In this document: in pieces, positions 1 to 64,000 of the stretch
Numbering within the stretch: the stretch's first letter is position 1
Layout: every line of letters starts with the position of its first letter
From: Microthyrium microscopicum
Taxonomy: Eukaryota
Direction: 5' to 3'
Assembly: GCA_010405405.1 (NCBI GenBank)
Contig: MU004232.1
Span: 453,481 to 517,480 of the forward strand
DNA: 64,000 bases
The notes under the pieces: model-generated
Told to the model about the DNA's origin: nothing
Databases searched by the model: none
What the model saw: only the letters and a program-made list of their open reading frames with translations
Made by a program: the position numbers and the translations under genes

Positions 1-1
1 C

Positions 2-136
2 AATATATGGTGGGAGAATGCGATTGAGGGTGTTACAGATGATAGACCAGGGCTGAAGTTTTGGCGGGAGAGGAGTGATGGGACTGGATTTGAGACTTTG
101 GAGGAATTGAATTTGACGCGGTCGAGGTCTAAGTAG
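2..136 (+). CDS. Possible 3' end of a gene starting outside the window
   Basis: Open frame NIWWENAIEGVTDDRPGLKFWRERSDGTGFETLEELNLTRSRSK ending at TAG 134-136; no homology recognised. Confidence 0.3.
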   Translation, partial: NIWWENAIEGVTDDRPGLKFWRERSDGTGFETLEELNLTRSRSK

Positions 137-481
137 GAGATGTGTTTGTTGACATGTGGTTTAAACGGAGGCAACTGTAGCTGAGATGTCGGTGTTCTTA
201 CAAAGTGTGTTTACAGAGGTCCGAAGGAGGTGAATTGGACGTAATAGCGATCGAGTTTGTGATGAGACAACGATGGCAGCGAGGTTTTGCAATCCATAGC
301 CTTCGTAAAATGGCATGATTTTAGTACGAAATGAGAGATACGTTACGATTCATCTGATGCCGAAGATGGCAGTTGATTTGCCATCACTTGTTACTCACTC
401 CACGCTCTAGCGATTGGTCTGAAGCTGTCGGGCCCTGTCGTAATCTCTTTAATTGATAACTAATTGCTGCTATTTGCTATC

Positions 482-1136
482 TTACTCGTCAACTTGTTTG
501 GGTATAACAGTTGTCGAACTCTTGTCGCCCCGATACAAGAGCTTCAACAATGAGAGCCCTCTACTTCTTACTATCGTCTTAATTTCGCGAATTAGTGACT
601 TCGTCTTGGTCAATAGAGACATTGGAGATTCCTTACCGATAGGGTCCAGATTGTAGTTGCTAAGATTCAAACTACAACTCTCCGCCATTTTTGGTGGATT
701 GATTTTCCATTCTCGATTACGTTCCTCGATCATCAGCTTATGCTTTCGTATTTGCTCCTCTGTAGGTCCCTTAGGCTTAATATGCGGCGGCGGATCAAAT
801 AGGTCCTTTTCAGGAACACCACGTCCATCCACGCCGCGGAACCTGTCCTCTCTTGCTTGATCGAATCGGCCCTTGTCCAGGAATTGCTTGATGTGTGCTG
901 GTGACAAGCGTGCGGCATCAATGACTTGCCAGGCTTTGGGATTGTAGGGTGAATAGAACACTCGTAGGACACCATCGTTGCCAAGATGGAAGATGTCATC
1001 TTTGTTAGGCTCGCGTTTGAATCCTCTGGTTATCTGCCCCAGAGTTCGGGTCTCAGCCTGATGGAAAGTGTAAGTCAAGTTCAGTGAAGTATTGCTAGTG
1101 ATAATGTAGTCATACTTGCTCCTGGTCTTCTGACAT
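482..1136 (-). CDS. Hypothetical fungal protein (HLGNDGVLR...VIDAARLSP motif)
   Basis: ATG 1136 (MSEDQEQ), GT-AG intron 1115-1058 joins in frame to the 482..1078 ORF. A possible donor (GTAAGG near 635) may shorten the C-terminus. Confidence 0.65.
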
Positions 1137-1798
1137 GCTTCTTAAGTCTCGAACTTTGATGCTATTTGGAGTAGTAATGGAATCAACTGGATTGATAGAA
1201 AAGAGGACTTGGTAGCAGAAAGAGCAAGGTCGCAAGCAGAACGGTTGATAAGAAACACCTCTTATAAGAGATATGTGGCAACCCACTAGATTGCATTGTC
1301 CCTTACAAGACGGGACGTGACGGCCAGTCTACCCAATTGCAATGAAATCCTTCTGCCTACAGATACGACCCCGACTAATGACGCAGTACCTGTAGCCTTC
1401 ATGACTATCACCTCCCATTGGCGCACAAAACTATCACCTGATACCTCAAGAATGAGATAGGGATAGTTCAGATGAGACACTTACCAACGTAAGGAAAAGT
1501 CAGAAAGGAGTATAAGGTATGAATTGACCGATCGTACAGGAACTGATATGTTGACCTAAACGACAACGAGACCGAAGATAGCCCAGAACATAAATGGTAC
1601 GGTCGGTACCTAGGGATCATGTCACAACTTGAATCACCTTGTCAGTCAGTCATTGTAAGTCATAGACGTTATGTGGTATGTGTTTATTGCCCAAAAAAAT
1701 AAATCTTTACACTCCAGTGCCGTAAGTACTACTTTGTCACCTCTGATCGCAGAGACTATCATCTCCAAGAGACCATCAGAGAACTGATCTGGTGCTGC

Positions 1799-2120
1799 CT
1801 ATGGCTCATCGGGCGAACAAACTCCTGGGAGGCTTGCATCCCCATCGTAAACACATTGTGGGCAATAAAGACCCTCAGAGTTGGTTGTGCACTCCATCAA
1901 AGTCCAGCATACAATGTCAGCACATTGATCTGCCCTCTTCACATTCTCCCTCTCGAAGATTGTTGGCTTGGAGATACCAGGTCGAGCGTTTCGCTATTTG
2001 GATTGGTTCAGTATCCCACGACAATGTCTATTTAAGTTGTAAGACTTGACTCACTTTGCGGGCTGGACCAGCAAAAACAGCAGTGCTAAGTGCAAGAAGG
2101 GTAATGATGAAGTAGCGCAT
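1799..2120 (-). CDS. Small secreted cysteine-rich prepro-peptide (6 Cys)
   Basis: MRYFIITLLALSTAVFAGPARK, intron 2054-1994 (GTGAGT...TAG), then RNARPGISKPTIFERENVKR|ADQCADIVCWTLMECTTNSEGLYCPQCVYDGDASLPGVCSPDEP*. Signal peptide, KR site, TATA-like TATATAAA near 2213-2220. Confidence 0.8.
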
Positions 2121-2479
2121 GATGTTCAGAGTTGGTGCTTGGGCTTTGGTGCTTGATTGTAATTGTTGAAATTTGAATAGATTTGTCCCAGATATACTGA
2201 CGCACATCAACCTTTATATACCCATTTATGACTTCTCTTTCTTCTCATAATGATCTCTTGTGATGCTCACCAACTTTCAGAATTTGAATCCTCCACATTC
2301 GTTTGATCTGAGCGGCACAGTTGTAAGCACCGGCTTCTGATTCGACGACTCTCGAATTTTGGGCGGCGAAGTACATGGTGTTTTCAAGCTGACTGGAGGA
2401 TTTTGCCAGCGAAATCTGCAAAATTCTTGGAATACTTCGACTGGCATGAATCCTTGGCATATCATTTCCTTATTAGCAG

Positions 2480-2920
2480 TCTCCTTCATGCCCGTTTAGT
2501 ATCGGGCAGCACTGTATCACTGAAGATCTCTGATAAAGAGCACGAAGGACTAATCAGCAATGGAACAGGACTCCATCCTTCACGTTCGGCACTACAACTT
2601 GCCGTCAGGTGTGGAAGCACGCTGTCACTGAAGATCTCCGATGAACAATACAAAGGACTAATCACCGATGAAGCAAGACTCAACCCTTCAAATTTAGCAT
2701 TGCAGCTTGCCGCCAGATGTGGAACGTGGTGCATATTCAAAATCATGCGCTGCGAAGACGAGAACCTGATTCTCAGAGATCGGCATCGTAACCCATCGCC
2801 GGCGTGTGCAGTTTGCGCATTCATGGTCACGGGCATCGCTAAAAGAACCTGATTCTCAGAGATCAGCATTGAAACTCATCGCCGGTGTGTGCAGTTTGTG
2901 CATTTTCAGGATCATGCGCA
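2480..2920 (+). pseudogene. Degenerate tandem-repeat coding remnant, ankyrin-like
   Basis: 108-nt repeat translating to ..SALQLAVRCGSTLSLKI.. / ..LALQLAARCGTWCIFKIMR..; further shortened copies with an 83-nt period (AGAACCTGATTCTCAGAGAT at 2761 and 2844) break the frame. Confidence 0.4.
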
Positions 2921-4630
2921 TCCAAAACGGTTCCGGCGGCAATGCTGCAAGATCTAGTTCGAACATCGTGAAGATTGAGCATTGAATCGTCGATTTGTAT
3001 CGAGACAGTCCGCGTGATGAGATCGCGAGTCCGCCCGTGTAGATCACCCATTGAAGCTCAACAGGACGATAGTATATGGCTTGATCAGTCAGTTCCCGCA
3101 TGAAGTCGGCGGCACTGATATGTCGGCGAGGACAAGAACGAGGACCTCGACGACGTTCAACTACCCGCCCATCAGCATTCCAGTGATCCTCTTCTTCTTC
3201 CCGTTCCCTGAGCGAAGAGCGTTGGTAGCAGAATTACTTGCCGTACTGGCATCTAATCAAAGATAGTCATTCCTTGTTCTTACAACAGAAGAGCTGCATG
3301 GACGTACATGATATGATATAACTTAAGATTCTGTACTATCAATCTTTCGTAAGCAGGGCAATGGTGCCAGCCATGCTGCTTAGCTAGAGCTTCTATGACT
3401 TGGTAGGCCTTCCACATGAGCAGGACACTCATTATCAAGGCAGAGTTTTTTGCAATGAGCACACTACAATTGTTACAACAGGCGTAGCCATTTGTGTTGA
3501 AGTCGTTTCGTTCTATTAGAAACCTTGATTTTGCCTGGACACAGCACCTTCTAAAGTTAGCACGTTGAAATGCGAGTCTAAAGTCATGTCGTGTTCGCAA
3601 TTTTACTATTCATGCTCCGTTTATGAAGTAGTGTTGAAGGCTCTTATGCTTCTCGTAAGAAGGGATGACGATGGATTTGAAGGTGTATTTGACTGTGATT
3701 TCCAGAAGACTTGACCTTCTAAAACTCTGGCAATGACTTCTGAAATGTGGTATAGCATGAATTCCTAGATTGTTAGTCCTGGTTTTTGGATGACTCCTGG
3801 TCAGGGGTAAAATTGTGCGGCAAAGGCATCGCACAATCTCCTTCAATTATGCCTATATCGTCGTTTCCTCAACATATTCGGAGTCAGTTCGATGGTATCA
3901 AAGTGTCGTAACATCATACTTCGATCACCAATTTCGCAGTCGGAAAGGGAGAAAGATTGAAGGTTGCAACAGACCCAAGCGACGATGAAAGCGATGGCGT
4001 CGCAGCACTTTCAGCCTCTTAGTCTCTCGACCAATCACAGCCTCCCCAGAACAACTTACTCAACCACCACTCCTCACTGCTCAGGGGCTTCAACTTTTTG
4101 AAAGCTCTATCCACTCCACAAATTTCCCATCAGGCCACAGACTAATCCTCCTAATCCTCCGCACGCGCTTCCCTGGCGAATCTACTTATTCTCCTAGCCT
4201 CGTGGCGCGTGAATATCCCAATCCGCGCTTGAAGTGTCGAATCTCGTTGCCAGGCTGACCATGACAGCAAAATGCACCATGCACTGATGCAGGTACTGCC
4301 GCCAATCTACGACGGATGCCCATGGCCTTCTCAAAAGAACAGGAGCGAGATCCTACCTTGCTTCTGTTCTTAATTCATCAGACTCCTTGGATACACTGAA
4401 CACGACTCTTGACACCCGCGCATCATCCGTAATAACAACCCACGCTCCTTACCACACCCACCACTGATGAAGATATTATTGCGCCAACCCCTCTCGTGAG
4501 GAAAGCCTCCATGTGCTCTATCTTCTGTAAACTCAATTGCGGATCCTACGACCTCAGCTGTGCCGCCAGGTCCTTCAAAACCCATGACCCGCGACGACAA
4601 TCTACAATACAACACGAGTTCGATTCCAGA

Positions 4631-5481
4631 ATGGCAACCCACTCCCACCGACGCGCCGCCCTCCTCCAAACCTTCCACACCCAGTTTCAAAAAGGCTCCA
4701 TAATCGTTGGCGCACTCGGCGCCTACACCACAATATCCCTCCTCCTCTCCAGTAGCACACTCACGGATGACACCGAGTATGCGAAACAACCGCACGTCTT
4801 TACTGCATCAGCAACACGATCTTTCGTGGCAGCGGCATGGTTGCTGTTTATGTTAAGTTTGGCGACAGCGGCGGCAGCACTGGTCACGTTGGAGTATAGC
4901 TATGCTACAGCAAGGCCAGAGGTAGACAGCGGAGATGGGGGCAGCTATATGGAGAAGCCCAAAAAGGGGGACAGAGAAGGAGGATGGAGTCACGAGATGG
5001 GCGCGGCAGTAGCCTCAGGCGTGGTCTTTATTTTACTCCTGGGCGCGTTTCTGCTGTGTTCTTTGGCCGTTACGGCGTATAATACCGCCGTGGGTGTTGT
5101 TGGTGTGGTGATGGTATCGCTGTTTATTTTGCTCTCGCTGGGTGCTTGGGTGCGTCAATTGATGTAAGTCTCCACTTACGCCTTCCAGGTTCATCTTTAC
5201 TAACGACACTGTCCAGAATGCATAAGCGCTCTCGTCGCTCCTCAAATGTAATGCTGCCATCTGCTCGTGCATCGAGATTAGGTGCAGACCTTGAGGAAGG
5301 GCTCTGGAATATGGTTACAGCGGGCGGCACGCAGACTGTACATCAGACACAGCAGCCGGGCAATCAGATTCCGAGTGCAAGTGGGACGATGGGTTCGAAT
5401 AGGCCGGGTACACAACGCCGTCATCAGCCGATTATTGTGAAGGATTTTACTATTTCGACGTCGTCGGAGAGTATAGCTTGA
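4631..5481 (+). CDS. Hypothetical multi-pass membrane protein (about 4 TM)
   Basis: ATG 4631 (MATHSHRR), four hydrophobic segments; intron 5164-5217 (GTAAGT..CTAAC..CAG) joins it to the 5146..5481 frame. Confidence 0.7.
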
Positions 5482-5994
5482 TCCGCTCTTTGGAAGGATA
5501 ATATAACGCAGCCGGAGTCTTGATCTATCGGTTGAGAGACCGTGGACCTACCGACACGCCATGAGCCTTTGGTCGTCACGCATGGTCATGACATAACGTT
5601 AGCCGTACCGGTTCATACTTTGCGAAATTGCCATGATTCTTGGAGAAAGAGCCTAGAGGCATAATGCTGGAAGCTGCTATGCCCATGTTGTATCGCAGCG
5701 ATAATCTAATGTTTATAATGAATGAATGTATTCCAACCTACAAGTCACAAAATTTAGATGGTATGCTTTGACCAGCCACGGCAAATGCTATTGCGTCTTG
5801 CAACATGTACAAGCTTTTCCCCTGGCCGTGTGTTGCTTAGAAGTCATCATGTATGGGAAATGAATGGGTTGACAAACTACATGGTATAAAATAGATCAGG
5901 CATAACAGCATCCAACACGTAATTTAACACCAGGCAGCCTCAGGAGCCAGAACTTGCCGCCGAATCTAATGGATCATCTGCGAATCCTTTCGCA

Positions 5995-6969
5995 TCAAGC
6001 CAACCCTTTCTTATCAAGCCACCTTTCCTCATCAACCTGCCACCCTTCCCTCACTGGGAATTGGCAGACATGTTGTCTACCGTTTGAAGGCCGGGGATAT
6101 TCAGACCGACACTCTTTGACAGCATTGAGTTCCTCGTTGGACATGAAGCCTGCTACCAGCCCATCAGTGCCGTTGGCGGGCAAAAGGTAGTTGTATTTCT
6201 CGAGATATGCCATGGATGCCAGAAGGTCTCCCTTGAAATCATTCAAGCCTACTACAATCCCTGGCAGTAGGCCAGGAAGTTTTGAGTCTGTTGTGCTTGG
6301 ATTCAATGGAGTCTTTGCCAGGACTTGACAAGTGGACATGGCGTCGAGATACAGCTTGGCCATGTCTTCAAGAGCTTTGCGCATACTTTTTACCCGCTCT
6401 GTCTTGTTGATGTTCGCAATGTTCTCTGAGGTCGGGCGTATGTCTGCGGAAAATCCGTCTTTATCCATGTGGGATTGTCGATTCCCGAATAGTTCATCTG
6501 AATAGCAAGCTGGTATGCTAGGATCTTCTTTGTTTCCCCACCAAAATGTCCTGCAAGGCTGGGGAGTCCATGTATCTCGCAAAGCCCCGAGTATAGTGGT
6601 TTTAGTTTTGTTGATGATCTTGACGAGGCTGGGAAAGAACTTTGGCTCGTGTGAAAGCTGCGGGTTTTTAGGATCTGCCCATTGCCAACAGGAATGCAGT
6701 AGGCGGGGGTAATATTTTGACAAGGCCTCGTGGGCCTTCAGTTCGTCCTCAATTTGGGAGTGATATATGTATTCCTCTCGTTTGCGAACCCCCTTTTGGT
6801 CATTGTGGCACGAAGTCTTGAGTTGAGGCTCGTGTTCATAGTGTTTAGCCTCCAAGATGTTTCTTCCTGGCTGACGCGGTTGATTTGGATGTTGTTGACT
6901 TGTGGAGAGCGTCAGTGAAGATGACAATGTGATCAAAGACAATATGATTGTCACCAACAGAACCTTCAT
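5995..6969 (-). CDS. Secreted protein, family X copy 1 (internally duplicated helical domain)
   Basis: Signal peptide MKVLLVTIILSLITLSSS; RKR site; two copies of the Y..L..C...P.L..I...K..I.A unit, ending in ACYS and ECRS. Confidence 0.85.
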   Translation of the reverse strand: MKVLLVTIILSLITLSSSLTLSTSQQHPNQPRQPGRNILEAKHYEHEPQLKTSCHNDQKGVRKREEYIYHSQIEDELKAHEALSKYYPRLLHSCWQWADPKNPQLSHEPKFFPSLVKIINKTKTTILGALRDTWTPQPCRTFWWGNKEDPSIPACYSDELFGNRQSHMDKDGFSADIRPTSENIANINKTERVKSMRKALEDMAKLYLDAMSTCQVLAKTPLNPSTTDSKLPGLLPGIVVGLNDFKGDLLASMAYLEKYNYLLPANGTDGLVAGFMSNEELNAVKECRSEYPRPSNGRQHVCQFPVREGWQVDEERWLDKKGLA

Positions 6970-7678
6970 TTTGGAAATATTTAGGTATATTCTGGAAGAT
7001 TGTCAAGTACGTCGAAGCTCGAGCGATGGTCTACTATTGTAACCTAAAGGTTCATTTATATATGTTTCGGTACTCAAAGGCCATAGATCCCAAAATCTCA
7101 AAACTTGGTTGATCTCGCTACAGCGAACCGTGAATCTTTTCATACCAATCGCATAACAAACTAACTCACGTTCTCCCAACAACTTCCCTGGCTCCCACCA
7201 ACGCCTTTAATCAAGAAGTGTTATATTTTCCATCGCATTCAAAAAGACATCTAAGTCTCAGCGCCCTATATGGTAAAGAAAGCACTTGATACCAGAGGGT
7301 GTTATATAGAAGCCATCGAAGTCCATGAGGGTACGCGATCTATTTTGTCCATCGTTTGTCATTTCAAAACATAAGCAGATTGATGCAGTTTTCGCTCAGA
7401 AACCGGTAGTTTATATCGAATTCACAGTCTTCTATTAAAATCTAGCATCAAACGGTCCCCGAACTAGAAGTCGAGTTTTGACCAGCGGTAGCAACTATAC
7501 CAGACACACCAAACAGTGGCCGCTATGAGCCGTCATACGATTGCTGACTACCAAAATTCAAGTTCGACTGGTCTCTGCAGCAGCTGTCATCATGTATTCT
7601 ACCGGTAGCCATCTTCCCCGGACTATTAAAGTGAGCCAACAAAGCTCCCTTGCAGTGCCAGCAGGGTCACTATTATTC

Positions 7679-8196
7679 TTACACCCACTTAGTGCCATAA
7701 TGAACAACCATGTCCCAGTTCATTCTGCCAGGCCACCTGTCCTGAACGACTCCAATAGAACCTGGAAGCTGTCAGCACACTTACGTATCGGTATGATGAT
7801 CGTATACTAACCGCCCTTGAAGCCGCACTGTGCGCTAACACGTAGCAAGGCTTCTCCTACGACCAGGCATGGCAGCCTCAGAGTTTCAAGATTCTTTCCA
7901 TCTCCGTACCAGTTCGTACCGGAAATCTTTATGTTGCCCTCCTCGCAGAAATGCGATCCCTGCCCGTCATGCACGACGCATAGCTCGTCCTCCAACTTTA
8001 GCAGCCTGTCAATACAAACATTGACGGATTTTTGGAAGTCATCCGGCGTGAGTTGCTCGCTGTTGCATCTGACATCATAACCGTGTCGATTTGTTTGCTC
8101 TAGGACTTGAGCGCTTCCATTTCTCGAGGTTGCATTAGCTGCCGAGTGCCCAGCTACTAGCATCGCCAGCATAGACGTTAGAATAGCTAGCCTCAT
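7679..8196 (-). CDS. Small secreted 6-Cys protein, family Y copy 1
   Basis: ATG 8196 (MRLAILTSMLAMLVAG); intron 7811-7762; last exon SIGVVQDRWPGRMNWDMVVHYGTKWV* matches the intronless paralogue at 31055. Confidence 0.85.
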
Positions 8197-9167
8197 ATCT
8201 GTAGTAAAAACTGTCAGAGCCTGATTTGCTAATGCCTGATGCAAATACGATTACCTTTTACGGTGCGGTCAAGGAGATTCCAGACGGATGAATCTGATTG
8301 TTGAAACCGAAATCCAGTCGGATGGGCTCTACAGTAAAACGAGGATGGATTGTTGCGACATCCAAGAAGCCTTAAGTACTCAACTCTTTTCCTGCCAAAG
8401 ATGTTTTGACATTGGTACGTTCGTAAAATCGACCGTACCTACTATTTATGGAAGTACCAAGCTTCTAGAGCTGTTGAACAAGTTCGGTTGACCTCTTGAG
8501 GCTATTCAACAGACGTAGATAGATTTCAGATCATACGGCCGGCAAAACCGGTGAATCAGACTCGAACCGACTTCAGAACTCAAAGCATTGATTTGCCGGA
8601 TATATCTTGGTCGGCCAAGCGCGTCATATAGAACCTTTGATACCAGACGTTTTTGAGCTTACGCATGGTACAACTTACATACTGCAGAATAAAATTAAGC
8701 ACTTAGGTACCTACCTAGGTAGCTAACTTAACTATTGTTTATTGAGACTAGAGTTATCAATCTTTCTGCGTCTCACATGATCTGATCAGCAAGAGCACAA
8801 ATTCTCAAAGTGATTATTAGTGTCAATTTCAATATTTGGCGTCCACAGATTTGCCTTTTCGCTGCCATCGTACGGCGCCTAGAAATAAGCCATCATTCTC
8901 ACGTCCCAAATTTATGATGTGCCTTTGCAAGTATTTAGGACAACGTTACACTAATTGCACGAACACCAGTAAACCCAAGAACAGACCAAAAAAAACCACA
9001 AGTCGACCGAAGTCACCATAATAGATGGCTGGACAAATCGCATCAATGCCACCTAAAGACTTAGTGGTAGCATCGGCTAAGCTATGTTTTCTTACTTATA
9101 CTGGAAGACTGGCCGATTTGTGAAGCACTCGGTTCGACATTTTCCTTCTCACACACAATTATCAAAG

Positions 9168-10671
9168 ATGGGTCCATTTACCTTACTCTGGGCATTTGCC
9201 TTCTCTGTTATCACATCCTCCCTGGTCTCTGCTGCCCAAGACGCAAGACTATCCTCCGCTAAGGCTTTGTCTTCCCAAATGAGCTCCGCAAAGCTATTCG
9301 AGTGGAATCTTCAAAAGGCTAATCAGGACAAGCTTGTCGCACGACGTCGAAAAGCGCGGCAACAGACCATGGAGATACTTCGGGCAGATGATCTTAGCAT
9401 GCACAAGGTATGTTTCATAGCCTCAGCTAGATGAACAGGTCTAGAACTGCTTTCCAGTCTGAGCTAACATTTTCCAGAGAACTCTAGATCACGAAAAGTG
9501 GGAACATCTGAAGCGAATGGAAGCTCAGATTAACGAAATCCATGACACAATCCATAATATGCCTCTATCTACCTTTGATAATACAGGTAAAGTTCAAGGC
9601 TTGAGAGGAATCTTGAGGGCGGCTAAGCGCGAGTTTAGTGAGCTGAAGAAGACCATTCCTGCTTTATCCGATGACCATGTCCGCAAACCGTGGTGTGGTG
9701 TTGGAATGAGAGATCTATTAGCTTCAGCCGAACTGATGCCTTTGACGAAAGCTTTTATACCTAAACCGCGAGCAGTGGGGTCCATTCGTATCAAAACATT
9801 GTGAGTCAAGCCAGGACCTTCAAACACAACATATACTTGATTCTCACATTCTGTTAGCTTCCACGTCGTATTCCATAACGCGACTCAAAAAGAGTGGTTT
9901 GACAGACCTGATGGTAAAGGAAAGAAACGTTACTTGCCTCAGGTGCATACACTGAACTCGGCCTTCGGCGATACTCCATTCCAATTTGCACCTCCTGTGT
10001 GGAATTCCATGCTCGTTCCCCCAGGGGAAGGTATAGACAGCCTGGATCTTATGATCCACCTAGCCAAAAACTATCACAACGGTTCCTACGAGGACCTGAA
10101 TGTCTATATCTTGCCACGCGTCCCTACAAACGAACTTTGGGAAACACTTGGTCGCTGCAGTCCGCCAGGAGGCACTTACGAAGTCGAGGAAGGAAGCAAT
10201 GAGTTCGAGCAATTTCCAGGATTGACCCAAGCCAAGCTTGAGACAGATGGATGTTTTTTGGTCAGGGATTACCTTACTGATCCTGGGAGTGAGTTGCCTT
10301 GGGCAAAGGGATATACACTTGTACATGAAGTCGGGCATTGGTTAGGGCTTTGGCATCCATGGGGAAGCGCTCGTGATATTGAAGATGGGAATCGAAACTG
10401 TTCAGGAGATGATCACGTCTCGGATACTCCAAGGCAAGCCAACGGAACCACGGGTTCTCATTTGCTGCCTGGCTGGGATGAGAAGAAGGATACTTGTAAA
10501 GATCCTATCCCTAACAATACACTTTCAATATCGGGACTTGACAACATTCACAACTACATGGATTATGCAGACGATATAGAAAGGCGGGAATTCACCACAG
10601 GACAGAAAAATCTCATGTTGTCAAACTGGATCGCACATCGAGAGGGAGTTAGAGTTACACTTGAAGATTAG
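9168..10671 (+). CDS. Secreted zinc metalloprotease, family M43 (pappalysin/MEP1-like), copy 1
   Basis: Signal peptide at 9168; introns 9408-9477 and 9801-9857 keep frame; HEVGHWLGLWH zinc motif, DTP motif, NYMDY Met-turn. Confidence 0.9.
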
Positions 10672-11801
10672 TTCAATCAAATTTGTGCTAATCGACCCTT
10701 TTTTGGCCAAGTGCCTAATGCTTCCCTAGCAACGTTTTGACAGAAATACGACGAGGGAACTGAAATGCGAGTATAGCGATACTTAAAATTCTGCGGCGGT
10801 CAAATGCACGTCGTAATCAATGATAACTTGTCCACCGAGAATCAAAGTCGTTGTGCGTGACACAACGGAGAGCTGTGCAGGATCACCGCTAAGAGATCTA
10901 TATTTCGGCGGTACATTATTTGCAAGATGTAACAAGTCCCAACACTAGAATGCCGAAGCCTGGGGAAGTTGAGCTGGTTTAAAAACTGGAGTGCTCTGAT
11001 GACTTGTCGTTGAACCAGAATTTGGGAAACATGACGACTGAATACGGGCCAAAGAGCCGACACGTTGGCCTACACCAACCTTGGTATCGATGATTAGTTC
11101 AAGTCAGCACGAGTGATTACAAGGTTACATTCGAGGTAGTTCCACGTCAGTATTTGGATATTGAATCCTGTTGTCCTTGAAGCAGTGGATCTGGCGGTTC
11201 AACATCATTACAACGCTGAAATTGCTTGGATCTTAAAACATGAAAGCTACGACCGGTACATTTTGCCCAAGGGTGCTCTTTCTCTACTACATAATATTGA
11301 TTACTTAAGTACCTAATCTACCTATTAGCCACATGCGCTCTGTCCTTACACAAACGGTAATCAAGAGACGAGGCCAGCTTCATGTTCGTTCAATGTTGGC
11401 TACATCAGTGGAATCATTGTCATAGTCATATTTCTACCCCGAGGACCCTTTGACCTAGCCGCTCTCCTCGCGTAATCGGTATCGCAAAGGTGCAAAGTCT
11501 GCTTAGATTTTCGTGGTACTCTGTCCAATATCCGGGACAAAGATAGAACATCAGCTGTGTAGGGCCCATCAGTTGAAGACCCGTAAGTCCGGGGACCAGG
11601 TCAATGTTACTGTTGATTATTGGAAAAGATGAATAGCTACCTAGGTACCTACCTACCTAAGGTACTTACTTAAGGGACCACAGCAGCTGCTGTTTAGTCT
11701 TGGAGGTCCAACCATATACAAATTATATAAAGTAAATCTTTGGCTACTTCCCATCCCAATTCTATTCCGCTCACTGTCCGTCGCAATCCATTACTCAAAC
11801 G

Positions 11802-12890
11802 ATGAAGGAACTCATAGTCCTGACGATTTTAGCATGTAATGTTGTGGCTCATGCAATTTCACAGCCGAAAGGCTCAGACATGCAAAGCCAAGAAACAAGC
11901 ATCGATGGTAAGAAACAAATCGATTTTCGCGGGTTCTAAATCCATGTCTCCTCGTACAGTGCATTCTTCTTTCGCTTCAAGAAAAGTGCTAACTGTATCT
12001 ACTCAGGCGGGAATTCTTTCGTCCCCTGGGCTCCTGAGAGCCCTCCCATGTACCAACCGAATATCTCTTACGTCTGCCCACCGCCTAAGAACATCACGGA
12101 TGGGTCTCTCCTATCAAAACAAGAAACCGTCACCAGAGACTCTATTCGCCTCGCATACACGCATTATGCGCATACTTTGAACACATGTCAATCTCTAGTA
12201 GAATTTGCTCAAAAGAACGTGTCAGCTCCATTCAGGCCGGAACATTTGAGTCGATACGTCAGAACTCTCAACGACAGCAAGGGCTCTTTGATTATTGCTA
12301 TAAAAGCGATGAAGAAAAACGAACGAACCTATGAATGGACATATCAGTGTCGGTGTTTTCCATGCCCTCAATATAATATAAGCTCAAGTCACACCCCGTC
12401 TTTTGAATGCGATTTCGAAAAGGCTTATGCTCCAGAGTGTAGATACCAGCAATCGCTGTCTGCCAACTCGTCATGGGAAGAGATGGAAGCCCAGCTGAAA
12501 GCCGGTAATCCGTTTGTTGGCGACCATACATCCACAGGCCCCGAGACAAACAGCACGAGATGGGAATCTCATGGCTGGTGGCCAACCCCGGAGCATGAGG
12601 AGGTCTCTGAAATCATGAAGAGCTATTACCGTCGAACAGCAGGGTCATGTAATGATATCGCACAGTTCGAAGGCGTCCCTATAAACGAGTGGCCTCGTTT
12701 ATTGCCTGAACTCGTCGAGATTTTGAAAAACACAAAAACATTGACTATGGAAGCTATCAGAGCACTTGAGCCCCGAGTAGGAGTTTCCGGACATTCCATT
12801 AGTGAATCAAAAAGATTCTGGAGGGATGACTTGAAGACGACAGTCGCGGAATGTAGATGTCCTTTCGGCCGGATCTATGGATATGAATGA
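11802..12890 (+). CDS. Secreted protein, family X copy 2
   Basis: MKELIVLTILACNVVAHA signal; intron 11908-12006 in frame with ORF 12048..12890; two units (HYAHTLNTCQSL.. and YYRRTAGSCNDIA..LLPELVEILKNTKT), each followed by ECR. Confidence 0.85.
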
Positions 12891-12929
12891 TGAGAAGAGT
12901 ATTACTTCAAGGTGGTATCAAGTGCGATG

Positions 12930-12931
<2 letters not shown>

Positions 12932-12965
<34 letters not shown>
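12932..12965. repeat. (AG)n microsatellite
   Basis: About 17 uninterrupted AG units. Confidence 0.95.
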
Positions 12966-12968
<3 letters not shown>

Positions 12969-13274
12969 TATCTTCTAATTAGTGACGTCGGTGGTAGCCA
13001 TCGCCAGGGATGGCAGTGTGTCATATATTTGACTGTTTGACCGTCAGCTGCGATCACTTTCACAAGGGTGTTTTTGATATCGAGTGCGATAGTTACCATA
13101 GAAGCTTTTGATTATCGAGTGCTCTAATCCTGATCAACGCCGATGGGAGCTACAGAGATAAGACGAGTATAGGAGAGGAAGAGCATTAATGTTCATATAG
13201 GTGTTGTAGGAAGCGTATCTAAGAATATCCCGTCTCCCATCGCATCCGCTATTTCCCATGCAACCTTAAAAGCA

Positions 13275-14294
13275 CTATACTAGGCCTGTGGGAGGAGCGG
13301 GTGGCCCAGTCCCACTCCTCCTTCTCCTTTCGCGCTCAATGACGCCGGGCACGTCATCGCTCCTGCGACTTTCGGCATTATACGGCAGCATTTGGTAGTC
13401 GCGATTTTCCTGTTCGCGCCCCAACCAGTATCTGCGACCCACGCCGACCATGAGCCTTCCTATTTGGCCCTTGAGGCCTTCCCCTTGCGGGCGACTTGCC
13501 GAAAATGGGTCGTCTGCCAGATCGTCCTTACCGTCCTTAGCAGTTGACCATGGAGCGAAGCTGCCTATCGAGGCAATTTGAATTTGATGGCGTAAGACTT
13601 GGCGCGCATAGGCAAGAACGACGAGGATTGCGTAGAATCGCAGCAGCCAAAAACCGCAAACCATGAAAATGCTCATTGAACCGGAACTAGTGATCATGGA
13701 ACCTGCCAATCCTGGAAGTTGGGGCTTGCCGGTTACGCCCACTGCGATGGCGGATTGGGCAGGTGCTATTCCCGGTTTCGGTGCTGCGAGGACTTCCACG
13801 TGCGTGATGTTATCTTGTGGGTAATTGATACCGCTAGTATCGCCTACGATCCAACTGCTGGGACTTTTCTTGGAGCCATCGCTCCCCTTGGAGGCAAGTA
13901 CGACGAACCAGGTGACTCCAAACATGGCAGTGTAGGCCGCGTTGACGATGCTGTCCATGACGTATAGGTATGCGAAAGCGAGACAGTGCCATGCGCTTTG
14001 CGCTCGTACGGGACCAGCGAAGTATATGGTAGCGATGAGAACCGGAAGAGAGTATATGTACATCGAGAGCTGGGCAGCAGATAGGTGGAAGCCGGTCAGA
14101 AGCGCCAATATACCGTAAACCGCGGTGACTTTGTTAATGATTTGGGTCAGAAGGATAAGAGCTGTGCCGGTTCGTAAGGACATGAAGTGCATGAATTTCT
14201 GGCATAGAGTTAGCAAGATCCGTCCAAATAATCATAAAGGTTGGGTAGAATTTACGGTTGGTCGAGGCATCTTCAAAGCGCTTCGCCACGCCAT
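13275..14294 (-). CDS. KEI1: Inositol phosphorylceramide synthase regulatory subunit Kei1-like
   Basis: FMSLRTG..LI....INKV...YGILALLTG N-terminal motif and several TM helices; ATG 14294 with an intron near 14255-14201. Confidence 0.8.
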
Positions 14295-15259
14295 CTTGAA
14301 CGAGTTTCGGATGTTAAAGCAGGCTGTGATATTGCTGAAGAGGAGTGTTAGAGGTGTATGATATGGGAGCGCAGTATGAGAAGGTGGCGGCAGAGATTGA
14401 CGGTAATCAGAAAGCTTGTGATGAGTTAGAGGAAAGACTGAAGTCGCAAGATTGAAGAGAGGAGGTTTGGATCAATGCCAAGATCTGGTCCGTGCTGAGG
14501 GGCCTGATCCGAAACTTCCGAAACACGCGACCATAGAGCAAGCAACCGCACGACAAAATAACTGGCGTTCTCCCATCAACTTCGCTGGCTCCCACGAAAG
14601 CTTTCAATCAAGAGGGGTTATACTTTTCATCGCATCCAATAAAATATCCAAGTCTGGACGCCATATAACAATTAAAGTACTCAATACTAGAGCGTGTTGT
14701 GTAGGAGCTATTAAAGTCAATAGCGGCACGCCCTTTATCTTGTCCATCGGTTGAGCAAGTAGGTAAACCCAGTGACAAAATAACAGGCGCGCTCCCATCA
14801 AGTATGATGTCTACCATCTGCTACTCTTTATTAGCAGGTGCTTTATTTCCTACTCAATTCATGAAATATCCGAGTCATTATCGACGGCGACAGGAGCCAT
14901 CTTAGCTATCAAAGTGCCAGTTGTTTTGTCGATTTGTAGGCACCCGACTGATCGGAAAAATAGTTGGCGCATCTCCATCACCTACGGACAGTAAACTCTG
15001 TAACCGATAGAAGACATTGTTTCTCATGGAAGAGGGCCATTGATACTTCAATTCGTTGACGTCTACAATTCAGAAAAGCAATGATCGGCCAATTATGTCT
15101 AACAGAGATTCAAGCTGGTGGACGAAGTCTAAGATCTCTATTCCCAAATCTTCCATCTACTCCGCTGCCTTGTCAAACTCCCCATTTCCGCTACTTGCAT
15201 AAGAATCAGGAATCAATTTGAACGACCTGAGAATCGAGTTGGCTGTACATGGGACCTGT

Positions 15260-16254
15260 TCAGATATCAACCATGCCTACAGCCTCACGCAATCCTCTGG
15301 CATCACCCTTTCCTCCATGCTTCTTGATGAACTCGAGCAGCACACCGTTCAACTTCTCGGCATGTGTCCAGGTTGGAGCATGATATCCACCATCAACGAC
15401 CTCGGTCGTGACGCTGGCATTCTTGAGGTGCTCAATATCTTGCTTCGCGACACCCTCAGTGAAGATCTTGTCTTCCCCGCCACGAATCCATAGGACAGGA
15501 CATGTGATTGCATCAAGTCGCAGATGAAGGCAATCTCTAGTGATCAGAGCAATTGACGCCTCGACGAACTTCTTGCGTCCAGTATCTCCGGTGTAGTATT
15601 TATTGCTATCTTCGAACACAAGCTTCTTGTCAGCAGCTGTACCGTCGGGTCCAAGAGACAGATCCGCGGAACCTTGAACAATTGCCGATGGTAGTGCAAA
15701 GTTGGCATCGGTCGCAGAGAGACCGGATATTGTCTGCGTCAACATGCCGGCAAAGTCAATTGAGCCAAGCTCTGTAATATGCGAACCATTGGCGGACAAG
15801 GTGGTCGAGACGGGAATGAGTCCAAGCACCTTCATATCATTAGTGAGTGTGATGGTCATATAATGGTGTGACGTACACGATCCGGTGCCAACAGAGCCAT
15901 GCGAGCAGCAATCCAGCCTGCTTGACTGCTTCCCAAGACAAACACTTTCTTCACACCCAGAGAGTCAAGAGCTTGCCAGAAAGCAATCGCTGAATCCCAG
16001 GCGGTAAAGCAGGGACTTCTGGTTGATGTGTTCCCATGGCCCAACGGCTCCATGGCGATCAGATTCGCTACTTCGCCCAGCGCCTCATCGTTCAATTGAG
16101 GACGGAAGAAGGTAGTGGAGGTGATGAAGGGAGGAATCAGAACCACTGTGGGCTTGGAGTTCGCCAGAGTCTTTCGGTTCATCACATAGCCAACTTTCGT
16201 ACCACCAAGGTGACCGACGTGGACTGTCTTGCTGTTTGGAGCTTCAGAGGCCAT
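15260..16254 (-). CDS. Alpha/beta hydrolase
   Basis: EPLGHG, nucleophile elbow LGSSQAGW, CPVLWIRGGED and GGYH; intron 15876-15830 joins the two ORFs. Confidence 0.85.
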
Positions 16255-16872
16255 GATTGCAATATTGGCGTCAATAGAAAAGTTGGAAATGAGAGATGAG
16301 AGTCACAGATGAATGGGGAACGATTCAATGGGTTTATAAAGCGATAACCCCACGACTGATTAGACTTGTAAACAAGTGAGCAGGCTCTTGAAAGCTCCAA
16401 CGGGGATGAGATGGTATGACCAGGTAGCTTTGTACCCGCTTGATCTTTACATAGTACTCTAAAAGAGCGGGGGAGGGGAATGCATGAGAGTGGTGTCAGA
16501 GGTATGTGCCAGTGCCTTAAGGCCAGAGGCGGCTGGCCGATTGGCAGTTTAAGGCGCATGGCATGAAGTAAAGCGCGGATCAATGGACTTATTTGTGTCA
16601 CAAGATTTTGATAGGAGTGGGACGAAGATGGTACTATCGTGTGCACAGGAGGTCCTTGCGAGCATTTGAGCGTGCCGCTTCCATGACGTTTAACAGGCTG
16701 GCTCCATCTTATCTTATTCCCCGCGCTAGATTAGATCATCTAGCGTAGATTGATTAGATCTTATCTTCCCGCCTTATTTTTCTACAACTCCAAAAAGTTA
16801 AAACTTCCATTCTTGTCAACTGGCGATTTTTTACACCCCTCGAACGCGTGGGGCTTTGACAACCCTTGAATC

Positions 16873-19800
16873 ATGTCTAAGCGATCCCATCCTCGCGATG
16901 GCGAAGCCATTCAAAACACGCCTAACAAGCGACAAAAATCAGATGCACTGGAGGCACCAGCCCCCAGTATCAAAACAGCCCGTGATATTCACATGTTGTT
17001 GGCCTTCCACCAAGATGCTCCCCAATTGAGACTGGGTAAGCTGCTAGCTGCAGCGCTACATATAGATACATATCAGCTAACTTATTCTAGGCATCAAGCA
17101 TTTCAAGATTTTTCTTGAGACAATTCTGTACCCGCAAGATGAGGCTCTGGTTTCCGTCCATCTTCAACTCCTCCAGCAATACTTGGATTTTCAAAAACCA
17201 AGGGACATTGGAAGCGAAGAAGCATCTCATGTTCAGGATCTTATTCAAACCTTGGAGTTTGCATCTCAGAAAAATGAAGATGGTTTATTTTCTGCTGCCG
17301 TTGCCATTCTTGCTCTTCTCCTCAAGTCTATTTCCAATCAAATTGACCTTCGAGATCACGGCTTAGGAATTTGTCGTTCCGTTCTTGAATCAAATGCTCC
17401 TACGTTGATGTTCAAGGTTCTCTCAAATCCAAGGCATCGGGACTTTATGCTTTTACCATGCTATCGACTTCTATCAGAAATCGTAAGCTTTGACGGCGGT
17501 GCGATGGCCCGGCAGGTCTACTCGAAAAGAGACCAGACATTTGACAGTCGAGTGCTATCTCGTCATCTAGAGTCTCGTAGTACGGATTCGGAGACGAAAA
17601 AAAAGATCAATCCAAAACCAACTCTTCGATCTAATGCAGTTCGATACCTTTTGACAAATTTCAGATTCCAGGCAGAAGGAGTCAAGATGGATATCATGAC
17701 ACACACCAACATCTCGAGAGCATTATTTAGGGGTCTATCCGATGACACTCCAGCTACAGTTGCAGAAATCTTGGAAAGCCTCGAAAAATATATCCTTCAA
17801 GATCGTCAGGTTTCTTGGTCAAGCAAAAGTCAAATGATGAACGACAAGGCTCTTTCTGACTTTGTTTTTCTCTATCGCGCAAATGTCCCAGACGAACCGA
17901 TACCAGAAATTGGAAAACCTGTTGTGGAGCTTGTCCATGAATTTCTACTCCGTGTGTGCACTTCCAAAACAGCAGGTGTTCTCCGTAATGCTAATGGATG
18001 GTATCCTAAAACCCACGCTGTCAGTGCCAAAAATCTGGACCAGGAAGCAGGAGACGAAGAGGAAGAGATTCCAGTTGAGTCAATTGATCTATATGGGCCA
18101 ACTATGAAGCATGTTCCGATGAAAAATCAAGTCCTCGCCAATCTTGCACAAAGTCTGCATCCCTACAAGTCAGAAAAGGAAAAAGAACTACTGTTGGCAA
18201 TATTTCAGGCTTCACCTGAAGTAGTTGCCGATTATTGGATCAAACGAACAAAGTTTCCCTACGACCCCAAGTTGACCGCGACTTGGATTGGCTACTCCGC
18301 ATTTATCTTTTCAGCCATACAACTCCCAGTTCCCCAGTTTCTTGGTCTCAGAAGTGCTTATTCTTCACATGCACCACCACCCCAGATTGTCATCGAAAAC
18401 ATACTTCCTCAGCCACTAAATCGAGCAAGCTTGACCAAAGGCATAAACAGTACGACAACCTTACTCCGACTTTTCACAATCCGCGTTCTTTCCGCGGCAC
18501 TTGAAAAGCTTCGATCTGTCATCGACTTGTACCAAAAAGTGGCCGACGAGGTTTCTAGCCTCGGGTGGGAGAAAGCTATACCTGCTCTAGTTAGTCTTGT
18601 TATTCGCCGATGTCCCACAATGAAGGATGTCATTCTAGCGTTTCGGCGCCTGTCAAGCAGCGATCCTTTGCAACGGGAATCCATTGCAAGACTTCTTTCG
18701 CAGTACTATGAGTTGCTCCCGCAGCTAGCACTTGAAGAACCATTTGACGTGTCTATAGCTTTAACAAAAGCCTTGGAACAGACTGAGTCTCTAGATCAAA
18801 CTTCACCAGAAGCACGCATGCAACTCGTTGAACTGGAGCATCTCATCAAGATTGCACATCGCTCGGCTAGCATGAGCTGGTGGAAACGTCCTGAGAGTCT
18901 GAAATATTCAGCATATTTGACGACGCTCTTGGTACATGTTCAGTCAAACCGAGTCGCCAGTACCGAAATCGAACATATGCTCAAATCAATTGCTCAGGAT
19001 GATGGTATCCTTCAATCTGAGACTCAAGCTTCATCTTTTGGTGCTCTAGTCCAAAGCCTGCGCGTAGCATCAAATGCTAGTGGATTCACCGGAGTTGCAG
19101 AATTTATTGATGATTGCTTGCAGAGATATACAAGCAGGCCCATCATATATGCTGATGCGCTAGATCAGTGCATCTCAGAGTGCGAAGTGGATGATGCCTT
19201 ATCAAATCCTATCAGCGTATGGATCATGACACTTCAGGGTCAATGGGCATATGTTGAAAGCAACCGGAAAGATCATGCTAAAGAGATTGCGTCCTGGCTA
19301 GGTGGCCTTCTTCGGGGTCTTATCGATTGTGGTGAAGATGAAACTATCATTTCTGCCGTCGCTGACAAGGTCGAAAATGTTGCAGAAGATAAGAAAGTAA
19401 AGAAAGCATTCACAAAAGCATTCAAGCAGAGCTCATCGAAGAAAAGCCAGACTGAGGATGAAAGCCCCAAGAACGGAATCCACGTCAACGGGATTTCCAA
19501 GGTAGACCCAGCAAAGGAGACTTTTGATATCTCAGTATTTGCACCAACTCCAGAGAAATCAACGCCGAACTTTGTGAAGTTCAAAACCGGCGATGTAATC
19601 GCCTTACTTGAATCCTCATCAATGAGCGATCTGCTCTACTGTTTGTCCTCTTCAGACAAACCAACCCGCATCCAAGCAATGACAGCAATCCAGCATCTTG
19701 GTATCCGCATCGAGTCCAGCACCCACCACGAGTCCGAAATGATATATCTCCTCCTTGGCGAGCTGGTCGAAACTAGCATCACCCACTCACCAGCCAACAC

Positions 19801-20485
19801 CGATCCGCTACCCTACGTAGTCACCGCATTTGCCGCACACGCGCTCCAAGTGCTCCTCGACCCAACATCCGCGGTCTACCCCAAGGTCGCCGCCTTTCTC
19901 ACCCTGCGACCTCGCTGGAACCATCTGAACCTCGTGCTACACTTCCTCAATGCCATCGTGCTCGCGGAGCCTGCTGAAGACACGGACGCTGCGCCCTGGA
20001 CTGAGTGCACGTTTTTGCTGAACTGGCTGAACGCTGGCTTACGAGGCCCTGCGGACGGTGCGATCTTGCGTCAAGTCGGCGCTTGGGAAGTGATGGGCGG
20101 GCTAGCAGCACATCCGTCGCTCGGTGCTTCCACGGCTACTGCGCCTGGCGGTCCTACCGAAGAGCAGAAAGCTGGTGGAAGACAACAGAATCGCATAAGA
20201 TCGCTGGTACTGGAACTTGTAGGCAGAGCAGTATGCATTGGGGAGGGAGCGACACTGGCCACGAGGGCGGGTGCGTTTGCATGGATGGATGCGTGGGTTA
20301 GTTTGGGATGGCTTGAAAGTGAGGTAGCCGAGGCGTTGAAGGAGAAGATGTTGAGTGATGGGGGCGAGAGGGTCAGTAAATGGAGTTTTGGGCTGTTGGA
20401 GACTGAGATCAAGAAAAGCGGGGATGCCGTGGACGTCTTGAAGACAGAAGAGTTGGACGAGAGCGATGGTAGTAGTGAATCGTGA
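16873..20485 (+). CDS. URB1: Nucleolar pre-ribosomal-associated protein Urb1/Npa1
   Basis: Intron 17036-17090 joins the ORFs; motifs EIVSFDGG, RSNAVRYL, DPKLTATWIGYSAFIFS, ENILPQPL match fungal Npa1. Confidence 0.85.
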
Positions 20486-21789
20486 ATACTTAATGGTAAA
20501 CACGCAACTATTGAATAGAGTCCATGCTGTTGACTGCTCTTCTGCTTTCTCTTCACCTCGCACACGCTCGAGCTCATATTGCCTATCAGTTTGCGTTTCT
20601 TTTCCAATGGCTACATTGCTTGTTGTGCAAGGTAAGTCTGTATATCCCTCGTAGGTCGCGTGTGTGTCCTTAACACTGGGCAAAAGCAGTCAGAGAACGG
20701 TTGGGCAGTTAAGGGTCCTGCACACAGTCATTACACGCGTATTCGATCAATTGGCCACTCGATTCGGAGCGGTGCGAAAAGAACAGCAGTTTCCAAGCAT
20801 GACTTTGGTGACTTAACCCCAGTGAGGCTCTGGAGTGAATTGGCGAGTCCAGACGGTCCAGTTGTATCGAGTGCCACACAAGGCCGAGACCTCGAAGCCC
20901 CCTGCCCAGATCTGGGCAGGCGTGTGGCGCTGGGAAAAATCCGCATTCACTAGCCGTTTGTGGAAAGGGGCGCAAATAACTCCAACTTCATGACATGCCA
21001 ATTCAACAGTTTGCTGCCCGTTATTATTGCCATGATTGCAACTGCTCCAGATTGTTGGAACTGGAGATGAGAGACAACGATGCTTTGCTAGCTTCTACCA
21101 CGTTGTTGATGCCGAAGGCCCTTACGATCTCTTCGGAAGGTGTCAAATTGCGAATATCACCACGTGTATTTGTCGCTCCTCAGCTCCTGCTTCAAATCTC
21201 CCGAGTATTGCGAGACCCTGCGTATGCTCACTGGTGGTTTAGGGCCCATCTAAGAATACGCGGTTGTACGAGTGAACACGCAGTTACCCGAAGCTGGAGG
21301 TCTTGGTATACATAGCGTGTCTAACCCACCCTCCATTTACTGGACCGTTCACAATGGTAAAGCTAATGGCTCCATGCCCAGAACCACATTTTCATTTCCA
21401 CATGAAGTTTTTCCTCACCAAAACCCGTGTTTGGGTCAATGAGCTGAGGCATGTCCAATGTCTTGCGGCCACTCAGGCTGACATTGGACTGGGCCCAAGA
21501 GAAGTTTCCAAGAAACACACCGCATCGTGAGCACTTCCAAAGCATATCGCCAACCTTTTCAAAGCCACATTGCTAGGCATCGCTTACTACCCAAAAGGGA
21601 AGTGTTGACATACATATCCTTCATACTCCCGAACTCAAGACTTTTCTCTTTCTCACCTCCACCCTTCCCCCCTCTCTACTTCCCTTCACTATCATTCTAG
21701 CTCAGTCATTCGTTTATCTGAGCGTTAGGATAATATTCTTTAGCTACAGTCGTTCTTTTCAACCATATTCATTTAATAATTAGCTCATA

Positions 21790-23633
21790 ATGTCTCTTTT
21801 CAAAGCTCTTCTTGCTTCGTCTGCCATTTTTTCAGCAGTTTCAGCACACCCAGGTCATCTTGGTAAGCGTGCGGAACCATTTGGCCAAGTCATCACAAGC
21901 TGTACTGTGCCAACCACTGTCGCTCTGACTTTTGATGATGGCCCTCATACATACACCGAAGAGCTTCTGGACAAACTCAAAGTTGCTGGTTTCAGGGCTA
22001 CATTCTTTGTGAATGGTAACAATTATGGAAAGATTGAGGATCATGCATCTACGCTCAAGCGTATGATCACGGAGAAGCATCAAGTGGGATCTCACACTGT
22101 ATGTTCCAAGACAATCATCGTCAAGAATATAGACTGCAATACTGGTACTAATAACGTGTAGTGGTCTCACGCTGATCTCGGCGCAAGTGATGCTACGACG
22201 GTCGGACTCCAAATGACACAATTGGAGACATCTTTTATGAACATCCTAGGATACATGCCATATTACATGCGTCCACCGTTCCTATCAACCAGTGCAATTG
22301 CACTCGACGTTCTTGCTCAGCTTAAATATGTAGTCATGAACGTTGATATTGATACCTTGGACTGGGCAAACCTTTCCCCAGATACTGTGCACTACGGATT
22401 CAGTAATTATACCGCCGCATTCAACAACAATGGACGAATCAGTCTGTCGCACGATCCCCTGATCGACACTGTTCAGACTCTCGTTCCACAAATCATCACT
22501 TTCCTCCAGGGCAAAGGCATGAAGTGTATGAACCTTGCTTATGATATGTTGAGAATAATCTCACTGACTATTTGTAGCGGTTACTGTGGGCGAATGCCTT
22601 GGTGATCCAGTCCAGAACTGGTATCGCACAACTCGTGCCAACACCTTCAACCCGTATGCTGCCGTCTCATCCTCCGCAAGCAGCTCCAAGACCTCGTCCA
22701 CGGCGACTTCTTCGACCGCAAAGTCGTCTTCCGTCTCTGCTACTTCTTCCAAGGCTTCATCCTCCGCATCTAAAAGCGCTTCTAGCTCAGCCGGTGCTAG
22801 CTCTACCAGCTCTAGGGCGTCATCTCGCGCTTCTTCATCGGCAACCGCTTCAGCATCAAAGACTTCGTCTGCTTCTGCTTCATCTAAGGCTTCTTCAGCC
22901 TCTGGTGCCGCATCATCGGGTTCCTCGATTTCAAGGATCTCCTCTGCTTCTATCTCTGCTTCTGCCTTGAAATCGGTCTCCACAGGTTCGTCATCCGTTC
23001 TCTCTGCTCGCAGTGTATCGGTCTCTGCGGGCTCTTCTTCTGTTCTCTCCGCCAACAGCGTATCAGTTTCAGCCTCCGCGTCAATCGCCGCTTCAGTATC
23101 CGGCTCGTCTGTCGTGCCTTCATCTGCGGCTTCTTCAGACGTCGCCTCCTCCAGAGCACCATCTGCCGCACCATCGTCCGCGCAGCCATCAGCGCCAGTA
23201 TCTTCCTCTGTAAGTTTACCCTCTCTACCTTGGAAGCGCCCACTAACCGATGTAGGCCCCTAAGCCATCCACTGTCGTAAGTCCAGATGACACCTGTGGC
23301 GGCTCAACCGGCTTTTCCTGCGGAGGCTCTCAATGCTGCTCACAATACGGCTGGTGCGGTGTCTCCGACGCCTACTGCAATCCATCCAAAGGCTGTCAAT
23401 CCGCCTTTGGTCTCTGCACAGGCTCAACTGGCTCGGGATCCACTAGATCCCCTGAATCTTCAGGCTCAGGTTCTACACCAAGTGGCCCATCACCCGACTC
23501 AACCTGTGGTGGAGCAAAAGGATACGCTTGCGCTGAGGGTGATGAGCCATGTTGCTCGCAATATGGATACTGTGGATCTGGTCGCAGCTACTGCGGTAAT
23601 GGATGCCAGGGAGCCTTTGGCTCCTGCTGGTAG
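21790..23633 (+). CDS. Secreted CE4 polysaccharide (chitin) deacetylase with Ser-rich linker and two CBM18 domains
   Basis: NodB motifs TFDDGP, HTWSH (across an intron), RPPF, DTLDW, LSHD; introns 22099-22161, 22526-22577, 23210-23255; C-terminal CCSQYGWCG and CCSQYGYCG hevein-like units. Confidence 0.92.
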
Positions 23634-24191
23634 GTCTCTGAGATGTAGCGTGATGGGTGACTGGCTAGGAGATGGTGATGTTGTATTCTATGGTTTGGAA
23701 GACAGGTGATGTACGTGAAGAGGTAATGATATTGGTATATATTACATAATGGGGATACTATTGCGAGTCCCAATACGACTCTTACTGCAATCGATTTTGT
23801 AGCTTGTATGGTTATATAAATTCTCATCAGAAATTGATCAACGAAGACTTTGGTTTTGTCCACAAAATTCGGCCTTCGTACAAGCGAGACTTTTAGTTTT
23901 CGACTGGAACGTTAGTGGAGGTATGTTCATGATTCGGCACATCATAATAATTCTAACATGATAGGGCCCAATTTTTCTGGCACTTCCACACTAAGCAGTC
24001 CACACTATTGAACTTTGCATTCAGCGTGCCATACTTACAAAGCGGGGACTTTTTGCAAGGCACGTAAGCAGAAGATAAGCCAAAGCGAAGGCCGACGAAA
24101 GTCCAGTTTTTCGTAATGTCAAATCTTTTCCGCCTTTTGGTTATTCTTTGATCCAAGTTACCGCCTCTGCAAGTGCCTCGACGGTTTCAAA

Positions 24192-25130
24192 ATGAAGTCA
24201 TTCCTTATTGCACTCATACTTTCTTTTTTTACAGTGGTTTACTCACTTGCGCTGCCTAACGATCATATACGGATTTCTGAGCGTAAGTTCATGCCTCAGG
24301 CTAGTTGGTGTGTCTCGACAATGATGCTGATTATCTCTCCAGAGAGCAAATCTGTAGAGCGAGATGACAAATCTATACCCCGACTCGAGATCAGGGATTT
24401 AAATTGCGATCGGGGCAAATATTATCTTCTCAAGCTGATGATAGCAAAGGAAGCATTTGACCATGTGTCAAACTATTACGAACACACCCACAAAGCTTGC
24501 ATGTTTCTGTCAAAGTTTAGACAGCTTAACGTGACATTGCCGTGGAATCCTGATTTGCTTCCCCAGCTCATCAACACCCTGAAGAACACCAAGACCTCTG
24601 TCCTTATCGCCATGGACGCTCTGGCCAAAGATCAACGCCCCGACCAGTGTGGACATACTACGATGGAATACATCATGGATAGCGAAGCCAGTTCGACCTT
24701 CACTGGTTTGCTTGCAGATGGCGGAGATCTTGACTACGGGGAGTGTCGGTCACACATACCACGGACTACTTTAGGTCGATTGCAGGCGATACAATCTCTC
24801 GTGGATGGAGACTTCGGATTAGAAGATAAAGATCTGGAATCGAATCCTGTCTCGGCTCATATTGTTCCGCAATGGCAGCTGACAAAGGGGCAGGCTGAAG
24901 TCTATGACCTGATACAAATTTACCACAACCAGAGTCGAGCGGCATTTGAAGATCTAGCACGATTCCAGGGCGTCCCCCTACCAACCTGGCCTGCCTTGAT
25001 CCCTGATGTTACGAAGATTGTGCAGAAGACAACAGCCTATATCACGTTCTCCATTGCGAACTTCGAATCCAAAGGGACAGCACAAAAGCCCGAGAGACAA
25101 ATCGGTTCATGTAAGTTTCTTGATTCTTAA
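24192..25130 (+). CDS. Secreted protein, family X copy 3
   Basis: Signal MKSFLIALILSFFTVVYS; probable in-frame 60-nt intron 24283-24342; units YYEHTHKAC..PDLLPQLINTLKNTKT and YHNQSRAAF..WPALIPDVTKIVQKT. Confidence 0.85.
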   Translation: MKSFLIALILSFFTVVYSLALPNDHIRISERKFMPQASWCVSTMMLIISPESKSVERDDKSIPRLEIRDLNCDRGKYYLLKLMIAKEAFDHVSNYYEHTHKACMFLSKFRQLNVTLPWNPDLLPQLINTLKNTKTSVLIAMDALAKDQRPDQCGHTTMEYIMDSEASSTFTGLLADGGDLDYGECRSHIPRTTLGRLQAIQSLVDGDFGLEDKDLESNPVSAHIVPQWQLTKGQAEVYDLIQIYHNQSRAAFEDLARFQGVPLPTWPALIPDVTKIVQKTTAYITFSIANFESKGTAQKPERQIGSCKFLDS

Positions 25131-25254
25131 CCCTGGAGCTGCAAGTCTCTGTCATTCCAGGAAGATACTAAACGAAATTATAGACACCATCCCTTCTATT
25201 GCTAGCGATACAACTGCGAGCAAAAGTAACTTACAAGAGGGGTACTTCACCTTG

Positions 25255-25380
25255 TCGCTACTGAAAAGTTTAGCAGACGATCCATCTCCATCAGAACAAG
25301 AAGTCACTGTAAAGGACGCGGATCAGCTCACGAGTATATATTACGCAAAGACCTTGAACAGCTGTGAATCTCTGCCCCGT
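25255..25380 (+). pseudogene. Fragment of a family X gene (partial duplicate of copy 4)
   Basis: DDPSPSEQEVTVKDADQLTSIYYAKTLNSCESL versus copy 4 GPSPWEQETIVRDAVHLTKAYYMKTLNSCQSL, with a similar upstream intron end. Confidence 0.75.
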
Positions 25381-25503
25381 AAGTTTGACCCCCAATGACT
25401 GAGGCACTTCTCCCTGCTTTTCTCGAGCTTCAAGATAAAAAAGTCTCATTATCCTGAGTCCTGAAGATTCGTTGAGAACAATATTCATTGATTCACTCTG
25501 TAG

Positions 25504-26389
25504 CTGTCGATACCACCAAAGAGGATGTCAAACCCTCGTCCCCCAGTTCGCGAACGTATCCTAACTGCTCCAAAGGCAAAGTGATTTGTTCGGTGCCGAG
25601 ATTACGTAAGCCACAAGAGACACTACTCGCCCGTCCATTACTGACAAGCGTGGCCCAGACGGCCCATCTCCGTGGGAACAAGAAACTATCGTCAGAGACG
25701 CAGTCCATCTTACAAAGGCCTATTACATGAAGACTTTGAATAGCTGTCAATCGCTAGCAAATTACACACGGCCAAATGTGTCACCCAGCTTTACGCCCGA
25801 TCTCTTACCTAAGATGGTCAGAATCCTCAATGACACCAAGACCGCAGTTGTTGTGGCCATGAATGCTTTGAATGCAAGTGGTATGCTGGCATTCGACGAT
25901 GAGACCGAGAGAGATTATGCACCCGAGTGTAGGTCAAACCCTGCACTGGCGAAGAACGATTCGTCGTGGGAGGAGATGCGAAGCAAACTACATGGAAACC
26001 ATGTTTTGGACGAGACAGCATCCCGGACCGGTATATTTGAGGTGCCAAAGGACATTAATTACGTAGAACTCTGGACTTGGTCTCAGACAGCAGAGCAAAA
26101 GGATGTCTATAAGACGCTGTCAAACCATTATCTGGAGACCTTAGAATCATGTAATGCAATAGCACGATTTCAGCAGCCGCCGAGGCTAGAATGGCCTCAC
26201 TTACTTCCTGAACTGGTCGACATCTTGAAGAATACCAAAACTGCGATTCTGCAAGGTATGAGGGCGCTGGAACAAAAGCATAAATGTGGAACGGGTGTCC
26301 CTCCCAGTCACACAATGATTCTCCTTTCAAAGGAGCGAGAGAGCGCTGTCGAGCAGTGTCAGTCGCCCTCACACTTATCCTACGTATAA
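25504..26389 (+). CDS. Family X copy 4; signal-peptide exon apparently degenerate (possible pseudogene)
   Basis: Exons 25504-25605 and 25659-26389; strong similarity to copy 2 (YAPECR, SSWEEM, WPHLLPELVDILKNTKT); no intact ATG plus signal peptide found upstream. Confidence 0.7.
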
Positions 26390-27062
26390 GAAAGGAACAG
26401 ACTACAGTACATCTTAAATACCCAAACATACAAAATCAAGTTCGAATTTTTGCTCATGCTCAAAAAACCAGAGTCTGTAGTTTCAGATGTCAAATAATAA
26501 ACTGATAAAAGCATCTTAGATTCCGATACTTCGTTCTTCATGTCTCTTTAGCTAATGCGCTTTCCTTTGGTTAAATACCAGCAACCAACCCAAAGCATTT
26601 CAAGGGGAATAAAACACGACAACGACTCACCAGAATAGTTTAAGGACGAGTCACACTTATCGAAAAGATATGAGGGCGCTGAAAATCTCTACTCAAACTA
26701 TCATTAACTGACGTTCGAGGCGCCATGACGAAAGCTAAAGAATGGCATTTCAGCGCGCCCGCGACGAGCAAACCCGAACAGACTACTGCAACTCTTGCCC
26801 TTGTTCAAACCTTGCCTCTCATAATCGACTTTGTTCTGAGAACCATCCTCGAGTATGGTCCATATTCCCCAATTGGTGTAATAGAAATAAAAGCAGGCAA
26901 GACTTCCAAAGCAAATCGAAACGCTCGAAGATAAACGCATAGCATGGCAGCCACTGTAGTCGGGAGGGGAAAGCCACTTGTTGCTGCATCTCGATGAAGC
27001 AACATTGCAGTTTTGATGCCGCTCTTTGATAGGCCTCATCGCCTGAACTCCAAAGCTAGGTA

Positions 27063-28711
27063 CTATGCCTTCACGAACTTCCTGTGGGTCCGAAGAGTCA
27101 TCCAGGTCTTGTACATCTCTTCCGTTTGATTAGGAGTGAACAACCACAGCTCAGCGTCGTCGGAATAATCCATATAGTTATGGATGTTATCTGGCCCATC
27201 CACCGAAGATAATGAACCATAACAAGTATCCTTTGCTTCGTCCCAAGGTACGTGAGCCTCATGCGGGCCACGGGTAGGGCCCCATTGCTGGGGCGTGTCG
27301 GGAATACCATCATCCCACATGCAGTATACATGGTCGTTTGCATCTGGGACGTCGGGATATATTCTTTCATTATGGAACCATTCACCCCAGGGATGATGAA
27401 GACCAAGCCAATGGCCTACTTCATGCACAGCCGTCTTCCCTTGTCTGAATTGTGGCCATTTTCCAGGACCGGGAGGGCCGGGTATGGTTAAGTTGTTGAC
27501 CAAACATCCATCATCAAAAAACCATCTCAGTGGATAATCTACAGGTGCTTCACCAGGGATCGTTGTTTGGTTCTCTAAAGCGGTTGGAAAGGTGCATCGT
27601 CCCATAACATAGTCTTCCACACCGGTCACAAAGTACAAGTTTAGATCCTGGTATCGCCCTTGGCGCAATGCTGCCTTCATTTCACCCATAGTTTCGAACC
27701 AGTCGTCCAGTTTTCCACCCCATGACGCATTCGCATAAGTCACAATGCGTTCCAAATTGAACTGGAATGGTGTGTTGCGGTATGCATCATTCAGAGCTTT
27801 CCACTGGTCAACATAAGGTGCGTCTCGATGTGAGTTCTTATCGTCTTCAAATTCATAGACGACGTGAAATCTATTGCTGTCAGAAGGCGACTTGTAACCG
27901 TCATGCTTGAGAGAAGAACTGAACTCACATGGTATTGATGAAAATTGACTTAGCTGCGGGTACTTCCCAGTGCACCAGCTCCGTCAAGGGTTTTGATCGT
28001 TTATATTCTATGTTGTCTCTGCTTTTGAGACTACATCTCTCATATGGGTGGCTTGGTAGTGAAGCCTGGTATCTTTCAAGTGCATCTTGGCTGGTTCCTA
28101 GGGTGCCAACCACTTCTTCCTCTATCTTTGGGTCCCCAGATAATGGAAAGGGCGAGTTCTTCATATGCTGGTACATTTGCGCGATCTGGGTAGACATTTG
28201 TCGTAGCATACTCTGAGCTTCTTTTTCCAAGCGTTCCTACAAGTTTTCAGCATTGAGTTCCGATCACAGATCGTATGTCGAATAATCAAAGAAAGGAATT
28301 TGAGTGAGTATGGACTCTAGGTTATTACTGGGGATCTGATTTGAAGCAAAATGGAGTACTACACACCTTACGTTCAACTGATTCGTGCTCTCGAATGACT
28401 CTGACTCTCTCATCCTGTTCCTTGTATCGCCTCTCGTCAAGTCTCTTGCGGAATCCTTCCTTCCAGGTGCTTTCCTGCCAGCTTGACCGACTTCCGATTG
28501 CTTTCAAGGCATTCGGAGAATCATCTGCTGGATGCAGGTGGGCGACCCCTGGAATACTCGGCGAGTAAAGACTGGTCTGGAAGGTCGTCGCTGGCACTGT
28601 GCTAGCTATAGTCTCCTCTTGATGATTGGACCGAACTGTAGCATGGCTAGTCATAGCTAATGATAGAATCAATAAGATTGCGTACATTGTCATGAGCTGG
28701 AAGGGTTTCAT
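27063..28711 (-). CDS. Secreted zinc metalloprotease, family M43, copy 2
   Basis: Signal peptide at 28711; two introns at positions equivalent to copy 1 (the second just before FHVV); HEVGHWLGLHH, DTP, DNIHNYMDYSDD. Confidence 0.9.
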
Positions 28712-29718
28712 CTTGGAAAAAAAGTCTCATGGCTATGCAAGTAATCTCAATCTACTCATTTACTATGCCTTATGATGATGAAGTGCTTAAGTATTGTTCC
28801 TAGTATGCTCTTGTGCTCTCGTGTGGTACCAGGTCTATTGCTATCGAAAGTATTACTGCACAACTCGAGCTACATATTTTTTTATTCGACGAACGATGTG
28901 GCTAGCAGAATTCACTATCGAAAGTAACACACTGTACGGCCAATGCTAATGAGAGACCAACCGGCCATACCCTTGACTCGTCACGCAGGTGAATGTTCTT
29001 CGGTAACAGCCATACTCATTCAGAGCTTACGGCTTCAGACTAATTACTTCAGGATAACTAAATAGGAGGATGCTCAATGCCATCTCCTTCAGTAGACGAA
29101 CCTATTGGGTGATATCACACTTTCCATAATAAGGCAACAGTCTAGGAGGACCAAGCTGCCGGTCCCCATATTTGATTGTGAAGAAGCAACTTTACGCTAA
29201 AAGAAAACCGAAATTTTCGCTAGTTAAAATTTGCTTCGGGCCCAGTTAGCCATAAACAGTGTATGATTTGATGGCACCGGGTTTAAATCAATATCGAAAG
29301 AGTCCCAATGAGATCTTTGACCAGCCTCCTAGTAACAATGTATGGTAAGCAAATATATTCATAAGTTAAGAGTTTAGGGGTTGAAGCGGCGCGAAGATAA
29401 ATCAGTGGGCCTCTAAAAAAAACTTTACTAAACTCATCATATAGTCCTTATCGAATTGTTGTCAATAGAGTTTAACCACTGGTTAACTAAGAACACCAAA
29501 TCTTTCCGAGTGATTCGTCATATCGAGAATGACTGAAAAAATTGCAGGAGAAGGATCGACGTACTTACCTTACCTTTTGTTCTGGAAACACCCGCTGTCC
29601 TCGAAATCTTTTCAACGAGCTGAACAATCTTCGTATCTATCCCTCTGTTGAAAAAGCTCTTGACTTCTCATTCTTTTCGACCACGATAACCTTCCATCCA
29701 ACCAAAAATATGGTGATA

Positions 29719-30218
29719 ATGTTGCCCAAATTCCTCACTGCAGCAGTACTGCTGGTTGGCATTCCTGCGGCATTCGCACAGAGCATTCTTTCTAGCTCTC
29801 TGAAACTGGTGCCCAATGGCGGATATCCTCTTACCTGTAACGAGAAGCAAATCCCTAGCAGACAAGCCGAGAATCTCGATTTCTGTGTTGAGCGCTTGGC
29901 TAATATGACCGACATCTGCCGTGTTGAGGATAACGAATCTGCACATTTCTGCGCAAAAGGAGGCATCAAAATCAGTGGGCGCACATGGTACAAAGACGGC
30001 GTCGAGCTTGGAGGTCTGCAGATTCCGTGTAGCACGGTTGGCGAAGCACTTATGCGTGTCATTGCGGAATGTGGTCTTAAAGGATAAGTCCAAAGTCGTC
30101 TAGCGCTCTGGGGGAATGCTAATGCTTTATTACAGGCTCGATTGGCGTTGTTCAAGAAAGATGGCCCGGGGTCATGGACCTCGATATTGTTGTTCATTAT
30201 GGCACTGACTGGGTCTGA
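29719..30218 (+). CDS. Small secreted 6-Cys protein, family Y copy 2 (splice donor looks defective)
   Basis: MLPKFLTAAVLLVGIPAAFA signal; HFCAKGGIKISGRTWY; last exon SIGVVQERWPGVMDLDIVVHYGTDWV* at 30136-30218, but the donor site reads GGATAAGT. Confidence 0.8.
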
Positions 30219-31054
30219 TTTGTAATCTGGGCAAGCTAAGACACCTTCAGCGTCGTGAAGTCGCTAGGTATGAGGGATACGTGACGGTGACATGGTTGGA
30301 TCGGGATACAAGGCCGACATAGGCAATTTAAGCAATCTATCAATCAAAACACTGTAGTTTAATTCTTCTTCGAACTTTTCGAACAAACGCACACTAACAC
30401 AGTTAGCAGAGAATTTACATATGCAACAAGTCCAAGCCTTGGAAGATTATATGTTTAAAAATTTGTACATATAGTTGACCATTTTTGTGGGCCGTTAACC
30501 AATCCTCCAATCAGGACACAGTCCATTATATCAACCCTGGTTCGAATTCATCAGATGGAAACTTCAGTTATTGTCCATTACAGCGACGGGGGCAGAAAAG
30601 GAAAAAGAGCGCGGTTCATTCGTTTGCCTCCTCGTAAGTTGACTGGAGAAACGATACTACAACGGCTCTCCAAGTCGAAAACTTTGAAAGGACCGAGAAA
30701 TCAATGTTCCTAATTGGTGGTAGATGTAGACTCTAGCTGTTGCAAGTGTAGCGTATAAGTTGTATCAAAAAATACACGTCGAACCCAACTTCTTATCGTA
30801 AGCCTCTACCAGACTTTGGACCAGAAGACATACTTGTCCGCTCCTATAACCATGGTTAAACTTCAGTAAAGTACCCAGTATGCCAGATTTGTGGCTGGCA
30901 CGACATAAAAGGATCACCTTCCATGTCTTCAATGTCCACCCATCTTTTCAACACACAGCAAATCCCAAAGCCTGATCACAACCACCAAACTTTGCATTAT
31001 CACCGCCATCGATCTCTAAACATCAACAACATACTTTAACCGCAAACCACAAAA

Positions 31055-31537
31055 ATGAAGCCCATCACCCTACTCCCCTTCCTCGCCCTCCTAAGCGATT
31101 CAGCAACCGCACAAAACCCAAAAGCAAACGCAACCCTCCCCGCCCGAATGAAATACCGCAACACACGTCAACGCGGCTACACCCACGTCTGTAACCGCGA
31201 AAATCTCAACTACGACGACAGGATCGACCTGCACAAGTGCATCCAACGCCTATCCAACATGCCCGACCACAAGCAATGCAACGTCCAAGACCGCAAAACA
31301 AGCCACTTCTGTGAAGAAGGACGCATAAAGATCAGTGGACGCACATGGTATGGTGAGGATGGCAGAGTATATGGAACGAGCGTGGCGGTGCCGTGTAAAG
31401 AGGTTGGGGTGGTGTTGAAGAAACTTTTTCAGACTTGTGGGCACGGAGGAGGATCGATGGGCGTTGTTAAGGATAATTGGCCGGGGACGGTGCAGATTTG
31501 GGATTTGGTTGTTCATTTTGGGACGAAGTGGGTTTGA
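31055..31537 (+). CDS. Small secreted 6-Cys protein, family Y copy 3 (intronless)
   Basis: Signal peptide; SHFCEEGRIKISGRTWYG, PCKEVG, WDLVVHFGTKWV shared with copies 1 and 2. Confidence 0.88.
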   Translation: MKPITLLPFLALLSDSATAQNPKANATLPARMKYRNTRQRGYTHVCNRENLNYDDRIDLHKCIQRLSNMPDHKQCNVQDRKTSHFCEEGRIKISGRTWYGEDGRVYGTSVAVPCKEVGVVLKKLFQTCGHGGGSMGVVKDNWPGTVQIWDLVVHFGTKWV

Positions 31538-31946
31538 GGATGGGGGGAGGGAGGAGAGGATTGATAGGGGGAATGCTGGGAAGAATTGGGGTGCTGCGGG
31601 TCGAGTATGGGAGAGAGTGATCTCATGAGGTTTAGTGCAGCAGTTGAAGGACGCAATCGCTGCGGCACTGGCAGGGCGCCATAGCAAAGCAGGAAATCTG
31701 TAGAGATTTGCGATTATCCATAATGTTGATGTCTGGTAGAGCGATTAGGAGGAATGATTGACCCAAGGGATCAATATGCTGATTTGATAATGTGCACATC
31801 CTCATGTGCTAGGAATAGAATGGCCATTCGCAGTTCGTAATTTACTAGTATTAACAATGCCATCAAAACATAACAAACGCCCAAAATGTATAATGCTACA
31901 CTCCATGCGATGCGCTAATATCCAAACCTCTCCCAAAACCCATCCA

Positions 31947-34669
31947 TCACTCGCCCAGCGGCAATCTCTCACCTTCCCTCTCCGCCATCAACCGCTGCTC
32001 AGCCAGCTCGCCAATCTTCTCCGACAGTATCTCTCTCCCATACCTCTGCGCCACCTTCTGCGCCGCTGGCAGCATCTTGCCACTCCGATCATTCAACAAG
32101 CCTGCAATCTCCAAACACTTCATGCCGCGCTCCTCGCCTTGCAGACACTCGACCATGAGCAACTGCAGCAGCGCCTTGTCTGATTCTGTCTCCAACTGCG
32201 TGAGTTGTAGTCGTTGGGCGGCGGTGGAGTGCGTGGAGTCGATGAGGTCGGATAGTAGGGAGGAGAGGATGTTGTTGAGGAGATAGGACTGTTCGTGTGT
32301 AGATGCGGCTGGTGTATCTGTTTCCATCTCATCGGGATCTTTCCGCGCGGTACTGGCTATTGGCACTTGGAATGCAAAATCTGTGAGAAGTGGGCGTGGG
32401 AAGTAAGGATGTTTGTCGCCGCCTTTGAGAATGATGCAGTGGAAGCGATCCTGCGCGACAGCAACAGGCCAATAACTCTCGTCCTTTTTGCCTGTGGCTA
32501 GACGATCTAGGAGACGTGTGTCGAGGAGCGGGATCCAGCGCGCTTGGCCGGGTGTGCGCCAGTGGGAGAGGACGAGGAGGGTGCCGGTGCTGTCGTAGAT
32601 GTGTGGGTCGCCTTGGTCGCTGAAGAAGACGCTTTGGAGGGTGGCACCGGGACTGAGAGCGACAATGTCAGAGCTTTGGTGAATTTCGTCACGTTTGACG
32701 TTTTCGAGGGTGTAGACGAGTTGGCTGCGGCCATCTGCGCCAACTGCGCCGTTGCCAATTGTTAGGACGTAATCGCGCCAGGCAGCGCATGTCACCGCTG
32801 GACTGGCTTTTTGTCTGTAGATTCTGAATGGGACACCAAACAAAGTGTAGACCCGCACATAGCCAGTGGAGGTTGTGACTGTGACATAAGAATCTGAGAG
32901 TGCAATCGCAGTAACGGATTCGCCTTTTGGTAATTGAGTTCGCCAGTCAGTTCGAGTAGTCCATGTCTCATGTGGTCGGTAGAAAACTTGTGCTGGCTCA
33001 TCTGCACGAGGAGGACAAGCGAATAGAGTACCGTTCTCATTCAAACATGCTTTGTCGTACAAAAATGGATCGGTAAAGTGAAAGTCGCGATGAAAACCAC
33101 GATCCTGGAATTCCACTGTAACAGTGTGATAGTCTCCTTGATCAACAGTCCAGACGAATCCAATGAGATTGAGACAGAGGTATCGACGATTGCCGCGCCA
33201 TGGAGTACTTCCAGGCTGGAAAGACTCATGAGTATCTGGTTTGAACGATCCAGTGGAACGATACTTCTTGCTATGACCAACAGTGCTGGGAAGATGGCCA
33301 TTGGTACGCTTACCATTGCCATTCATTTCAGCTTCTGCATAGCCAGCTCCATCATCATCAACGATAAAGTCGTCTGCTCCTGCTTGGGAATTGCCGTCCA
33401 GGCCCAATATCTCATCCAGACTATCCATTGAAGCACTTCTCCCGCGAGCACCATTGGTCATTCCATTAGCCATCGAGTCCTTCGAGGGACTGTCCGGAGC
33501 ATGGCCATTGACCATTCTATGCGTGCCTTTTTTGAGGAAGGACAGGAACTCTTGTGGTACGAACTCTTCATGGATATAGAGTTCTCCGTCATTGTTTGTA
33601 TATGTGAGTATGTTTTTGGTTGGATGCCAATGCATGGCTAGAATGGTCTCTCGAGCTGGATCGTATGTTTTGAGTATCTTCAGCTCCTTTGTGTCCCAAA
33701 GAATCAACTTCTTGTCAATGCTGGTGGTAACCAGCAAAGCACCATTGGGAGACCAAGCTGCGGCACTGATATCGGTGCTGTGACCATCTTTGAATGTAGA
33801 AATCTCGCTCCAGTCTCCTCGAGCAGTGACCTGGAAGTCTATACAACAGTTAGATCTGATCATATTGGGTGTGATATGATAAACTACCTCTTCCCGCAAC
33901 GGGTGTACCGAATGAACCACCAGCTGGATGCCATACGACCTTCGAACTGGCTTCAGCCTCGTTATCCAGTGCTTTGATGAGCCCATCTACTTTCTTCACC
34001 AATTGTGGCTGTTCCGAGCTCAGAGAATAGAAGTAGATAGATCCATCTGAGCAGGAAGCAGCCAAGACGGTACCACTTGTATCGAAGGAGACGTGTTTTA
34101 TCGGTTTCATGTGATCGCGGAGATGAAGGACTTTGGAGGTGTCATTGATGCGAATGACTTTGACCGCGATTTCGCTAAAATATGATTAGAACCATATCCG
34201 CTTGCATTTGGACTACTTACTCGCTGGCGATGGCCGCCCATATACCGTCAGGGGACAGTGAAATATCCCGAACCGGGAGGGACAGTCTAATTAAGGGAGT
34301 TCCAAGCGAGTTGGCTTTAAAGTCATATTTGGAGACTGTGCCATCGTCATTTCCAACCAGGAAGAAGTCGTCCTACACCAAGATCAGCAGAGTTTGGCTG
34401 TGTAGACCGTGATGGAATCATACAGTTGCAACAACAGCTGTGTTCTCGCCAGAGCAATTGTCCAAGGTTATGGGCTCCTCGTCTGATCCAGTTTGAAAAA
34501 TACGAATGGCATTGTTCATGCCAACCGTCACGATCTTGTCTCCATTGGGAGTGTAACTGAGATATGCTGGGCCGGGCGAGTCTAGAGAAGGTTGTCAATC
34601 AGTGCAATTTGCATAGACAGTCTGATGGTACATACGCGCCGGTCGTCCTCGAAGTCTGAAGGCCATCAT
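31947..34669 (-). CDS. CTF4: Replisome/cohesion factor Ctf4/Mcl1/SepB (AND-1)
   Basis: N-terminal WD40 repeats over several exons; SepB-domain motifs FQPGSTPW, RRYLCLN, YWPVAV, CIILKG..YFPRP; start MMAFRLRGRPA near 34669. Confidence 0.92.
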
Positions 34670-34746
34670 GCAAATAAATTTGGTCGATGTATAATTGTCA
34701 CAGAAAACGGATCACAGTTGTCTAGACTGAAGCGAAAATCCAGCAG

Positions 34747-34767
34747 ACGCGTCTGAACGCGTCGCGT
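34747..34767. promoter_or_regulatory. Tandem MCB (ACGCGT) boxes upstream of CTF4
   Basis: ACGCGT at 34747 and 34757 plus CGCGT, about 80 bp upstream of a DNA-replication gene. Confidence 0.6.
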
Positions 34768-35267
34768 GTTTAGCGCTTAATGAGCTGCACCTATCGGAGT
34801 AAGAGTTTTTCCGAGAAACAGGACAGTTGCTATGCGAGTGCACGGGCTATCCATTACTCCCCACCACGCCTGCCTGCAAAGCAAGGTGGAGCAACAGAAA
34901 GTGGCAAGAGCCTCTCACCAGCTGAACATTCAATTCTCACCACCAATTCTGAAACATTGCTCGGGCTGTTTGTTATTCTCTCTCAACTTTCAGCGTTCAA
35001 ACAGTTCCTGCTAAACTCGGCCGAAATCTCAGCGCCATTCGATTGTTGTTGTCACTCGCACCTTCCCCTAGCAGTTTGTTTTGGTCATTCTGGTTGGCTC
35101 CTACCCCTGGCGTGTATCCATCGCATTTGCTGTTGACGCTTCATAAATCCATCGCAGCCTGCTTCAACTCTCATAGCCGCCATCTCATTCTCCAAAACAA
35201 CTTTACAATCCTCACTTTTGCATCAACAACAACTCGTTCCAGAACAATTCGCTAAGCAACCACCGCA

Positions 35268-35726
35268 ATGTCTGCACAACCACACCAAGATTCAAACCTC
35301 TCTGAGCTGCCAAAGGGCAAAGCTCCAGGTGCCTCTGAAATGGAAGATGTCTCTATGGGAGAAGATGAAGACGAAGAGGACGAAGAGCCAGAGGTAAGTC
35401 ATACACCTGGAAGCTGTTTTTAATGACAACAAGCTAACCACATCTCTTAGGCCGATGGTAAGCTTCGCCATTGAAGCTCAAGACGATCGAATCAGAGCGC
35501 TAACACGTCCCCCTTTACAGATGACAACGAAGGCGAAGAAGAGGAAGAAGCCGACGAGGAAGGCCTAGAGGAGATTGACACCAACAACATCGTTACCACC
35601 GGTCGCCGTACTCGCGGAAAAGTCATCGACTTTGCTGCTGCCGCTGAGAAGGAGCAGATTGGTCATGAGGAAGACGAGGAGGAGGACGAAGACTATGAAG
35701 CTCCTGATGAGGAGATGCAAGGTTAA
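35268..35726 (+). CDS. CHZ1: Histone H2A.Z chaperone Chz1-like (not in the ORF track)
   Basis: Three exons including a 7-nt microexon (35451-35457); acidic protein with CHZ motif LEEIDTNNIVTTGRRTRGKVIDF. Confidence 0.88.
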
Positions 35727-38700
35727 GCTGCATCATCTCTGATGCATCGACTTTGTTGGTATTCTTTCATGTTGCTTGTGATGATGTTCTATACTGACCC
35801 TTATGATTCAGGTCATACAACCTCCACTTCCTATGCCCGTATGAATGATGATGAGAAAGGTCGGTTTGGCATAGCAAGCAACATGTATAATCAAAACATC
35901 AGAGGTCTTTTTTGTTTTGCAGCTTCGCAAAGCACTTGCCAGTCTGGATAGCTAGTCATTGGCGCTAGAGACCTTGATGTAATACAAAAATATCAGAAAA
36001 ACAGTCTTCAAAATCATAACACAAACAAACATGCACGTAGATGTGATTTCCAAGCTGCTTTTCGACAAAGCCAGGAATACGAGCTCATTGCACCAGGTCA
36101 CAAGAGCATTTGCCAGATTCGAATACAAATAAGATACAATGCCCTTCAGGCAGCTACAGATTTCAGTATAGCTTCTGCAGTTGATGCATCATTGCCAGCA
36201 TATGCTTCCAGCACAGTGATGTACGTGATAAACCACCACTGGACACTTTGCAGCAACCGGATGTACGCGATGAATTAATCCACCAAACACCAGATATCCA
36301 AAGTCCAAAAGAGCGGTCAGAAGTTCTCGCCTCCGACAGGAATCCGAGTCTACTTGAATGATGAACCAAGCTTGGCTTGGCCTTGAGCAACGGGATTGAA
36401 TTTGCGTGGGCGACTTATTCCGCAGTTCGCAACTGTCCGCTCTAGACTGTGACCTCTTGGCAGGATGTGCACTTGCAACACCAAGGCTATTGCCGAAAAG
36501 AGATTTTCATGACAGCACGCAACTTCGCTTTCGTCCGGTCTTGGACCTGTCTTGGACGAAAATACTTGTGCGTGGTGGATTATGGAAAGCAAGCGATATC
36601 GGAGTGGTTCGGTTGACTCATGAAAATGTTGTTCTGGATTCTTGAGGCTCTCCGATTCTTTCCGTTCATGCGCGTATTTCTTCAAGTCTTAGTGAAGACC
36701 AGTCTGATCCAGCAGGTACAAGCAAGAATTGGAGTTTTAGAAAGCAGAGTCTGGTACTGGTTCCCATCTGCCTGCATCGCTGGCTTCGCTGCGGCGGCTG
36801 CGCTGTAGGGGTTTGATGGAGCTGGTCCTTGTTGAAGGAATTTTTCCAGGTCATCTGCCACTGACAACATTTGAACCATTGATAGAATATTTTGCAGTTT
36901 TTATGGGTTTGCAGAAATCTATGGAGTACTTTTTCAACTCTGAATCTCTACGGTACAGAGGGTGAAAGTATTGTCGATCGAAGGTATAAGATATACTCTC
37001 TTTCTCATTGACGACGCCTAGAATGAACTTGTATACTAAACCTTTTCCATATGACTTTCTTATGTGAACATCTCGGCAATGTTTACCACAAGCTCCACCA
37101 CAGCTTAGCATTGGCATGGTGTGGCATGAAGACAAGAACCACACAAGCTTCCGATAAGAGACCAGAAAATTTGACCACCTCAAATTACCCTCCTACAGGC
37201 AACCCACCAATAGGCATATACATATTCAGCAGGGGAAAGCTGGGAAAACCTGCGGGGTGCGACGGCAATCTTGACACTACTGCACCCGAAGCGTTGATGA
37301 GCAGATGAGCTCTTCTCGGCAGCGGTACAGCATCTCCTTCAAACTCTCCTCCATGCGTCAAGCAAAGGCTTCGTATTGGCAAGCAGCTGCAGCAAAGCGT
37401 GCGAAGCCCTTGAAAGGCTGATGGTTCAACCAGTGACACGACTTTCTCCGCTTGCCTTGCAGATGAGGAACGGATGACAGAGAGCGGCGTTGGGAACGTG
37501 GGGTAAATATGCTGCAATGGAATTCAATTTGACGAATGCCAACGTGCCGCGGCACCGTTCTTCAGACTTCGTGGAGGTGCCCTGCATGATCTTTCTGGAG
37601 CTTCATGGGGTCCCTGGTGGGCGAAAATTCAATCTACTGCTTGGTGAAATAGAGTAGATGAGAGTACTAAGGCATATGAGAATTACGTTCGCACTGCTTA
37701 GCTCGAGCCCGGAGGTGAGCGGGGCAATGAAAAGCAGAGACCACAAGCTCAATTTACGAATGACACCACCATATATTTTGACACTAGATGTTCTCTTGGA
37801 TGATATTGATGAACGAGGGCTCTGGGCATGGAGTACAGCGTAACGAGTAGCGACGAGTGGGATGAGGGGATTGGCATGTGCAATCTTTTGAGCAACTCGA
37901 CAGGCAAACAGCACAATGTTGCAGTCTCGGTGAAGCAGACGACAGAGGAGAAATATGTAGAAAAGAAAGTGGTGCAGCAAACAGAGTAAACACAGCTGCG
38001 GGTCAGAATGAAGAAGAAAAAAGACGCAAGCAAAGCAGCTTGTCGAATGAGAGAGCGGCGAAGAGTAAACGGAGAGTGTTGTCAAAGAAATTTCTCATGG
38101 AAAAAAATAGGCGTGGTTGGACTTGACTGCTCAGCACTGCTGGAGAGATGGACAGTTTTGCCCATGAGAAGAGGATAGCGTAAACGGTACACTCTGACCA
38201 CTAACACTATCCTTTGCCTGCGGAAGCTTAAGAAATAATAATTGTACTAGAAGGCCCACTCTGTCTAGAATTTGCCTTAAAGTCTTTCCCGTCCATCTCA
38301 CCGATATCTTTTTTCTGCTCTACTCCTTTGGCTCTTCACGAATCACCATACAATCTGCAACCCACGGTCGTCTCTCTCCACCAGCGAAAACTCATCCGAG
38401 CCCTCCAAGAACATTTCCACCACGCGCTCCAGAAAGTCCTCCACGTTACAAAGAAACTGCCAGTCTCTATTCATTCGGTGCGAGCTCAAAAGTGCCGCCT
38501 CCCAGGCAGCGAGAGCTTTAAGCAGCAGCCCCGGTAAGTGCAAGCAATTTCAGATGTTCGCGATTGGAATTGTGCATTACGTGCATCTTGATTCGCTCAG
38601 AGGCCTGGTAGCTCTTATCTGAAGATATTCACACCATGACGTTCATGAGCTGCGTTTTGTTCCCCTCATGGTTTTGCCTCTCGATTTTTACCTCTTTTTT

Positions 38701-39080
38701 TGCTTCAATTGCATATCCAGCAGAGTGCCAATTGAATTTTTCTCCCCAATTGTGTCCGTGAAGGAAGTACCCCACTCGAAAATACAGGAACGGTCAGCGG
38801 TCCTACTTCTTCCATTAGAGTGAAAACCCCGCCCCTGCCTCCAGCTTTCGCAGTCGAAACCGAATTGAAAAAGTCTCAGCAGGCACGCTTCATTTCTTGC
38901 ACTGCGGCCTTGTTCCATCTCTCTATACCAATTTTCAAATCTTCTTGTCGCTGACATTCCTGCCTATCAATAGAAGAGCACACACAATAAAAGCTTCCCC
39001 ACACTCGGTCCCTCGGCGATCAACAACAAAACCACCACTCAATAACGGATCAATCTCAATCGGCCACGCGTGCCGAAGCT

Positions 39081-42000
39081 ATGGGAAAAGTCTCCTTTGT
39101 CGAAGAACCAACCGTACGAGAAATCGAGGATTCCGTCGAGGAGGAATCAAGCGTTTTTCCTTACCAGGAAACGCCAGAAAACAAATCATGGGCTTCAGCG
39201 CTGCCACTCAAGCAGGGTCTTTATGACCCTGAACAGGAAAAAGATGCATGCGGTGTTGGTTTTGCTGCGTAGGTCTACTCGAGTTCTGCTGGACAAATAG
39301 CTGACATTTTCCTAGCCATATCAAGGGCAAAGCTAGCCACAAAATCGTTAGCGATGGTAAGACACCAGGGCCATATTCCCCGTAGTTGGTACAAGGCTAA
39401 TGACTTTCCCTCGCAGCTAAAAGTCTACTTTGCAACATGACCCATCGGGGTGCGGTCGGTTCCGATGCTCGAGATGGCGACGGCGCTGGTGTCATGACCT
39501 CGATCCCACACAAATTCTTCCTCAAGAATTTCGAACGGGAGCAGGGATTCAAGTTGCCAGAACTAGGCCAATATGCAGTGGGAAATGTGTTCTTCAAGCC
39601 CGAGGAGGGTGTGAAGCAAGAAGGCATGAAAACATTTGAAGGAATTGCAAACGAGCTTGATTTGCGCATTCTAGGATGGCGTGAAGTGCCCCGCGATTCT
39701 ACTCTGCTTGGTCCAGCTGCCCTTTCTCGCGAACCCATCATTGTTCAGCCTTTTGTCGTCCAGCGCTCCGCATATGGTGATGGAAATTCACCTAGCGATG
39801 CGTTTGCCGAAAAGTACGAGGCTCAACATTTCGAAAAGCAACTGTACTTTCTTCGAAAGCGCTCTACTCACTCCATTGGCCTTCACAATTGGTTCTACAT
39901 TTGCTCTTTGAGCAACAAGAACATTGTTTACAAGGGTCAATTGGCCCCAGTTCAGGTATATGACTACTATCATGACCTGTTAGCCGTCGATTATGAGGCA
40001 CATTTCGCCCTCGTCCATTCGCGGTTTTCAACCAATACTTTCCCTTCTTGGGATCGTGCCCAACCGCTGCGATGGGCTGCCCATAACGGTGAGATTAACA
40101 CGTTGAGAGGTAACAAGAATTGGATGAGAGCTCGTGAGGGTGTTCTCAAATCAACTACTTTTGGTGATGATCTCGAATCCTTGTATCCAATCATTGAAGA
40201 TGGTGGTTCTGATTCCGCTGCGTTTGACAATGTGCTCGAACTTCTTGTCATCAATGGTGTTCTTTCCCTACCTGAGGCCGTCATGCTCATGGTTCCCGAA
40301 GCCTGGCAAGGAAATCAAGCCATGGACCCAGAGAAAATGGCTTTTTACGAATGGGCAGCTTGTATGATGGAACCTTGGGATGGTCCTGCTCTTTTCACCT
40401 TCGCCGATGGCCGATACTGCGGTGCCAACCTTGACCGAAATGGTCTTCGTCCATGCCGTTACTACGTTACTGATGATGACCGTATCATCTGTGCTTCAGA
40501 AGTCGGTACCATCATCATTGACCCCGAGAGAATCATCCAAAAAGGTCGTCTTCAGCCCGGAAAGATGCTTCTCGTTGATACCGTTGCTGGTCGTATCGTT
40601 GACGATGCAGAGTTGAAACATACTGTGGCATCTCGTCAACCATTCCAGGAATGGGTAGCAAAGCATCTCATAACCATGCCAAAGATTGTGGAAGATCTTA
40701 CCAAACAAGGAGTTGAGCTTGCAGACAAGATCGACGATGTACGGTTGCAACAGGACTCTCGTCTTCGCGCCTTTGGCTACTCTCTCGAGCAAATCAGTCT
40801 TCTGCTTGGACCAATGGCTGCCGATTCAAAGGAGGCTCTGGGATCCATGGGCAATGACGCTCCTCTGGCTTGCCTTTCTGGTCAGCCACGCCTTTTGTAC
40901 GAATACTTCCGACAGCTCTTCGCTCAGGTCACCAATCCTCCTATCGATCCTATCCGAGAGTCTGTGGTCATGTCTCTGGAAGCCTACGTTGGACCTCAGG
41001 GAAATCTTTTGGAGATGGGCGAGACTCAATGTCAACGACTATTACTCCCATCACCTGTCCTATCTCACGAGGAATTCAATGGACTTTTGAACATCACGAA
41101 GCTCCATCCAGACTGGAGAGTCAAGACTATCGATATCACATTCCCCAAGGGCTCAGGCGTACAAGGCTATCTTGACGCTCTCGACAGAATATGCGACCAA
41201 GCTAGCGAAGGCATCACAGAAGACTTCAACATAATCGTTCTCTCTGATCGCGCGACTTCAGCAGACCGCGTACCAATATCGGCTTGTCTAGCAACTGGTA
41301 TGGTCCATCATCACCTTGTCAGAAACAGATGGCGTGCCCAGGCTGCATTGATTGTGGATACTGCCGAGGCCCGTGAAGTCCACCACATGTGCGTGTTGGT
41401 TGGTTATGGCGCTGACGCTGTATGCCCATACCTTGCCATTGACTGCATCGTCAAGATGCACCGCGAAGGTCTTATCCGCAAGAAACTCACCGATGAGCAG
41501 TTGATTGACAACTACAAGCACTCTTGCGATGGCGGTATCCTCAAAGTCATGAGCAAGATGGGTATCTCTACCTTACAGAGCTACAAGGGTGCCCAGATTT
41601 TCGAAGCACTTGGTATCGACGATGTTGTCATTGATCGTTGCTTCACCGGTACAGTCTCGCGTATTCGAGGTATGACTTTTGAGCAGATCGCAGAAGATGC
41701 CCTTGCCATGCACGAAAAGGGCTTCCCATCGCGGCCTATTGTCGAGGTTCCAGGTCTTAGTGAGACTGGCGAGTACCATTGGCGAGATGGCGGTGAAGCT
41801 CACGTCAACGACCCTTCCAGCATTGCCAACATCCAAGATGCCGTTCGCAACAAGAACGACAAGTCCTACGAATCCTACGCACGATCGGAACAATTAGCTA
41901 TCGAAAATTGCACACTTCGTGGTCTTCTTGAGTTCAAGTACGATGACTGTCAACCAATTTCTATCGACCAGGTCGAACCATGGACCGAGATCGTTCGTCG

Positions 42001-45000
42001 TTTTGTTACTGGTGCCATGTCATACGGCTCCATCTCCATGGAGTCTCACTCTACTATCGCTGTCGCCATGAACAGACTTGGAGGCAAATCCAACACTGGA
42101 GAGGGTGGTGAAGATCAAGAGAGAAGCAATCGCATGGAGAACGGAGATACAATGCGATCTGCCATTAAGCAAGTTGCATCAGGTCGATTCGGTGTCACAA
42201 GCGCCTATCTCGCAGATGCCGATGAACTTCAAATCAAGATGGCCCAAGGTGCTAAGCCTGGTGAAGGCGGTGAATTGCCTGGCCACAAGGTTTCCAAGCC
42301 TATTGCAAAGACTCGCCATTCCACACCTGGTGTTGGTCTCATTTCTCCCCCACCACATCACGATATCTACTCCATCGAGGATTTGAAACAATTGATTTAC
42401 GACTTGAAGTGCTCCAACCCACGCGCTCGAGTCTCCGTCAAACTCGTTTCCGAGACTGGTGTGGGTATTGTCGCTTCTGGTGTCGCTAAGGCCAAAGCGG
42501 ATCACATTCTCATTTCTGGCCACGATGGTGGTACTGGTGCTTCTCGATGGACTGGTATCAAATATGCCGGTCTTCCATGGGAACTCGGTCTTGCTGAAAC
42601 ACATCAGACTTTGGTTCTCAATGACCTTCGTGGTCGGGTTATTGTCCAGACCGATGGTCAATTGAGAACTGGTCGCGATGTTGCTATTGCTTGCTTGCTC
42701 GGTGCCGAAGAGTGGGGTTTCGCTACCACCCCATTGATCGCCATGGGATGCATCATGATGCGAAAGTGCCATCTCAATACATGCCCTGTTGGTATTGCTA
42801 CACAAGACCCAGAGCTTCGCGCGAAGTTCAAGGGTACTCCCGAGCACGTCATCAACTTCTTCTACTACATTGCAAACGAACTTCGTGCTATCATGGCTCG
42901 TCTTGGGTTCCGAACAATCAACGAGATGGTTGGTCACTCTGAAGTCTTGCGTGTCCGCGATGACCTCCGCACTGCAAAGACTGAGAACATTGATTTGTCT
43001 CTCATCCTGACCCCAGCTCACACTCTTCGAAGCGGCGTTGCCACATACAATGTACGCAAACAGGATCACAAGCTCCACGTTCGTCTTGACAACAAGCTCA
43101 TCTCAGAGTCTGAGCTTGCTCTTGAGAAGGGTCTACCGACTCGCATCGAGTGCGACATTATCAACACCGACCGTGCATTTGGTGCCACGCTCTCTTACCA
43201 GATCAGCCGAAGATACGGTGAGGCTGGTCTACCCACCGACACCATCCACGCAAACATTCGTGGATCTGCTGGACAATCTTTCGGTGCATACCTTGCTCCT
43301 GGTGTCACTCTCGAACTCGAGGGTGATTCTAACGACTACGTCGGAAAGGGTCTGTCTGGTGGACGTCTCATCGTCTACCCACCCCGAACTGCAGTCTTCA
43401 AGGCTGAAGAAAACATTCTCATTGGTAATGTGTGCTTGTACGGAGCTACTTCTGGTACTGCTTTCTTCCGTGGTGTTGCTGCTGAGCGCTTCGCTGTCCG
43501 CAATTCCGGAGCCACAGCTGTTGTCGAAGGTGTTGGTGATCACGGCTGCGAGTATATGACTGGCGGTCGCATTGTCATTCTTGGTTCAACTGGTCGCAAT
43601 TTTGCTGCCGGTATGTCTGGTGGAATCGCATATATCCTTGACATCAACCGAGACTTTGAGAGCAAGGTCAATACTGAAATGGTGGAGCTTTCTGGCGTCG
43701 AAGATCCTGCTGAGATCTCCTATCTCCGCGGCCTCATTGAGGACCACCATCACTACACTGGATCTGAGCTTGCTGCTCGAATTCTTCTCGACTTTACTCG
43801 AGCTCTTCCACGCTTCGTCAAGGTCTTGCCAACCGACTACAAGCGAGTATTGGAGCAGGAAGCCGCCAAGGCACTTGAAGCCAAGACCACCGAGTATCCC
43901 CTTCCAATCCTCCCAGGTCAAAACGTACGAAACTTGCACGAGGAGCAAATCAAGGCCAAGAATGACAAGGAAGCCAAGCACAAGGAAGGCACTGTCACAG
44001 ATATTGAGGACTCGGTTTCCGATGCCGCGGCAGAGAAGAAGCGATCTGCATTGGTTCTCGACAAGACTCGTGGTTTCATGAAATACCAACGCCGTTCTGA
44101 AAAGTATCGAAACCCAAAGACCCGAACACGAGACTGGCAAGAGCTTTCTACTCGTCTTAATGAGGACGAGTTGAAGTATCAGACTGCTCGTTGCATGGAC
44201 TGTGGTGTGCCATTCTGTCAATCTGATTCTGGTTGCCCCATCAGCAACATCATTCCGAAATGGAATGAATTGGTGTTCCAGAACCAATGGCGCGATGCTC
44301 TCAACCGACTGCTCATGACCAACAATTTCCCCGAGTTCACTGGTCGTGTCTGCCCAGCTCCTTGCGAGGGTGCTTGTGTTCTTGGAATTAACGAGGATCC
44401 AGTCGGTATCAAGTCTATCGAGTGTGCCATTATTGACCGCGGTTTCGACATGGGCTGGATGGTACCAACTCCACCAAAGAACCGATCTGGCAAGAAGGTT
44501 GCTATCGTTGGATCTGGTCCAGCTGGTCTTGCCACTGCCGATCAACTCAACAAGGCTGGCCATCTCTGCACTGTCTACGAGCGTGCTGATCGTATTGGCG
44601 GTCTTCTCATGTACGGCATACCCAACATGAAGCTTGACAAGAACGTTGTGCAACGACGAGTCGACTTCTTGGCCAAGGAGGGTACTACTTTCGTTACCAA
44701 CACTGCCGTTGGTGAAGGAGATATCACTCTCGCTTCTCTACGCAAAGAGTTTGATGCGGTCGTCATCGCAACCGGAGCTACTGTTGCCCGTGATTTGCCA
44801 ATTCCTGGCCGCAGCCTTGAGGGCGTCCACTTTGCCATGGAGTTTTTGCACAAGAACACCAAGTCTCTACTTGACTCCAACCTCGCCGACAACGCCTACA
44901 TCTCCGCCAAGGACAAGCACGTTGTTGTCATTGGTGGTGGAGACACTGGCAACGATTGTATCGGTACTTCAGTCCGTCACGGCGCCAAATCTGTCACCAA

Positions 45001-45667
45001 CTTCGAACTTCTTCCTCAGCCTCCCCCAGAGCGTGCCTCTGACAACCCATGGCCACAATGGCCCCGAATTTACCGTGTCGACTACGGTCACGCCGAGGTC
45101 AAGACTCACATGGGTAAGGATCCTCGCGAGTACTGTGTCATGTCTAAAGACTTTGTCGATGATGGCACTGGCAAGGTCAAAGGTATCAACACTGTTCGTG
45201 TCGAGTGGACCAAGAGTGCCACTGGCGGTTGGGATATGAAGCAAGTTGAGGGCAGCGAAGAATTCTTCCCAGCTGATCTCGTTTGCTTGTCCATGGGTTT
45301 CTTAGGCCCAGACGAGCGCGTTCTTGGAGGAGAAGTTGAGAAGGATGCTCGCAAGAATATCAAGACTCCTCAGGGCAAGTACAACACGAACCTCGAAGGT
45401 GTCTTTGCGGCTGGTGATTGCCGACGTGGTCAATCTTTGATTGTCTGGTAAGTCTACCCAAACCTCATGCAGCTACTACACAAAACTAACTGTTTATCCA
45501 GGGGCATCAATGAAGGCCGCTCAGCCGCTCGCGATGTCGATGCCTACCTCACTGGTCTCGGCGGAACCCAGCTCCCCGTCGCCGGTGGTATCGTCAAGCG
45601 TATGCCATTCGACATGATCGAAAAGCTCAATGCTGGCGCCCAGCACGTCCAACCCGTCGCCGCATAA
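39081..45667 (+). CDS. GLT1: NADH-dependent glutamate synthase (GOGAT)
   Basis: DACGVGF GATase start, HSRFSTNT, FMN domain QGAKPGEGG, CHLNTCPVG 3Fe-4S site, fused beta subunit RCMDCGVPFC and GSGPAG; short introns near 39269, 39357 and 45448. Confidence 0.98.
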
Positions 45668-46661
45668 ATTCCTACGTTCTCCATGTCACGATAGCTGTTA
45701 TGAATTATCCCGAACCTTTCCAGATATCATAGAAAAAGACGACACTGATTGCTCCACCACGAGAACCATCCAGCATTTCCCGGCGACGATTCCCAATATC
45801 CCAATAAAAACGGCTTTTGACGCGAAAAAAAGCGATGCATGAGGTGTGAGAAGTACGATTAAATTTGCAAGGGTGGCTATTTGTTTTTGTTGGTTCATGC
45901 AAAGACTTGATGAATGTTTATGCTTTGATGTTTGTTCGGCGTCTGATGTTCTTTTGCGTTGGCTGGTTATACCATCTTCTGTTTCCTGCTTTTCTTGTAT
46001 GAAGAGGGATGGCGTGGATGTGTAGATTTGTTTAGGTCGTTGAATCAAATTTATAGTAAATTACCTTGGTGTCTTGTCTTGAAATTGGGAATTCGAGAAA
46101 TTACAAGATCTGAGCTGAGGAAGCGAAATCTCCTCCTTCTGGAGTGCCAAAGGGTATGTGATGATATCTCTGAATCTTCATTCTATTCTCATCATTATTC
46201 CTTCATTGTGTAACGTCTCTGAAGTAATGAAATATTCCTCTACAACGCCCTGCTTGCCAAATATTTTCTTGCAGTCCTCGACTCCTCGTGCCACCATCCA
46301 TTGGGTCTGCCCATGGAAGTCGCGACAAATACCACAAAATGCCAAAACTTGGCTCCTCCGCTTTCTCGCTTCTCTATAAAGCTTGTTGCTATATCATCCA
46401 ACGAATCGTGGTGAAATCAGCCATACGCGTAGAAATAGGAGAGTCAAGCCTTCGGGCCGTTCGTTGGCGGTTTTGTACCAACCTGAATTACAGCCACACC
46501 GTCCGTATCCGGAGTGAGGCTTGAAATTATCGTGGAGATGCAGTAAAATCCCTTTTCTAAGAAGTAGTGGTTAAATACAAGTACTCGTGGCTGTCCTCTC
46601 CATGTATCCTCTACTGTAGTTCCATTCATTCATTTGGTTGTTTTTAGGTGTTTCTCTCACT

Positions 46662-48113
46662 ATGAAGTCTTTCGTTATTACCCTTCTGGCCTTGTGTATG
46701 TCTTCCATACATACATCACTCTTTTAACGGACTAGCTAATTGTAATTTCTAGGTGCTGCTGCGTCGCCTGCGACCAGTGCTAATAAGAGATGCGAAGTCT
46801 GGTGCGACAATACTAATAATCCCGGCTCCTGTACATCTCAAGCGAAAAGTGGCCTTGGAGCTTGCTATACTTGTGGTCCTTACAAGACTTTGTCGAGTGA
46901 AAAGTTGTGTGACGGCAAATGCGCAGACACGGCTAGTGACGCGAAAAACTGTGGTTCTTGTGGAAATGGGTGTGGTTCGAAGAAGATATGCAGCGCTGGG
47001 AAGTGTGTCAAGTCGGTGGCATCGGCATTGCCATCGTCAAGTCTCAAAGTGACAAGCTCGAAAGCTGGCTCGAGTTCCAGTGTCAAATCGATTTCGAGTC
47101 CAAAAGCTTCGAGTTCGAAGGCGGTGTCTTCGGTTCCAGCTTCCAGCGTTAAATCAACTTCAAGCGTTAAATCAGCTTCAAGCACAAAACCAGTTTCAAG
47201 TTCGAAATCAACATCGAGCCCGAAGCCGACATCTTCTGCCACAAGCACCTTGAGCGGCTCAACTTCCTCAACATCAACAACATCGTCTTCAACGCAAATA
47301 TGCTCTCCCAGAGGAGTCCCCGGTCGCCAATTCGCACTCCTCGCACAAGGCGGCGTAGGCTACAAATACACTCCTCCAATTGCAGACATTGTCCCACAGG
47401 AACCACTAGAAACACAATCGGCAGTTTTCAACACCGCGCTTTTGGCCTGCGAGGAGCTATGTAAGCGTGAAGATACTTGCCGAACCATCCACATCTCCAA
47501 TACCACATCATCACCATACCTGACCTGCGGTCTAAACGCAGAACCATTCAACAACGCCACTGATTTCACCTATGACAGCACATCCACGGATCCTCAGTAC
47601 TCCTGGGTTTACAATGTTACCAACTGGCTCTCACCCTGGCGCGTAATCGACGATGCTCAATTCGAGACAGGCTGCCTTCCTCCGTGGACCGAGATCCAAC
47701 CTCTAGGTCCATCCGGTCCCGCAGCCATAGTCCAAACTTGCGACAACAGCACTGCCTGCGGACCATACATGGCAAGACTTGCTGCCTCGCAGACAACAAA
47801 TGCCGGCAATGACTTTTCTCTCGGGATTGAGCAGTCTCCCGCTGTCATCGGTGGAGTGGCCTATTATCTCTCAGCTTCCATCAAGGGCACAAGTGGATCA
47901 CTGAAACTCGTCAATACGGCAGACCCTAGCGCGACGCAGGTGTTCACACCTACAGGTAACTGGGAGACGATACAGATGAACTTCACAGGTGTCGTTGGTC
48001 AGTTTATTGAGTTTGTGGCCTTTGATGACACTGCATTCGACTGGTCGATTGGTAATGTCCTGGCCGTCACTCAGGCGGATTATGCTGCTGGAGGCACTTG
48101 TTTTGGCTGCTAA
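46662..48113 (+). CDS. Secreted modular protein: Cys-rich Stig1-like unit, Ser-rich linker, possible PAN/apple-like and carbohydrate-binding-like C-terminal domains
   Basis: MKSFVITLLAL, intron near 46697-46752; D..NCGSCGNGC motif; ACEELCKREDTCRT; C-terminal beta-rich region. Confidence 0.75.
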
Positions 48114-48246
48114 TTGTATTAAATTCTGCATAAACTAATGTTTAAAATACAATCCCATCTTCAAATCTCCCCCGCGCTTTTATTAGTACTTGAAATTGAT
48201 AAGCAGGCTGATCTGATTATATATGCTCGCAATGCTACGCTCCCGC

Positions 48247-49475
48247 TTATTCATCGTCGCCCTCGCTGCTAATCTCGCTGGAAGTAGAATCAGGACCTAT
48301 GAAAACGCGTATGATGCCCATCTGTGCCTCCACTGAACCTCCATGGTTCATTACATTATATTCCTTGGTATTGTAGTATGCCTTAGCATACATCTTGTCC
48401 CCTTTCTCAACTCGTCCGAAAGAAGTACACTGGCCTGGGTCCGAGATATGTTTGCCACCAAATGGGTCGTGATGGGAAGGATCGTCTCGACGAGCCAACG
48501 TCGTGGTTGCGTGTGAGTGACTACTCGCTGGCACAGTCAAGCTACCATATCCAGGTCGCCGGTTATAAAACATTTTTGAAGAACACGCCAGTTTATCGTT
48601 GATATAAAGTTCCACGCGCGTGCCTCCGTCATGCATATGCCCCATGGCCTGAAGTAAAACCCCGGATTCTGGAACAGTGTATTGGAGATTTTTATTATCT
48701 TGTGCGTATGAGCCATTTTGGTAACGTGGTGTGCCAACAGAGTTCCACATGAGATACGAATCTCGGTAGTTCTCTGCTTCTGGGCTGCTCTTGGGTATGT
48801 ATTCGTACGTGACGGCGAGTGATACGTTGACATCTTGTTTGACGGCACTCATATATTCCAGGAGGAAGTTGACATTTGATGGCCAGTCAATGCCGTACTT
48901 GTAGCGGGTATTGAGACGGAGAGTGGGACGTTCGTTGCCTCCAGCCCAAAGAATTTGAGGACCGAGTGGTGTCATTGATGTCATTCTGTCGTAGCTGGAC
49001 ATAACGCAGTGATGCATCCAGATACCATCTGATGTCAGGATTTCGGTTCCGTTGTCGTACCTATAATAGTAGTGTCAGAGAGAATTCAATACAAAGACGT
49101 AGTATTGAAGCATACCTCGAAGTATATTGCATTGCCGTTACAATACAATCCTGCTCTTCGCAAGGTGACTTGGCGGACATTTCGAATTTGCTAAGCGTTT
49201 TCCCTGCCTTCAAATTCCATGGCCCATAGAGGACTTCCTTGCGTTTTGCGCCATCAAGAGGTCTATTCAACAATGAGCATTTTTCTCACATTTGGTATAG
49301 GTAGAACCCACGCCGTCGTCTCTAGTCTCGGTAACACACGATCTCCCTGAGGAGCACTACTCCAGTCAGGTCGCACCACCTGAGCTGGATTTGAGACAGG
49401 ATCAGCATTTAGCGAAGGCCTCGCAGAAGCAGTAGAGCACAAAGTAGCAACGAAAGGAAGTATTAAGGAACGCAT
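48247..49475 (-). CDS. Secreted protein with PHM-like copper-ligand pattern, paralogue A
   Basis: Signal MRSLILPFVATLCSTASA; two introns; WMHHCV, GGNERPTLRLN, MGHMHDGG, QMGI. Confidence 0.8.
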
Positions 49476-50430
49476 CTTGAATGATTGAGTTTGCGAAAAT
49501 CGATGGAACTCCAACACCATTAAGACTTTGATAGCCGTTCAAGCTGTCATGGCATTTAGTCGGGAAAGACCACAGACAATTAAAAACAAATAGGCTAAAA
49601 ACAAACAGGCATGTGCTTCGGTACCTGAACTCCATATTGAAAATGTTCAGATTCCGGTATTTATTCTAATCCTAGCATGCCGGGGCTGTGCCTGAGAGTA
49701 TACTCCACAATTGACCAGGTGCTTAAGAATCCATGGAATGACGTTTATGGTTCGCGAGGCTGTATATAGTATGATCAGCGCAGGAAGTAAGAATATCATA
49801 AGAGAATCCAGGTACGGCCGCTTCCGAGAAGACTGTATAGTAAAGACCAACAATCCTAGGCGACCATCTGTTCTTGGCTTCAACAAGACATGCACTTATG
49901 CATTGAAAGATGGTGATAGTCAAGCCGGAATGACAACTATCCAAGCTTTACTAGATGTTTCAAATGGCCCCTAACGAATGTCCATTATGTTTTCGTGAAC
50001 TAATATGTTTAGCATGTCAAAGACGTAAGCAAAAGAGTAGTATAGGCCCCAATATACTAAGGCTGTATATAAATACAGCCACGGCTGGTCAAAGCCCTCA
50101 ACCTTTGACGGCTCCATCACCTTTTAATATATTGAGGAATATATTTTTCTGAATAGTGCGTTTGCCTTCGCTCCTCGGTCCAATAGATGCGGGAATAAAA
50201 ACAGGTTTGAGCAAGAAAAGTTTGCGCTTGTAGTCTCTCTAAGCACCTGAAAGGCAATACTCGCGTGCCTTGCGAGTGGTTCCACGGAGTAAGAAGCGTC
50301 CAGGGGGGTTCCTTTGCCGTCTATTCTACGCATCTTACACTTTCGGAAGACTCGGTCGCTAATATTCTTGAAATGCTTAAACATGAAGTGGACAGTCAGT
50401 GCGGGCTGAATTAAGTCTCTAAATCCGAGG

Positions 50431-53400
50431 GGGGGATTCTAAACGACCCCTTCTTCCAGCTAATCTCCCCCTAACTTCCAGCTATTCTCCCCCTAGTAGA
50501 TCCGAAGCCGAAGGAGCTATTCCTAAATAGGAAGTCCGTAATAAATTCATAGTGTTATAGTGGTACTAAAGCATAATTTTGGTGTCCAAAGATCTAATAT
50601 TTTATCAACTAAAGCACTAAAACTACACCAGCAGCTATAAAGCTACAATCCCAAGAATTCTACAATTTTAGGCGTAAAACCACAAGATCTATAGAATCCC
50701 AACTATACAACATCTCTTCACCGTTTTTAAAGCATAAAACAATCATTCCGCAACGTATCTCAACCCCATTTTTAGTATAGCAATAAATCAAGTATCCCAC
50801 ATTCTATCCTAACCCCCGTTTTAGCGTAATAATGCTACAATTACTTACCACGAGCTCGTCCTCCTCGTCCTCTACGAGATCCACGCCCTCCGCACCCTCC
50901 GCGTTGTAGTATTAGTCAAGCTAAAGCAGCCTAAAGAGCTATAATTTGGCGGCGTAATTCTGCTATCTCAAGATCTTTATCGGCCATAATATTCTCACAG
51001 ACGCGCACTAAAGGTTTAATAACGCGCTTCTTACGCTGTAGAGCTTCAGCCTAATCAGTATCTTCAGCCTAATCAGTGTCTTCAGCCTAATCAGTATCTT
51101 CAGCTAAGTCAACAGTCTAAACAGGATCTAGTAGAGCTTCAAGAATCGCGTCAATATCCTCAAAATCCTCATTATCTCCCTCCTCAATTATCGCGAGCGC
51201 TAATGAAGATGCTACAGCCAAATTTGTAGTATTCGATGCCGCTAAAGTCGCATTCTTACGAGGACGTCCTCATTTACATTTTAGAGGACCTATTAAAAAT
51301 ACTAGTATAGTTAAAGCTACTAAAGCAGGAGAAATCTCCCAATATGAGAGATCTCGACGAGTTGAAGTTACATTAACATCAGCTCAAGGACGTCCACTAC
51401 TACGAACAACCACAGGAGGAAGAATTCGAGCTTAAACTAGTGGTATAAGTACTAGAAGGAAGCCAGTAATTAGCTACGCGCCATTATAAGCGTTATTAAG
51501 AGGTCGTTCATAGTACTAATATGAATCAACGTCTTCTCTACCCACTATCCACTACGATATAAACGCTAATCGCGCTCAAATAGTATAAGAACAAGATAAT
51601 CCATAAACAGCTTCAAAGAAGCCAGTACAGCGCAAAGTATTTAGCATCATATCTTTTGCTTTGTAGAATTGCTTTACAATCTCCAAAATAGCATAATTAG
51701 CAACAGCTTCGTGAAGTCGCGGAGGAAGGATTAGAACCAATAAAGTACTAGTATTTAATCACACTCGAATTGAATCTAAACCGATAGCTTTGCAAATACG
51801 ATTAAGAGAGGTATAGGTAGCGTTCTTGCAATATACTACCACTTAATCAAGATCTAGCTTTAAAGAACTAAGCCATTGTTTAATAAAGCTATAGAGACCT
51901 TCTAAAGGTAATTATAAGACAGCAGTAAAGTAGCAAGCACGCTTAATAAAGGCCTTACAAAGTTCTTCCTTATGGTTAAGCCAATTATTACGAAGATAGG
52001 ATATAAAATCCTTATATTCTTTAAACTATTCTATAAGTGCAGTCCACACAATCTCGTAGTCTTCAACGGTAGTAGCTTCAACGACATTCTGCCACATCAA
52101 CATAGCAAGCTTTTGCTATTTATCTACATTATTAAATACTTCAGATCCAAAGGGCATATTAACAGTACTAAATATCGCCTTAATATAGAATTCAACAGCC
52201 TTATTAACATAGAAGAGGCAAAGAATCTAAGGGACATCTAGAAAGCGCTCGCTAACAGCGTTCTTCAACGCCGCACATTTGTCTATAACGATAACATTTA
52301 GCATCTTCAAGTTATTAAATCGAACACAATCGTTAAAGGCTTTCAAAGCGTTAGAATACTACCATTACTTCTCACCAATCATAAACATAAACGCCGCAGA
52401 GAAGTAGTAGTTTATTAGTGTTTTGCCAGCAATATAAAGCAACAGCATATTATAACGATTAGTGTAGTAAGTGCAGTCCAAAAGCAAGATATCTAGATAC
52501 GATCAAAACATTATAATCTGCTCCATAGTAGTAAAGAATAGCATTTCAAGATTATTATCGTTGTCCGTAAGAACCTCAACATTCCAGGTGTCAAGATTAG
52601 CAAGGAAGGAGTCTAACATAGCTTAAAGAGAAGTACGACCGTTTAGACGCAATAATCGTTCCTTTTGAAGCAAGTTAGTAATGTCTTTTAAGACTAAATT
52701 ATTAGCTAGATCCTTCATAGCGAGGGTGCCCATAATACGTCGAACAGCAATGCCACTAGACGACATATCTTGAGCTTGTTGAGCAATATTCTTATCCTTC
52801 ATCTCTTAACAGCAATGAACAGGATGTACGGCAGCATGTCAAGAGCCAGAATAGTTATAATCTTTATCTTTAAAATACATATGCCATCGCTCAGTAGTAT
52901 CATCCTTTTTAAGCTTCAATTTCCATAGACAACCAACGCGTTTAGTTAAGGAATTCCACGCGCCAGTAGATATTAAGATATTAAAGCGGCTACAATCACA
53001 GGCAAGGTAGTAGGTGTGTTTAATCGCGTCTTTAGGGTCAGGCTTCAAGCGCTCAGTAATAACGGCGTAACCATACAAAATGCTATAATTATTAATTACA
53101 AAAATTGCTTCTTCAGCTATTGCGTACGTATTATCTGGTAAGTCTAGTAGTAGAGCCATTATTTAGTATAGATACAGCGGTATTGTGGAATTTATGTAGT
53201 AGAATTTATGTATTAGTAGAGAGTTATTTTAGTAAATATTAAAGACTTAGAAGATTTAAAAGACTCGAGGGGTAGATTACGCGGGACTTAACGCTAGTAA
53301 TGCAATATAACGAAATTATTATAGAACTAAACTAAATATAGCTAAAGTAAACGCCACTACCGAGCCCTAACCCGACATCCTTCGGCTTCGGATCTACTAG

Positions 53401-53462
53401 GGGGAGAATAGCTAGAAGTTAGGGGGGGATTAGCTGGAAGAAGGGGTCGTTTAGAATCCCCC
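50431..53462 (-). mobile_element. Mutator-like (MULE) DNA transposon, RIP-inactivated
   Basis: About 85-bp TIRs (GGGGGATTCTAAACGACCCC...), 9-bp TSD AATCCGAGG at 50422-50430 and 53463-53471; minus-strand remnants LLLDCTYYTNRYNMLLL and YYLACD broken by TAA/TAG stops; TpA-rich. Confidence 0.93.
51044..51104. repeat. 18-bp tandem repeat inside the MULE
   Basis: CTTCAGCCTAATCAGT(A/G)T about 3.4 times (51044, 51062, 51080, 51098). Confidence 0.9.
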
Positions 53463-53599
53463 AATCCGAGGAGACCTAAAGAGGTGATATTTACTACGAA
53501 AGGAAGCGGTGTTGAATTCAATTTTGTCTTGTCCACTCGTTCTCGTTCTCGTTCTTTGTCGTGTCTTTGAGTCGCTAGAATCATAATTGGGGCGCAACA

Positions 53600-55293
53600 A
53601 TGGTCTGTAACAATAAGACATGGCTTACAGCTCTTCTCTACTTGGCTGGCCTGTCAATAACATCAGCGACACCAATGGTGGCAGGTAACACACCGGACGA
53701 CATTCAGCTTCCACCATCTGTTCCGCCTAAGATAAAACTCACCGACAAGCCAGCCGATCCCTCTGGAAAGCTTGTCAAAGTTCGCTATGGACCATTCGAC
53801 TTGCCACCAAATGCCATGTTCAGCGCACTTCCACCGCAATTTGGCGGAGCTGTAATTCACAAACCATGCGACGAGTGCTTCCTTGGAGCCTTCCAAGGAG
53901 GAATGGAGTACGAAGATGGATCCGAGGCGAATGTCAACAATGGAGCATATCTACACCACTTCGTCGTTGTGAATAATAACAAACCAGATTGGCTTTGCGG
54001 TTTGTCTGTGTCTGGTATGGGAAGACCGCAGTTCATATACAACAGCGGTAATGAGCGTCCACCCGTTCGTCTTAACACCAAGCATAAATTCGGAATGCGA
54101 GTCGACAAGGGCGATTCGTTTAGCGCTTTGACGGAGATCATGAACATGAGCAACCAAACGCAAAGGGTGTATGTGACGACCATTTACGAGGTCGTTCCCC
54201 TCGAAACTCCAGGCTATCGAGAGGCTACTCACTTGCGAGCGGATGTCTGGCACTGTGGAGGCAGCGATGTGCCGGCTAAGATGGGTGCTTATCACTGGAC
54301 CAGTCCAAATATCACGAGTCCATACTCAGGCGTAATTTTGCATAATGATGGGTAAGTGTCATACCAGTCCCTTTCTTCCAAGTAAAGTTCCGTTTTCGGC
54401 AAGTGCTAATGCTTTCCTCAGACATGGACACGATGGAGCAACAGAGGTAAAATTGCACATCAACGACAAAGTCTATTGCAATTCCATCCAGTATTATGGT
54501 CTAAGACCAACCGCAGTCCAGCCGAAAGAGCTTTCTGCCCAGCATGGGGAAAGTCACCATAGCATGCAATATATCTCCGATGCAGTAGCCTGTGAAAACG
54601 AAGGCAGACTTGAGAAAGGAGATGTGTTCAAGACTGAAGCTTTTTATAACGGAACAAAGTACCCTCAGATGATGTCGAGAGGTCATCTAGAACCCGTAAG
54701 TTATCCGAGATTGTCTGAGTTTGTGATGAGATATGTGTTTTACGTTACTTCAAGTCCGCTAACGCTCTGAACAGCAAATGGGCATCAGTTTTCTGTACAT
54801 CGGAAGAGATGAAAATACCTTGAACGATAAACTGCCCTTTTCTCTCACACCAATTGGCGGTCTACCAGTAGAGATGAACTATACCTCGCCATACCCCCGG
54901 ACCAACGTCTCAGCCATGTTGGCAGGACTTGGAATACCAATGACTGCCAACCTATCCCAGATAATTCCTGGCATTCCTCCATGGTTCAATCTGTCGGATC
55001 CAAGAGTCATTGCGCCGATCACACCATTCAATCGTACCATGCCATTACCTGTTCAACACCAGACTGCTCAAACGCCAGCGTTCTTCTCGGACATTATAGA
55101 CAAAATGTTGGTGGCTGTGGTTCCAGGACTACCAAAGGAGTTCAAGGTTTCGAATATTTACGTCCCAGGTGGAATCAACTTGAGTCAGATGGAATTGTTG
55201 ATGGAAGAAATGCTTAAGCGTAGCGGTATTCAGAATGCATTCACAGCATTTGGAGATGCCAGCCATCGCCTTTTGCTACGTTCCATGTTCTAG
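53600..55293 (+). CDS. Secreted protein with PHM-like copper-ligand pattern, paralogue B, with Pro-rich C-terminal extension
   Basis: Signal peptide; introns near 54352-54421 and 54696-54774; YLHHFV, SGNERPPVRLN, GHGHDGA, QMGI. Confidence 0.82.
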
Positions 55294-55838
55294 TCGGGTG
55301 GAGCTGGAAACCGAGAGTCGTCTTTGAATATCGAGCCATGCATTTGTAAACGAATGTCTCAGCCTCCTCACATGGATTGCGCGGCGCATTGCTAGTCTTT
55401 AAAGAAGTGAGTATAATATCAGTTAAAAGTTGCGTTAATAGTCAATAAAATTCTGCATCTCATTTATATCTTCATGGTCTTGAAAGTGTCGTGATGGTTC
55501 GTCTTTGCAGACTCGGAGCACAATCTGTAGTGCATGAGAAGATACCATAGTAGACAGGCCGTGACTAGAAAACCGGGCCATTGGTTGTCTTAAACAATAG
55601 CAAGCAAAACAAGATAATGTACAGTATTGAATTGTATATATTGAAGGAGAGAAGAGATGAAGTTGGAGATTATCTTGGCGTTGAGGCAAGAGTAAAGGTC
55701 GTTCATTTTTTTGGGAAGGCGCGACAAGGGTCCCACTATTTTTCTTTGCAACTTGCCCACATTTTTCAGCAAACTAACTAAACCACATCTTCTCTTATTT
55801 GGTCTCACCAGTATAATTATGCCGTGCCAATTCTAGCA

Positions 55839-56774
55839 ATGAGTCTTTCTAGCTTGTCAAGTAACTGGAAGCTACTTCAGCAAAGGCTTGCTGGCTCTTC
55901 TCAGTCGAAGGATGGAGCACCGCAAACAGAAAAGCTAGCAAAGTCAACGAAGCGAAAAGCCACAGCATTGAAGGACGAGAATACCAGCTCGAAGAAACGA
56001 AAGGCCGATACAAACGAATCGCCTCGAGCAGCGCATCGAAAGTCCAAGCCAATGTCGAAACCGCGCGCGAAAAGCCTCACCGAAGAGCAGAAACCCACCC
56101 TAGAGCCCCCGTCACGGCCGTCAACGAGCCTCTCCAAGCACGAAACTACTCACAATGATGTGGAAAACGAGGGAGTATCGCCCACTGCTCTGGCGGGCAA
56201 GTTCATTGCCTTGGATTGCGAAATGGTTGGCGTGGGCCCTACACCCGATCAAGACAGTCAGCTCGCGCGAGTGTCGATGGTGAATTTTCACGGAGAACAA
56301 ATTTACGATACCTATGTCAAGCCGAAATTACCCGTCACCGATTATCGCACGGCCTTTTCTGGCATCAGACCACATAATCTGAAAGTTGGCCGACCCTTCA
56401 GAGAGGTACAAAAGGATGTTGCGACGTTTCTGGAGGGACGAGTGTTGGTTGGACATCATCTCAAGAGCGATTTGCAGGTATTGTCCATGAAGCACCCAAC
56501 GAGAGATACACGAGATTCAGCCAAATTACAGAAGTTCAAAGATCTGAACGGGGGAAGAACGCCAAAGCTGAAGTTACTGGCGAAGCTAATCCTAGGTCTG
56601 GAAATCCAAGGAGGCGAGCATAACAGTGTGGAGGATGCAAGAGCTGCGATGATGCTGTACAAGGCAGAGAAAGATGCATTCGAAATGGACTCAAGACGCA
56701 TGTTCCCACTCGTCGCTCCCGGATTCGGGACTTCCACAGCCGGATCCAAGAAGAAAAAGAAGAAGCGAAGATGA
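55839..56774 (+). CDS. REX4: RNA exonuclease 4 (DEDDh)
   Basis: LSSNWK N-terminus, ALDCEMVGVG, VTDYRT..SGI, LVGH, EHNSVEDARA, basic tail. Confidence 0.93.
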   Translation: MSLSSLSSNWKLLQQRLAGSSQSKDGAPQTEKLAKSTKRKATALKDENTSSKKRKADTNESPRAAHRKSKPMSKPRAKSLTEEQKPTLEPPSRPSTSLSKHETTHNDVENEGVSPTALAGKFIALDCEMVGVGPTPDQDSQLARVSMVNFHGEQIYDTYVKPKLPVTDYRTAFSGIRPHNLKVGRPFREVQKDVATFLEGRVLVGHHLKSDLQVLSMKHPTRDTRDSAKLQKFKDLNGGRTPKLKLLAKLILGLEIQGGEHNSVEDARAAMMLYKAEKDAFEMDSRRMFPLVAPGFGTSTAGSKKKKKKRR

Positions 56775-56836
56775 AATAAATTAAGTTCTCTATCATGAGA
56801 TCTATCACGCTAAATGCCAATAAACCAGCCCAACGC

Positions 56837-58288
56837 TCATAGCGGGACGTCTTCTATCATTTCCATGGCACCTTCTCTCCCAACTGTGATTATCACGTCT
56901 CCCAAGGTCTTGGTCGCAAACCCAGCTTCACAATAGGTGAAGTAATACTCCCACTTCCGACGGAACAATTCGACATCAGTCTTAGTCATATTCTCATGCT
57001 CTCGAAGAAGTGCTGGCTTGATTTGACTCGTAAAGTTGGCTAAAAACTTCTCTTTCCATAATCGGAGGGTTTTAGCGTAATGCGCCCCAATGTTTTCGAT
57101 ATCGTCCACCACTAGCTTTCCCTTGGAACCTGTCGCAATGGATGCCACGAGCTGAGAAACTGAAGGAAGGTGGCCACCGGGGAAGATGTATTGCCGAATG
57201 AAGTCATTGCCCTTGGAGTACGACTCGTACCGCTGTTGCAAGTTAGTCAGCGTCAATACAGAGAATGTCATGACCTACCGCTTCTGGAATGGTTATGCAC
57301 TGGAATACCGCGATTCCGCCATCTTCTTTTAGCAGTCTGTCGATGCAATCGAAATAAGTTACCAGGAACTCGCGTCCAACTGCTTCTAGCATTTCAATGC
57401 TGATAATCTTGTCGAATCGGCCTTCAGCTGGAATGGCTAGTTTCCGGTAATCACACAGCAGGACTTGAATCTTATCGGACATTCCCTCGTCCTCAATCTT
57501 TTGTTCTGCAAGCTTCTTTTGTTCTTCACTCAGTGTCAGACTGATCACTGTGCAACCGGTCTCTTTGACAGCCTTGATCGCCAAACTACCCCAACCAGTC
57601 CCAATTTCCAGCACGCGATCACCTCGTTTTATCTTGGCATTCTTTATGAAACGTGCTAGCTTTCGATCCTGCGCCTCCTCGAGTGTTTCCTCGACGTGCG
57701 CTGGGTCTGCCTTGGACCGCCAAATCGGACAGGAATATGTCATATCAGGTGATAGAAAAGCGGCAAACATGGCATTGCTGATATCATAATGCGCAGCGAT
57801 ATTGAGCCGCGCGTTGCTGAGCGTGTTCGTAGACCGAATAAGCCCAGTTACCGAGTCGGTAATCGAACTCGTGATCGTGCTATTAGATATGTATGGACGA
57901 TTGAGGATGAAGATCTTGAAGAAGGCTACGAGGTCCGGACACGATACTTCGGAGAGTAGATAACTTTCCGCGAATCCCTGGGTAGGCCTGGTTAGTTCAG
58001 ATATTGTGCTTGCTCTAGACCCATATGTACCATATCTGCAAATAATGCTAGTCGCAGCCAGAATGTATCTTTATGTAGCGTCAATACCGTCTCTGCGTTC
58101 CCACTCCCGCTTTCCTGTCCACAGATGTGAATGTCTCCATTCAAGTCAATAATTTCCAACCGCCCAATCTCGATTCTTGACAGTAGAGCGAGGCAGAGTG
58201 TGCGCGCTGTGCCAACTAGTGGATTCCATGCAATGTTTCCTGCTGCATCGCGAAGCGCGACAACGCGCGAAAGTAGTAAGCCCAGCAT
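56837..58288 (-). CDS. Cyclopropane-fatty-acyl-phospholipid synthase-like SAM methyltransferase
   Basis: HYDISN, MTYSC, VLEIGTGWG, SIEMLEAVG, DFIRQYIFPGG, YCEAGF; two introns (near 58030-57979 and near 57278-57237). Confidence 0.92.
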
Positions 58289-60027
58289 TATCAATTGACT
58301 CCCAGCTTCTAGAAAGGTATCTGTTCGTGTTCGCGCGCAAAGTTACGTTGGAGGCCAATTGATGTATTGTATGAGTAGAAATTTGCGCAGACTCTACGAC
58401 AAACCGAAAAGGAAATAAGCACCACCGCACGAAAAGAAAGCGTCAGCAATAGCAAACAAGCAGCAAACGATCCAAAGAAAGTGTTCCAAGTATTTCCGTC
58501 CCACGATGAAGACCCTAGCGGACCCTTTAAAGGATCGACAGTGACAGGTAGCTCCAACCATTAAACGCGCCATTGTCCTGACCAAACAGACCAAGCATAG
58601 CCAGAACATCAGGACCCTGATCCAGCGTCGTGCGAGCAAAGAAAAAATCAATGACCGCTTCATCGCATGCAAGATATACTTGAAGCGAGCTTCTCATTGG
58701 TTCAGGTTAGCGGCATAGCTGTAGGCCTGAGGCTAAGGAACTGCTTGAGAGCTTGCGGGCAGGTTTTGAGTGGAAGCTGTGTTTCAATGGTGTTCCTGAC
58801 ACTATGCTTCATCTAATAAGCTTACCTGCTCTTCCTCGCTTGCTTTCCTATCCTCTCGACTTTGCAGCGGAATGCTGTGATGCCGAAAAGAAGCGATGTT
58901 GTTCTTCCTGTAGCTGAGCATCTCCTGCAGATATGAGAGGTGCATTAGCAGCGAGTCTTTGGCGGCGTGTACATGCCAAACGGCGCGAATCTATGACGCA
59001 AGACTCGATATCCCTACGGAGTAATCGGAGTAATCGGAGTGACCTCCGGCTTTTTATACCGCCTTGGGCATGGTGAAATGACAAAATGGACATGCCTAGA
59101 CTCCTAGTACATACCGTGGACCCTGACTCGAGTACTACGGCACGTAAAAAGGAAGAAATATGTGTGGTGTTGATGTCTTGGCTTCTCGCGTTTTGAAGGT
59201 GTTGATAAGCTTGGACCTTTTCTTTCCCATTCACGTCAAAGATCGCACCGAATCCTTCGCCAACTTCAGGTTCAGTCTATTCTGATAGCTCTCGTCACTC
59301 TGTCGTCGTTAAGAAGAGTAGGTGATCGGGAAGAACGAGGCGTTCTGAAGAGATGGTCATCGGGGATGTTGGCGAGCTTTAGGAGAGGGAGATACACAAC
59401 TTTATCGGTCAATGACCAGCCGGACATTGCTGTACTCGGGCGTTGACTTGACGGTGAATAGGTCCTGAAATGCGTTACATGTGGAGGCGCTCAAATAGAA
59501 GCAGCAATAAGCGACCCAAAGTACTCGGCTTCCTTCCGACGACCCCGAAAATACGGACACTCAACCCCATCTGCATCCAGCAATTTCTCTCGAAGTCACA
59601 AAGCTCATCGGTAGAGCGCGTAACGTATCAGTTGAGGCTCATTGAATGACAGGGCAGCGGGACAACCGGACAAGATCTCCGGAAGTACTCTGACGATCGA
59701 AGAAGCCCTACCAAATGCTCACAGCAATCTAAGAATGCCCACTGAAATTGACTGGTGCCGTAAGTGCTCCTATGAGATTCTCATGCATGCTGTCGTAAAT
59801 AATGGCTAGCCTCACGAGATCTCCGGAACTGTACTGGTAAAATCACTGTGGTTCAGCTATGGCACTATAGCACGCAGTCACTAAAGTTCAGATCTCAGTG
59901 GATTCCAAAGAAGTTCATGCATGTTGTCAAACTTTGTTATACACGATGGCTAGTAGTATGTACACGCATTCTTGTGCATTGTGGTATATTCTCTTTTCAA
60001 CTCCCTCCCCGAAACCTCCAAATACAT

Positions 60028-60688
60028 TTACGATGGCGAAGAAGCAGCCAATGTGATGTCAATAACAGTCTTGCCCTTAAGATCAGTGAAACCTAAAACA
60101 CAAATTTGTCAGTCATTTATCCTATCGAACCCTGGATTCTTGTTCTTAACTTACCATCGTACAACGCAACAGTCATTCCGCGTCCATCTTGGTACGCAAT
60201 CCACTTGCGGCTGGGGATATCAGCTCCATCGCTGACGGTAACACCACCTTGGCCATCAACAGCGAATGTTGACCACTCCATGCTGGTGCCGGTTGTGATC
60301 ATGTCGCCGGTGGGGTTGACGACATCGATGAGGTCGAGGATGCCGTTGGAGCCCTTAAGGGCAATTTGGTGGGTATCGTCGTTGGTGTGGAAGGAAAGAG
60401 TCTTCTTCTCGTCGTAGGGGGAGGACCAGAAGACGCCGGCTTTGGCGCCGCTGAAGATACCGACTTTGCCGCCTTGAACGGAAAGAGGTTGGTTGTTGGC
60501 CTTGGGATCGCTCCTGATGTGGAAAAGTGTGGTTAGACAAGGTTTCTCGTGGTGAATTTGCCCTGGGACTGGGGAATGTGTGAAACTTACGACTTGGCGA
60601 CGAGGTTGAAGATTTGGGCACCAGCGGGTGGGTCCATTGGCGCAGCGAGCACGCTGGCTACGAGAGAGGCGACGGCGAGAAACTTCAT
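60028..60688 (-). CDS. Small secreted Cys-free protein (3 exons)
   Basis: MKFLAVASLVASVLAAP signal; two GTAAGT..AG introns give a continuous frame to TAA at 60030-60028; strong C-ending codon bias. Confidence 0.85.
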
Positions 60689-63435
60689 ACTGGCGACTTA
60701 GAGAATGTGATCAACGAATGTGGTTGGCAAGAAACTGGCAAGAAAACGGACAGAGAAGGTGTAGTAGTATAGGCAGATGTAACGGCAATCTTGACACCGG
60801 GGCGGAAGAAAGTCATATATACAGGCAATTCGGTCAAATAACGTCAAACATATCTAATATGGTATGCATATTGAAAGTACGTGGTCAAGGCTGGCACTCA
60901 CACCGTCCGGGGACGAACCAGCGTCACTCAATCCTCTGTTGCGGCGTGGCGCTTAATTAGAATGCAGGTCCGACCGTTCTAATAGGCATCAAATGGTCAC
61001 TATAGTAGAGTGAGTAGCAAATGGAAAGCGTTGCGGAGGACACCGAATGGTAAGCCCGAGGACGGTGTGTGCAGAGTCAAAAATGGTGTTTTGGCCAATG
61101 CTCATATATACGATGCAAGGCTGAATAGCTTGGAAATGCCGGGGCTTGCCTACTCTGGCCTCTATCAATGCCCGATCTGGCCTTGTAAGGCGAATGACTT
61201 TTGGAACATCCTACCAATCAAACCTAAACATCAAGACCTTGAAAGTGCCTTTCAGTATGTGTAATCAACAATAGACTATCTAGAGACAGGTAACGGAGAA
61301 CACAAAGTAGAGGGAAAATATTAAGAAGCAGATATAGGCCGCGTTATAGAGTACTATAGTGATAGAAGACCTCTTATAGCGTAGAAATATCTGTTGATTG
61401 AGGTTCATGTATGATATCAATCAAATAATACGCAACTCTGGCTTCATTTATCGTGATTCAGGCATTGCAAACTAAACAGCTTTTTGGAGCGTCAAGAAAA
61501 AGATGGTAATTCTAACTTTTCGGATTGGAAACGTCCCCAAATACTCAGGATCACTTGTCGTGTCTCAAGAATATTGTCTACTAGCCAGTGATACACTACG
61601 ATTGGACTTTTTTCATAGTAATATTAATATGAACGAGCCATCTTATGAGATCTTCACTGAACTATACAAAATCGACCAAATACCCCCAGAACTACCTTTA
61701 ATTGGCACATAAGCTTCCGATGTCCGGTTGTTCTTTCTTTCTAGCGTCCTGTGTTCCTTGTTTCTTTTACATGTAGTCACTAACCTTGAAAACAGTACAC
61801 CTTAACCTTAAACAGCTTTCCATGGGGCGCCGAAAGAATCAATAAAACTTTGTGTTTGGCTCAATAAGCAACAATTTCCCCAAGCAGGAAGTAGTGAATA
61901 TGCCACTATTCGAGGTTGGCATAAACATGCCTTGTTTGGGCGAACAATGTACTCTATTTAGACATGTTTCGTGGTCGTTTTGCAATATTGCCTTCAATGA
62001 GACTATTGTCAATGAATTTATTATTTCTCCACAGATTCAGCTGCGATTTGATCCAGACTTCACAAGGATAAGTACCAGTGGTGTTCGAAAGTGTGCGATA
62101 GTTGCCATTTGTAGGGACTTTGTTACAGCCGTAATGTGCTACGGAGTACAGACCAAGAAAATCAGATATATTTGCTACTTTACCATAACATCATGTAATT
62201 CTCTTGATCAGCAGTGCAGCACTCGGCGGACTCTAGAGGCCGATGTGACCAGGATTTCGATTCTGCTTCCCATTTCCATTTCTACTGACTGACAAACTCA
62301 GTCAAATTGTCCATATTAATGGATATACTGTGCTCCTTCTAGAAAACTTAGAAAGTATAACGTACTTTCAATATAGAAAGACCATTTCCAATAAACTGTC
62401 TGAGGCTCACAGTACTAATTCAGGTACCAATAGAAACCCTGTCCAGAATCTTTCTTCAAAAATTGGAACGATCGAATAGCAAGTAGAATAGACCCCATAC
62501 CAGCACCTTATCAGCTCTTCTGAGTGGTCCAGCTATCATGTGTGCTTCGACTAGCTAGCTGGACGTTTACGGCTTCGTAAATTACTTTCCCAGCAACCGG
62601 GTAGAGTTTGTGATTTCCCATCTTTAAACCAACCGATAGTGTCATTGCGTCTAGTTTGACAAGATAAGAGCCATTGGCTAGAAAATTTGAACTTCACCCT
62701 CAAAAGTCCCAGCTAGTCGGTGCTGGATATTTTGGAACACCGCTAGATTACACGTTTCGAAATGCTGGAAAGCTGGTCGTTTGAATCGTAACTTACGAAG
62801 CTAGCGTATGTATTGGTGTTCAAAGTTGCCTTTACTGTCCATATCTGCCTGATCAATAGATCAATTCCTCATTCTCCATTTTGGACATCATCTTGCGCAT
62901 GTTCAACATCACTTGCTCCATAAGCTGTCATTTCTGTAAGTCAATCTACATGAGCTGTATTTGTTGAGTGCGGTGATATTGCAGAAGAAGATGCAAGTTT
63001 ACAACATGATAAACAGCCGTCATACTCCTGTTGAAAGCATTCGAGCTATTCGTCCAGCCCAACCTCAGTTTCAGCCTTATGGTTCGTTCCAGTTTGGTTA
63101 TCTACTCTCCCAATTCCGTCGATTGTGGCCGCGCCAAAGTCTAGTTTTAGTCGAGATATTCTCATCTCAATCTGGGTACTCAAATTTCCTGCAACTTGTA
63201 GTCCAAGGTTCTTGGGCGTCCTTTTCAGCACATTTAACTCTTTGAATAATTGAGGCTGAGCAGGAGCTAAACTTGCTTTTTCCAACCTTGGAATTTTTGC
63301 ATTGCGCCTCAGCCTAACACCTGCGTTCTTGAGCCGCCATCACTGCTTTACCGTACTCCCCTTTCAATACTTTTCCAATTTATTTAAACTCAACATGAAT
63401 CTAACTCAAACGCTATATACTGTCCCGAAAAAGTT

Positions 63436-64000
63436 ATGGCTCTATCATCAGCACAGCGGGTGTTGTTGAGCTTCTCAATACTCCTCTGCACAGCCTCAAT
63501 CATCGACTCTCTCCCAACAACAACATCCGAAGCGCCGCAAGATACCGAAAACTTCTGTTGAAACGCATTATGCTAGCGTGCCTATTTGGGTCGCGGTCCC
63601 ACTAAATTTAGCGGGCGTCGCCCCTGCCGGTGGCTGCAGCTTACCCCTGTAGAGGCTTATTTTAGGGCCCTTCAGTGGTCTTTTGTAAGGTATTTTGAAG
63701 TAGTAAAGATGGTAAGTAATCCACATTTAGAAGAGAATTATCCCTGTTGACACCCTTCCTGACCCCTTTTGCCCCTTCTAGCGCAAGCCAAAAAGCCTCA
63801 TCTGATCCAAATAGGCACGCTAGCATAATGCGTTTCAACAGAAGTTTTCGGTAACCCCCTCAACCACGGCGACCCCAATCTTCAATGCGTTCCTACACGA
63901 TGGTCTGACGTGATCATATTTTTCCTTGGGAATTACATTGCCCATGCTGCAACGGTTGTTCAATATCCAGGCAGCGCGCCAATTGTGTCCATACAAAATG
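63436..64000 (+). pseudogene. Hypothetical membrane-protein gene interrupted by a MITE (runs off the window)
   Basis: Removing the MITE and one TA restores MALSSAQRVLLSFSILLCTAS...QDNPLNHGDPNLQCVPTRWSDVIIFFLGNYIAHAATV in one frame. Confidence 0.75.
63545..63851. mobile_element. MITE, Tc1/mariner-type (TA target duplication)
   Basis: Perfect 45-bp TIR CCGAAAACTTCTGTTGAAACGCATTATGCTAGCGTGCCTATTTGG with TA on both sides; 307 bp, non-coding. Confidence 0.93.

Follow-up and report, generated by a model that had tools for sequence, protein, structure and literature searches.

We identified in the leaf-surface fungus Microthyrium microscopicum a family of three clustered genes built from a repeat unit of ∼95 residues, which is present two, two and four times in the respective genes, together with one truncated unit. 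All coordinates refer to the window, i.e. the whole 64 kb stretch of DNA that was analysed. The unit profile, which was built from its own members and thus locates the units rather than testing them, found two domains in each of four open reading frames (ORFs; 5995–6969 on the minus strand, and 12048–12890, 24192–25130 and 25727–26389 on the plus strand) and a partial match at 25000–25395, in agreement with the positions given in the original prediction. The next-best match in the window had an E-value of 0.021. The same prediction had counted four genes plus a fragment, and this count had to be revised, because in spliced contigs the fragment is part of a single gene that also comprises the third and fourth of those counted.

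The repeat family is real, and the internal duplication claimed for it was borne out when profiles of first and second units were aligned with each other (hhalign probability 97.7%, E = 1.4e-12, 89 columns). Each of the eight units scored 11.9–54.1 bits with the profile of the opposite type, and none of 500 shuffles per unit attained the score of the real one; reversed sequences reached at most 1.9. Units share 11–51% identity. In the unit tree, none of the five inner branches was starred; B2, C2 and D2 cluster weakly (64/96) and the A units are unplaced. The conserved columns agree with the previously proposed consensus and consist for the most part of hydrophobic heptad positions, together with three prolines, two cysteines and a Tyr/Thr/Thr/Lys set (Lys 56 and Tyr 20 in seven of the eight units each, Thr 55 in six and Thr 23 in five). 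Over 1428 codon pairs, divergence at the three codon positions was 0.54/0.41/0.67, and this pattern, with second positions most conserved, fits coding constraint, toward the appearance of which the protein-made alignment is itself biased.

Gene A (5995..6969, minus strand) is a single ORF of 324 aa, identical to database protein P0002, and encodes the most divergent member of the family. Besides a hydrophobic leader, it has a Lys-Arg site at residues 63–64, seven cysteines and three N-glycosylation sequons, and carries units A1 (about 6490–6780) and A2 (about 6061–6414), both on the minus strand. It lies beyond the stretch for which reads were analysed. Gene B (11802..12890, plus strand) would encode 329 aa if the predicted intron 11908–12006 is spliced, with a leader exon (11802–11907) predicted from splice signals. 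Units B1 (about 12099–12461) and B2 (about 12570–12887) lie on the plus strand, and 10 cysteines and seven sequons were counted, the cysteines past the leader. The database model for this gene, P0001, begins at 12048 and has no leader, and no joint for the predicted intron was found in the contig of run X1 that covers 11931–12923. Run X1 is a single RNA-like run of assembled contigs, not recorded as RNA and with its condition not on record.

Gene CD (24192..26389, plus strand) encodes 628 aa in exons 24192–24282, 24343–25110, 25184–25378, 25504–25605 and 25659–26389, in the order of leader, units C1 and C2, a Ser/Thr/Pro-rich linker with the truncated unit, and units D1 and D2; it has 12 cysteines past the leader and eight sequons. 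CD is transcribed and spliced. GT..AG joints were present in X1 contigs at 24282^24343, 25110^25184, 25378^25504 and 25605^25659, in one contig each with an equal depth value, and the joined exons form one frame of 628 codons with a single terminal stop. A further joint of the same depth value, 23918^23963, marks a probable 5′ UTR intron (23919..23962, plus strand) upstream of the start codon. Database model P0123 (357 aa) uses the first two introns of CD and ends inside intron 4, i.e. half way through the gene, and is corrected here; searches of the protein collection did not find the D half of CD.

The fragment of the original prediction corresponds to exon 3 of CD (25184..25378, plus strand), a tandem duplicate of the 5′ portion of D, which has decayed and retains helix 1 only. 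Alignment of DNA 25111–25480 with 25441–25900 gave a score of 130, compared with a shuffle maximum of 69 (n = 200), 22 of 35 residues are identical between exon 3 and D1, and part of the exon is the read-through homologue of intron 25606–25658. D itself lacks a leader. The history we infer is that a single unit doubled inside a gene, the gene was then multiplied locally, and C and D were later fused by splicing through the decayed partial copy of D, with the fusion donor probably sitting in what looks like the former last codons of C. CD clearly illustrates, on a small scale, how genes can fuse through new splice sites and read-through of an intron.

No block above shuffles was common to the regions upstream of A, B and C. 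When the promoters of eight cluster genes were compared, blocks that exceeded shuffles were present in 3 of 28 pairs. All three pairs owed this to a single palindromic stretch of low complexity, and in one of them it is a single DNA segment read from its two sides.

The unit was predicted to be an up-down-up three-helix bundle, in which two amphipathic helices of 27 residues are connected by a Pro-rich loop and followed by a shorter third helix. In the single-unit model (pLDDT 81.1, pTM 0.74; five models span 65.5–81.1), helices cover residues 7–33, 44–70 and 79–91. The amphipathic character suggested previously is supported by this model and by the best 18-residue hydrophobic moments of the helices (0.25–0.54), and net helix charges are mostly near zero. 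The model of two units was poor (pLDDT 55.3; 38.5–40.7 for the remaining four models), and its partial four-helix matches among the fold rows raise the possibility that units pair into one domain rather than fold separately; prediction of a unit 1 plus unit 2 complex, with alignments not used, scored 0.02 and speaks for neither arrangement.

An ECR-like motif had been proposed to follow each unit. An ECR-type cysteine was present in seven of eight units, as was the first cysteine, and the exception for both is C2, which in the spliced frame has Phe in place of the first cysteine and lacks the ECR motif and the third helix. Loss of the second cysteine of C2 follows from the splice, as unspliced read-through keeps a terminal cysteine, and this joint loss is thus weak evidence of covariation. 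Cysteine totals past the leader are even in B and CD, and the cysteine total of A is odd. The ECR-equivalent cysteine of A1 differs between alignments. A disulfide within the pair is plausible, as the predicted topology would place both cysteines close to each other.

No named family could be assigned, consistent with the original prediction, and no Pfam, PDB or outside homologue was found. Searches of Pfam-A gave no match at the cut-off with whole proteins (best E = 0.08) or with nine single units (best E = 0.082), and the best match of a PDB sequence profile search was importin beta at E = 0.09. A profile search of 5.8 billion proteins, confined to near lengths, returned two matches among 3120 candidates, both from this window; the unit profile run on longer proteins gave three among 8000 scored, and a full HMMER scan of 1.84 billion representatives three, all from this locus. 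An atlas search returned no usable feature match for D or A; the structure rows for A were rejected (model pLDDT 0.37, TM by query ≤0.32). Among metagenome contigs, none of 77 pattern matches was confirmed for D and none of 38 for the housekeeping neighbour Urb1, and no viral structure matched at E = 0.001 or better.

Within the genome, all matches with E < 1 from five protein searches lie inside the window, and unit-profile scans of 452 kb of other stretches, which overlap in part and make up about 1% of the genome, gave a best E of 0.19. A match on contig C10 at E = 1.6 was rejected with 8.5 bits on the unit profile. The three most motif-like matches of the scans were also rejected: an exon of a long conserved-looking gene, which we take to be N-myristoyltransferase, a match located beyond a stop where an intron probably begins, and a short frame between stops. 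No publication on the family was present among the literature matches listed, which lie outside subscription papers and bioRxiv supplements. Thus, the paralogues are clustered, with no known domain and no homologue found outside the lineage; close relatives of this fungus are poorly sampled, and its long branch makes the orphan status partly expected. Species-specific families of such proteins are common in fungi.

The neighbouring genes are largely of secreted type. M43-family metalloprotease a (M43a; 9168..10671, plus strand, 458 aa, two introns seen in RNA) matches Pfam PF05572 over the cut-off (E = 2.7e-7) and has a leader, a long helical pro-region and the motif HExGHxxGLxH. M43-type metalloprotease b (M43b; 27063..28693, minus strand, about 480 aa, two predicted introns) matches the same family under the cut-off (E = 0.0017), with an intact zinc motif and 29% identity to M43a over 455 aligned positions; run X1 does not cover M43b or most of 10992–11655. 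Three small Cys-rich proteins are encoded nearby: S1, of secreted type (7679..8196, low end approximate, minus strand, 155 aa, one predicted intron 7762–7811, no Pfam match at E < 0.5), the ORF S2 (29710..30087, plus strand), which ends at the site of the S1 intron with no canonical donor at that point, and the intronless S3 (31055..31537, plus strand, 160 aa). A secreted-type polysaccharide (chitin) deacetylase (21790..23633, plus strand, 533 aa, Pfam PF01522, E = 8.7e-18, four introns seen in RNA) has a Ser-rich linker and two C-terminal Cys-rich modules, presumably of the chitin-binding type. The cluster is broken up by housekeeping genes, i.e. Kei1, a hydrolase and Urb1/Npa1 (17183..20485, plus strand, Pfam PF11707 and PF16201), the last being 100% identical to a Microthyrium microscopicum record, with the next match at 48%.

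All three gene models have hydrophobic N-termini, which suggests that the proteins are probably secreted. Windows of 19 residues with hydrophobicity >1.4 were confined to the first six start positions of all three proteins, and the same scan detected no membrane segment or hydrophobic C-terminal tail past the leader. We tentatively favour, at somewhat below an even chance, the reading that these are lineage-specific, secreted, glycosylated, non-enzymatic and multivalent binding proteins. This function is inferred from protein anatomy and neighbourhood, and the points counted for it are the repeat, the unit model, the conserved columns, the cysteine pair, the even cysteine totals of B and CD, the lack of a membrane segment, the sequons, the codon-position divergence, the secreted-type neighbours and the splice joints. 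Counted against it are the poor two-unit model, the odd cysteine total of A and its alignment-dependent ECR equivalent, the splice-dependent cysteine loss in C2, the predicted status of the B leader exon, the housekeeping genes within the cluster and the lack of a common upstream block. The leader would direct the protein into the secretory pathway, where N-glycosylation would take place, and the cysteine near the end of helix 1 would bond with the ECR cysteine after helix 3, so that the bundle is stapled against proteolysis. As there is no anchor, the protein would be released, and its two to four diverged units would together provide avidity for a protein outside the cell or a surface polymer. 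Most likely, this binding would help the fungus to cope with other microbes or with the plant surface, next to the cluster's proteases and small Cys-rich proteins. PMC7082219 lists M. microscopicum as a probable saprotroph, and this speaks against an effector of plant immunity. A more detailed version is, in our estimation, improbable: a disulfide-stapled three-helix recognition module would hold its ligand via the Tyr/Thr/Thr/Lys layer and, with the M43 proteases and small Cys-rich proteins, form a fly-speck kit for leaf-surface antagonism, while CD would represent a valency doubling underway, in which a donor in the last codons of C caught a leaderless downstream paralogue, with isoforms of 357 and 628 aa.

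Two other readings are unlikely but survive better than the rest, to an equal degree. The first is a surface-active or lipid/wax-binding protein similar to HsbA/Mp1p, whose bundle would open or hold an acyl chain, adsorb to the cuticle and recruit hydrolases. HsbA (PF12296) and Mp1p are secreted fungal helical bundles, as this family is predicted to be, and Mp1p domains are sometimes tandem; amphipathic helices, tandem domains and probable secretion fit this reading, and the conserved Tyr/Thr/Thr/Lys set could, speculatively, hold a carboxylate. In these fungi, fruiting bodies develop above the cuticle (10.1101/2020.03.13.989582). However, the unit, with three predicted helices and a conserved cysteine pair, has no Pfam match and no profile–profile similarity to HsbA: of 21 HsbA matches that the genome already has, nine were compared, and all gave hhalign probabilities <0.1% and scores inside the shuffled range (8.0–9.4, shuffled maximum 10.4). 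A disulfide between helix 1 and the end of helix 3 would also limit opening. HsbA, Mp1p and PMEI-type proteins were not among the 50 rows shown per fold search, an absence that carries no weight either way.

The second gives the protein a structural role in the wall, the extracellular matrix or the shield of the fruiting body, with spare cysteines forming cross-links. Many sequons, extra cysteines, the Ser/Thr/Pro linker and the neighbouring chitin deacetylase are in line with it, and rod-like bundles resemble spectrin/plakin-type repeats at a generic level; the lack of a hydrophobic C-terminal anchor signal, the strong divergence of units and the number of genes, just three, speak against it.

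It is less likely still that the proteins are dedicated partners of the M43 proteases, as inhibitor, chaperone or substrate adaptor. B adjoins M43a and CD adjoins M43b, but adjacency alone is weak, the unit profile is unlike either protease, and no family member was found in the 20 kb surrounding three further M43 loci, each taken separately, or in the 30 kb beyond the window end, which holds a fourth.

A membrane-active toxin of the alpha pore-forming type against competing microbes is given a slightly lower place, and we consider it unlikely from the sequence, with no positive evidence. Such toxins (ClyA/AhlC type, Cry domain I) have long amphipathic bundled helices in common with secreted bundles of this kind, and AhlC (Z 8.2) and Cry4Aa (Z 7.8) appeared as low-ranked, generic rows for the poor two-unit model. 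These scores are shared with dozens of unrelated bundles and fall short of the bar of about 13, there is no sequence similarity, net helix charges are mostly near zero, and the absence of any hydrophobic hairpin or insertion segment after the leader makes a pore former unlikely, in a test that covers toxins with such a segment but not those relying on amphipathic helices alone.

We give little credence to the idea that this is an orphan family in near-neutral decay that does little at present. The decayed copy within CD, the state of C2 and the leaderless D are consistent with decay, but the frame is open in each of the three genes, that of CD is kept across four splice joints, second codon positions are most conserved, and the genes contain no RIP-like dinucleotide signature. 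Most doubtful of all is a small enzyme in which the conserved Tyr/Thr/Thr/Lys residues would make up a new active site, as these residues fit helix packing, no invariant His/Asp/Glu or metal-binding pattern is present, and small helical bundles rarely form catalytic clefts.

The predicted fold is a common three-helix bundle and not an unusual one. Matches of the unit model were generic (Z ≤9.2; the tool's bar for helical proteins is ∼13), and the closest were Habc/spectrin-like bundles with the same up-down-up arrangement (Sso2, the Vti1 Habc domain, syntaxin, the plectin plakin domain and the CNOT3/Not5 N-terminal domain; Z 8.4–9.2, rmsd 3.0–4.1 Å over 88–98 residues). Identity was 3–16%, Foldseek E-values were 1.1 or worse, and de novo designed bundles tied with them. 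Moreover, unlike the present family, these proteins are cytosolic and have no conserved cysteine pair, and Pfam and the PDB sequence profile search detected no sequence homology to syntaxin or spectrin families. Hence, the likeness would reflect a common arrangement, not demonstrated homology.

Lineage-specific effector-candidate families of Dothideomycetes such as Venturia inaequalis, in the accessible part of PMC9632046, are likewise small, probably secreted, Cys-containing and non-enzymatic, with no Pfam match and in clusters of the tandem-duplication type; the present proteins are larger (324–628 aa), have an all-helical repeat and occur in a probable saprotroph, and the folds named there for Dothideomycetes effector families are of beta-sandwich types whereas the unit here is helical. 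No new kind of system is indicated, as three-helix bundles are common, a single genome is known to carry the family and the function given here is a proposed one. In the accessible part of 10.1101/2020.03.13.989582, how fly-speck fungi deal with leaf surfaces is called unclear. If our favoured reading of multivalent binding proteins holds, one undescribed repeat domain would be added to the fungal secreted repertoire, and its compact, foldable unit of 95 residues would be available to probe fly-speck fungi on leaf surfaces.

Translated searches of the window linked four ORFs and one partial copy through a repeat unit of ~95 residues. Because profiles of the first units (n = 4) and of the second units (n = 4) align over 89 columns (probability 97.7%, E = 1.4e-12), and because for each unit none of 500 shuffles matched the real score against the profile of the opposite type (11.9-54.1 bits, 8/8 units), the internal tandem duplication claimed in the original prediction survived self-comparison. 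Core identity between units is 11-51%, and no branch of the unit tree is well supported. Differences at the three codon positions were 0.54, 0.41 and 0.67 (1428 codon pairs), a pattern expected for old coding paralogues, although the protein-guided alignment itself favours it.

Splicing of the third locus was read from run X1, the one run covering this stretch, whose ‘RNA’ label is a guess, yet whose contigs skip GT..AG introns in neighbouring genes too. Four joints were found in CD (24192..26389, +), at 24282^24343, 25110^25184, 25378^25504 and 25605^25659, each supported by one contig of one study, and all four match contig record 6, of which the last piece is listed, in depth value. Since the five joined exons give one open frame of 628 aa with a single terminal stop, C, the partial copy (25184..25378, +, now exon 3) and D are one gene, with a putative full-length frame from single-contig joints. 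Thus, the family consists of three genes, A (5995..6969, −), B (11802..12890, +) and CD, instead of the four genes plus a fragment proposed originally. D itself showed no leader in any of its three upstream reading frames. P0123, a 357-aa database protein model at CD, has the first two CD introns in common and then stops inside intron 4, so a shorter CD isoform is possible. B gains a leader only via a predicted 99-base intron, which has good splice signals and the phase and place of the first intron of C; the run X1 contig at B starts within this predicted intron and shows no joint. Of the three genes, B and CD lie in the region compared with run X1.

DNA at 25111-25480 aligns with 25441-25900 with a score of 130 (maximum of 200 shuffles, 69) and is interpreted as a tandem copy of the 5′ part of D. 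Within this copy the counterpart of intron 5 has become exonic sequence, and the frame is lost once helix 1 ends, at the start of the present intron 4. In run X1 contigs, exon 3 of CD continues in frame across a duplicated intron at 25225-25277, whose homologue is 25606-25658. If unspliced, the codons overlapped by the intron 3 donor read Ser-Cys-Lys-Phe-Leu-Asp-Ser-stop, which resembles the end of a stand-alone gene at the ECR motif found late in the unit. A fusion of C and D through new splice donors, whatever the order of events, is consistent with the tandem copy, the intron read-through and the intron 3 donor.

An AlphaFold2 model of the second unit of D, with a 9-row unit alignment as input, predicts an up-down-up three-helix bundle (helices 7-33, 44-70 and 79-91; pLDDT 81.1, pTM 0.74). 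Its top structural matches are three-helix bundles, namely syntaxin Habc, plakin, Not5 and designed proteins, with Z ≤9.2 and rmsd ~3-4 Å, under the fold-search tool's own threshold for helical bundles (Z ~13); thus, the arrangement is a common one that names no family and is shared with these proteins at a generic level only. Foldseek against the PDB returned nothing with E < 1.1. Conservation falls on heptad positions of hydrophobic character, on prolines where helix 2 begins, and on Tyr20, Thr23, Thr55, Lys56, Cys27 and Cys96 (unit numbering), with Cys27 and the ECR cysteine each kept in 7/8 units. In a bundle of up-down-up topology Cys96 would come back towards Cys27, and a Cys27-Cys96 disulfide may staple the unit.

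Neither whole proteins nor single units belong to a Pfam family, and the PDB sequence search gave no match to the unit family, in line with the earlier failure to place it in a named domain. Profile searches of 5.8 billion clustered proteins and a full scan of 1.84 billion representatives found no member outside the locus. In protein searches of its own genome all matches with E < 1 fall inside the window, and remote paralogues could be missed because few candidates are scored per search. Weak profile matches in the fetched flanks were chance among those examined, and HsbA (PF12296, a secreted helical fungal family) showed no profile similarity to the units. The sequence family is undescribed in the databases and literature searched. 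The window DNA is fungal and encodes Kei1, an alpha/beta hydrolase, Urb1/Npa1, Ctf4 and glutamate synthase (Pfam). Close relatives of Microthyrium microscopicum are barely sampled, since the Urb1 ORF matches a record named for this species at 100% identity, and the next match is 48% identical (8000 candidates scored).

Elsewhere in the window, two copies (7146-7358 and 14543-14753; 76% identical) of a dispersed ~213-base repeat with 43 genome matches are perhaps a small non-autonomous element. An 85-base inverted repeat (50431-50515 and 53378-53462; 98% identical) surrounds 3 kb of AT-rich DNA whose dinucleotide index (0.37) is RIP-like, probably a decayed DNA transposon. It is flanked by two genes that look alike, probably have several exons and abound in His and Met motifs (48247-49017, −; 53600-55293, +), one with weak matches to SURNod19 (E = 0.011) and a copper monooxygenase C-terminal profile (E = 0.12). 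An ORF at 46890-48113 (+) combines a STIG1-like, Cys-rich segment (E = 3.1e-5) with a Ser-rich linker and other domains that are uncharacterised; degenerate direct repeats of ~80-110 bases (2505-2922; 77-85% identical) overlap short ORFs; and, outside the window, L045 (G000:C3:537481-547480) carries on its minus strand a tandem of three similar-looking ORFs of 261-273 codons.

We tentatively favour a protein that would be secreted and glycosylated, with several disulfide-stapled units binding multivalently outside the cell. M. microscopicum is given as a probable saprotroph in PMC7082219, and the main text of PMC12382754 mentions no Microthyriales. According to 10.1101/2020.03.13.989582, the fruiting shields of fly-speck fungi form above the cuticle and their host interaction is unclear. 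Binding of lipid or wax is an unlikely reading, and a role in wall or matrix deserves the same small weight.

Between 6 and 31.5 kb lie a chitin deacetylase, two M43-type proteases (9168-10671, +; 27063-28693, −) and three paralogous small Cys-rich secreted-type proteins, S1 (7679-8196, −), S2 (29710-30087, +) and S3 (31055-31537, +). The proteases share 29% identity, each carry the zinc motif, and have pro-regions of ~190-210 aa that are rich in predicted helix and gave no Pfam match over cut-off. S1-S3 have no Pfam match; the other two are 41-43% identical to S1, the family has 16 genome matches, and their cysteine spacing presumably recalls KP4/Ecp2-type folds. Each protease gene stands head-to-head with a small Cys-rich gene, a pair present twice in opposite orientations. 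The S2 ORF ends at an intron-like stretch (30083-30135, +) located where S1 has its intron, with branch point and acceptor and no canonical donor, and a conserved exon-like stretch continues beyond; S2 may be either a damaged gene or one with a non-canonical intron. Palindromic low-complexity stretches with a TACCTAGGTA-like word lie between cluster genes (8700-8730, 11300-11330 and 11635-11675). Joint function of the cluster genes is at most a candidate, since the cluster is broken up by housekeeping genes and comparison of A, B and C revealed no common promoter block; that the repeat proteins partner the proteases is quite improbable.

The two-unit model was poor (pLDDT 55.3) and matched generic four-helix bundles, e.g. 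tetraspanin-like membrane domains (Z 10.7), whereas the family proteins have no membrane segment; a membrane toxin is hardly to be expected. Decay of the family seems very doubtful, and an enzymatic role is highly improbable. The same fungal class is well known for secreted families that are lineage-specific and clustered (PMC9632046), and the repeat family is of the same kind, a set of clustered lineage-specific genes of putatively secreted type.
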